From the NCBI GenBank assembly GCA_973895155.1, contig OZ316897.1:21489455-21553454 (forward strand): a DNA stretch of 64,000 bases, read 5' to 3'. The position numbers were made by a program, and so were the translations under genes. The notes under the pieces are model-generated. The model saw only the letters and a program-made list of their open reading frames with translations. It ran no database searches and was not told the origin of the DNA. The DNA is from Marsupella aquatica (taxonomy: Eukaryota > Plantae > Marchantiophyta). Of the stretch, positions 1 to 64,000 are shown in pieces (position 1 is the stretch's first letter; each line of letters opens with the position of its first letter).

Positions 1-480
1 CGTACCCAATCACACAATGACACATGGCAATAAAAAAACAAATAACATTGGTCATTTTGGACTTGTCCAAAATGACGTACATTATATAACAAATCAAATA
101 GTGACACGTGGTTCAAAGAGGATTCACCATTTGGCAATATATTTGGGTCATTTTGGACGTGTCCAAAATGACTACAGTATAAACAAGTCATATTGAGACA
201 CGTGGTTCAATTGGGAGAAGACACGTAAAGATACACATTAGTCATTAATGACATGTCTTGAATGACATAAAGTGAGTCATAGTGGACTTGTTTATAATGA
301 CCATGAGAAAAGTCATTGTATATATCATTCTTTGAATCATTTAGTCTATGTCTTTAATGACCAGAGTTGAGTCATATTGGTCACAAAGATAGTTGTGAAT
401 AATGACCATTACATCAGTCATTCTAGCCAGTCATTTAATCATTCAAGCCAGTCATTCAGACGAAGTATTCAATGATTTGG
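1..480. repeat. CACTA subterminal repeat region (GTCATT/AATGAC motifs in both orientations)
   Basis: Many GTCATT/AATGAC copies, the same motif as in 17060-17430, suggesting the second terminus is just outside the window. Confidence 0.75.
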
Positions 481-810
481 AGAAATTCAAATTTAAGTGA
501 TCATGATAGATAAAACTTGATGTCAATCAAAAATCATACATTACAAAACCATTCAATAGAGTTGCTAAATGAAAACTTAAAGAAACATTCGATATATATC
601 ACAAATCCAATTGATATTCATACAAGATACCTTCATAAGTCTCACGGTAAATATTGAACTCAATGCAAATTTATGAAACAAAATTACATTGACATCAATA
701 ATATTAGATTGTCAATTGTTACAACCTGACATACCAATCACTCTGCATGTTTATAGAAAAATAGAGTTGTCATTCTATCATGTCTATTGTTTCTTGATAG
801 AGTGCTATTT

Positions 811-3650
811 CTATTGCTTCTTAAGCAATCTAGAGTTCCATAGGGCATTCATCCCTTTCACATCAGATAATTTAGACTGGTTCTCCCCTGAATTGGCAAA
901 TGGCAATGCCACATCTACAAACACTTCAATCACACGCACTCGCAAGAAAGGGCTTTCAAAATCTGCACAATGAAACTTATCTTCTCCTGGCAGCCTTGTC
1001 ACCTCACCTTCTGCCACTATCATGGAATTGTCCACAACGCTCTTCATCTTCACCAAATCTCCTCTTGCAAACTGTGAACAACACATTTTGTTAAAAATGC
1101 AATAAACAGAAATTGAAAGATAGAAGAACACTCAAATCAAACACACATTTACCTTTGCAACGGGGTTAGGAGACTGCATTGGTTTCTTCTGTGCAGGTGA
1201 TGCATTTGCTGAGGATCCTTTCTTCCTTTTCTTCTTTCCCTTTCTAGTTGATGGAGTGTCATCCTGTTCACTTGGAATGGGAGTTTCTTTTGGCAACTCA
1301 GATGATTCTGGGGTTACATCTGGTGTCAACTGAGTCGACTTATCCTCTGGCAACTGAAAGGCATCTGAAATGGCTTCTTTGGGCAACTTAGATGGCAAAA
1401 GGTTCACTTCCAATTCAGTTTGCTTTAGAGTACTGTTAGCTGTGTCAGTTGGTCTTCCCTGCGACACAGGAGGCTCCCCTAAAGATGCTGTCATAAAACA
1501 CACACAAAAGAAATACATAAACAAACATGTATACACCAACAACATATAATCACACTAAAAACATGCAAGAACATTATAAACATGCAATGACATATACACA
1601 TCACAATAATTACATTGAATGGACAGTGTATACATGATAGAGAATTTTACCTTCATTATCGCCTGAAAAAGTAAGAGATCGCTTTCTACTACCTTGTTTG
1701 GTAGTTGTAGTCAACTTACTGTGACTAGGCACAACTGTTGGAACTTGTGCATTACTGGGGTGATGTGCCATCCACATAGTCATCATGTTTGTCAACTCCC
1801 TCACAGTGCCTTTCAACTCAGCGACATCCAATTTCACAGCCCCAATGGCAGTGATCTCTTCTTTTGAATGTGGGGTCTGTAAATGAACCACAAACCAACA
1901 CAACAGTCTCACTGTCAAACTTACAAACGACACAACACTGGCTCTGTCAAATGGAGAATGATGTACAAATCAAATTGGTATGACAATACTCACAGCTGAT
2001 CCATGTCTGTTTCCTTGCCCCAGTAAGCTAGCACTTTTACCCTCCCCACTTGGCAATGATGGGCTCACCTTTGCTCCCACAAAACTACCAGTCTGACCTT
2101 CTGCACTTGCCAATGATGGGCTCATTGTCACCTTTGGCAATGAACCCTGACTACCATGGTTTTCTTTTAGGTCAGATATACCTGGGCTTGATCCTCTCTT
2201 CTGCTTCTGTTCAAACACACAATGAATGAGAAATCATAGAGTTTGTTTTCATCAAGATTCACAAACAAGACAGAATTGATAGTGAAAATGATAGACAATT
2301 TACCATTCTCTTTGCTGCTGCAGCATGCCCTCCCCTTCCAAAGTGAGAGGTATCTTGCACTCGTGCTCTTTTATCAGTCATCTGTTTACTCAAAGATATC
2401 AATGCTGGACTGGTAAAATGAGATACCAAAGCTGCCCATTTCTTTGGATCAACACCAGATGGCCCAGGTTTGGTTGGATCCTCATTGCAAACTTTCTTCC
2501 AATAAACATGCATTTTATGGCGCTCTCTCTTCAATATGCCACGACAATGACTCTGGAATTTGGTGTTAATAAATTCCCCACCCACATACTCCCACTCAGC
2601 TGCCATGTTATTCCACACTGTGGTTGTATGAACTTGTGGATGATCAGTCCATTTTGGCTTTGATACATCAAAGACTCTGAGTACGTTGCCACGAAGTTCC
2701 TCCAGCCAGTATTGTTTGTTGCCATCAGAATCATCAATATCATTGTCATAAATCTGCATTTCACAGACAATGTCAGATCATAACTCTGGAATTTATGCAG
2801 AGTCCAGGTTTTATACACACAACAACAGAGAGGATCAGATTTGTCTAAATCTACAAACAAGTACAATACTCACTTTAATGTGTTTGGGCACCTCTCCGCA
2901 ATCCCTTCGTTGTTTGGCAGTATTATCAAACTGCTTCTTAGCATGCCTTCGTTCCCTGCGCATCTCAGAGGCCCCTCCTGCAATGCACACACATGCATTC
3001 AATCAAAAAATATGTACATGATTGAAAAGTTGAGCAAATGTACTTGCATATGCATGACAAGCAGGTTGTGTATTACCTGAAGATCCTCTGGAATGTAGTA
3101 CATCAGATTGACCTGATCTGCCTTCAGATGCTGATGGAACCACTAAACAAACACACAACACCAAAGCACTTCAATTAATTTCATTTCCAAGTAGAATATC
3201 AACTTCCAAACACACCTGAAAAGTAGGACAGTACAATCCACTCACTTTCATATAAGAGTCCAGTGTCTGGGTCTTTCCAACATCTCACTAGCCCACCTCC
3301 ACCAGGCCCAGTCTTCTTAGGACCACGATTTTGTTTCTGTACCTACATCATGGACAACGTAAGCATATCAACATATAATTTGAAAAAGGGACAAGGATCC
3401 CTTCCTATTAGGATGATGAAGTTCAAGCATTACCTGTTGTGCACTCTCTGGTTCTGACCCTCCAATGTCAGAATCCTCAGTGTCATACTCAGAAGGAGAA
3501 CCATAGCCATCATCACCAAACTCTGCCATGTTCACCTTGGTAACTTCTGATAGTCTAGAGCTCCTCCTCTTTGGCAATGTTTCAGTTGAAGTACCTTTCA
3601 CCAAAGCAGGCTTTCCTCTCTCTCGTTGTACATGTGTGGTTGGGCCTCTA
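811..3650 (-). CDS. CACTA TnpA-like (Ptta/En/Spm, Transposase_24-like) multi-exon gene; 5' end uncertain
   Basis: Exon at ~2304-2754 contains KWAALVSHFTS...KRARVQDTSHFGRGG (Ptta-type motif). Last exon GDLVKMKS..VAEGEV..RVRVIEV..LPF..ALW resembles the TnpA C-terminal domain. GT-AG junctions flank the ORF fragments. Confidence 0.7.
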
Positions 3651-4051
3651 AGGAACAAAGCAATCATCAACATACACCAATGCAGATCAAACATACATGC
3701 AAAATGAATCTACAACACCGTAACACTAGTATGAGACCAATCTGGAATATGAAAACAGAACATGAACTTGACAACTCCATCTACTGAATCAAATTTGCAA
3801 TAGACATATCAACACAGACATCAGCTTGCAGTCTGGCCCCAGTCCTAGATCACGCATAATTCTGACATTATGCTCTATGTTCCGATTTCGGGCCTCCTCA
3901 TAAGGATTCACAGAATGTGACAACCCTTGCAATCTTCCTTTCACAGGCTGCATTCACCAACTGCACAAATGGGTAAACCATTAGTCTGATTTCATAAATA
4001 GTCCATACATGTAGTCCATCTATGGACTTCACACACCTAGCTAAAACCTAT

Positions 4052-7000
4052 TCACTGCTTAGGCCTGCCCTTTCTTGCAGATCCCTCTGCATCTCTGCCT
4101 CGTTTGGGACCAGTACTTGGTCCTGGATTTTCTCTGGACCTACAGGCCTTAGCCAATTCGATGTGTAATTTGGCATTGTTTTCCATTGTAGCATGGAAAT
4201 CAACGTCTGTGTAATCACCTAACACCCTTGTGGACCTGGATTCTTTGTGGAGGATTGTTCTCCATGCTATCCCCTTCTCATTGGGGTGGAAGAAAACCTG
4301 CTCCACTTGCTTTGGGAAAACGTAATCCATTTTCTTGGACACACCCAGTTCTCTATGGAAATTCACCTGCCAAAGACCAGACTTGGTATACCTCATACTG
4401 GCAGAGGATTTAGGAGTCCATGATGGATCTGCCCATTTCCCTTTGAAAAGAATCACCTCTTTCCTCAAGCTGCCATAATTCAGTACCAAGATATCTGTCA
4501 AGGCCCCTACATACTGTACAGATTCTTCTATGGTTGCACCAGACCTGTCCACTCGCTTCTCAGTGAATGTAGAAGCCATCCCAGAATCAAAAGTGCTGAA
4601 AGCACCAGAATCACAATCACTCAAACACCCCAAGGATGGAATAGTCCTCCAATGGTGCCCATAGGCTCTACATGCCCTATACAGTCGTGCCTTCAAACTA
4701 GGTGGTGTGGAGTATGCAGATAGTAATGACCGCTCAGACTCTTTCTCAAAATTATGGGTATTGACTAATGTTTGAAACCATTCCCTGAAAGGTGGCAATT
4801 CTTGGCAGTCTACGGGAAATTCCACTGGTTTTCTTCGATTGGCAGGCTTCCTCATCCACTCCTTCCGGAAATCCACTATTCGTTTGGTAACAGTCTCATT
4901 GGTAGCATCATATATCCTGCATGGCAACAACAACACTGAAGACATTAGTGCACGATCCACCATGAATATACAAACACAATGGGGCAACATAATTATGATC
5001 CATATGCCTAAGGATAGGAGAGTTTCTAGGGTTTATGTACCTGTACCATGGAGCCACTGTCTCTTCATTCTCTAATATATAATGATGCATGGCCATCATT
5101 TCAGACCAATCCAAAGTTATCGCCTTTGCAGCCCCTTCCAAAACAATGCCTGCAATGCCAGCATCCTCCTCCAACTCCCAGGTTCGTTTTCCCTCTCCCT
5201 TTGCATCAATCATGTATTCAGAAAGAAATCCCAAAGACTCATCTAATACATAGCCTTCAGCCATAGAAGCCTCTGGACGTGCCTTGTTTCGTACATAACC
5301 CTTCAATACCTTCAGGTTCCTCTCTATTGGGTACATCCATCTGCCTGTAACTGGGCCACACAAGTCTAATTCCTCCACTAGGTGAATCATTAAATGGGTC
5401 ATGACATCAAAGAAGCTTGGTGGAAAATGGATTTCCAAAATGCAGAGAGTGAATGCAACATCCATCATCAAATTCTCATACATTGAAGGGTCCCACACCT
5501 TCGTACAGATCTGGCGATAGATATTGCTCACCCCAGCTATGGCCAAGCGAACCCCTTCATCAAGTAATCCCATTGTTGCCAGAGGGAGAATCTGTTGCAT
5601 GAGTTGGTGGAAATCATGTGATTTCAACCCAGAGAGTTTCTTGGATTTTGTAACACACTTTGCCAAAGAACTTGAAAAACCAGTGGGCCCTTTCAAGGTC
5701 AATAAAACCTCCAAGAACCTTGTTCTTTCCTTCTTGCTCAGGCAATATGGGGCTGGGGGCATCAACAATTTGTCATCCTTACGCTTGGGAGCTGGATTGG
5801 GTACAAGCCATAGGTGTTGGCGCACCTGTAAGAGCTTCATGTCTTCTCTCACAGAAGGAGTGTCCTTGGTCCCAATGATAGTGTGCACAATGTTGTGTGC
5901 AAGATTCTTCTCACAGTGCATGGGATCTAGACAATGGTTAATGAGTAGTTTCTGCAGTGGACACACAATTCAGAAATTAGGGCATTGAATACAACTTTTG
6001 GCATCACTGGGCAGTAGTTTGTGCAGTGGACACAATTCAGAAATTAGTGCATTGAATACAACAATTACAAAATCTGGGCTACAGGAAGTATATGAAGAGA
6101 ATATATTTCAAAGTCATATGAAGAGATTGCAGAAATTCATTGTAGTAGTATGGAGTCTTACATTCCAATAGGGCAACTTGTACAGACCAGTAGCCCTCTT
6201 CACTCCATGCACCTTTATGGGGCATTTCTCATCCTCAACCTTGGTTCCTCCCTTCTTCAAATATTCTGTTGTCTCGTCTCCCCACTTCTTTCTATCAGAG
6301 CTTGTCATTCTACACGGTGCAGGTCGACTCTCAATTGCACCATCAAAGTATTGTGCACTATCTGGTCTACGAAAAAGATGCCTTGCTGCTAACCATCGAC
6401 GGTGGCCACTGTACTCTAATTTCTGCAAGTGCTTAGAACCACGTGCCACACATTCTGGCCCACAGATGACACATCCTTTGTATCCAGAGTGTTGTTGTCC
6501 AGATATTAAACCATATGCAGGGTAATCATTGATTGTCCACAATAGCACAGCCCTAAGGTTGAAGTGTTGAGACAATCTTGGGCGTGGCAATTTGTCAAAG
6601 CAGGGCACTCCTTTCTTCCACAACAGCTCCAACTCCTCATAGAATGGGCCCAATATTATGTCTAGCTGTTCCTCTGTTACTGAATCAGGTCCTGGAATCA
6701 GCATAGCTAGCATGACAAAGAACTTCTTGGTGGTAAGCCAAGGAGGTAAATTGTAATTCAACAACAGTATTGGCCAGGTAGACCAAGCTGTGGAATTATT
6801 CCCAAAGGGATTCACCCCATCAAGTGCCAACCCAAATCGCACATTCCTTGGTTCAGCTGCAAATTCCCGATCAATATTTGTATCCACATGCTTCCAAGCC
6901 TTTGAATCTGCTGCGTGCCGAACCATGTTGTCTGTGCTTCTATTCTCATGATGCCAAGTCATGAGTTTAGATGTACCAGCAATGGCATACAATCTCTTCA

Positions 7001-8021
7001 ACCTGGGAATTATAGGGAAATACCGCACTACCTTCCTTGCCTGTAATGAATTCCCCACTCTCTTCATCTTGGGCTGCTGACACACTGAACAGTTTTCTAA
7101 CTTGGCATTCTCACCCCTAAAGAGCATACAACCTTTCTCACAGACAGGGATTCTCTCATAATCCAAGCCAAGCTTTCTCAATAGCTGCTTTGCAGCATAT
7201 AAGTTCTTGGGCAGATTATGCTCTGTAGGCATACCATGCTCCCCCATCAAAGACAACAATGCATTCACTCCTTTGTTTGAGAATCCATGGCCATGACAGA
7301 TGTTCAGCAGAAGCAACATGAATGACACAACATCTATTTTGCTGCCTGGGAACAAAGGTTGCATTGCTGCATCTAAAGATAACTGTGCAGGATCAGTCTC
7401 CACAGGAGTTTTGGAGGTTTCAAGGGGGTTTACAGGATGGGCACCTCCTTCACTCTCATCATCCCCAAGTACAAAATCCAAGTCAAAACGGTCCTGATCA
7501 TCTAGCTCATGCTCAGGGGATTCTTCACTGGTTCTCAGCAACGTTTCTTCCAGTAGAGCCCTGATATGTTCTTCGACATCTATAGTTGGATGTTCTTGAA
7601 CATCCACAGTTGGATACTCTGGAACATCTACAAATAAATGTTCTTCAACATCTACAGTTGGCTGTTGTGCACAGGTTGCCTGCTGAAGGTTTGCTACCCT
7701 CAATGCCTCAGGGCCATGTTGTGACATGTAGTCAGCACCCCACTCTTCATCAGAAGAGTCCTGTCCCTCTCCCACCCACACTCGACATGCAGGGTACCGA
7801 CCATGTTTAATAAGGTGCAGTCTAGCAGTATTCCGATTAGTCCTATAATTCCCTTTGCAGTTCACACAAGGGCAGTACATCTTATGGTCCCCACTCTTGT
7901 GGCAGGCCTTCTGTTCTCGAACCCACAAAGCATCATCACGATGTTGTACTCTAGCTGGATGGAAGAGCGGCAACTTTGGAGTTCTACCCACACCTAACGT
8001 ATTCTGTGGCAATTGTGCCAT
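4052..8021 (-). CDS. CACTA TnpD transposase (Transposase_21 + DUF4218 + DUF4216-like), 3 exons
   Basis: Motifs CPCVNC, RHAADSKAWKH, RNVRFGLALDGVNPF, WPILLLNYNLPP, LLWTINDYPAYG, LDPMHCEKN, GLKSHDFH, FFDVMTHL..HL, WMYPIER. Exons approx. 8021-6160, 5950-5041 and 4917-4052, each open. Confidence 0.93.
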
Positions 8022-8618
8022 GCTAGCTTGATTGAAATTGTATTCAAACTATGATTTTCAAACTGAATCAGAGTGACATGCATACAAAATTGGGCCTACC
8101 GTCACAGTTGTACAACCGATGCCAACCACAGTCCAATTGCTCAAACCCACAGAGCCCAGTTTCTCAAATCCACTGTAGTAGGGCACCTTCTCCTTGCATA
8201 CAAATAGAGCATCACATACAGTGTCATCATAATGATACTATGAACGTAAATCTCTGTGCCTTCATCATTTCCAGTATTTGTTTGCCTATTAGGAATGTGA
8301 GCAGACAGGTCTGGAATAAGTAACGTTTGTGACACCAGTGACAAATTTACAAGTGAAGTTTAGACATCAATATGGAGGAAAGTCACACTCAAAGTACATG
8401 CTTGAAAATCAGAATCCTACCCTGGAAAAGATAATAAAGTTGATTTCTCAAAATTAATTGCCTCAATCCGCAATGCACTGTCGTAGAGTGTGTATACATG
8501 AGGAGTTCATCAAACTGCATATAAATAGTCCACATGTTTTAGCACTCTGAAAATTGTTTAAATCCACGTGAAACCATGAAAAAGCTCTATCTCAAGTTTG
8601 TGTTCGATCCAGCCTCAA

Positions 8619-9278
8619 TCAAATCCAAGATATGTGGCTCCTAGCAGGAGTGCCTAGTGTAGGGTCAATGTCATGGTCAGGACAGTAAAACATCCCCTTC
8701 TTGGGCTGCCCATGCGCTGAGTGATCCCAAATTGTTCGATCATGGGCAAATCCCCTCTGCTGGATAAACAACAAGCAGTCCTTGTGCCATGCCTTAGGAC
8801 ACCTCATGCACTGAACCAAAAAGCCATTAGCCCCATCATTGGGCCCCTGTCCACAAGTAAGACAAATATGGAGTCCACATGATGCTGTGCTAGGAACCAA
8901 ACACTGCCGACAGTAAAACCGGGCACAGAGAGGGTTTGGACATTTTCTTACCTCTTCACCAATTTTTCCAGACACATGACACTTAAAGCAAGAATGTTCA
9001 TCATTCTTGCAATCAACACAAAGCCATTCTCCAACATGGCCATCAGCCAGGGATATAGTTGGGCATAGCCATTGCTGACCCAAAGGACAGGAAACATTCT
9101 TATGGAAATGTCGGTGGCAAGGCCCATCACAAACAATGAGATCCCCTCCCTCATCACAAATCGCACATACATGTGGACTATTCTGGTTAATCTCAATGTC
9201 TGAATATAAGGACAATTGAGGTGCTTGAGAGGATTCACCTCTGCAACGATTCATGGCCTTCTGCTTATTGCGAGCCAT
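8619..9278 (-). CDS. Intronless EDM2-type atypical triple-PHD finger protein (~219 aa), transposon cargo
   Basis: VCAICDEGGDLIVCDGPCHRHFH...CVDCKNDEHSCFKC...CGLHICLTC...CMRCPKAWHKDCL...FYCPDHDIDPTLGTPARSHISW follows the EDM2 PHD block, including its HxIDxxLxTPxRxH tail. ATG at 9278 is preceded by a CAG splice acceptor. Confidence 0.85.
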   Translation of the reverse strand: MARNKQKAMNRCRGESSQAPQLSLYSDIEINQNSPHVCAICDEGGDLIVCDGPCHRHFHKNVSCPLGQQWLCPTISLADGHVGEWLCVDCKNDEHSCFKCHVSGKIGEEVRKCPNPLCARFYCRQCLVPSTASCGLHICLTCGQGPNDGANGFLVQCMRCPKAWHKDCLLFIQQRGFAHDRTIWDHSAHGQPKKGMFYCPDHDIDPTLGTPARSHISWI

Positions 9279-11599
9279 GGTCCTGCACACTCAGACCTAC
9301 ATCAGATTGTGAAACACGAAGGAATAACAGGGTGCAGCATGACACAAAGGAATGAGGGTGCAGCATAAAATATGACATGTAACCACAAGGGTGCAGCATA
9401 AACCAATGCTTTATGGATGGCAAAGCATTTAGGGCTGAGCAGAGCCCTAACCTTGGCCTATGATTGGAAGCAATCACAAATATTGCAACCTGTATGCCTT
9501 CGCTTGCTGTACAGCAGTGCTCACTCACCCTGCCTTTTTAAAATCTGTAAGGGCAACACAGAACAAATAGCAATTGAGTTTCAGCAAAGCATTCATTTGG
9601 CTCTCAGGTTTTAAAATGGACAAACAAACACAACGATGTGCACAACAAAGCACAGAGAGCAACAAAACTCCAGCAAACTGGGACTCAGGCAAGAGACACG
9701 AATTTTAGCAGCAAAATCAAATCAAGATAATTCGGACCTGTAAGTTCAACATGCAGTGCTCACTCACCCTGCCCTTTTTTAAATCTGTAAAAACCAAGTT
9801 TTATTGCGTGCCTTCTACATCTTAAGCTGCTGCACACATCTGTTACAGAACCATAAGTTGCTTTACTCTCAACAAGCTAGCTGCTGGTCCACCCACTTTT
9901 TCAAAAGCTGCACCGTACTCTATCTTCGTGCAGTCGTGGCATTACCGGGCTGCTGTCAGAGACCCTTACAAAGAATTTAAAATTGACCAAGCTGATTTTA
10001 GTTTAGTTTCGTCTAGTTTGCAGACCAAAGGAAATAATGTGGCTGTATTCATGGAGTTGTATTCATTGCTGTGTATGGATGTTGTGTGAACGTCAGACAG
10101 TTAGCTGTAAATTACCATAGTTGAAGAGCAAGGCTTGTACAAAAGCCACTGAGGAATTCTCTGAGGTGGCACAGCAGTTGGCAAACCATACACAAAACTC
10201 TGAAACTTTTTGGCAACAGAATTCTACAGAGTCGTTGCCGGAATCCAGTGAGGATTCACCATACATGCCTGCACTTCTCTTCAATAAAAAAAAGAGAAAA
10301 GAAAAGGGCTATGATACAGAGGGATGTCAAAAGAAGAGTAAGGAAACCAATTGATTGAGGAACACAGACAGACTAAGGAAAACATCATACAATGGAAAAA
10401 TAAGGACTACATTGTAATAATAAGAGATCAAGCTCACCTTGCACCACAGAGATTGTCACGAGTCACCTCGCAGTTCCTCGCAACTTAGGTCCAGGATGAC
10501 ATTTCAATATGGAGGAAAGGAGTTTACTCATTTAAAACAGAGAAGGAGTGGCATCTACAGGGACTTTGGGAGCACACTCAAAAGGTTTGCGATACATCAG
10601 GTTATCTTTCTAGGTCAGACACTGCCAATAGAATTTTGAACACAACAAACACAGCAAACACTGCCAGATATAGAATTTTGAACACAAGGGTACGGCATCC
10701 AGATTTGCCTAAACTCAATCAACTTAATAGCATATTTTTATGTTCAATTAGGCAGCACTAAATAGAACAGCCTTTCACGCAGTCAGAATAATTGGCAATA
10801 ATTGCCAGACGACAACAAGACAACAAACTGAGCTGAACATAGCAGACAAAACAAACTGCACTCAATAGTAGACTAATACGGCAAGTAGCAATCAGAAATC
10901 AACAGCAGACAGACAGAGGACAACTCGGTCAAAACTCGGGCACTTGATTTAGTTGTGGTAAATAGGAGAAAGCTAAGAAACAGAGAGAGAAAAAACCATT
11001 TCTTAGCAATTGGATCTGTCTGCGATCTCCGCTGCCTGATTACAATCAAGAAGATTTTGCCAAAACAAACGATAAAGCTGAGGTGGAGTCATTCAAAGCC
11101 CAAGTCTTGATACTTCGTCAGAAGCATGATCAGTGGAGCGCTCAGCTACGGAGGCATGGGGTTTTGGAGGACGAAAGGCTTTCGCGGGCAGTGCAGGCAG
11201 CCGTTCAGGTTTGGGAAGATTTTGCCAAAACAAACAATAAAGCTTGAAGATAGTTAAATTTCTTAGGTCTCTGATAGTTAATGGAAGGTCGCAGTGGAGC
11301 CAGCATGGGACAGGGAAGGAAATGCAGGCACTTGTGATGCAATAGGCTACAGAGGGTGAGAAGGTGGACAACCAATTGAAACTCAACAAACTCAAAGAAC
11401 ATGTAGCGAATGGCAATAGAATAGAAGATCAGAGAACATGTAGCAAATGGAGAGGGATAGATAGAGAAAAAACATAAGCAGAGAGCTCTGGCACACAGCA
11501 ACACAGGTCCCAACACAGCACATTGCAAGTCCCAGGCTGGAGTGGAGCCGGAAGTGGAGAGCACAGAGCAACCAGGCAAATCACAACATGGGCGCCAAT

Positions 11600-12170
11600 G
11601 GGAATAAGGTCATACCTCTTTGCAGCTCTTGACCGACCAACAGCTCCTCACCGACCAGCGCTGCTGCAACTCCTCCCTGATGTAACCTCTTGCAGCTCCC
11701 GTAGCTCCTCCCGCAGCTCCGAAGCTCCTCCCGCAGCTCCGAAGCTCCTCCCGCAGCTCTGCAACTCCTCCAACAGCTCCGCAGCTCCCGATGTAATACC
11801 TCCCGTAGCTGCCACAGCTCCTTCACGAACAGTGAGACTAGTTGCTGTCACTGCCTCCGATCCACGAGCTTCCACTGTTTTTGCCTTCCACAATGATAGG
11901 GGTCCCCAACGCGCGAATGCCTTCCCTTCCCTCCTGCAACTCAAACATGTGCTCGGAAGAGTGTCAAAACTCCTCCCCTCCCGCAACTCCAACCTGTGCT
12001 CCTGCAGGTCTAAATGGTGAGACCAACGCGCGAATGCCTTCCCTTCCCTCCTGCAACTCCAATCTGTGCTCCCGGGGCAAATGTGCTCGGAAGAGTGTCG
12101 CAGCTCATCCCCTCCCGCAAATCCCACCTATGCTCCCAGGGCAAATGTGCTCGCCTTCGTTCCCTGCGCT
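11600..12170 (-). promoter_or_regulatory. GC-rich repetitive island, likely promoter/first exon of the CACTA transcript
   Basis: Reiterated GCAGCTCC/GAAGCTCCTCCC units and a duplicated CCAACGCGCGAATGCCTTCCCTTCCCTCCTGCAACTC block upstream of the minus-strand genes. The function is inferred by analogy to the GC-rich first exon of maize Spm. Confidence 0.4.
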
Positions 12171-12799
12171 TGGTGGAATGGAGCACAAAGCTGCGCAGCC
12201 CTAAGCCCTTGCAATGTGCACACAAAGGCATGCCAAGACATAAGCACATATCGCGTTGCCCTCTCGATGTTTGTTGAGGAAAAAGGGCTCCTGTTGGTAT
12301 GCAAGACCACTTGAGCGGGATAAACCTAATTGCTGGACCCCTAAACCCCGTAAAGGTAAGGTATTTTGTTGGATGGGGATGGTGGATATTGTGGGTCATT
12401 AATTAGGGTTATTTTTTGAGACTAGTTAATAACAATGTAACAAAACCCCCCCATAAGGCCCATAGATAATACCAACTAAATAAGTTAATAACAAGGTCGG
12501 GACGCCCCCATAAGGCCCTAGGGAAGGCACTGAAGGTAAATAGCTCATAATGTCGCGACACCCCCATAAGGTCATGGCTGTTTGTGTAGGTGCCCATAAC
12601 CCGCCCCTCATTTAAACCTCCTTAATGGGAGGTGAGGGTGTTGTGGATTACATTAGTGTAATTAACTATGTACCGGCCATGTTTTTTGGGTGATAGGTTA
12701 TGTCTGCAAAAAGGACCATATGCATGAACACAATTTTGGACTACCTTATTAGTCTCACCATGACTATATGACCTCCAATATGCCAACATTAATGGCTTC

Positions 12800-15700
12800 C
12801 AAGATGACAGCGTGAGTGACCCCACTTTTAGTCATTCATATTGAAGCACTATTTAATTCACAAATGACCCAATGAACTCCCTTGTACCTCCAAAGAGAAC
12901 CCCCCAATAGCCTTTGTAAGGACCACATTTCCAATCATTTGGAACTTCTTACCTGTAGTATGACAACCAAAATGACCCTAATTTGAGGTGTTTTCATTAA
13001 TGACACACCATGAGGGACCTGTCTAATGACCACAAATATGACTATAAAAATGACCCTATATGTAGTCATTGGCATTAATGACACACCATTATGTGAAAAT
13101 GACCCAATGAAGAGTACATTACCTCTCGGAGTGCCCCCTTACAATTCATTTGGAATTTAATAGAATATATCCAAATCCAAATATCGGCACAAACATGACA
13201 TAGTTATATAGAAGGACATAGTCTTCCACTAGTATTGCATTATATATCTCTTGGAGAGACAAAAACAATTTTTGTTTGCCGTTTGGATAGGACAGTATGC
13301 ATGCAGGGTACGTGACACTTTTGGCAAATCACTCCAAAGTTGTATGACTTGGGAGTGATTTCCCCAAAGTTACATTGTGCCTAAAGTAAATGCAAAACAC
13401 AGCTCCAAAGTGCTACTGGTGCAACTAGTGGTTGGAGAATGGTAAATATAGTATTTTGCACCTAGTAGAGGGGTTGCGAGCTCTATGTGGGGCCACATGG
13501 CACTCTAGGGCCCGCCTCCAACCCTTAGCCCCAAATTGGTCATTCATGCTTGTCTCCAATGATTGCACTAGGGACATCTCAAATGACTCAAAGTCCAGTC
13601 ATTTGCCTTATATGACATCCCATATGACCAATTCAATGACCCTGCTTGTAGTCATTGGCAATTATGACACGACTTTGTTAAAAAATGACCCAATGAAGGT
13701 CCTAGTACGTCAAGAAAGAGGCCGCTTTAGATTTCTTGTAAAATAGGAATATTCCTATTCCTTTAACCAACACACATGTCCACCGTAGAGGGAAGCACCA
13801 CTACCATGCCCATCCCATTGGTGTTGCACTACCTCGTTGAGGAACTAAACAAATGGCTCCATTTGCCTTAGGAACATAAGATATTCATGATCCATGTTGG
13901 TGCTTTTGGCAAATCACTCCAAAGTTGTATGACTTGGGAGTGATTTCCCCAATGTTGCATCATCCCTTAAGTAAACGCAAAAACTCACATGAGGTACGGT
14001 GCTAATGGTGCAACTAGTGGTTGGAGAATAGTAAATATAGTATTTTGCACATAGTGGAGGGGTTGCAAGCTCTATGTGGGGCCACATGGGACTCTAGGGC
14101 CCACCTTCAGCCCCTAGCCCCAAACTTGTCATTTGTGCTTCTGTTTAATGACTGCATGAAAGGCCACACAAATGACCACAAGTCTAGTCACTTGACTTAT
14201 ATGACTTCCCATATGACAGTTTTAATGACTTGACTTTTGGTCATTGGCATTTATGACAAGTCATTGGTCACATATGACCCAATAAAGGCCCTAGTACCTC
14301 CAAAGAGAACCCGCAATTGCAAGGTTGGAATATTCCTCTTCCCTAAACCCGCACCCACACCATACTGAGAAGCACGATTCCCCTGCCCATTCCATTGGTG
14401 CAGCACCACCTCTTGGAGAACCAAAAAACAAGTTTTATTTGCCTTTGGATGTGATGGTGTGCATGCATGGACACACTTTTGGCAAATCACTCCAAAGTCA
14501 TATGACTTGGGAGTGATTTCCCCAAAGGTGCATCATGCCTTAAGTAAACATCAAAACATGTGTCCAAAGTGTTTATGTTGCAACTAGTGGTTGGACAATG
14601 ATGAGTATTATAGTGTCCCGCACCCAGTGGAGGGGTTCTCACCTCTATGTGGGGCCCCATCGCACTCTAGGGCCCACCTCCAGCCCCTAGCCCCAAACTG
14701 GTCATTAGTGCTTGTGTTTAATGACTGCATGAGGGACCACACAAATGACCACAAGTCCAGTCACTTGACTTATATGACAGTCCATGTGACAAATTTAATG
14801 ACCCTACTTGTAGTCATTGGTATTTATGACGGGCCATTGCTCACATATGACCCAATAAAGGCCCTAGTATCTCCAAAGAGAGCCAACTTTAGATTCCTTG
14901 CAAGGTTGGAATATTCCTCTTCCCTAAACCCGCACCCACACCATACTGAGAAGCACGACTCCCCTGCCCATTCCATTGGTGCAGCACCACCTCTTGGAGA
15001 ACCAAAAAACAAGTTTTATTTGCCTTTGGATGTGATGGTGTGCATGCATGGACACACTTTTGGCAAATCACTCCAAAGTCATATGACTTGGGAGTGATTT
15101 CCCCAAAGGTGCATCATGCCTTAAGTAAACGCCAAAACATGTGTCCAAAGTGCTTATGTTGCAACTAGTGGTTGGACAATGATGAGTATAGTGTCCCGCA
15201 CCCAGTGGAGGGGTTCTCACCTCTATGTGGGGCCCCATCGCACTCTAGGGCCCACCTCCAACCCCTAGCCCCAAACTGGTCATTAGTGCTTGTGTTTAAT
15301 GACTGCATGAGGGACCACACAAATGACCACAAGTCCAGTCACTTGACTTATATGACAGTCCATATGACAAATTTAATGACCCTACTTGTAGTCATTGGTA
15401 TTTATGACGGGCCATTGCTCACATATGACCCAATAAAGGCCCTAGTATCTCCAAAGAGAGCCAACTTTAGATTCCTTGCAAGGTTGGAATATTCCTCTTC
15501 CCTAAACCCGCACCCACACCATATTGAGAAGCACGACTCCCCTGCCCATTCCATTGGTGCAACACCACCTCTTGGAGAACCAAAAAACAAGTTTTATTTG
15601 CCTTTGGATGTGATGGTATGCATGCACGGTGACACTTTTGGAAAATCACTCCAAAGTCATACGACTTGGGAGTGATTTCCCCAAAGGTGCATCATGCCTT

Positions 15701-16380
15701 AAGTAAATGCCAAAACATGTGTCCAAAGTGCTTACGTCGCAACTAGTGGTTGGACAATGATGAGTATAGTGTCCCGCACCTAGTGGAGGGGTTCTCACCT
15801 CTATGTGGGGCCCCATCGCACTCTAGGGCCCACCTCCAACCCCTAGCCCCAAACTGGTCATTAGTGCTTGTGTTTAATGACTGCATGAGGGACCACACAA
15901 ATGACCACAAGTCTAGTCACTTGACTTATATGACAGTCCATATGACAAATTTAATGACCCTACTTGTAGTCATTGGTATTTGTGATGCAAATGTTTTTAG
16001 AAATGACCCAATAAAGATTACACTAGCTCCTTGAATGCCCCATCACTATTCATTTGCAAATTAAAATATTGCCCATCCAAACATTGGCACAAACATGACA
16101 CAATTACAACAAAGGATGACAAACTTCCATTGGTATTGCCCTACTTCTTGGAGAGACAAAAAGACTTCATTTGCCTTTGGATACGATAGTATGCATCTAT
16201 ATATGGTAACACTTCTGGCAAATCACTCCAAAGGTGTATGACTTGAGAGTGATTTCCCCAAAGCTAGGTGCATCACGCCTTAAGTAAATGCAAGACATGT
16301 GTTCAAATTGCTAATACCGCAACCAATGGGAGGACAATGATGAGTATTGTGTCCCGCATTTAGTGGAAGGGTTATCAACT
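12800..16380. repeat. Tandem array of ~573-585-bp units (about 6 copies) inside the CACTA element
   Basis: GGCAAATCACTCCAAAG landmark at 13323, 13908, 14481, 15062, 15640 and 16216. Central copies are nearly identical and edge copies diverged. Confidence 0.92.
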
Positions 16381-16475
16381 ATATCAATGACTCTACAATT
16401 ATGATCGATGTATGGAATAACTACTGAGTATTTTAATCTTCATATCTCTTGGGTTCTTTAATGACTCTATAAGTA

Positions 16476-17059
16476 GTCATTTATGCAATAAGTCCATAAT
16501 GACTGTATGTTATTGTAAACATTGATATATCATGATTTTTAGATTGACCCTATATTTAGTCATTTATGCGACAAGTCCATAATGACAGTATGTTGTTGTC
16601 AACACTGATATATCCTAGTTTCAGTATTGACTATGGAGTTAGTCATTTATGAGAGAAGTCCATATTAATGACAGTATGTTCTTGTAAATATTGATATGTC
16701 CTAATTTCAAGATTGACCCTAGAGTTAGTCATTTATGAAAGAAGTCCATAATGACGGTATGCTATTGTAAACACTGATATGTCCTAATTTCAAGATTGAC
16801 CCTAGAGTTAGTCATTTATGAAAGAAGTCCATAATGACGGTATGCTATTGTAAACACTGATATGTCCTAATTTCAAGATTGACCCTAGAGTTAGTCATTT
16901 ATGAAAGAAGTCCATAATGACGGTATGCTATTGTAAACACTGATATGTCCTAATTTCAAGATTGACCCTAGAGTTAGTCATTTATGAAAGAAGTCCATAA
17001 TGACAATATGCTATTATAAACACTGATATATTCTCATTTTCAGATTGACCCTATGTTTT
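16476..17059. repeat. 83-bp tandem repeat, ~7 copies (CACTA subterminal)
   Basis: GTCATTTATG starts at 16476, 16559, 16642, 16728, 16811, 16894 and 16977. Confidence 0.92.
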
Positions 17060-20000
17060 GTCATTTAACACCGTTGGTTAAAATGACGGAAATACATTTT
17101 TTGTCATTTATCACCGTTGACCAAAATGACCCAAATAAATTTTTGGTCATTTCAATCATTGTCCAGAGTGACTATAATGGTGCTAAACATTGATTTATCA
17201 TTGTTGTTATTAATTGCGTCATTTAAGACATGTGTCTAAATTGACCATTTAGGGAAATTGGGTCATTTTGGTCACATCAGTCATTACAAACATTATACAA
17301 AATGACGCAAAAGTTAACATTTTGTCATTTCAGTCTATTGGTCATTTTGGACAGTCATTCTCTTGTCATTCTTTTTGTGTCATTAGAAATTTTGGTCATT
17401 TATTCATCTCCGTCATTGGGTGATTGGTCATAAAGGGCCCTGTTTTCTTCTAGTGCCCTCTCATGGTTTACTTTTCAACTATACCGTCTCGAACTCTGGT
17501 GGCTTTACCTTTACCTGCTTTGATCGGCGTGGTTTGTTGACCTTTTTGTTTCTTTGCTTTCGGTCGATCGATAATTCTGAACTCGGACGTGCTAGTTATT
17601 GGTCTCTTAACTCCCTTATTAAGCTGGTCGTTATAGCTGAGCATTCTCGAACGGCAGACTAACTGACAGACAAGTTTAGCACAAAGTACTCCCAACTTGC
17701 ATTTTTGATAGTTTAGTTCGTAGTTTTCAATTCAGTTCTAATTGATCTTGGCGCCTTCCATGCATGCAGCTGTGATGTCAACAAAAGTTGCGTTCATGGA
17801 TTTGGCGAGGGTCGACCATCTTCAAAGAGTTGTTAAGCTCTTATGGGACGTTGAGGTAAAGTTCATGCGTTTGCTTCATTTGCATTCTTCAAATTGTGGT
17901 TTTGTTTAAGAGATCATTGTGATCTTCAAGCCACAGAAGTGTGGAAGGTCTTCAAATCCGCGATCAGTATAGACACCTCTGATCCGCGGACATAACCAGC
18001 AGTAACCTCATTTTCCTCTGACATAATCAGCAGTAAAACGCATCCACATTGAGCTGATTGTAGCCCTTTCCTTCTTCAAGTCCTCGATCTTCAGGACTGC
18101 ACATGCTTGCCTTTGATCATCTCCATCTGAGTTCTAATCTAACCACCCTAGACTCTCTCCTATTCTGTCGAGTTGGTGTTCCCTGCTGGATTCATTTGTG
18201 TGCCGGTCCTATCTGCTGATTTCTTCTCTTTCCAGGGATCTCCAGTAGGTGATTCTCGGTGACTCACTCCTAGCCTGGAGTTACTTGGCCGTCCGTCTGC
18301 AACAATGTATGCTTGGAGAATTTTGTCGGCTCCTTCCTGACTGCCTCAAATCGAAGTCGAGGCTCTCCTTCACTATCCTCGGCTCTCGCCATTAATTGGC
18401 TGTTTTGGTCTCCTACTGTCTCGTTGATGTATATGTATCTGTGATATTCTATTCTCTTCCCTCCCGTCTAGCGGGGTCGGGAGTATATTACAGGTTTGTT
18501 TCTACTTGATAGGGTTGCTGACTAAAATATGTATATTCTAGCTGATGCGCATTCAACTTCTGTTTGGTGCTCAATTTGGAGTCTACTTATTCCGTTGCAT
18601 GGCTTGGTTTTCTCGTATTGGACTTTGTCTGGGTGATGCGCCTTTTACTCCCCCACCGGGCTGTTTCGGATCTTTGGCTGGAGACTTCCTTTTCACTTTG
18701 GCTATTGGCAGTTGCCCTCCCCCGGAGACTGGAGTTACATCTGCATGATTGTGCTCCGTTCTGGTCACCCTCTCTTGCCAAGTGCTTCTGGTTCAATACG
18801 CTCAAGATGTACAAATGATAGAAGTTGTCCCATAGAATCCAAGTTTTCCATGCTACCAAGTGTTAACTTCATATCTGGATGATGTAGGCTCGTGGAATGG
18901 AGACTTTGGCAGCACAGGTGTTGATCAATGAAGTAACCAAGCGTGGAGGCCAATTGACTCACTATGACAGGTATGTGATAACATAAACCACTAATGACAG
19001 ATGACAGAGGCTCGATGTCTCTCCTCTGGTTGACATGAGATAAGAGTAGCTAGAAATCTAGATTTTGTTCATATATTGAAAGCCAGACACTGCAGGTAAA
19101 CACAGGCTATGAGACTCCACTTCCTTCCATTTGGCAGCATCAGGTCTGGTCATAATTATATAGCCTCCTTGCGTGACCGAGGAAAGTCATATATCCTATT
19201 GTAAGGTGGTGGATATAGGAGCCGCAACATACTTAGTTGTGCAGACACATAGACGGAAGGACAACAGTTTCAAACCTAGCTTGAGCTACCGGCAGTTCTC
19301 ACATTCTGTTTTAACATCGCTCAAGATAGAAAAGAATACTGCTAACACTATTGAATTTCTGGATGCATGGCCCAGGATTAACAAGAAGACAACAATCTGA
19401 GCCCAACAAGTGACCTGTCAACAAACAGCCATTCTGACTTCATGGATGAGAATTCTCAGCCCCGAGTGTACTGTGCATGCAAGTACAAATGTGCCCAGAG
19501 TGCAGATGGTTATAACATGATTCCTAAGACCACCCGTAGACGTCACTCTCATAAAGATGACATAGGGGAAGTCTTTCAATATCCTAGTGCTACTACCCAT
19601 CCTCCAGGTGTTACTTGTGATATGAACCCCCAGGATATGAGCTTACAGCAGGAAGAGCTTGGTTTCAATATGGATTCTGGCAGTCATTTGAGGCTAGCTA
19701 AGTGCATCTGCCAATTATGTGGTGAGATTGGAAAAATGATTCCAAGGAATACCCAAAGGAGGCATATGAGCATCAATAGTTGGGCACAGAGATTGCGAGT
19801 AAGAGACTCAACATTTGACAAAGGTAATGAGGCCACACTTGAAGAAGATCTGAGAATTGAAGAGTTACAACACTTTGTCTCAGGTACAGAAGAAGAAACT
19901 TATGATCCCAGAATGGAAAGCTACCCACACGAGGACCACTGGATGGAGGGTTTGCAACAATCATTCCAAGAGGAATATGAATTTGATGATAATTGTGTTG

Positions 20001-21073
20001 CAGGGCCGACTATCAACATCCATGAAGAGAAGGGAGAACCAGATCAACATAATACTGTGAACTGTTTGGATGATGCTATCCTAGAGACGGTGATAGAACT
20101 TTTTTCAGTTCTGGATCATCACAAAGTAAGCATTGCTTGTCAAAAGAGAGTCTTGAAAATATTATTTCGTGGCATGAAGAAAGACCAAGATTCCATTGAC
20201 ACTGTTGAGAATCCTATAGATTACAGAGGATTGTCTTTGGCAAGGCTGTTCTGTTTAGCTGGCTGTGAATGGAGTGGAGGTGAAAATGGGATGGCTGCAC
20301 CTCGAACTTGGGATTGACTGATGGAAGTATATGAGATGAATGGAATGACTGTTGTTGATAAATGGCAAATATGCACAGGAGAAGTAGGAGTTGAGCATAC
20401 TCCAACAGTTTTTAAGCTCTTAGATGAATACACCATGTGCCCTTTTGAAGGTTGTGGAATTGACAAATCCAAAATTTGTACATTCAATTATTTGCCGTTA
20501 GCAAAAATCTTCACTTCACTTTTTCAAAGCCAGACCTTTTGCTATGATATTCTGCGTATGTGGCAGAATCGATCAGAGTGGCTACCTGAGTTGGAACAAA
20601 GACCATTTCATATAGATGAGTTTTGGCATGGCACCAAGATACAGGAGTACAAGCAATTCTGGGATCCTGAAAGTATTTGGCAGCAACCGTTGATCTTTCC
20701 CAATGTCAAGTGCAGAAAGTCTTATCGATTATGGCCATCCATTTGTGAAGAGAACAAGAAGCCTTAAGGGATGAGTCCAAAGCCTTATTTCTCTTTTAAA
20801 AATCTTCATGATATTAAAAAGTGTATACCAAAAAACCACCAAAAAATGGTATGTATTTTCCAAACTAGACTCAAGAGAATTTTACCACCAAAATCTAAGC
20901 ATATCTTATATGATATTCTCACAATTGTATAAACCTTGAAATATGCACTTTATAAAAGTAATCGAAATCAAACTCATCGATCAGAGTTTAAGTCAAACTC
21001 AAAGTTTTACAAAATATAACCCAACTTAAGCCCAAGTGGTTTCAAATGCTACGAGTCCCTCTATTTATCTAGT

Positions 21074-24000
21074 CTAATCCAAAGGGACCGCTTCCCCTTC
21101 CTCGGTTCCGGAAGTCCCTGTCGTCAATTCTGGAACAATTGTGGCATCGTCAACCACGCTATCCTCTCCGGCCTGAGGAATGTCTTCCTCACTCTCCTCA
21201 TCCATCTCCCCCTGTCCGTCTTCCTCTTCAATGTTATCTGCAAGGTTAAGAATCCTCCCTTTCAACACACTGCTCTGTCGCTCGTCAATCTCAATGGCAA
21301 CGCAATGTCTCCCCATGGCCAAGGAGGAGGTTGTCCCAGTCCCTGATCCTGAACAAATATCCAAAACCCAGTCTCCAACCTGACTAAAATGACTCACTTC
21401 CCAATCTAACAATGCACGTGATTTCTGATAAACATTCACTGCCTTGTTATCCCCGTTGTGTTTCAGCTTCTTAGTCACAGCTGCGCATACAACCACATTG
21501 TTCCTTGATTCATTTGTGTCAAAATTGAAGTGCTCCAATGACCGTTTACCATCCTGGCTGTGAAAGCCAATTGTAAAGCACTCAAAGTTGCTGTTCAATC
21601 TTGGTCCACCAGCATTCTTCACATTATCCTTAACCCTGAAAAGTCACAAAAAGTCAAGGAGTTATTTAAACTAAGAAACATGGTTCATGAAATCATGAAT
21701 AACTAATAGTTGTTTTTTTCAGAAACAAATATTTCTTACCACACACAATTCTGGAACCCTCCATTACACTCCGCTTTCAAAACGGTCTTGATGGCCTCAT
21801 ATTGGTCAAGGCTGTGGTGAATGATAATACGCCACAACTTTGCAGTAGTAGCCACCTTGAACGATTGGACCATTTTTGTGATCTCCTCAGTTCCCCATCC
21901 AATAGTGTCTTCATGAAGACATCCAGGCAATGCAAACCCGTAGGGAATATCCACTAAAGCTAATGTGTAAGCCCGACCCGGAACCACCTCATGTAATCGC
22001 TGAGCATCATGAGTAAAAATATCATAGTGCACATCACCAAACTCTGGATGCTCAAACGAATTTGGATGAAGTTCCCCCTCTTGGGTTTGCCGACTAGAAG
22101 TCTTCATGGATAGCCAATTTTGGGCTTGCACAATATGCGCATTGAATTTGTCCGGGAATGACTTGAGATCTTTGCCTTCCTCATCTCCCTTCTTTTTCCG
22201 GGAGGTGGTATCTTTCTACAAAAAGGAACTGTAGAATTAGAAACAAGGATTCCAAATATTAAATGAATTCAAACAATCATTCGAAGAAAGGTGACAGAAT
22301 CTTACCCATGTCTGGAAAATAGGTACGAAATTCTTAAGCACATTGTCTGTGCAATGCTCAGGGTACTTGGTTTTACAACCTGACCAACTCTCCTCGTGTA
22401 GACACGTGAGGAAGGCCTTCTGCACCTGCATCTGAAATTTGTGTCGAGTAAATTCGTGACCCATTTCCTGTAAAGAGAGTTCTTTAGTAAGAACTCTCTG
22501 TAACACTGGGCAAATCATATCAGGATCTTTCAAGGCCTGCATGTGTCTCCACTCTGTTAATTTCATGTCCTCATAAGGCAATTTGGCATCTCCAGACTTA
22601 GAGACTTTCTTCTTGCCTTTGTCTCCTTTTTGACCTTTGATCTCACACATCTCCCACTTGTCACAAATCTGCCTCACAAATGACCACACAGGATCTTGTC
22701 GGAATGCCAACTGAAATAGGTTATCATTGGCATTAAGAACCTCAGCATCCTTTCGTACACCCCAATCCTTGAGATTGATTTCAGTAGCACACTCTTTCTT
22801 GAAATCCTGGTTGGACGACAATCCATTCTCAACAAATCTCATGTGAATATAATTTACTCTCTGGATTGTCGTCATCTGTTGTCGAAATTCAGAATCAATA
22901 TTGTGACTCCACGCCAGGTTTCTTGCCTCTTGCACACTCAATCCCGCAAATATCCAAGATTGCACTCTCCAAAATGCCTTGTTGTTAGGGAACTGAAGAG
23001 CAAGGTCTGCTTTGGCACAGGCTGAATGGTTGCCCCCAATCACATAATAATGGTAATCAGCTTTCCTTGAAAAATCAAAGTCTTGCCTAGTAGCACACTC
23101 CTTCGGATCCACCAAGAGGACAAACGGAGCTGCAAGTGGACTGGCACCTACAGTCTTCATCCGCAAGGTCAATTGGGTCAAGAAATATGGTTGGATGTGT
23201 CGGACCTGGTAAATGGGCAAGCCCACAGCCTTCTCTCTCACTGGAGGATAAAGTTGACCAATGTCAACGGTCACGGTCTCCTCTTGAACACCACATCTTC
23301 CCAGAATCTCCTCCTGGTACAATACCCGTGCATCCATTGACATTGATTGAGCCTTTTGCTCCAAATGCGTTGGAATTTTCTCCAAAGTCTTCTTTTTTGA
23401 CTTTGTAGCACTGGGCTCGGTAGGCTCAGGAGTCATAGCAGGTCGCTTCTTTGAAGAAATGCGAGTTCCAGTCGTACCTTGTGCCGACCCACCAGTCAAA
23501 GCCGTTCCCTGGGATGATCTGCCAACTTGAGATCCCCCTCCAGATGCTGTTGCTTCCCGGGAGGTTGTAGGCGCTACCACGGTCAAAATATCATTGGGTA
23601 AAATGCTAGGCCTGGATCCAGAAGGAACACCGGAAGCCCCAGATTTGGGTGGACGACTTACTCCCTTCTCTGCCGACCTTTTCCGGAGAATCTCTCTTGA
23701 TTTTCGGATTGCACTCTTTAAAGTGCTAGCGTGAAATTCAAACACAAAACTAGAAATCTTTCCCGCGACGTCGTGGTAACGTTCCTCACTCGAAAGAGAC
23801 TTGACAGTCTCAATGATGCTATCGATGTCCTTATCGAGATAGCAGGTGGCAGCCATTCCAGAAAACCTCTCCACATCCACGACAATCAAAGTTGATGTTT
23901 CCTTTGTTGTGATCAACATGTTCACAACTTCGTCGCCCCGTCGAAATACATCGATGCGGCCGTAATTTACCCACCCTAATGCCCCCGATGGAAGCCCCTC

Positions 24001-24135
24001 AAATACACACAGCATTAGGAAGGGCTTCTTCCATGTTTTCGTCCCTAAGGAAATCGTCCAGGATGAGTTGTGGAAGTCCGTCAAAGGATGGCGCGAAAAG
24101 ATGTCATCCACCAGCTCTTCCTACGACATTGTCAT
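21074..24135 (-). CDS. ParB/Srx-like domain + beta-class N4C/N6A DNA methyltransferase fusion (~955 codons, 3 exons; TAG at codon 5)
   Basis: Exons 24135-22306, 22215-21740 and 21635-21074 join in frame at GT-AG sites. ParB-like YQVRHI...YYVIGGNHS...LAWSHN. MTase motifs YTLALVDIPYG (IV), CVWVKDN..NFE, YQKSRALL..EVSHFSQVGDWVLDICSGSGT (X/I) and GRHCVAIEID. Confidence 0.85.
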
Positions 24136-24300
24136 GTTTTTGCCTGATCTTCAAACCTGAGAACATACCACAAAATCAGTCCACTTCAACCCCAACCTGC
24201 GAGACAAAGTGCCACAGAACCAAGGAATGTGCCAACAAATGGCTACTAAAACCGTGTCCTTACGGATCTAACAACGCTCTCGGCCACCCCAGGACTCCTA

Positions 24301-24366
24301 TCATGAATTCATGAAGGGAGTCTCCCTCTCGCTCCGACCTTCATGAATTCATGAAGGGAGTCTCCT
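24301..24366. promoter_or_regulatory. Duplicated palindromic TCATGAATTCATGA-AGGGAGTCTCC element in the divergent promoter
   Basis: Two copies 40 bp apart (24301 and 24341) between the head-to-head methyltransferase and transposase genes. The regulatory role is inferred. Confidence 0.45.
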
Positions 24367-24914
24367 CTCTCTTTGCTTGTACACCTCGGTGATGCAGAAG
24401 GGTATTTAAAATAGGGTTCGGAGGGGGGTGACTTGAAGAAATCACCCAGGGCCTAAATTACTACCTAAAACAGGGTCGAAATGAAGTGCGACCGCGACAA
24501 CTTGCGACACGTCGCCGATGAGTGCTGAAAATGGCACGAAATTGGACACCGAGATTGTTTTTCACTCTTTTACAAAGGAAATCCAAATGACATTGAGTGA
24601 AAATGAATGGGCTGCCCCGTGTTCCTTGGTTATACATACTAATCACGGATCAGGCGCGACTTAGTAAAATTAACCCCGAATCATGATAAATCAATGTTTT
24701 CGGGCCAATTATTCATGAATATTTCGGGGTATTAACGGGAAAAAGCTTGCAAATTTCATGAATATTTGATATTTTTGAAGTTAAAAAGTCCCAACAATCC
24801 GTGAAAAACTATAAATAGGCTCGTTTATTCATGACTCTTGGTCATTATTTTGAGAAGATTTGTTAGATTTTACTGATTTTCTGAGTTTCTTGTCAATTTG
24901 CACTAGTTTTTCCA

Positions 24915-27900
24915 ATGGCGACATGTTACGAATCAGATGATTATTCAGATGGAGTTTCTGATGATGTTTCATTGCCGGATGGCCCCTGCACAGTGGTTGG
25001 CCCAGATATCCCTGGAATAACTATTGTTTTAGATATGCCACCCCCCACCCCTATGAGCAAGTTAAAACGTAGTCCTTTACGACTTGCAATTAGTGGGAAG
25101 AAATCATTGGTCGGTGGTAAAGAGAGGTCAGGGAGCTCCTCTGACTCCTTGGAGAGTATTGGTCCCCCTGGACGTCAAGTTGTATCTCCTTTGTCACCAA
25201 CAAAGGACAAATTGGGGAGTAATCTGGAAGGTTCAATGCCTATTTGGATGTCTGGGAAACGGTCTCATGAATTCATGAAGACTGGATTTGGAAAGACGAT
25301 GAAGGCACTAAGTGGGGAAAATGACAGAGATTTTTGCAGTCTCCAAAGTGTTCAGCGGTTGAAGCAAATGCCAAAAAGTAAAACCTTTGGTAAGCCAACG
25401 TCGGAAACATTTCACAGGGGGATGAGGGAAGAAACTAGACGACCAGTGTTATTGAAAAGTATTCCAGAAAAGAATTCTAATGTGCATTCCTCAGTTTTAC
25501 CTAGGAGTCATGGTGTTGGGGCAGGGAGCGGATCAAGTCACGGAAACTCAAACAGGGAAACCAACCTGGTGGAGAGGGACCCTAGGAAAATATTGAAAGG
25601 GTCCCTACACGGTAATGGAGGGATTTCTGAAATACGCCCAGGTATTCCAAGGGTGCATAGAGTGAAGGAAGAGCCTCCATCTCCGAAGGCTGCAGGTCTG
25701 GAATCTAGGCATGTTCAGAAGCAAATGTTGGTGACCATTTCATCATCGAATGAAAGCGAGTCTTCGGAGAGTGGGGAGGATGATGTTGTTCCGGTGGCAT
25801 CTAGTCGTTACAAACGTACGAGCAATGCCACTTTGTGTGAAACAAAGTTGAAAGAGGAGGATATCAAGAAAACAAATAGTAAGTACTGTTGTCAGAGTCA
25901 TTGTCTCCTAAGTCTATCTCCAAAAGAAATTCGTGAGGCGCGTTCTAAATTTTTGAGGCAGAAATCTCAGGATCGATCTTTATCTTTGCAGTGGCTTATA
26001 AAGCGAGACAGAAATGAAGGAGGGAGGCAGACTATATCTTACACGTTTGGTCAAAAGAGTATTTGTCGGAAAGCTTTCAAGCTTATATTTTGCGTTGGCA
26101 ATCATAGATTAAATAGAATTTTGAAATTAGACAACCAAGACTTAGGATATTCTAAACCAGTTGGACGCCCTCCATCTGTTAAAAGATTAGTCTTGGTCAG
26201 TTGGCTTAGGTCGTTTTTTGAGACACGCGTGGAAACATTGCCAAATAAAGAAGTTTCACATTTACCGGATAATTATTCAAAGCTGGAGGTATGGAAGATC
26301 TACGACTCCAACTATGCCAAGATTGATGAATCTTCAAAAATATCCTATCGACAATTCTTGAAAGTTTGGGTTCAAGAATTTGGTCATGTGAAGATTCCTC
26401 CAGTCAATCGATTCAGTGCTTGCGCGGATTGCGAGGAGTTCAAATCAATTCGGGACAAAGCTGTCTCGGAGACCGAAAAGAGTAAGTTACTTACAAGTTT
26501 GACAAGTTTTTGTTTCAAGAATATGGCTTAACACATGATTTCTAATTTTTTTTGAAGAAACTAACAAGTTGTTTTTCCAGGGCGAGGGGAAATTATGTTA
26601 CAAAAACATAGAGACCAACAATCCAAAGAACGTGAGAAACTCGTGAAGCATCGTAAGAAATGTTTTTCAAATTCTGATAAATATTTGGGAGTTGTCATTG
26701 ATGGGATGGATCAAAAGAAGACAAGGTTGCCTCATTGGCCGCGGCCCCCAAAATCGGTGGACGAAACATGTTTGATCCAAATGCACGTTGTCGGATGCCT
26801 GGTTTTCAATGGTGCACTATTTTCAAGAGTGTTTCTTAATTATCCTGTATTGCATAATGATGGAAACTTGACAGTCACAATCCTGCAAAGGGTGTTTCAC
26901 GAATGGGAAGAAAAGCCTGGTGGCTTGCCGCCTGTTCTCTATCTTCAACTTGATAATACCAATAGAGAAAATAAAAATAATTTACTCTTTGCCTATCTTC
27001 ATATGTTGATTCGAAGAAAGGTTTTTCGGAAAATCAAACTAGGATTCTTGTTGGTTGGACACACACACGACCAAATAGATCAAATGTTCAGTCGATTTTC
27101 TAAACGACTAGCAAGGTTTAAGGCATTCACATACGAAAGCCTATGTGATATTATTTGTGAATCATATCAACCCCAACCAAATATCACTCTTTTAAAGGAA
27201 ACATATGATTTCCGTCAATATGCCCTCTCAGATCCACCTTTAGTCATTGAAAGGATTCGAAATGTTACCTTCCACCACCAGTACAAATTTGCATTTGACA
27301 AGTTGGAAAATCAAGTTCCAACCCAATGGGGGAAGAAGTTTTCCACGGACTCAACTTGGAAACCTGACGGAGGCATGAAATTTTTGAGGGAAGAGGAGCC
27401 AGAAAAGGTGATGGGTTGTGCTCCCGGATTACCCCTTTTCAAAAAGGGGGATAAGAACGTTACAAGGACTCAACCAAATATGTCTAGTTCTTCAAGAATG
27501 ACTTTGAAGGAGATGGATGATTCGTTAAATGAGATTCAAAAGGGAATACTTGCAGTTGAAACTTTATTCTCAGAAGAGGAAGTGAACTGGTGGAGAATGT
27601 TTTTTGAAGAGCAACGGGAATTGAATAAATCTTTGCTCCTTGATCAAAGACCATTGATTTTCCCTTTTCAATGGCCACGCTCCCAAAGGGAGATTGCTGT
27701 TGCTGCTGAAGTTCCCAGAGTCCTTGTCAATGAAGAGGAAATTGAAGAGAGAGTATACGGACCTACCAGAGATATATACGTGGGTCCTTATCGGAATCAA
27801 GGAAAGATAGATGTAGAGAAGGAGAATATGGAAGGAGACTTTTCGGATCTTGAAGTCAACACTTATATTTCTGTTGCTGGAGAAGAATCGGAAACATTTT

Positions 27901-28313
27901 GGGTGGCCAAGGTGGAAAGAATTGACCAGCGCGACGAGTTCAACATTCCAAAAATGATTTATGTTTTATGGCATGCTACAAAAACCGGGTCAGATCCTTG
28001 GAAAGCCAAGTACTTACCAGAAGTCTTAAACTACGAAAAGAAGAAAAGTGGTCGTGGGAAAGGAACTTTGAAACCAATATGGTTTCACCAAGAGCTTGAT
28101 TTATCTTCAACGATTGTTTTTGCTTACAACTTCATGTTGACAAAATCTGATACATTGTACAAAAAGACAGTAGATCGAATCAAAATCCGATTGACTGAAT
28201 TTTTGGCAGAAGAGAAAGAGCAAGAACAAGAGAATGGATCAACTAGAACCCCGCTAGGAGATAAATCTAGGGATATTTCGTTTCAAGAATTGAGGACTTC
28301 TGGATCTGAGTAA
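24915..28313 (+). CDS. Sola-like DDD transposase, intact, 2 exons (~1099 aa)
   Basis: Exons 24915-26481 and 26581-28313 join in frame. Cys-rich CCQSHC / ICRKAF / CADC region; catalytic-type motifs VVIDGMDQKKTRLPH, LYLQLDNTNRENKN and FLLVGHTHDQIDQMFS. The 4-bp TSD is consistent with Sola. Confidence 0.85.
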
Positions 28314-31300
28314 TGAAAAGTAGTTATTGTTTGTGACATTACCATTGAAAAACATGGATAACTTGAAATTTTACAAATTTTCAAAATGCCTTTACCACTT
28401 ATTCATGAATTCATGGTTAAAGTTTCTTGAAAAATTTGTAGTTTAATATTATCTTAGTGGGTTGTGTTTCAATTCAATTAGATGGTGTCATTTCTATTCT
28501 CCTTGTCTTCTTTTCACAATAATGTGTATCAGGTTAAGTTGTAGTAATTTATTTTCTGGTTTTTAAATGACAATGGCTTTTGGAGGTGATTTAGTTGTTG
28601 TTTCAAAAGACACCTCGTGTAATTGTGAGACCATTGTAGATAATAGTGTTGTATTTGAGATCATTTATTGGTGGAATGAAACTTCAGATGAATTTGGTCA
28701 TTTTTAGGTGTCAAAACATAGCTAGTTTATGTCATATTTTGTTCGCTCCATATTTTTGCTCTAAAATAGGTGCTAATTTTTGCACTTTTTTTGACTTTTT
28801 CGTTGTTTTTCTGATTTTTTGGCTAGAGTTCCTAAAGTATGGGCTTGTTACTCATCATTTAAGGCTTCTTGTTAGAGTTGGAGAATGAGGAAAATTTTGA
28901 CAGGGAAACCGGTTTCTATCACTTTCCATGTGTTGATTGCGCCACAGAGATTCACCAAAGAGCCAAGGATGTGAAGGTAACATATATACTAGTTCCTAAT
29001 TATACATAGTACATTATTACAGAAGAGAGCACAACCTTCATTGACAATTTTACAGACTCAATCTTTATTGTCTACCAAAGATGAACATGATTGAAATTGC
29101 TTATCTAATACAATTTTATCTTGTGAATGACAGGGTTCACCATTTAACATAGCTGTGATGGGACATTGGGATGGCTTTCAAGCTGCAACCACTGTCCAAA
29201 AGGATTGCTGGACAGTGGAAATTACTATCCTGAATGGTGGGAAAAGAGTATTACCTGATTCAAAAATTGCAAGGCCTATTCCTCTACTTTTTATTCCTAT
29301 GTCCTCTAAGTTATTACAAAGAAAAAAAGAACATCACTTGTTACAAGCTTTTCTGAAACCCCAGTGGGCTGACTTTCAAAATAGTTTTGTCAATGGCTTC
29401 CCTGTGAAGTTAGATTATCCTGTGCCTTCACTCATGCCAAATAATAGGGACAGGCACATAATTGTTCGAGTAATACCCATGCTGTGGACTGGTGATGGGC
29501 CAGCCCAAAGTAAGATTGGAGGTACTTTATTGATGGGATACAACGGCTGTAGACGTGATCTCTTGTATTCAGAAAGCATTCTGTCAAATACAGGAAAGAA
29601 AAAAGTAGTAGTTTACAGTCAAAACAGAAAGCAGGTTCGATTCCCATCAATCAAAAGGGATGTAGAAGGCATGTATTATTTTGGCAAATGCTTGAGAGAA
29701 GCTACCAACGAAGAACAGAAAACAGAGTACAAGAGACAGAGTGGTTTGTCACACTATTCAGATATGTGGTCCTTATATGATACTCATGGATTTGACATAT
29801 CACTTGATTTAGTCAATGATCCAATGCATTGCTTGGCACTTGGGGTGTTCAAAACTTATAATGACAGGTTGTTACAATCTTGTAATGCTGCGGAGGTGAA
29901 GAAGCTGATGAAGGTCTTACAGATTGTAACTAACAATCGGCCAATTGGACTAGGGGCTCGCTGGCCACGTCCTCCTCTGTACGTGAAAAATGTACTAGGT
30001 ATGGGATCAAAATGGAAGTTTTCCAATTATAAAGCAGAGGAACACTTATTATTCACAATGTACTGTGCGGCTCCTATCTTGGAAGAATTGGGGCACACTC
30101 TTGCCACTCCCCTTGGTGCAGAAGGTGCAATTCTCATTCACTTGAGCAGAATGTTTTTTCTTGTTTCAAGAAAACATGGATGGACAATTGATATGCTTCA
30201 GAATGCAAGACTTCATCTTTCTGCTTGGAGAGTGCTTACAGAAGAAGCATATGGCCCAACTGGGCGAATAGTGGAGCATGTCACTGGTATGTAAGAACAC
30301 TGTTTCTACTATAAAGTTAATAATACCATAAATTTATTTTTAACTAAATATTATTGAATGATCCATTTGAACTTTTAAATACTGATGTGTAGCTTTTACT
30401 TTAGACTTTGTGACTGTTGTAGTTGCCATTGATGTAAGTACTTGCCTGGTTTTCCAGGGAATGGTGAAATTTTGGACGACATAGTTTGACATGGCCATCA
30501 TGATATATTCTGGTGTTATGGCTTCGAGCGTATGGTTAGTGGATACAACAACATCACTACAAACAGTAAATCGAGTGAGATGAGTTTTGCACAATACTTT
30601 TGCCGTCAACAATTTTCAGAATTGTTTTTTCAATTGCAGCAAGACAAAGATGGACTCCACAGGGACCAGAGAACGTTGCATATATTACAATGCTCTTTGT
30701 ATCCACGTATAGTTGGACTTGCAGTGGGAGATTTTCTGAGTCCCACATTGTACAAAAGCAAGGTGTCTATGGTGACTAGTATAGAGAAAGCAACTCAGTT
30801 GTGAACCTTGGTGCAATATATGGGTCGCTTTGACTCTTCTTGCATACAGGTTGTAGCCAAAGGAATTGGCATAGGGCCAAACGAAGGTTTGGAGGTTGAT
30901 ATACTTCCAGATGGAGAGATTTCACAACATCTTAGGTCACATTGGGTGGCTGAAAATGTTCTGAACCCTACTAATGATTACCTGTTCAGGCCTCGAATTG
31001 AGATTATTCGAGGGGTTGTTGTTGATGGAGTGCACTACAGGAAGAATGACCTTGCAGTGGTTGAGAATAGCAACAAGGAGAGGCCATCGTTGAAATGTAG
31101 AATTAAATCTTTTTTCATCCATGCATTTGACAGTCACTACCAGATTTTTTTTTAGGCCTGTTGCTATACTGAGGTGTCCATAGAAGGGGATGATGGTGAG
31201 GAAGTGTTGTTCAAAACAGATAATACAGACATGAATTTGCTTCTGGATGACCCAAGTGAAAGCCTTGGAAGTAAGGTCTTTCCAGTGTTTAGCCTTAGGC

Positions 31301-33534
31301 ATAGATTCATTTCACACCCAACAAAACAAGAACCTATAGGTAAAAAAGCAATTGTGGCATTCGAGTTTCAAGATGCTGTTCTCCGAATGCATTTGTTAGT
31401 GCCTGGGAAACCTGGGTGTTGCCCTCCATGGCCTTTGTGCAACGATGTTGTCATTGTTTCACTAACTGCTAGTGGACCTCACGCAAATTTCTATTTGGCA
31501 CACATCGTTAAGGTTCACTATGATGCAGAAAATATTGAACTGCAAAATAGAGATAGGAAAGTAGAAGTACTTTGGCTAGCTCCTGATCAATCAAGTGCTT
31601 ATGAGGTTAGTGAGCATGAGTTCTTCAAAGTATTTTCTCCAGATGAAGTTTTTACTTTGCTGTGGCAAAACATTATGACAGTTCTGGACCCTACCTTGTT
31701 TTCAAAAATAGATTTGAGAGGGTCCACCACCATGAGATGGAAAGCACCAAAAAATTGGACCAGCAGTTTGTTTTTGAAACGGGACCAGTTAAAAGCTCCC
31801 CCTAGACAACCTGGTTTGTACAATAAATCAAGATATCTGATAGGAGAGTGCTAGCTAGGCATGGGTCATATCCACACTCTTCTTGCAATAATAGAGTGAT
31901 TCCAGATAGATTTTGATCCACTTCTTGCTCAGAAGCCAGGACCCAAGCTTGTGAGACCAAGGAGGCTCCACATACCTGATCATGACAGATATTACAAAGC
32001 TAATCAATTTGAGGCCACTGGCAGGTGAGTCACGTCCTGGGTCACATCCATTTTAGCTACTGTCTTAAAGAATTTGTCTTGAGTTCTTTGTGGTGAAATT
32101 GAAGGAGTCACAGGTTGATAGGAGTTTAGTAGGTGGTAAGCACATGAAAAATAATTTCACTTTGCATAGTATGTCAATAATTCTACAATGACGTGAGTTG
32201 ATGCTGTACACTTCTTAATTTGCAGTGCGGCAGAGCAGAAGCATATCAACATGAGAAAAATAGAAAGGAGTTGCTTCGAATGAATTATACAACGGTTGAT
32301 CTCTTACATATGTGAGGTCAGTCTCTTCTTCTTAATGCCTCCCTGATCAATACAGGGGGTTTCTCACCGTTGTGCTTTAGTCTTTGAATAAGTGTGCCAT
32401 TGTAGCTAGTTAGTAAATTCTATTTATGCTGAATCTTAATTAGGCTTGCTATCCCACCAGGAGGCCAGTGATGCAAAGCAACATTCTTATGCGCTAGATG
32501 CTTAGTTCTCAGGCTTCTCGATCATACCAGTTTGGAGGAAGGCCACTTGTAGTTGTATCAGTGAATTTTCTTTGTAGAGGATACAAGTTATCCCTCCTTT
32601 GTATAATCTGCATGTGTTTCAGAGCAATTAGTAATTAAATAGAGGGAAGCGCTTCAGTATGTTTTGAAACCTGCTAGATCATCTCATGGTATATAGTTCA
32701 AGCCTTCGTTCATGCTCAATCATGTAAAATTCAGCTGTTTACAATTCTTTCAGCAAGTTACTGACTATCAGTGGCCTTTCGATGAAGCAGAGTACCTGCG
32801 CAAACATCTCAACCAGCCACGTACTTGAGTATGTAGCCGGTTCACCCACAAAAGTTTTGTGATACCCGGGCGACCCTAGAGGTGCTGTTGTGTGAATTTA
32901 TCTGTCCACTGAATTTCGCCAATGGATCTGAGTGCTACTTTCCCTGATAAGGATCCACCACAATGGCTGAATCTCGACGACAACGACAAGGGAAGACTGT
33001 ATGTGAATTGGCTTTAAAAACTTATAATTGCTTTAAAGACTATCGATATGTTGATTGGTACAGGTACAAAGTTATAGAGGCGGCCGTGGTTTCTCTGCCA
33101 TCCTCGCCTCCAGTAATTAGAATTAATCTGCTCTCAAAAGTCCCAAAGTTTTGCCAAGCTTAATTACAAGAAATCTCTTCAGTCATATTCCTGTCATGTG
33201 TCAATGTACACATGCAGTTCGATTTTCTTATTGAACTCTGTCACGTTCGTACTACTCCTCCCTTCTCAAGATTTGCACTTTGTTTTAACTTCCGCAGGGT
33301 TTTGCACGTAAAGCTTCGACAAGTTAAAAGCCGATACCGGTGCAAAGTCACTATGGGAGATTTCTGCACTTAGATTCGGTGTAAATATAATTTCCACACC
33401 ATTCTTAAGTGCATTTTACCTTTTCACCTCTGTGCATGAGATGACGGTGCATTTCTCAAAAGTCATCTGTGCAAAGCAGGAAAGTTTTCCTGTGAAGAAC
33501 AAAATCCTCAAATCCACGTAGCTTAATTTCGTCA

Positions 33535-33910
33535 GATGATCTATTGCATCTGAATCTACTTTATTGCGGTAAGCAAATGTGATGATCTATTGCATCTGAA
33601 TGTACTTGATTGTGGTAAGCAAATGTGATCGTGTTAAGCACATGCGATGATCTATTGCATCTAAATGTACTTGATTGTGGTAAGCAAATGTGATCGTGGT
33701 AAGCACATGCGATGATCTATTGCATCTGAATGCACTTGATTGTGGTAAGCAAATGTGATCGTGGTAAGCACATGCGATGATCTATTGCATCTGAATGCAC
33801 TTAATTGTGGTAAGTAATGTGAGCGCACATTTGCACATGCGATGATCTATTGCATCTGAATGCACTTAATTGTGGTAAGCAATGTGAGCGCAGTAAGCAA
33901 ATGTGATCGT
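33535..33910. repeat. 65-bp tandem repeat, ~6 copies
   Basis: GATGATCTATTGCATCT at 33535, 33581, 33646, 33711, 33776 and 33841 (first unit is 46 bp). Confidence 0.9.
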
Positions 33911-33949
33911 GGTCCGTAATTGTCTGTGTACAATGTTCAGAGTGAGAGA

Positions 33950-34679
33950 TGACTATCACCAGTGGCAACTTGACAAACAGGCGACACATTAGGTCGGACC
34001 GTAAGTATTTTGAGACCATCGACTTTGCGTGCTACAACAAACTTCTCTCCACTAGTTTGAACAACAAATTTAGAAAGAAGATAGGATAATCATCCATGCT
34101 AACGCCTCTTGAGAATCGAAAGCTTCAAGCCTAGCCATGAAGTGGTAATCCTTCTCATCAATTTCCTTCACAGGCGGTGTAGCAGTTCCATCAATAAACT
34201 TCCACGAGCCCGATGATTGAAGACCGGCGGAGAAAAGCATTTTCCACGATTCATAATTGACGACTCCTTCCAGCTTTGGAATTGAGTGTGTAGAATCGCG
34301 AAAAGGATTCGACATTGTAAAAATTGACGAAAATCTGTATAAAGAAAGAATGGAGCTGAGTATCTCAGTCAGCGTGTAGTGCAAGCGCAGTCTATAGAAT
34401 TAAGGCCCATAACCTGTCGACTCGTTAAATGCGCAGAGCTTGAACACGAGACAGGAAAACACTCAAAGCCATCAAACACGATTTTGAAAACTTCTTAGAG
34501 TGCAGATTTCATTATGCCTCAAGAGAGGGCGAGAGCCAGAGTACATAGTGGCGCAGGGATGGACCTCAGTCCTTATCACACCGTTGTCCCGCGGAAGCCA
34601 TGTGGCACAGAAAACGACGAGAACAAAGTGGCTTACAGTAAGCCTGATACTACTGTATGTAAATGTAGACTAACCGACA
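33950..34679 (-). mobile_element. Truncated Ty1/Copia LTR retrotransposon: 5' LTR, PBS and gag start
   Basis: 265-bp LTR 34415-34679 bounded by TGTCG...CGACA. PBS GGTTATGGGCC lies directly adjacent (34414-34404). Gag N-terminus IPKLEGVVNYESWK..WKFIDGTATPP from ATG 34315. No pol or 3' LTR seen. Confidence 0.8.
34070..34315 (-). pseudogene. Copia gag N-terminal fragment
   Basis: KL.G.NY..W and W..IDG...P motifs typical of the Copia Gag N-terminus; stops after ~81 codons. Confidence 0.75.
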
Positions 34680-34917
34680 CCTGGAACGGATAGACGATTT
34701 GACGAGCACCGAAAACAGAAAGGTAAACTTTCACAGCAGCTCAGGTGCTCTCCTCCGCTCAGAGTACCTCGTGATGTCCGATCCCAACCTGGAGAGCATA
34801 CGTAATTTCTCTTGTCTCAAACTGCTGGTGAGCGTCATGCATAATCACCATCCAATCCCTCCCACATAGCCCACAGTCAATGTGCGCATTGGTCCTTCGT
34901 TCCAGTGGGACAGTGCG

Positions 34918-37900
34918 TTATGTTGGTTGAGTTGTAACTCAATTCACGTCAACCCTACATTAGTGGCTCGAGCTCGTATTTTGTGGGCAAATCAAAGTGG
35001 CCACCAAAACCAGGAATACAGCCAATTATCCATATTCAAGTTAAATTACTCTCGGTGGGAACATGGTCGCCGAATGTTGAGTGGGATGCTTGTGGGCGGG
35101 TGGGATGCTTGGGCTATCTGGTGTCCAGGGCTTTAAGGGATAACCCCCAATAGAGATGCAACTCTACTTTTCAGGGGCTACTAATATACTTAAAAGGCTT
35201 GAGAAATCTTTATTTTATTAATCTTACTATTAACTTGCGAGCCAAAGCTAATTTACGACCTATTGTCTAGAGTGAAGACTTTTTAAAGGCCTAATGTCTA
35301 GAGTGAAGCATCTAGAGAATAATACCCATGCTTAAGGACCAAAGTGACACATTTCATTTTTGATAAAAACAGAACTGAAAATCAGGGTGGACAAAATGCA
35401 CAGATGGGAGCAACGATGGACAAAACTGACATTGACTTTAAATAAAAACAAAACTGAAATGAGATGAGTACATTGACTCTATATAGAGACAAAACTGAAA
35501 TGAGTATCATGGACAAAAACAAGGGAAAAAGGAACTGGAAATAACATAGAACCCTTTTTTTAAAGGATTTTACTTGTCTTTGTATCTAATTATGTTCAAA
35601 GAATGGGTGTTGTGTGTGATCTTGGGCCTGATGCAAAGCTACTCTCTAGACTGAAGCCTCTAGCCCATAACTCTCAATAAGGGACAAAAATGATTTGGGA
35701 CAAATATGGAAAATTAGAAGCGACAAAGATGCAGGGAGACAAATAAATACATGGATGTGGTGAAAATAACAAAGAATCTGCATAGAATGTTTTTTTTTTC
35801 CAAAAATTATTCTTATCTTCATCTTTACTTGTGTTCAAGGATCAAAACAGGTAGTGGGGCTTGTTTTAGTACCTAAACATAGCAGAAAATTTTCATAATG
35901 AGGTCTGGAGGCCTCCCCATCACCTGCGACAATTTTAGCCCTCGGACCCCCTAAAATGTAAGAAAAAGAACTTATTTTTTAACCATATAAATTTGGATAT
36001 TCTTGGAATATTCAAATTTTGGATTAAAAAGTACCTTATTTTTATTCTAATAAATTTTTTAAGTTTTCTCTTAGAACTAATAAAATAACTCTATCCTTCA
36101 TCACAAGTGATGTGTCATTTTTGTGAAAATGAAACCCCCAAGAATTAGGTGACCCAAATCTTCTCTACTAATGCCCTATATGACAAAGGTAATAAAACAT
36201 CACCAAGGACATTACAATGAAAGGAGAATGATGCCAAGAGTATAATGCAATTGAGCTGGGTTGTGGCTCCCTAGAATGATGCAAGAGTGTAACGCAATTG
36301 AGGAGTTGTTTGTGGCTCCCTAATCAAACGATGGCCATGAATTGTCCGACATTAATATAAGACCATGCCTCGTGGGCCTCACACCAAGGGAGGTGCCATA
36401 TCATGCGCGGAGTTTTCAAGTAATAAACACCCTAAAACTTAAGAAAATAAAGTAGATTTTTTTGATTCTCTAACCCCTAACTTCTAGAAATATTCCCAAA
36501 TTTGGTTTGAAAACTCCCCATAGTTCTTACAATTCTCCAAAGTGACTGTATTAGAACACCCCTATTTTTCTTCAACGATTGAATTAGAAAACCCATAACT
36601 CCTTTGCACACAATGGGTCGGAAAAAAGAAATGACGACCCCGGGGGCCATGCACGGATTGAAGCTGATCAGAAAATGGCCAGGAATCAGGCCTCACCCCA
36701 CAACCCACCTTATGTATCTAGAAGCACTAGTTACACTACTTAGAAAAGACAACTCTAAAATTTGCTATTTGACCTTAAAAGTTTATCAATGGCCTTAGCT
36801 ATCAACTAACTCCACATCTCTTACAAAACTTTCACATAGACATTTTGGCAAAGGTGATAAAGCTTTTCTGCAACTTCTGCAAAGGTTTTCAGTAAAGAAC
36901 AAAGCTATTTGACAATCTTCAAGCAAGCATGAGAGGTTAGGGAATTATTAGTACCCAAAAGAGAAATTCAAGGCAAATGTTGTTACTAGATGGTATAAAT
37001 ATGGACCCCATGGGAAGTTCTTTCCAAAATTCCTGAATGCCCGTGCAGCCCTATCAGCATGATTGTCACAAACAAGAACTGTCTTATGATATGCCAAAAG
37101 AATCAAATTTGGCTATTCTTGTTTGAGACAAGGCAAAGAAAAACAATTAGACCCTGCCATTGTAAAAACAATAGAAAACTGGAAAGTAACATGTCAAGTA
37201 AATTAAGTGCCCAGAAAGGCATGACTTTGTGGTAGGGTCACTTGAATAGAGACTGATAGGTCTTGGGTTCAAGTGTTGTGGGCTGACTCTTCCCAACTAT
37301 TGTGGCTTACTCTTCCCTTTCTGTGGGGTTTAGGGTTTATGTTGGTTGAGTTGTAACTCAATTCACGTCAACCCTACATTAGTGGCTCGAGCTCGTATTT
37401 TGTGGGCAAATCAAAGTGGCCACCAAAACCAGGAATACAGCCAATTATCCATATTCAAGTTAAATTACTCTCGGTGGGAACATGGTCACCGAATGTTGAG
37501 TGGGATGCTTGTGGGCGGGTGGGATGCTTGGGCTATCTGGTGTCCAGGGCTTTAAGGGATAACCCCCAATAGAGATGCAACTCTACTTTTCAGGGGCTAC
37601 TAATATACTTAAAAGGCTTGAGAAATCTTTATTTTATTAATCTTACTATTAACTTGCGAGCCAAAGCTAATTTACGACCTATTGTCTAGAGTGAAGACTT
37701 TTTAAAGGCCTAATGTCTAGAGTGAAGCATCTAGAGAATAATACCCATGCTTAAGGACCAAAGTGACACATTTCATTTTTGATAAAAACAGAACTGAAAA
37801 TCAGGGTGGACAAAATGCACAGATGGGAGCAACGATGGACAAAACTGACATTGACTTTAAATAAAAACAAAACTGAAATGAGATGAGTACATTGACTCTA

Positions 37901-39751
37901 TATAGAGACAAAACTGAAATGAGTATCATGGACAAAAACAAGGGAAAAAGGAACTGGAAATAACATAGAACCCTTTTTTTAAAGGATTTTACTTGTCTTT
38001 GTATCTAATTATGTTCAAAGAATGGGTGTTGTGTGTGATCTTGGGCCTGATGCAAAGCTACTCTCTAGACTGAAGCCTCTAGCCCATAACTCTCAATAAG
38101 GGACAAAAATGATTTGGGACAAATATGGAAAATTAGAAGCGACAAAGATGCAGGGAGACAAATAAATACATGGATGTGGTGAAAATAACAAAGAATCTGC
38201 ATAGAATGTTTTTTTTTTTCCAAAAATTATTCTTATCTTCATCTTTACTTGTGTTCAAGGATCAAAACAGGTAGTGGGGCTTGTTTTAGTACCTAAACAT
38301 AGCAGAAAATTTTCATAATGAGGTCTGGAGGCCTCCCCATCACCTGCGACAATTTTAGCCCTCGGACCCCCTAAAATGTAAGAAAAAGAACTTATTTTTT
38401 AACCATATAAATTTGGATATTCTTGGAATATTCAAATTTTGGATTAAAAAGTACCTTATTTTTATTCTAATAAATTTTTTAAGTTTTCTCTTAGAACTAA
38501 TAAAATAACTCTATCCTTCATCACAAGTGATGTGTCATTTTTGTGAAAATGAAACCCCCAAGAATTAGGTGACCCAAATCTTCTCTACTAATGCCCTATA
38601 TGACAAAGGTAATAAAACATCACCAAGGACATTACAATGAAAGGAGAATGATGCCAAGAGTATAATGCAATTGAGCTGGGTTGTGGCTCCCTAGAATGAT
38701 GCAAGAGTGTAACGCAATTGAGGAGTTGTTTGTGGCTCCCTAATCAAACGATGGCCATGAATTGTCCGACATTAATATAAGACCATGCCTCGTGGGCCTC
38801 ACACCAAGGGAGGTGCCATATCATGCGCGGAGTTTTCAAGTAATAAACACCCTAAAACTTAAGAAAATAAAGTAGATTTTTTTGATTCTCTAACCCCTAA
38901 CTTCTAGAAATATTCCCAAATTTGGTTTGAAAACTCCCCATAGTTCTTACAATTCTCCAAAGTGACTGTATTAGAACACCCCTATTTTTCTTCAACGATT
39001 GAATTAGAAAACCCATAACTCCTTTGCACACAATGGGTCGGAAAAAAGAAATGACGACCCCGGGGGCCATGCACGGATTGAAGCTGATCAGAAAATGGCC
39101 AGGAATCAGGCCTCACCCCACAACCCACCTTATGTATCTAGAAGCACTAGTTACACTACTTAGAAAAGACAACTCTAAAATTTGCTATTTGACCTTAAAA
39201 GTTTATCAATGGCCTTAGCTATCAACTAACTCCACATCTCTTACAAAACTTTCACATAGACATTTTGGCAAAGGTGATAAAGCTTTTCTGCAACTTCTGC
39301 AAAGGTTTTCAGTAAAGAACAAAGCTATTTGACAATCTTCAAGCAAGCATGAGAGGTTAGGGAATTATTAGTACCCAAAAGAGAAATTCAAGGCAAATGT
39401 TGTTACTAGATGGTATAAATATGGACCCCATGGGAAGTTCTTTCCAAAATTCCTGAATGCCCGTGCAGCCCTATCAGCATGATTGTCACAAACAAGAACT
39501 GTCTTATGATATGCCAAAAGAATCAAATTTGGCTATTCTTGTTTGAGACAAGGCAAAGAAAAACAATTAGACCCTGCCATTGTAAAAACAATAGAAAACT
39601 GGAAAGTAACATTTCAAGTAAATTAAGTGCCCAGAAAGGCATGACTTTGTGGTAGGGTCACTTGAATAGAGACTGATAGGTCTTGGGTTCAAGTGTTGTG
39701 GGCTGACTCTTCCCAACTATTGTGGCTTACTCTTCCCTTTCTGTGGGGTTT
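34918..39751 (+). repeat. Near-perfect tandem duplication of a ~2.41-kb non-coding unit (34918-37331 and 37337-39751)
   Basis: Offset 2419-2420 bp. Only three differences noticed: a G/A at ~35069, one T in a homopolymer, and a G/T at ~37193. Confidence 0.95.
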
Positions 39752-42039
39752 CACAGATCCCTTTAAGAAAAAAAAATTTTAAAATTAAACAAAGAAAATT
39801 TAATTAAACAAAGAAAAAGGTAAAATAGAGGTGAAAGAAAACAATTTTGGATGAGTTGTGATTGATATATCAGTGTTTTCTGGTAATCTATTTCAGTTTT
39901 CTATTAATTTACACAATTTTGAAAATAATGACAGTGGAAAGAAACTAACTCTTCAACTACTCTTACATTTATCAAGATAACATAAGACACCCAAGAAAGT
40001 TTTCGACTTCTCCAAAATTTACCAAGGTAACTTAAGAAACCCTTCGATTACTACGGATGGAGGAGTAACAAGCAAAGGTAAGAAACACCATAATTACTAT
40101 GCGTAGAGGAATACCAAGGGACTCTTAAAGCTTTCAACTACTATAGACAAAGTAATATTTTGCATGAACTACATGGAATGTTACATGTATTGTATATACA
40201 TAGATGTACTAAGGGAAATGTTTTGCATGGAGACTTACCCTCGGTATTATCATGAATGTACACTTATTTGTCTTCAATGAAATTGTCCCAGTTACCTTTA
40301 AAATTCCTTTCATTTAGGATCTTCCATTTAATCTTTGTCCTCTCATCTATCTATTCTAATGTGCAACTCTTCATGTCTCCAAATAGTTCAATATATAAAA
40401 CAAGCTTACATAACCATGCCAAGGGGTCCTAGCTTGAACTAATTAACACTCTATGGCTTGAAAGGTGCCCCAATTTCTTCAAAGCCTCTTCATTCTACTA
40501 GATTTCCCTTGTGCGGGCCCTTGTGTCTCATCCTCAATAGCGCCATGTGTCATCCAGGTATTCTTCTCCAGCAGACCAATAATCTCAACAAGAAATTTGC
40601 ACTTAGTTACCAACACCTGAGATACGCTTGCCCTCTACCATGGAACTTAGGGCCACTTAAAGCCATAATGCATGATGGCATACTGACTAGCAACCACGCT
40701 TTGTTGCCAGGCAGAAACTAGGATATGTAAGATCTGTCCCACCACCTTTTGGTGGTGCAGAGGTAGTAGATAACCCTCGAGTCCCAATGGATCTAACTGC
40801 CTTTGTATGTAGCACAAGAGTAATTAATTCTTCTCAATCTTCAATGCAGCAACTGGCATGCATGCTGGGTGCAAGAACCCTTTTAGTATATATGGCCAGA
40901 CTTATTACTCATCATAGGCCTATGCAGTGGGACAGCCACACCTCTGTGCACTGGATGTGGGATTGTATATAGAACACCCTGTTTGCATTGTGGGCTATAA
41001 TGCTCTAAAAAAGATGGCTTTAGCCTAGGAGGTTTTTATTGCCCATAATGCCCTGGTAACATGGGATACATTTTCCGTCCTATTGATTTAATTTGTGTTT
41101 GCCCATTCTCCTGCATGAAGACAGACCCAAATTTCAAGCTACTTCAAATTAATTTCTTCAAGAGACAAGCAAAGGCTGGACAAATGATGGGAGGGATCTT
41201 GGAGAAGTTTAAGAGTTACATACTAAGTGCCCTTGTAATTTTTTGCTTTCCAATTTCCAGGTCATTATTGGAGAAGAATGCATGGTCAAGATTTGAATCA
41301 GCAATCCAAAATGGTCAAGATTTGGATCCCACAATCTTGCCCACAATGCCCTGAAAATAGACTTTATTATATGCTTAATGCACTTGTAATTTTTCAGTTT
41401 GTATTTTTCAGTGCATTCTTGGAGGAGATTGCATGCCCTTCAAATTTACATCATCCTCAATAGTAAGTCTCATCTACTTTTACTAATATTAAAAATTAAA
41501 AGCTCTTGGGCCATCAAATGTATTAAAGTCTTACCAGACTATTGTAATAGCCCCTCAAAACTCGACCAAAATCTCTCTATTTTTCTGGGCCTTACGTCCC
41601 ACAATTTCATGCTTAGAGGGCATTATCAGATATAATGCCCCCAAAATGGTAGCTTCAGCTGGAGTTTTGAGGGGCTATTATTGCCCATAATGCTCCCAAA
41701 ACAGCCCTTACTAACTTCAGTAAAGATAGAGGAGAATCCCATGCACGGACGGGTCCATGCACGGTTGACCTTAATCTCCACTTATGATCTATCTTGTCCA
41801 AACACTATTGACCTAGGACTGTCTTGCATGTAAAAGTACTCAAAAAATTAACCCTCAAATTTCTCAAACATATCATCAAAAGCATAAATATTTTGCTTTT
41901 CCAGAGGATCTCTCTAACTGCTACCTGTGAGTTTCACATGCATAGTTTTCTTATGTCTAATTTTCACTATAGTTTTAGTATAATTTTTTGATTGTTATGA
42001 AATTCAAAGGTCGAGACACAAAGGACCGGAAACGTTTCA

Positions 42040-42580
42040 ACGCTTGCCCTTAGATTCCCTCAAATGCTTCAGTTATGCCTGCCTCAGGAGGTGGGTCAGA
42101 CATGAAGTGCTCTATCAGTGGTAAGTTGACACAATTGAGTGAAAGGGTGGGTGCTTTAAGGATAGTGTACATGCCAGATGGCCCTTAATCTGCACTAATG
42201 GTCCACAGGAATGTTGCAAACCTTGCCCTTGGATTCCCTCACATGCTTCAGTTAGGCCTGCCTCAGGAGGTGGGTCAGGCATGAAGTGCTCAATCAGTGA
42301 TAAGTTGACATGAGTGAAACTGCCGGTATCAGTTTTTAAGGACTGTCATGCAAGACAGCCCTTAATCTGCACTAATGGTCCACCCGCACTAATGATCCAC
42401 CCAAAACCTTGCAACCCTTGCCCTTAAATCCCCTCAATTGCTTGGGTTAGGCCTGTCTGAGGAGGTGGGTCAGGCATGAAGTGCTCCATCAGTGATAAAT
42501 TAACATGAGTGATTGAAGGGCCAGTTTTTTAAAGACAGTCTACTTGCAAGACATCCCTTAATCATCACTAATGGTCCGTC
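42040..42580 (+). repeat. Diverged ~180-195-bp tandem repeat, 3 copies
   Basis: CTTGCCCTT..CCCTCA..TGCTT...GGAGGTGGGTCAG.CATGAAGTGCTC at ~42043, ~42222 and ~42417. Confidence 0.85.
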
Positions 42581-43340
42581 CAGGGACCAGTTGATTGGGT
42601 TTCTTGCCTAAGGATTTGTCTCCCAATTGGGTGCTCTTTGTATTTTAGGGATTTGTCTCCCGTTTGGGTGCTCTGTGTTTTTTGGTAGTTTGATATTATC
42701 TATAACTATAATAAGGGATCCCACATTTTCAAGTCCTTCATCCCAATACAAAAAAGCTCATGGGCGAGAAAGATTCACATCCATCGGATTGCATAGGCTG
42801 TTTCCTTGACCATTGATGGAGAAAATATGCACACCATTGATGGAGGAAATGTGCACCCCTACACATATATGTTTCCACTGTCCCATAAATGACCCCACCC
42901 CTACTACCTATGGGCTGGCCCTCCTTGCACGTGCAAGGCTGGTTATTATATAAGTCCTCCACTCTTTTGAAGGGTTTTGTCTTTGTTTCTCTGGTGGTCT
43001 CCAGAAGCATCGAAGAAAGAACGCGCTACAGAAAGTTCACATGTCATAAATGGTCATTCCCCTCATCATTCCAGAGATTAGGGAGAATTTCCAGAGGCGC
43101 ACTCCACCTTTAGAGTAAGAGTCATCAGAGTCTCGAACGACAGCTTGTTGAACACGCGGGTAGACAAATTACGTGCAGAAGCAGCGACCGGACACATTGC
43201 AGTCCAGTGACATCGCCAGTGTTTGGCTTTCGGATTGCCGTCATTACAGAAACGAACGAGCGAAACTACGATTGAGGAGTTTGGAGAAATCAATTCGATC
43301 CACGAAGTAGAGAGAGAGGGCGAGAGGAGGAGGAGCGAAG

Positions 43341-43523
43341 ATGATCGAGGTGGTGCTGAACGACAGGCTGGGGAAGAAGGTGCGGGTCAAGTGCAACGAG
43401 GATGACACCATCGGGGACCTGAAGAAGCTCGTGGCCGCACAGACCGGCACCCGCCCGGAGAAGATCCGCATTCAGAAGTGGTACAACATCTACAAGGACC
43501 ACATCACCCTCGGGGATTACGAA

Positions 43524-43558
<35 letters not shown>

Positions 43559-43562
43559 TTAG
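43341..43562 (+). CDS. UBL5: Ubiquitin-like protein 5 (Hub1)
   Basis: 73-aa [19 protein letters not shown]...[10 protein letters not shown], the canonical UBL5 sequence; single exon. Confidence 0.98.
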
Positions 43563-44433
43563 CTCGGAAGATGTAGCAGCAAGAGGGAGCGCTGGCGGTG
43601 TGTAGCTCTCCGGAACCTGTCGGTTCGGTGTTGATGGAATTTTGGTTGACGTTAGGGCAAGTGGTACCCTAGTATGTTTCGTGCAACAATTTTCGGCGTC
43701 GTGTTGACAAATAGTTCGTGGGAATTGGTTGACATGGTTCTAGGTTTGGGTTTGGTACAAAGTTGTTCGGCTTTGGATTGAAGGATTTTTGTAGGAAGCT
43801 GTTCGGCTGCTTGTTGACAGTCGTACGTAAGTGCTGATGAGAAACTTTTGGAACTCGTAAAAGTCAGCTACTGATATACTAAAAAATCGTGTACAGAATT
43901 ATGTTTATTGTGAGGATGATCGAGACGTTTTGATTCGGCTTCGTTTCTTTCTACCTGCTTTTGTCGATCGATTCGGTGCTGGGTTCTTTGTCCCCTATTG
44001 TTCGAAGATGATGATCGATTCGGTGCTGGGTTCTTTGTCCCCTATTGTTTGAAGATGATTTCACTGCTTGTTTCCGTGTCTGTATGTCGAAATGAGATTT
44101 CCAGTTAGCGTTTGTTTCCCTCGACCTAAATTCTCCTCCGTTCCACTAGAATTCGTGAGATGGCCTGTCAGCCTTGCTGCTACCTAGCCAAGGGACCTGA
44201 GAGCACTGTCTTTGTTGGGTTCTGTGTTGGCAATCCTAGTGGGACAAGGTTTATTCGGGCCCTGTTAGCGGTCTTGTACATTTGTTGTTCAGGATTGGAA
44301 ACGCATTTGCTAAGCCGAAGATTCAGCCAGTGACTGCCAGAGCGACGAATGTTACATTTGGATCAGAGTTCAGGACAGGGAGATCCCCTGTTTCAAAACT
44401 TGGCCGTTACACCGCTCACCTGGATCTTGGAAT

Positions 44434-47400
44434 ATGAGGCGAACGAAGACTTTGAAGAAAAATGCCCTCGCAGTCTTGGATGTAAGTAAATTACGATATC
44501 TTCAATACTGAGAGCCATTTCCCGATTCCTTCGCTTTAGACTTCGCTTTGGACTACTCCATTTCTCCCCCATACTGGGTTGCCTCCCTTGTCGAATGAAC
44601 CCAATTGCAATCTCATAAAATCAACGTGATTCGCAGACCTCTCTGCTTCAAAAGCGCCATACATGTGTGATTGCAAGTACTGATCTATTTGAGTCACCAT
44701 AAATCTCGAAATAATGGCTCGGTTTGCAAAGATTGTGCATCGCTCGGAGCTATGTTTTCGCTGTTCCACTAATTCCGAAGGGTAACCTCTCCTACAGTAC
44801 CAACAAATAGGATAGGATGACAAATTAGATCTAAAGTTATGATTTTCTTGGTTGGATCTTTCATGACTTGGATGAACTTGGTCATCAGGCGGTTAGTCTT
44901 GCGGTTGCTTACCAAGACCATTTCGTCAGCTCTTCCTTGATGGACACCTTTCCAGGTTACGCTAGTGCACTTTCCAGAAGCGAATGCGATTGATTCTTCA
45001 AGAAGTCATTTAACTTGTGAAATTGGAAGGATTCTTATCAATTCGTATGCTAAAAACTCCTTTTGTCCTGTGAAGGGAGAATCCGTTATGGTCAGAGAAG
45101 AGCCAACAAGTTGACTCTAGGTATGCGACGTTTTAAAAGTAAATCTTCCTCGGGAGTGCACAATTACACACGAACTTTGCATGAATTCGGTGGACTTTGT
45201 TGTATACACTTCACTGCGTTCTGGGTTAGTGTAGGAACTACCACAAGGATTGTGACTCACTCTCACGCGAGTGTGGAACTTGTTCCCTCCCAAGAAAATC
45301 TGGATTCTTTCTCCGTATTAGAAATTTCATTAAGAAAAAAAGACCTTCACCATATTCAAATTCCCAACAAAGAAACCTGGCGGAAGCACGTCTGGAACTC
45401 TAGTAACTCTAATGACGGCACAGAAAACCTACATCAAACGATTCTTAATGGCAGCAAAATATGAGGAGCCATGTTCGTGGCGACTTCAAATAACCAAACT
45501 TAAAAGAATGGGTTCAACTTTATTCTGCAGCCCAGCATTGCGGCTTGGTGGACAAGCCCAAGCCGAAGCTCAGCGTAAGAGAGTGGGCAGATGTGAAAGA
45601 AAAGTCCAAGCTAAGACAAGACACTGCAGACCCTTGTCCAATATGCAAGGAGAAGTTTCTCATTAAGGAGAAGGTAACCGACCTTTCCTTTTTTCAATTT
45701 CCATGGCTTTCAGAGCGAACTAGCAAAGACGACCTACTCCATTCCTGTTTGCTGACACCTTTGAACTTTCAAGGTCAAAACTATTAACGGAAGCCATGAT
45801 GAAAACTCTTCTATTATAGGAAAACAGTGCCCTTGGAAACGTGTTTGAAAGCCTATCCCACTAAGAGCGTGAACTTTCCAGTTATAGACTGGATGTGTAT
45901 TTGAGGCATTGAGAAAACTTGTACTCTAAATGCTAGTCGTCATGTGCCCAAGAACATGTCAGCTAACTCAGATTTGTCTTGCAAGTTTCTGCAAACAAAT
46001 AGAGACATTGTGATGAGGCTCATGGATCATCTCGCCGTGACACTGACTCGAACATTACAGCATACAAAATTACATCGCACAATAGTTAGAACTCTGTTAC
46101 ATTTGTGGGAGCCAGACTAAAGCCAGCCAAGTTGAAAATAACATGCAGATGATGATAAGAAGATAATTAGCAAGCATTCTTGTCCTCTTTTCATTTCGCA
46201 GGTGATATTGAGCTGTTCTCACATCTTCCACAAGGTAAATGCTCCAAATCTTACCTAAGTTGCAACCTTTTAAGACAGATGTTGAAAGTACGAACCTAAT
46301 TTTCCTGACCTTGCCATCAGTAAAGTAAAACCAGAATGGTTCCCAAGCACTTGGTTTGATGAAGACTTACTTATCGAAGAGTACCCGCTCTTTTTGCCAA
46401 GACGTTGTTCTACAGAAATGCCTGGCCAGTTTTGAGAAGTATTCGCAATTGCAATGTTGCCCGGTGTGCCGGACAACTAACTACGAGAAACTGTCACTGA
46501 AAAGTTCATCTGCCCGATTCAAGCACATGTGCGCTACAAGGTGATCACACCTTGTCCACCATCGCCATCCCTCTGAAGCTTCCTCTCTTTCTCTTCTGTT
46601 TTAATTATCGAATATTTAACTACGAGCAATACACCTCAACATTGAGGAACGAAAGAGATCACTTTCTGAGCAACCCTTCTAAGGTTCCTTGTCTTGTTTT
46701 TATGGTACCTGGAGTGTAAGTTGTTCGGCTGATGAAATCAGGATTCAAGCAACATACAGAGGATACACTGCGAGGAAAATTTACTGGAAAAAAGTGAAGC
46801 GCCCCAAAGATCCTGAGAAATGTAGGAAATGGTTTGCATGCAGGGTAAGTTCTAGGTTCCGAGCTTCTATGTGTAGCAACAACAGTCGTTACTCACACCA
46901 GTGTCAAACAGTTTCCCACCTCTGATGTTTCACTACGAATTTAATGTGTTATTTCATTAGACTTTCTCGCAAAACAGGGGCCTTCATTCGTCTGTAACAC
47001 ACTCACAACAAAATACGATATTTTGGGCTCAGTTGGAGTCTGCAGCCAGCAATTTGTTGCTCCAGATAGCAGTTAATGAGAGTGAAGTGGACGCTCTGTG
47101 CAAAGAAGCAGACACCGCAATTGCTGATTCAAAGAAAGTGTGTGAGGAAGTCGGCACACGAATTCAAAAGAGGGGAGATAGTTCTCAATTCGCGCGTGAC
47201 TATGTAAACGTAGATCAACCTTTTAGTCACGGAGGACCCTTTACTGATTGGCATAATGTGGTTGAGAAGGTATCTTTTGTTTTTTTATATTTTGTTTTTG
47301 GTTACAATCGACACTAACATATTATACAATAATCTACCAAATTGGGTGCTTAAAAAGGACAAGGTTTCTTGATTTTGTGGATTTTGACCAGGAGAAACAA

Positions 47401-47801
47401 TAGATAAAATATTCTGCTAGTACACTCTTGCTGAATGGCAGACATACGATGAATACTTGCGTTCCAATGTTATTACAGTTTCGTAAGTACCACTACTATG
47501 GAAAGTCCTCACATAAAAGCTACTTTCAGGCGAAGTATTTATCTTATATAGGTTCGCCTAAACTGAATTGATTCAGGCATTGGAAAGAGGCGACACAGAA
47601 TGTCCAATATGCATCGAAGCGTTGCATCGAAGAGGAGTTTCTCAATCAAGCTTGGCATGGCTGAGTTGCACTCATATTTTCCATGTCGAATGCATTCTCA
47701 CTTTTGAGAAATTTCATACTTCCAGTGAAGATAGCTCGAAACTTGGTCTGAAGCCGTTTTGTCCAATCTGCAGGTCATCCTACGAACGTTTAATCATGTG
47801 A
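44434..47801 (+). CDS. RNF32: RNF32-like RING-IQ-RING E3 ligase, ~9 exons
   Basis: Exons approx. 44434-44481, 44889-44955, 45076-45120, 45531-45673, 46202-46234, 46416-46540, 46742-46844, 47033-47269 and 47577-47801. They give AVAYQDH, KLTLAQHCGLV..W, CPICKE..LSCSHIFHKKCL.SFEK..CPVCR, IQ motif RIQATYRGY and a second RING. Confidence 0.85.
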
Positions 47802-49396
47802 TCCTTTGTTTGACAGGTAAAGGTACGCACATTAATCCTAGAGTACAACTGTTTGACATATACCTTACATTTCTTAGGAAGTCTTACCTTCAGAAATATT
47901 AGAAAGCCCGACTATAGATTCATAAAGCCCGACTGTATATTCAGAAAGTCTGGTATTAGATACCTGGCCATGATGTAGATGTTGAAGTATAGTGAGAGTG
48001 CCAGGGTTTACCATCAAGATAAACCTAAAAAATGATGTCCACCCAATTGAAATTTAAGACATTTTACGCAAACAGCGAGCGTTTACTAGAATCTGGTTTA
48101 CTCTTCTTGTTTACACAGTTGTGATACTGTACTTCTGGCATTTGTATCCGATATTTTTCATCGTTCTGTTGACGCGAGCCGGGCCCAACTAGGGATCCGA
48201 GTAGTGCTGTCCCTGTAATATCAAGCAAATAACATTGCCCACTCAGTGACGAAGTTTTCTCAGGACGACGTGGCTCAGGTGCGGACAGTAATTTCATGTC
48301 AGAAATAACGGATTCCCTGCACCTCTGCACCTCCCCTTTTGAAGATATGCATCGCCTCTTCCAGGAAAGTAAAATCAGGGGCACTTAAAATTTAGGGGTA
48401 TTGTGCGTCGGTGGTCAAGGTCGACAGATTCCGAGGGATTCGAGGACTCCAGAGTAGGTACAGTTCAATTCAATAAACTGCTGAGTAAACTCGAATTAGT
48501 GGCCGATATTCTTAGTTTGGACCGTCATCAATTCAGTTGGCTATTGTCAATTTTACAGACCCATTAAATATCCGTAAGTGAGACCGGTGGCTATAAGCAA
48601 CATTCTTAGTTAGCTGACTAGAGGAGAAAAGTGCGATTCCAACCACCCTGTCATGCAAGCGAAGACAATCCTTCCGAGCTACGTCTGTCTGCCTGGTTGC
48701 AGTAGAGTTTCGGGTTCCGGGACGATTGAAAAAAATTATGAATCTCCAAAGTGCTGTCTGAGCGTTAGTCTTAAATTAATAACTCAGTAGCAAATGGAGG
48801 TAGGATTCCTTCCCCGTCAAAACATGTTGATCAAAAGTCGTTTATTGAGAAGCACTCACAATTCTCACCAACAATTGAAAATCCACACAAATGAGGCAAA
48901 GAGGGACACATTGCTGCGAGAAATCTGTGCGAAACCATAAAAAGTTGCCTGAGCACCGAAACGAACTGTTATCGTATTTACAGTATAAGCAGAAAGTAAA
49001 CTAATGAGCAATCCAAATTTCAAAATCGTAGGTTGATAAAGTAAAGAATGAGCTGGTCATGGGACCAAAAGAGGTGGCGGTCAAATAGCTTGGCCCCCAG
49101 TAACATCCTAGCTGTATCTGATACACTCCTTGTTACCAAACCAGGCTGTGCAGCACTTTACCTCGTCAGGCTGCATGCTTGCACTGTACAATTGCCTCTA
49201 GTCTTTACGCTTGAACAACCGGACCGCATTTGATTGAAGTCTCCAGTTGTCCCTCATTACATGCAATGTGTCCGACGAATGAATGGTCTTACAGGGTCAA
49301 ATCACTGGTTTGGTAGCTAGAAATCATAGAGTGAATTCTAGTTGGAGTTTCTCAGCTTCAATATGCTAAAAACTGGATGGCTTCTATCGGTTGACA

Positions 49397-51323
49397 CTAC
49401 ACAAAATGAGCAAGTGCCCTTTCCCGATCATTATCGTACATAGCCAGGGCCCCAGTAACCGACGTTGAAGGAAAGCCCATCTCTCTCAGTAAATTGTATG
49501 ATGAAACAAAATCCAGTACCTGCCAGAGGAGAGACAAAGTCATATTCCCAGCGGCAATCTATAGCAAAGTAAGAATCAGTGGTTCTAAATGGACAAAGCA
49601 GGAGCTAGTTGAGAAGATCACGGATTCGGTACTGAAACAGATGTAACAAAGCAAAAGCTTCTACAAGACAAGCTGCCGTGACTTGGCCAATTAAGTGTTT
49701 GAGATGGAACCTTGCTATGGACGTCCCCGAAAGTCGCCACTCCCATTACCACTGCTTCCCTGTTGAGACCCATTGCTACATATTTAGCAACAATTTGGTC
49801 ATCCCCACTCCCCTGCAAAACGTGATGCAATTCAAGTTCAGTGCCAGAGTAGGAAAGGATGACACCTACTTGAAAAAAGCCCAGTCACATATATGGCAAA
49901 TTCTGTGATGAGTTTGAAAATAACGCATAGTCTTCTAACATGCAGTAACAAAAAAATTTAAAAATAGCTGATTTGGGGTGGAACTATGTACAAAAGATGC
50001 TCACCGGAGCTGCATTAGCTTCACCATTTGCTCGTACTGAATCCCAGCCTTGAGATTCTCTATCAAACTCAGCCAAAATCTTCCTCTCCAGCTCGAAGTC
50101 GAAATTGAACAAACTTCTAGGTACATCAGCATTTTGTGGCACAATCAATTGCACCTGCATCGAAGTTTTAACGTCAAGAGACATGATAATGATGGTGGTG
50201 ATGTTCGGGTATTCGTGCCGGAAGAATGTCTAAACGACGCCAACTGGCCGGCAACTCGGCTGGCAAAGATCAAAGCAAAAGTGACAGGACCTAATGCACA
50301 TAGCGCGTGAAAGTTCGAAGTTTAGAAAATCAAATTAGGTGAACTCAATCATAAAGTGCACATAGAGAAATCTCTAACTCAAAACTAGAAGCAATTGCTC
50401 AAGCGTACGTACTGCAGGTGCAACTCGATACTCTGGTTTGATGGCAACCCTGATGCCCGTTCCAGCTGCAAAACATAGAATCGGTACCCACTATGAGTAC
50501 CAATTATGTAAGAGAAAAGAATTGGGAGTGATCGCACAGTTGCTGCATCAGCAGAGATGGGTTTATCAGAAATCTCTTGCTGGCACTCAGCACCTTTCTC
50601 ATTTGAACAGAGAGAAAGTGGGAGAGGGACGGGGACGCCTCTGTACATACATACAACATTTTTCTTTAAAGGACGAAAGCATTCGTGGGCACTGTCTACA
50701 GCTCAGACCATTACACAAAGGAAAACTTTGGGTCACAGTTGCCCTAATTGAACGAATCGCTCAGTGATGCATTCACAACCTATCTCGGGGTGATAAACTG
50801 GACATGACTCGACCCTCCTGATCCATTTAAGGTGATAAACTCGGAATGAACTCGACCCTCCTGGTCAATTTGCGTTCAAGGAAATCCCGTACGTTCACAT
50901 GCAAGGCTCCAATTCCCTTTGAACAAAATACAGAACTTCCCATTTATGACATAGAGTACCATGTAGCAGTTGATGTGCAAGTTAGACAGGAAAGGAATCG
51001 CTGATTCTAAACGATGAAAAAAACTGTCCTCGCCAACAAGCAGACATGAACAAATTGACGGTGTATCTTTCGACAAACGATATGACCCGTACTTTTTAGC
51101 AGGCTCACTTACATGTGGGTGAAGAGTGCGAAACAGGAGAAGGCAGCCGATTCGTCGCAGGCCCAACGGGTTGCGCAATTTTAGGGTAGAATTGGGACGA
51201 ATTGCTTCCGGCGCGATCATAGCGTGGCCCATACATAGGCTTTGGCGTTTCGTAGCCTGTGAGGATCGGCCCTCCACCAGGCCTCTGCGAACCCCCTCCC
51301 GCCTTCCTGAAATCATAATCCAT
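49397..51323 (-). CDS. UBA-domain protein of the plant UBAP1-like family (ESCRT-I associated), 5 exons
   Basis: MDYDFRK start (ATG 51323), IRVAIKPEYRV, PRSLFNFDFELERKILAE, V.KYVAMGLNREAV, and C-terminal LREMGFPS..V.GALAMYDNDRERAL. Confidence 0.85.
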
Positions 51324-51349
51324 TTCTTTTACCTCCCCTCCAATTCCCT

Positions 51350-51423
51350 CCTCTTCTCTTCTCTTCTCTTCTCTTCTCTTCTCTTCTCTTCTCTTCTCTT
51401 CTCTTCTCTTCTCTTCTCTTCTC
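51350..51423. repeat. (CTCTT)n microsatellite
   Basis: Direct reading; lies in the 5' region of the UBA gene. Confidence 0.95.
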
Positions 51424-51587
51424 TGCTCTGCTCTGCTCAACCTGTTTGTGTGAAACTTGCAATCCAAAACGGATTTTGTCTCTCCGTCAAGAGCTATTCA
51501 ATTCAGTATGCTTTTTCTCGTAATATGGTAATCGAGTAAATTTTCCAAACCATATACAAAGGTGCGATCCAAGGCGTGCAATTCAAA

Positions 51588-51636
51588 CCTCTCCTCTCCT
51601 CTCCTCTCCTCTCCTCTCCTCTCCTCTCCTCTCCTC
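51588..51636. repeat. (CTCCT)n microsatellite
   Basis: Direct reading. Confidence 0.95.
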
Positions 51637-51878
51637 CGTTTCGTCACCTGTCTACACTAGTGCGTTCCTCTCCTCCTGCAGCAGAAGATCGATCCCGCAA
51701 GCACTACTTCGTGTGAGCGCCAAGTCAGAATTAAGTAGTACTCCAGACTTCGTTTCGGCCCCTTGATCGGTTCTCTGCTTCGTTTTCCTTGTCTACAACA
51801 ACAGAGCGCCCTCTTCGCCGGCCGAAGGTCGATTCGAAGCACTCCTCTGTTCAGCAGCAATTGAGAATTAAGATCTTC

Positions 51879-51882
<4 letters not shown>

Positions 51883-51917
<35 letters not shown>
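51883..51917. repeat. (CT)n microsatellite
   Basis: Direct reading. Confidence 0.95.
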
Positions 51918-51919
<2 letters not shown>

Positions 51920-54464
51920 CTTTCGTTTGAAGTCTTCTTCGTGTCCGTCGCTCGAGCCGTGTAACGCGAGCGCTGAAGTGTAACAAGAGCGCCTCCGCGT
52001 GGAGTAGTGGTGAAGGCAACAGTGCAACACCATCTCCTCTTTTACATGTCAAGTTGTGTAAACTGCATGTAAATGTAAAATGATCTCTTGCAAGGCAGGG
52101 GAAGATGATGACCCTAGTTTGTTAATTGGTGTCAAGTCATCAGGTCAAGCACTATAACATGCCACCCAGCCAAAAGAGTCTATGGTCTATTTACAAACTG
52201 ACTTATGGGCCTGAAGAAATACTGGGGATGGACCCATTTTTTCCTTCACTGGTGGGTCACCCCTAGACCCATCCTAAAACCCCCGAATCCCCACCCTGCA
52301 CCTGCCATCACTTGGGAAAGGGAGGAGAGAAAAGGGAGGGAGAGGATGGGAGAGGGGGGACAAGAAAGACAACCGCTACCTCCCTTTGCCTGACCCAGCT
52401 CTGCCCTACCTTTTGCATCCCTCGTGCACTCACCCTATTGACAACTGCTCAGCACAGATGGTGCCATAGCGCAACCCAACAATATCTCTTACTAGGTTTT
52501 GCTTTGACAACACTTTTTCATAACGGGGGCCATGAACAACACACTCATTCAAGGACACTTCATTGCCTCTCCAACACATCCTTTCCTCAATGGCTTCCTT
52601 GGTGCAACCCAGGAGCATTGGGTAGTAACGCCTTGGTAACAGAGCAGTGTGGGCCATAAGGGGCCCCAAAAAGAGGGGCTATTATTGTCCATAAGGCCCT
52701 CATAGGGGGGTGTTAATACACTTAAAAGGCCTCAGCAATGATTTATTTTCACTATGTTTGGTAAAAGTAGAGAAGAAATTGGTAGGCATTTATTCTTTTG
52801 TCTATAATTATGACTATAGCCAAAATTAGGGCTAACCTTACACACGTACTTGGTTAGTTTAGTTGTGTTGCGCACTATATCCCCAAAGATTGTTTGTTTG
52901 GATAAGAGAACCCTAAGGTTCATTATTATGGAGCAAATTGAGAGATAGAGAAAACTAGTATTGTAGAGACTTGATATGATCAACAGGCCGGCCTTCGATC
53001 TTGCAGGCCTTGTGTTCCCAAAAATGTAACGTCAGTTGAGATGAACCATGTGTCTCTCTGTGTTGATTAGTTCAATATTGATGGACATCATGTTGTGAAT
53101 GTAGTCTTTCCTCAATAAAAATTTCATATTCCCCTTCATAAGTCACACAGGGCATTAAAAATATACCAAGCTACTTTTTTTTTCATATGTGCAATTATGG
53201 CCTCGTTTCAATATCAAAGACTAATGTAACTTTCTACGTCTGCAAACTAGTGTATTGATGAGAGAGACTTTCTAATGGAGGCATAGTGCAACACTATCTC
53301 CCCAATTACATGTCAAATTTCTGTAAGCTTCAAGTAAATATAAATGATCCTGCTAGGTGAGGGAAGGAGAATTTTGCTTGAAGGGAGTGAACCTTTGCTT
53401 CACGTGGTCCAAACTCAAAACTCTAGAGTATTTGATGGGAATGTGTGTCTGTGTGTGTTCTTTTTTCCTTTTTTTTTTTTTTTTTTGGGGGGGGGGGGGG
53501 CCAAGACACATGCAAACTTCATATCTCCAAACTCCAGAATATTGCAAATCAAGCCTCCAAACATTAACTTTGGACAATTGGCACCGAAATGTTCAACGAT
53601 CAACTACTTTCTAGAGATGACTATCTGCCACAGTGAAAACTAAACCATTCTTCGTGGAAGCCAGTATCACACGAATATAAATACTTAATTAAGTAAGAAC
53701 CCATTTCAATTTCGCCAGGAGAGGTAGTAAACAATCCTTTACCCGTCGATAATAAGAAGCACAGTCACAGGATGTACTACTTGACAAATGACAACCACAA
53801 CAGCACATTGCAATTCAGAAGACGAAGCCCTCTCAAGGTTTGGCCCGAAAAGTAAGAACTCTGGGAAGATCCTCTCGCGAATGCGTCATTTTGCCGAACG
53901 AATCGCTGAAATTGTGGGAAAAATTAACAGAATGTCAAGCAATCAGTAAACACAAGTCTGCTGCGGGGGTGACCATAGGCAGCTCGGGGAGACGCCAAAT
54001 TCCAAGTGGAAGGACACACCAAACTCCAAACAGATCAAGAAACACCGGTGAGATGAACACATCTGCCGAGTGTTTTGGGCCACATTTCCTGCCCGCCTGC
54101 TTTTGAGTGCGGAAAACTTAACGTAAAAGCCGTAACCTTTACTCCAGTCAGGGATCTCTCATATAGCTATGGCATTGACCGAAAACACCACTAGCTATGT
54201 CAGTGACCGAGCCTTCTTCTGTTAGACATGGAGCCAGAGACCCCTCACCTCGCAGGCAGAGAATGAAACATGTGAGAGGATGAAAACTGAATAGTCTTCG
54301 ACCTTGCTTCTTCGGATTGGGTCATTAAATACCACAGTGATGACCACACATTCTCCTACTTTAGCGAAGGCGAGTGATTCTATCCAAGCCTTGATGGACC
54401 CAGCATTGGAACATGTGGTCGTCAGGCTTCTGGGATCCTAACAGCAGCAGTAATGTTCGTAATT

Positions 54465-55646
54465 CTACTTTGGAAGAGTGTAAACAGCAACGTGAGGAAG
54501 CAGTACAGACCCAAGGTACAGTTTCCCATCATGCTCCTCTGGTTCGCTGATGAGTTTCACCACTGCACCGGTCTGATCTTCCAAAACCTCCAGAAGCTCA
54601 CTTTGCTCGTTGAATTTGTACAGAGCCCCGTGTGGCCTGCCAGTATACATCCCCACTCTAACAGGCAATTTCAGGAGCACTTGCTTCAGGGCGGGGCGTG
54701 GCTTGAAGAACCCATCCAAAGCGCTCCGCCTAGAGTGAAGGGCGACCCAGAATTCTCCTTTATCGTTGGTACGCACATTGTCAGCATAACCAGCCAACCA
54801 AACAAAGTGTTCAGAAGTGCCAGCCTTGGGGCCTTTCACCCAATACCGGACAATCCTGTAAGTCCCTGTTTCGATGACTAGCAAAAACGAGTGATCTTTA
54901 CTGAAGGAGACGCCGTTGGGGAACCGCAGGTTTCGAACCAGCACGGTGGTCTCCTTGGTCCTGGGATCCCACTTCAACAACCGTCCACCACTCTCTCCTT
55001 CCAGAAGCGCCAACATAAAATTCCTCCGAGGGTACTTTGAGCTGCTGTCGGTGAAGTAGACAGTGCCGTCGTCATCAATGTCCAAGTCATTCGTGAACAC
55101 GAATTTCTGGCCATCGTCGGCTGTATCGGTGAGCAGTTCTGCGACTCCTCCCTCCGGACCAACCTTCAACAGACCGAAGTAAGCATCCGCAATGTACAAA
55201 TCTCCGGTCTGCTTGTTGAAACGAAGCCCCAGTGGCCTGCCACACAGATGCTCGTACTCCACGTTGGCCCTCAATGGCAGTGGTTGGTTGCAAATCTCCG
55301 TCCTGTTCGGAATGATGACAGCGAATTCGACCCATCCTGCCTCGTCGCCGTCCCATCTCATCACACGGCCATCACCCACGCTTGCGTAAGGGCCCCTCCC
55401 TTGAGAATCGAAGGTCAGACTCTCAGGCCCGAAAATTTGTCCACCATACTTAATCTCCGACGACTGCAGCTTGTTTTCGCTGTCTCTGGGGATTGCATCC
55501 AGCACCTCGCGTGGGGCCAGAGGCACTGCTTGAATCTTGAAGTTCTCGACTCCTTTGATAGGACTGTAGTTGAGAGGATCTGTTGCCAAGAACAGAGCTG
55601 TCAAGAGAGCGAGCACACCTAGAATTGAAGCCGCTGGAAAGGCCAT
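54465..55646 (-). CDS. Strictosidine synthase-like (SSL/APMAP family) beta-propeller protein, intronless, 393 aa
   Basis: N-terminal signal anchor; GPESLTFD..GRGPY, CGRPLGLRF, LYIADAYFGL, FTNDLDI, VYFTDSS, GRLLKWDP, FPNGV and GYADNVR. Confidence 0.95.
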   Translation of the reverse strand: MAFPAASILGVLALLTALFLATDPLNYSPIKGVENFKIQAVPLAPREVLDAIPRDSENKLQSSEIKYGGQIFGPESLTFDSQGRGPYASVGDGRVMRWDGDEAGWVEFAVIIPNRTEICNQPLPLRANVEYEHLCGRPLGLRFNKQTGDLYIADAYFGLLKVGPEGGVAELLTDTADDGQKFVFTNDLDIDDDGTVYFTDSSSKYPRRNFMLALLEGESGGRLLKWDPRTKETTVLVRNLRFPNGVSFSKDHSFLLVIETGTYRIVRYWVKGPKAGTSEHFVWLAGYADNVRTNDKGEFWVALHSRRSALDGFFKPRPALKQVLLKLPVRVGMYTGRPHGALYKFNEQSELLEVLEDQTGAVVKLISEPEEHDGKLYLGSVLLPHVAVYTLPK

Positions 55647-57799
55647 GATGGAGGCCTCGGTAGAGCAACCACGTGAATCGTCAAAACCTGGCTCTTTTCT
55701 GCTCGCTTACTCAAAATTTCAGAATCACGATTCGTCTGCTCTGGTGAAGCTCTAGCATATTTTTCTTCAAATTCATTGGAACCAATTCGGTTGTTTTACT
55801 CGTACCTCCATGCCTCCGAGTTTTCTCCTTATAATTGTCAGTGCGCTTGCAGAAGAACAATTGTGCATGTGAGACATCGAGAGTAAAAATTATTATCCAT
55901 CCGTAGCTTTTGTTCAGTGTAAAATCTAAGAGTTATATAATGCTCTTTGAAGATTTTTCTTTTTGTAATTTTTTGATGCTCTTTGTGATGTTCAGAGCAC
56001 TATTGGAGAAGAATACATTATCTCCTGGTAATGTTTTAATGATCTTTGTGGTTTTTCTCTTGCTTATGTTCAGAACATTGTTAGAGAAGAATCAATTTTT
56101 GTCTTCGTAATTTCTAGAGCATTATTGGTAAAGAACACCAGTTCATCATGAGTGTTCTCCTTGTAATTTTCAGAACCTTATTTGAAAAAGAATACATTGT
56201 CTTTTTAAGTTTTAGAGCTTATTTGTAAAGAATCCACAGTAATTGTCCTTGTAACTTCTAGAGCTTATTGGTAAAGAATCCGCAGTCAAGATTTGGATAA
56301 GATCATCATGAGGATTCTCCGTGTTGTTACCAGAGCATTACTAAACAATGGGATTAGTTCATCATGAAGATCTCCTTTATTGTTTGTTACCAGAGTAACA
56401 GTAAAAGTAAAAGTCAAGGTTTGGATCATTTAATAATGAAGATTTTCCTCTGTTGTTACCAGAGCAAAAAAAACAAAAAAAATGCAGGGAGGGCCAAGTG
56501 TATTGAATCCTGCTACCAAAGGAGCATGGGCAATGATAGACTCTCAAAACTCAACGGGCCTTACTCACTTCCACTATGAATACAGGGATGGGTAGGAGTG
56601 TTGAGGTCAGATCCACCTTTAAAAATGAGCTCCATTCTTTTCGGTTGGCAGGAGTGTTGGTGAGGTACACCCTTTTAAGGTGAGTTCCACTTCTTTTGTT
56701 TCGCTCCACTCTCTCAATGCTGGCTGGCATAAACACCAATCAGGCAGGGAAAGCGGTCTTTTGAATGGACAAGTCTGGTCTAACAGACTTTGCCATATAT
56801 ATTACCTTCATCTCATGAGACAAGCAAAGAACTTCGTGCCCTCCATCCTGGTCTAGTTGGTTCTCAAGCAGGCAGGATAATTAACCACATTCACTCTGTT
56901 GCACTTGGGCATTATATCTTACAATGCCCTATTAAGACCAAATTCATTCCGTTGCAACGTAGCCAAGAGTTCCGGACTACATAGATGTCTTGGTTCTGTT
57001 TGAAAAGCTGACACTAAAGATGAAAACTTATGAAAACTTGCACTCTAAATCAAGTTTTCAACTCTGTGGGTTCCTATTATGCCTCCACTACAGTAGTCCA
57101 ATTAGTATGAATTGACTGGACAGAAGTGAATAAATTAGTTGACTGGAAACAACGGTCGTACAAGAGGTTATTAACCACACTAACTGTTGACACGTGTGCT
57201 TGGGTGTCAGAAGTTGCATTAGAGGTACCAGGGTTGGACACGTGAAGAAAATGTATTCTGCACTACCAGACAAATTCGAATAGCTGTCAACAATCGTTTT
57301 ATGTAGTTCAACTCCTGAAAAGAACTTGCAAAATAACGGTGTTCTGCTCATAATTTGAACTCATTTGATAGATCGAATAATGAAGCAACGGATTCCTTCT
57401 TTTCGAGCCACAAAAAACTCTCAAATTGTGCATGTCCTAGGTATAAGGGATTCATTCAGAGTTTTAGGCATGGATGTTTCTGGAATTAATTGGGACTATC
57501 GGTTATGAGCTGCCACCAAACTTCGGTTAAGAGCTCAATTGCTTTTTATCTGTCGCGTACAGACCACAAATGGTATCCATCAGTCATTGAAACTAACAAC
57601 CTGGAGCCATTCTACAACCCACAAGGGAATCCTTTTGCTACAGATCTCTCACAGGTTATATATAACACTGCCAACAAGACAGGAACGCCACACACTGGGA
57701 GACATGGTCCCGAAAGCAAAGAAACCCAATAAAGGGAAGGAAAAGGAAGTGAAAAGGCCCCAAGAAGACCAACAGTCACAGGTTAGGTTTCAATTGTCC

Positions 57800-60700
57800 T
57801 TAGCTTCCACTCTGTAGGTCTCTGTAGGTAGGCTCCAAACCTTCCCGTCCGGCAACCATATATTGAGGTACCCGACCCGCTCCAAGGTGAACACTCCCAT
57901 CCACCTCAAGTACCTGCATTGCAACAGCAACAATGCGTCAGTACAATAAAGGCTTCTATCCTGGGACGATATTAAGTTTCTCAGAGGGTCGCTAATTGTC
58001 ACGTTGCAATAGATATACGTCAGAACTAAACAGGACACTTACATCAACCATATGTACATTTTTGCATACAGCATACGATTCAGCAAGCTGCATTCTTTCA
58101 TTCCAGCTAGGAAGCTAATTCAAGGTGAGGCTGCGGAGGACGAATCCCCTTGTCCTGGTGAAAGAGGCTTGGCTCTGCCACCAAGTGGAGGACAGGTGCC
58201 CTTCCTTGCACCTGGACAAGAGTTGCTATTCCACCAGGAATGTGGGGAGGGTAAGGAGGTGGTACGCTTTGGCCTGGAAGGGTTGGGTAGTATTCTCCAC
58301 CGGGAGGACCCGGACTAGGGAAAAGAGGTGCTCTTCCTCCTGAAGAGGGAGGAAGAGGGGGTACTCGTCCCTGAGAGCCGGAGACATCTCCCTGTGAACC
58401 CCTGACATGCTGACAGCTTAGAGCGATCTCTTTATGCCGTCTTATCATGTCCCCTCTACTCCATAGGAATAAAGGAGGAGCTACTTTGTTCCACTGTAAC
58501 AGATTTTCATTTTCTGTTTCATTCGTTGAGCCGTCGAGTGATCCTGGAATGAAAAAGGCCTGAATTCACATCAATCCAATCGCTAATGTTCAGGAACTGT
58601 GCCACTAAAGATAAATAGAAGGAAGGACGTCAAGGCATAATAAAGGGAACGGAAGACTTCTCACCTTGCCCGACAGGAGATCATCATCTACCCAAACTAG
58701 TTCATAGTTGAAGTCTTTATACCTCCTAGAAAAGCTGCACGGCAAAGCCAACTGAAAATGTTACAGGGGTGGGCCGTATTTTCTCCCACTTGAATACACT
58801 TGCCAGCAATTAGAACTGCGAGAAATAATGAACTGAAACCCAGAGCACAACCAGACCTCATTGTTTCAAGAGGGACTATCAAAATCAGGAGTTTCGGTTT
58901 AAATTTTAACGCATGGAGGACAAATTTTTCAGCAAGTGACGCCATGTAACCGAAGGGTGGATTCAATCCTATGACCTGCGCATAAAAAAAAGAACATAAG
59001 CAACCTCACAAACAGAACTGCAAACTTCACTTACGCTACTAGTCATATACAATGACTCTTCATTCTACTTTCTGTAAGATTATAGGCTGATGGATTCCTT
59101 AAAATTATTAGATCACTAGAACTGAAGTATCTCAATCATCTCTCCATTCGAGTCAAAGTCGGCACAACTTACTAGTCTGCTTCCCTCGAGAAAATCATGG
59201 CCGTCGTTCGCAAACCAATCTCCTTGCGTGAAACAGAATGCGTCCTGAAATCGCAAAGCACACAAACTTTTCAAAAAAGTCTCTCCAATTACAACTACAA
59301 GATCCCATTTTACGCAGAACTGGGACAGATGAGATGAGTAATTCAAAACAAGTCGTCATATTAAACTGTGACTCAATTCAAGGAACAAATCTGGACCCCA
59401 CACTAAAGCCCTGTACAGCGTGGTTTGCATCTCACAAGAAAGCATTCAATTTCAGAATTGCGGCTTGTCAAGGCGGATTATGAAGTTTCAGCAAGACTCA
59501 GTGACGGTCTTACTTTGGGCGGGTGCAGGTCAAAATTCCTAAATTCACAGGACTTCCCTCCGCTCCTGAGCTTCTTGTTGAGAAGGACAGAAAAATCGTT
59601 GGCACCACAGCAGAAGTCCACCACCTGATTTGTGCGGTCAGAATACAACAATTGACCAAGCAAACTGATTTGTACAGATCCAATACATAACAATTGACCA
59701 AGCCAAAGAGGACCTGCGGCGGTGTATTGTAAGAGGAAAAGGATTTCATGACATCCAAAATAAGTTTTCTATAAAACCAAGCGGTAAAAAACAAGGGCGC
59801 TGAAAAACGCTATACCCGTCAACCTTTCCTCCTTTAAAAAGAGTCGAGCGCGAATGACTTAAGGGAAATTCCAACTAACAACAGTTTTCCTAAGGTCTTA
59901 CCATGTCTCCACTATCAATGTAGGGATGAATCCGGTCTACTATCTGCGCAGGTTAAGAAAATCATCGTTAGAAACCACTTTCGCGAATAAGCTTTATTCG
60001 CAACAACTCGAACTAGTGGCGTTCCACCTGCTATACTTATGTACTTGAATAGCAACACAATCTGAATTACTGTAGAAATGTGAGCGCTTTACCCGAAACA
60101 AATGAAAGAAAGGAAAAACTAGCTTTGCACTGAGTTTGGAAATCAAGGCATCTATGATTTCAACATATCAAATTAGCATCTTCAACGGCAAGATTATTTG
60201 AAACCTTTTTCAACTTATCGACGCGTGTGAAGTGTCTCCCAAATGATGTATATCGTGGGCCATGTAAGAATGGAGCCAGATAGACTTCAAGGGATTTCTG
60301 CAACCACCAAAAGAGCCAAGAGCCCCTAAGAAATCAATCACAGCCACTAAATGATATCCTCGTCAAGTTGCCTGGAAAAGACGTGGAAACTCAAGAAGTT
60401 TGCAATGAGCAGAGGATGCTGAAAGCACAAAGATTACAAGTCCAACGTTGCATCAAAATTTCTGATGCCCAGGCAAATACAACCTACTGCATAAATTGTC
60501 GCCTAAACGAGATGCTTACTTCAGTTCGCAGAAGTTGCAGAAGAGAGTTCCTCGTACACAAGCGCTTTGCGTCTTCAATTCTACCACCATTTTTCAATAA
60601 GTACCAGGCTTTCTTCCCAGCCTGGATTAACAGGGATCAACTCCAGCATCAGAACCAGGATTCCAGAGTGTCAAAAAAGAAGCCTTACCACTCTGACACT

Positions 60701-63700
60701 CAGCCATGTTGCTGCAATATCTACGAAGATAAACTTGCATTTACACCTTTAGTCCTAAAGAGGAAATTAAAACCCAGACCACTAGTTCCCAGTAGTCTTG
60801 ACCAAAACAGACTGCACCCAGATATTGTGCAACTCTATGCACATGTCAGCATCAACTTGTGCGAAATGCATCCACAAATTGAAGTCCAATGTCGGCAATT
60901 CCTTGGATCCCTTTTTTTGCGGTTCAAGCTGAATAGATACTTACGTTAAGAGTTGACTCGATCCATCCACGATGTCCGAATTTTTTCTCTCTGTTTTCTT
61001 GATAGCAACTAGGCTTCACTAAAATCTTTGTCACATCGTCCAATGTGACATGTATTGCAGCTTGCTGCATAAGTCGAGATATCCTGCATTATGAAATTTC
61101 AATCACGTTGATAATCTTTGTATATAGGAAAGATAAAGCTTCAAGCCTCTTCTGTGAAATAGACGTAGACGATCTTTAAGCAAACGCAACGACTCACCGA
61201 GTCCAGAAGTATAATCCAAACCTCAACGTTTGTTGGTGATATGTAATACTGCTAAGGTTCAAGAATGCTCATTCTAAGCAGTGGTAAGAAACAGCAGATT
61301 ACCTTAGGTGCTGCCCTTCTTTGGAAATGAAAATGTTCTTCACAGGACGACGTACTTCTTCAACATTTTTAATGGGCTCCATTTTCTTTGGAACACCAAA
61401 AGAGCGTACCACAGTGGGTCCTTCAACAGCTGGCGTTTCTGTATCACACATTGCAGTCCTTTGTTCATTACCAACATCTTGACCCCAAGTAACTTGCTTT
61501 TGCCTCTGATCAGCTGTGAAGGGCGGAGCCAGGTCCATATTGTACTCACTACTCTTCTGCTGGTTGTCATTACCTCTTTGTGATTGCTGAGCCACACCAA
61601 GCTTTTTTTCGGTAATACTGTGTTGCTTCTGGCCGCGTCCGAGTTGATCTGTCCTATCCGACTCTCCCTCAGTAGTCTTCTGCCTCTTCTGGCCTACGCT
61701 CAGGAAACATTGGGGAAATGGGGAAGGCTTAGGTCTCGTTTCAAGATTCCGGTTCAGTCGATCGAAGCAAGAAGCTTTGTGCTTATTCTCATGCTTCTGG
61801 TTCTGCTTCAGTGAAGCCGCTTCAGTCATCTTCTGAAAATTCGGCTTCAGTGGAGTTCCAGATCTCATCGGGTCCTTTCGCTTCAATGAAGGAACTTGAG
61901 GCCATTTTAAATGGTCTCTGGAAGGAGTCCGCAAGTCCTCTACGATCTTATGCCTCCTGTATAAAGACAAATGCAGCTCAACATTTGAAACTTGGAACTG
62001 TCAATAAGAAGTTAAAATGTCGTTTCATCCAAAGAGCTGATCCTAGACTGTGTAAGAACTGGATCTAAAGATTGAGGATTTTGCTTACATGCAATACATC
62101 AGAAGCCTTGTGCCAATTTCCCATGCCCTGACCGGGCTGTCATCGTGGCTTTCGAAAGATATCTTTCTGTTTCACATGTCAAATACAACCATCATCAACT
62201 GCATATTTTGGTCAATTGGTTTCTTGGCAAATCAGACTCTGGAAAAACTTCGGCTAGAGCAAGTGAGTGAAGGTGACATACTTGGGCAAACACATCTTGT
62301 GAAATGCCTTTGGGCACCTCCGACATTTTGTGAGTTTCATCGAGTTGTTAGCAGTTTCCCCTTCACTTTTTCCACACCTTCTGCAATTGTGCGCCGGACA
62401 GCAAAATCCATCCCCTTCCGTCACAGATCTAATGAAATCACTCCGATTTTTTATTGTTCCTTCCTGTTCTTTCCACTGCCCTAAACAGTCTAGGTGATAG
62501 AATCGCCCACAAAGGGCAACATCGCAAATAAATACCTGGAAGAAATTCAGTGTGAGAAGGAACAAAGTGACCAGGTAAATTCGCTTCAGCCATGACTCGC
62601 ACGTACTATAGCATAATTCTGCACTGGGCAGGCTTCAGAACTCACAAAATCAATCAAAAACCAGCAATATGGAGAGAAGAATTGTAATGCAAATGAAATA
62701 GACCGTCATGACGGAGTCTAACTACGCGTCATATATACCATAGTCCCGTTACCTCCATTTCTTTTCCCTCGCTCCTTCCTAGGAGACCACATATAAAGCA
62801 TTGTTGTTGCCCGTATTGACAGTTCAGGCAATACCAACTCTCCATTTCCTGCGTTCATAGGTCAATGTTGACAAAACTACCACAGAGGCATCTGGAACTC
62901 AAGCAAAAATGTAAAATTATGAGCCAAATTGAAATTGCCAACAATGACCTCATAATCTTCCGCTTGTAATCCAAGTGATCTGCATTGGGATTCGGATTCT
63001 GCGGTAGAGTCCTTGGATGCATGAAAGGAACGCATGCAAGGACCGTCACAACTGCCACACCACCAGTATTTCTTTAAAAGTCAACAAGGTCTCAAATGTC
63101 GTAAATCCTCTTAGCATAGAATCAACTTCACCAGACACAAGCTTGGGACGACTGAGTATTTCAAAGTAAACACAGTGCTTTGCTAGTGAACAACATCAGG
63201 TGGAAAGTATACATGAGCAGGTGACCGCCATCATCACAAATGGCACAGAAGGCTGAAACATCATCATTATGATCATCATGGTAATCGATTTCACCAAGCT
63301 CGTCAAACTGACCGCCATAAACTTCTGCAATGTCGTGAAACTCGTGCTCTCCTTCGTATTGGCTGTCGCCTGAAATCCCCCTTTACAAGCAATAGGAACA
63401 AATATGATCATCTCTAACTTCTTAGAATCAGGTCACCGCAATATCCAGTGTACTCGAATATTAGTTTTCATGTTTAATCCATCCGTCTATACAACCTACT
63501 CAATAGACTCCACTTTACTGTTCTCTTCAATGGCGTCAAATTTGAGAGAAAGCATACCTGAAAGGATCTGCATCCTTACTAGAGGTAGGGAAAACGATCG
63601 AATCCATTTTACAGTCCACGAATCCCGAGTCAGAGGGCTGATCATCTGACCCAGGTTCTGTATCAGAATTAGATTCCACTAGAAATCTTCGTCTCTTTGC

Positions 63701-64000
63701 TGCCGGTTTGAATGCTGAGATTTGTGTCCCTTCCATATCCGTCTCATCCAAACAATCAGGTGGATCACAGTCCATAACCTCCTGCTAGTCTTCCATGGAA
63801 AACACTGCTTCCAAACTGAGGCGTTTGGAGTGGAGAGGACCCTGCGAATGCACCCGGCACAAGAATTCAGAGATAAAATAACAAACCTCAGAATGCATCC
63901 TGCATATGATGATGAGAAGCTAATCATAGGACGACCAGTAATTGGGTGTAAACCGATCCGACAGATTACAAAGCTCCAGGATTTCACGACGTGGAGCTTT
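57800..64000 (-). CDS. EDM2: EDM2-like protein (PHD fingers + C-terminal methyltransferase-like domain), multi-exon, 5' part outside window
   Basis: CAICDDGG, CDGPCMRSFH, CGRFYHLDCL, CRRCPKAFHKMCLP, HKIVEDLRTPSRDHLKWP, YLAPFLHGPRYTSFGRHFT, VVDFCCGANDFS, IGLNPPFG, KPKLLILIVP and WNKVAPPLFLWSR. The stop is either 58107 or, with one more intron, 57800. Confidence 0.9.

What the first reader, a model, noticed from the sequence alone, without database searches (positions are those of the whole stretch)
20753..28873. Sola-like DNA transposon carrying a prokaryote-type ParB + N4C/N6A DNA methyltransferase gene
Seen: a cleanly bounded 8,121-bp unit (15-bp TIRs, AGAG TSD, in-frame empty site) with exactly two head-to-head genes, an intact DDD transposase and a spliced ParB-like/amino-methyltransferase fusion. 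Established: motif IV before motif I defines beta-class amino-MTases (N6_N4_Mtase family) typical of bacteria and phages, where ParB-MTase fusions also occur. Eukaryotic 4mC writers from this family are known in bdelloid rotifers (N4CMT) and Marchantia sperm (DN4MT1). Inference: this is a mobile epigenetic-writer system. It may mark its own DNA with 4mC/6mA to evade 5mC silencing or to regulate transposition, and such elements could be a source of domesticated plant amino-MTases. I do not know of a described Sola element with this cargo, but cannot check novelty here.
Basis: partly seen in the sequence, partly recalled or inferred. Interest (0 to 1): 0.93.

Follow-up and report, generated by a model that had tools for sequence, protein, structure and literature searches.

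The report
Plant transposon carrying ParB-methylase helper gene
This is a real, multi-copy jumping gene, likely from a liverwort, that carries a bacterial-type DNA-methylase helper gene (broken in this particular copy) and a conserved mirror-image DNA word the helper is predicted to bind so as to keep the element switched on, a design already reported in seaweeds that here extends to land plants.

Summary
The 8,121-bp element is real: 15-bp perfect TIRs, AGAG duplication, empty sites in 4 of 7 sequencing runs, an open 1,099-aa DUF7869 DDD transposase, and a head-to-head, spliced gene with a ParB-like fold plus a beta-class amino-methyltransferase. Both genes travel together in a multi-copy family, in a distant metagenome contig and as adjacent Riccia genes; relatives occur in Calypogeia, Adiantum, Ginkgo and Chara, under purifying selection. 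Motif IV is DIPY, never SPPY, so 6mA is likelier than 4mC and kinship with DN4MT1/N4CMT is unsupported. New here: a palindrome TCATG-N4-CATGA at matching positions in three diverged elements, and about fourfold more silent CpG than neighbouring transposons. Likely mechanism: the protein binds the palindromes and methylates its own element to keep it expressed; untested. The design is published (Sola1-1_Ec32, Ectocarpus, 2025) and this scan noted it earlier in animal and microbial DNA. Verdict: new land-plant member of a known, functionally untested kind.

The parts
20749..20752 (+). left target-site duplication AGAG
   Evidence: empty-site contigs
20753..20784 (+). left TIR (15 bp perfect, 27 of 32 overall), begins AACAAG
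21074..21635 (-). helper gene exon 3: QK(P) region, motif I (SAM binding), acidic tail, stop
   Evidence: PF01555 E 2.9e-7
21636..21739 (-). predicted intron 2, holds one palindrome (21686-21697)
   Evidence: GT..AG, frame kept; junction matches annotated Calypogeia protein P0013; relatives stop matching at its borders (table 7)
21740..22215 (-). helper gene exon 2: motif IV DIPY at 21951
22216..22305 (-). predicted intron 1
   Evidence: only this acceptor keeps the frame; diverged relatives skip 22217-22301
22306..24135 (-). helper gene exon 1: ATG 24135, N-terminal beta domain (weakly PH-like), low-complexity linker, ParB/Srx-like domain (GGNHS at 23037), helical region
24121..24123 (-). premature stop at codon 5, minority state; family majority reads Gln
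24302..24353 (.). pair of palindromes TCATGAATTCATGA, 40 bp apart, between the TATA-like box (24403) and the helper gene start
   Evidence: same pair in L001 (317/359) and L002 (1234/1274)
24681..24834 (.). four TCATGA half-sites around the transposase TATA-like box (24810)
24915..26481 (+). transposase exon 1 (Cys-rich motifs); one palindrome at 25266
26482..26580 (+). predicted transposase intron
   Evidence: skipped by a diverged relative
26581..28313 (+). transposase exon 2: DUF7869 core, predicted catalytic D563, D647, D689
28404..28415 (.). palindrome downstream of the transposase gene
28842..28873 (-). right TIR
28874..28877 (+). right target-site duplication AGAG
19382..20748 (+). interrupted host gene, left part; itself repeated, probably an EnSpm/CACTA-like transposase gene (continues right of 28877)
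   Evidence: frame restored; flank variants and depth; weak pairwise match to the CACTA-like ORF of the window, E 8e-5; no Pfam hit

Best explanation
This is a decaying copy of a young, multi-copy Sola1-like DNA transposon family whose helper protein likely binds the element's own TCATG-N4-CATGA palindromes through its ParB-like and helical part and is predicted to methylate adenines (6mA) in the element, which would keep both promoters active and delay host silencing. Shown: boundaries, two-gene layout, co-occurrence across copies and lineages, purifying selection, beta-class MTase fold (on a 58-62% identical homolog), conserved palindrome positions, CpG retention, and this copy's nonsense codon. 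Inferred: liverwort host, splicing, DNA binding (about 0.7), catalytic activity in intact copies (about 0.8), 6mA over 4mC (about 0.8), activating effect (about 0.55). The window copy can no longer make the full protein and would depend on intact copies in trans.
For: Family: depth is flat across both genes and far above the flanks in 4 of 4 runs (X1: 484-1081 inside, 42-73 outside) and covers the whole element in X6; long X1 contigs differ at 20 of 4,663 bases. L002 (56% identity) has the same head-to-head layout and introns. Riccia tags 010795/010796 and 010553/010555 pair DUF7869 with ParB-like+PF01555 genes, 2 of the 2 PF01555-bearing Riccia proteins seen. Selection: pN 0.11-0.29 against pS 0.65-0.84 in the ParB-like and MTase parts. 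Fold: CcrM Z 24.0 (217 aligned, 2.6 A), then BceJIV, MboIIA, RsrI, HpyAVI, all 6mA enzymes, ahead of N4CMT 19.7 and PvuII 19.6; the profile ranks 6mA enzymes at E 1e-19 to 1e-15, N4CMT 3e-8; motif IV starts with D in 92 of 102, SPPY in 0 (SPPY = 4mC, DPPY = 6mA per PMC8885841). ParB/Srx fold: the top 8 rows are all of this family, PadC Z 8.6, KorB 7.2. Palindrome: 5, 3, 6 copies in window element, L001, L002 (0.24, 0.07, 0.07 expected), 0 in the other 56 kb, at matching places although silent sites are saturated. Silent CpG o/e 0.50-0.63 in the three elements against 0.16 and 0.10 in neighbouring transposon ORFs, host gene 0.91 (59/287 vs 15/323, p 2e-9).
Against: No activity, binding, RNA or modification data. 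This copy was evidently methylated by the host: 22 of 31 listed differences are C>T/G>A, 18 of 22 in CG/CHG (27% expected), so any protection is incomplete. CpG retention has no control of DUF7869 elements lacking the gene and would also follow from recent arrival from a host with little 5mC; other unannotated parts of the window also reach CpG o/e 0.6-0.9. Ectocarpus carries the design with negligible 5mC. The ParB match is moderate (Z 8.6, near the tool's warning level), Foldseek found nothing, and the arginine of the GxxR CTP-binding motif (recalled) is replaced throughout the family, so a CTP-driven sliding clamp is doubtful. DIPY departs from DPPY. 6 of 8 Riccia ParB-like proteins seen lack the MTase and had no DUF7869 neighbour among the 48 listed. 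The Z gap between 6mA and 4mC enzymes is small, and motif rules have exceptions.
Confidence: 0.48

Rival explanations
1. The helper is a KorB-like autoregulator: it binds the palindromes as operators and, with its methyl mark, represses or times its own and the transposase promoter, limiting transposition.
For: The palindrome pair lies just downstream of the helper's TATA-like box and half-sites flank the transposase TATA-like box; KorB, a repressor of the ParB family, is the second structural hit and spans both domains; the design persists where 5mC is negligible.
Against: Does not explain CpG retention or sites in an intron and in coding sequence, which resemble VANC target placement (PMC5735166).
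Confidence: 0.25
2. The palindromes are transposase sites and the methylase serves the cut-and-paste reaction (marking ends, target immunity or protecting the element from its own nuclease).
For: Transposases can be sequence-specific activators themselves (10.64898/2026.08.24.746577, passages); one full site lies 470 bp from the right end.
Against: Full sites are internal (promoter, intron, coding), not arrayed under both TIRs; none within 900 bp of the left end. ParB-family proteins bind palindromes (PMC8494293 abstract listing), and inverted repeats accompany ParB-like genes on an unrelated transposase family.
Confidence: 0.12
3. The methylase domain is catalytically dead or nearly so, and the protein works only as a DNA-binding scaffold.
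For: DIPY, DLPR and other departures from DPPY occur; several Riccia models lack the domain.
Against: D..Y of motif IV, QKP and the GSG SAM loop are kept together across Chara, ferns, Ginkgo and liverworts; exon 3 is the best-conserved part (73-81% identity).
Confidence: 0.12
4. One-off capture of a host or bacterial gene by a single copy.
For: This copy's gene is broken.
Against: Flat depth over both genes, same layout in L002 and Riccia, purifying selection, transposases with such neighbours in two separate well-supported clades.
Confidence: 0.02

Closest known systems
Sola1-1_Ec32 of Ectocarpus (PMC12477816; passages, reference list and supplement table rows seen, figures not)
   Same: Sola-type DDD transposon, 4-bp TSD, termini starting AAC, a ParB-like + N4C/N6A methyltransferase gene on the strand opposite the transposase; the authors propose self-binding and self-modification.
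   Different: 21.5 kb with 282-bp TIRs and 2 intact copies, in a brown alga without 5mC; here 8.1 kb, about 32-bp TIRs, a young family in a host with CG/CHG deamination. No binding motif was described in the passages seen. Direct sequence comparison was not possible.
Plavaka accessory genes PAG2/PAG3 of red algae (10.1101/2025.02.11.637652; passages)
   Same: Transposon-borne PF01555 methylase and ParB-like domain; inverted repeats beside the ParB-like gene proposed as its binding sites.
   Different: EnSpm/Plavaka transposase; the methylase is fused to SET and the ParB-like domain to a 2OG oxygenase, in separate genes.
VANC anti-silencing proteins of Arabidopsis VANDAL elements (PMC5735166; passages)
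   Same: Works-like analogue: an accessory gene whose product binds a short element-specific motif in upstream regions and introns.
   Different: VANC motifs are non-palindromic tandem arrays and VANC removes 5mC without a known methylase domain; homology not tested.
MpDN4MT1 (Marchantia) and N4CMT (bdelloid rotifers) (10.1101/2021.02.12.428880, PMC8885841; passages)
   Same: Eukaryotic beta-class amino-methyltransferases of prokaryotic type.
   Different: Host genes with SPPY that write 4mC; this family has D-x-P-Y, is fused to a ParB-like domain and sits on transposons.
Beta-class 6mA methyltransferases CcrM, M.BceJIV, M.MboIIA, M.RsrI; ParB/KorB/PadC
   Same: Best structural matches of the two domains.
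   Different: 14-22% identity; no close prokaryotic or phage relative found; GxxR arginine absent.

Membership tests
Sola superfamily | DDD transposase | tested here: met
   three conserved aspartates: first in 11 of 13 rows, second and third invariant; catalytic role inferred; feature list from PMC10741241
Sola superfamily | 4-bp TSD and TIRs, mostly 2-9 kb | tested here: met
Sola superfamily (Sola1) | transposase homologous to Repbase Sola1 proteins | not testable with these tools
   no Sola profile or Repbase here; defining papers not held; only DUF7869 could be assigned
Sola1-1_Ec32-type element | ParB-like + amino-MTase gene opposite the transposase | tested here: met
Sola1-1_Ec32-type element | homology of the helper to the 1,104-aa Ectocarpus protein | not testable with these tools
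   sequence not in hand; an Ectocarpus sp. DUF7869 protein was hit at 36%, identity with Sola1-1 unknown
beta-class amino-methyltransferases (PF01555) | motif IV before motif I, permuted Rossmann fold | tested here: met
   fold on homolog P0013
beta-class amino-methyltransferases (PF01555) | methyl transfer to DNA | not testable with these tools
   needs an assay
DN4MT1 / N4CMT 4mC writers | SPPY catalytic motif | tested here: not met
   0 of 102 family motifs; window DIPY
DN4MT1 / N4CMT 4mC writers | shared clade in a tree | not testable with these tools
   their sequences were not in hand; tree lacks them
ParB CTPase clamps | ParB/Srx fold | tested here: met
   top 8 rows all ParB/Srx, best Z 8.6, 97 aligned, 3.1 A; moderate, no Foldseek or Pfam hit
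ParB CTPase clamps | GxxR arginine for CTP binding (motif recalled) | tested here: not met
   GG[NGT]H[STCY] in window, Riccia, Chara, Adiantum
ParB CTPase clamps | HTH after the ParB domain that binds a palindromic site | tested here: inconclusive
   helical region aligns loosely to KorB (rmsd 14) and HTH domains at Z about 4; palindrome present, binding untested
VANC proteins | VANC sequence homology; demethylation of cognate elements | not tested
   functional analogy only

The most novel reading that the evidence does not exclude
Streptophytes from Chara to liverworts, ferns and Ginkgo harbour a transposon-encoded, sequence-guided adenine methylase: a ParB-derived protein docks on parS-like palindromes and writes 6mA over its own element, keeping it gene-like and expressed. 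This would be an anti-silencing system that works by writing a prokaryotic mark, with a predicted target word and a source of genuine site-specific 6mA in land-plant DNA.
Probability: 0.35. Interest if true: 0.85.

Novelty: new member of a known kind. Interest (0 to 1): 0.56.

Why it matters
The published claim that such helper proteins bind and modify their own transposon rests on a few sentences and no experiment. This family supplies what a test needs: a compact young element in a plant lineage close to Marchantia, a specific conserved candidate site, a base prediction (6mA), natural broken copies as controls, and a sequence signature (CpG retention) expected of anti-silencing. If true it adds a mark-writing route to the transposon-host arms race and a compact targeted methylase.

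Tried and rejected
No RNA holder listed. Viral contigs gave no locus for three queries, prokaryote genomes none, annotated phages none; these word-based searches do not exclude distant relatives. Foldseek on the exon-1 model found nothing; the N-terminal domain matches PH folds only at Z 4-4.7, inconclusive. A dimer prediction could not be queued: no verdict. The MTase tree is the quick search, has three prokaryote-like rows only and gives no donor. Reading the TAG at 24121 as a splice acceptor was rejected: no pyrimidine tract, and homologs start with Met in register. Acceptor 22229 was rejected (breaks the frame). One control ORF was misframed and corrected. Runs X5 and X7 hold mainly diverged relatives and were not used for counts. 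Literature: searches listed no land-plant Sola with this gene; Repbase, Iyer et al. 2011 (ref. 50 of PMC12477816, not seen), subscription papers and the closed bioRxiv supplements (Bostrychia table S6) may describe plant members.

Full report
Observation. The unit 20753-28873 has 15-bp perfect TIRs (27 of 32 over a longer stretch) and AGAG on both sides; taking it out restores the reading frame of the interrupted gene. Contigs joining 20748 to 28874, with 4 letters fitting either side, are in runs X1, X2, X4 and X6, 4 of the 7 runs laid; the host sequence is itself repeated, so these are empty host copies or alleles. The plus-strand gene (ATG 24915, predicted intron 26482-26580) is open for 1,099 codons, matches DUF7869 at E 2.8e-51 and has three conserved aspartates. 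The minus-strand gene (ATG 24135, predicted introns 22305-22216 and 21739-21636) spans 955 codons; its junctions agree with an annotated Calypogeia protein.

Codon 5 of the minus-strand gene is TAG. All four runs read Gln there, a minor contig in X4 keeping the stop. Of the 40 best-supported differences shown (711 more not shown) 31 lie in the element; 22 are C>T or G>A relative to the majority, 18 of these in CG or CHG context against 27% expected (p 1e-7), and 19 of 26 coding ones change the protein, close to the neutral 66%. One turns the conserved YQKP into YQKS. This copy has been methylated by the host and is decaying; reinitiation at Met41 is possible but untested.

The family. Contig depth is flat across both genes and about ten times or more that of the flanks in 4 of 4 runs, and covers the whole element in X6. 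Depth is no copy number, but four long X1 contigs at depth 484-574 differ from the window at only 20 of 4,663 bases, which fits tens of young copies. A metagenome scan gave 2 loci from 124 pattern matches: L002 has the same head-to-head layout with the transposase start on the other strand, and both have the two MTase introns. In Riccia sorocarpa the two PF01555-bearing ParB-like proteins seen (R1sor_010796, 010555) each lie within two locus tags of a DUF7869 gene (010795, 010553); the other six ParB-like proteins do not, among 48 Riccia DUF7869 proteins listed. Those transposases and the window's fall in two separate starred clades (quick tree, 46 rows). Of 30 profile hits looked up by name (from 150 listed), named ones came from Chara braunii, Ginkgo biloba, Adiantum nelumboides and Riccia, and several carry the ParB-like region too. 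The nearest named relative is Calypogeia fissa (63%), so the host is likely a liverwort. Between window, L001 and L002, pN is 0.11-0.29 and pS 0.65-0.84 over the ParB-like and MTase parts; where dS is finite, dN/dS is about 0.06-0.10.

The protein. The exon-1 model (mean pLDDT 72) shows an N-terminal beta domain, a disordered linker, a ParB/Srx-like domain and helices. The top eight matches among 48,161 chains are all ParB/Srx proteins (PadC Z 8.6, KorB 7.2, SerK 7.2), but Foldseek, Pfam and PHROGs saw nothing, and the GxxR arginine (recalled motif) is absent across the family. The MTase domain, modelled on homolog P0013 because the window's is split by an intron (pLDDT 89), is a beta-class amino-methyltransferase: CcrM Z 24.0, other 6mA enzymes 20.4-23.4, N4CMT 19.7, PvuII 19.6 (Foldseek agrees; profile ranking). 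Motif IV begins with D in 92 of 102 family rows and is never SPPY, the motif of DN4MT1 and N4CMT. 6mA is the better bet; 4mC is not excluded.

A conserved site. CATG-N4-CATG occurs 5 times in the element (0.24 expected), 0 times in the other 56 kb, 3 times in L001 and 6 in L002 (0.07 expected; one L002 match looks like chance), and only with a 4-base spacer. Positions match: a pair about 40 bp apart upstream of the helper gene in all three, one in its last intron in all three, and sites in the 5' transposase frame in window and L002. Half-sites are densest in intron 2 and the intergenic region. I saw this before reading the scan's earlier notes, which report palindromes in animal and microbial elements of this design (unchecked notes). 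Silent CpG is far better kept in the three elements (o/e 0.50-0.63) than in two neighbouring transposons (0.16, 0.10) and approaches the host gene (0.91). A control family without the helper gene was not available.

Mechanism. Most likely the helper binds the palindromes through its ParB-like and helical part and methylates adenines in or near them, keeping the divergent promoters active in the copies that transpose; copies that lose it, like this one, fall to host 5mC. Confidence 0.48. The main rival is a KorB-like autoregulator (0.25); transposase-bound sites (0.12) and a dead enzyme (0.12) follow. Against a pure 5mC-escape role: the window copy shows 5mC damage and Ectocarpus has negligible 5mC.

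What is known. [quoted passage not shown] The Bostrychia preprint (passages) reports PF01555 and ParB-like accessory genes with inverted repeats. VANC (passages) is the functional analogue. Sola1 membership proper could not be tested; the features listed in a review (passages) are met. Searches listed no land-plant case, but Repbase and Iyer et al. 2011 were not seen.

Verdict. A real element and a real family; a new land-plant member of a recently described, untested kind, with a concrete candidate site and a CpG signature that make the self-marking idea testable. Interest 0.56.

Noticed in passing
L001:627-635 and window 24135-24121: L001 has a TAG at the same Gln codon just after the start (ATG TCG TAG) as the window copy, its only stop seen in about 900 codons; 72 codons of the window gene are one C>T/G>A step from a stop, 36 in CG/CHG context. 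Chance, a mutation hotspot or selection; unexplained.
   Followed up: partly
window 22303-23358 (-): The ParB-like/helical region scores 0.95-0.97 against ascomycete DUF3723 clusters in the ESM Atlas; DUF3723 is a conserved Starship gene (10.1101/2021.12.13.472469, passages). A lead that Starships carry a related ParB-like helper; Pfam itself did not match.
   Followed up: partly
window 19382-20748 and 28878-31854: The interrupted host is a repeated, strongly CpG-depleted element with a divergent EnSpm/CACTA-like transposase and no Pfam hit.
   Followed up: partly
window 20753-20797: Contigs in X1, X2, X3 match the left end for about 40-45 bp and then diverge, suggesting related or non-autonomous families that share the TIR.
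   Followed up: no
window 21361-21934 and 26527-27100: Runs X5 and X7 (other organisms) show very high depth on the transposase core, X5 also on MTase exon 3, i.e. abundant diverged relatives.
   Followed up: no
window 24157-24263 (-): Probable 5'UTR intron of the helper gene (GTAAG..CAG); diverged relatives skip 24157-24254.
   Followed up: partly
window 2259-9290 (-): CACTA-like transposase ORFs with a Cys/His-rich PHD-like ORF at 8619-9290 (by eye, not scanned); silent CpG o/e 0.05-0.10.
   Followed up: no
window 14588-15675: Two near-identical ORFs 581 bp apart, a tandem duplication.
   Followed up: no
window 54465-55706 (-): Single-frame gene that looks like a strictosidine synthase-like protein (by eye); used as the host-gene CpG control.
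   Followed up: no
P0130, P0138: A Chara gene model holds two ParB-like + MTase units in tandem; a Ginkgo model (Gb_37443) has the fusion with DIPH at motif IV; whether it still sits in a transposon or is domesticated is unknown.
   Followed up: no
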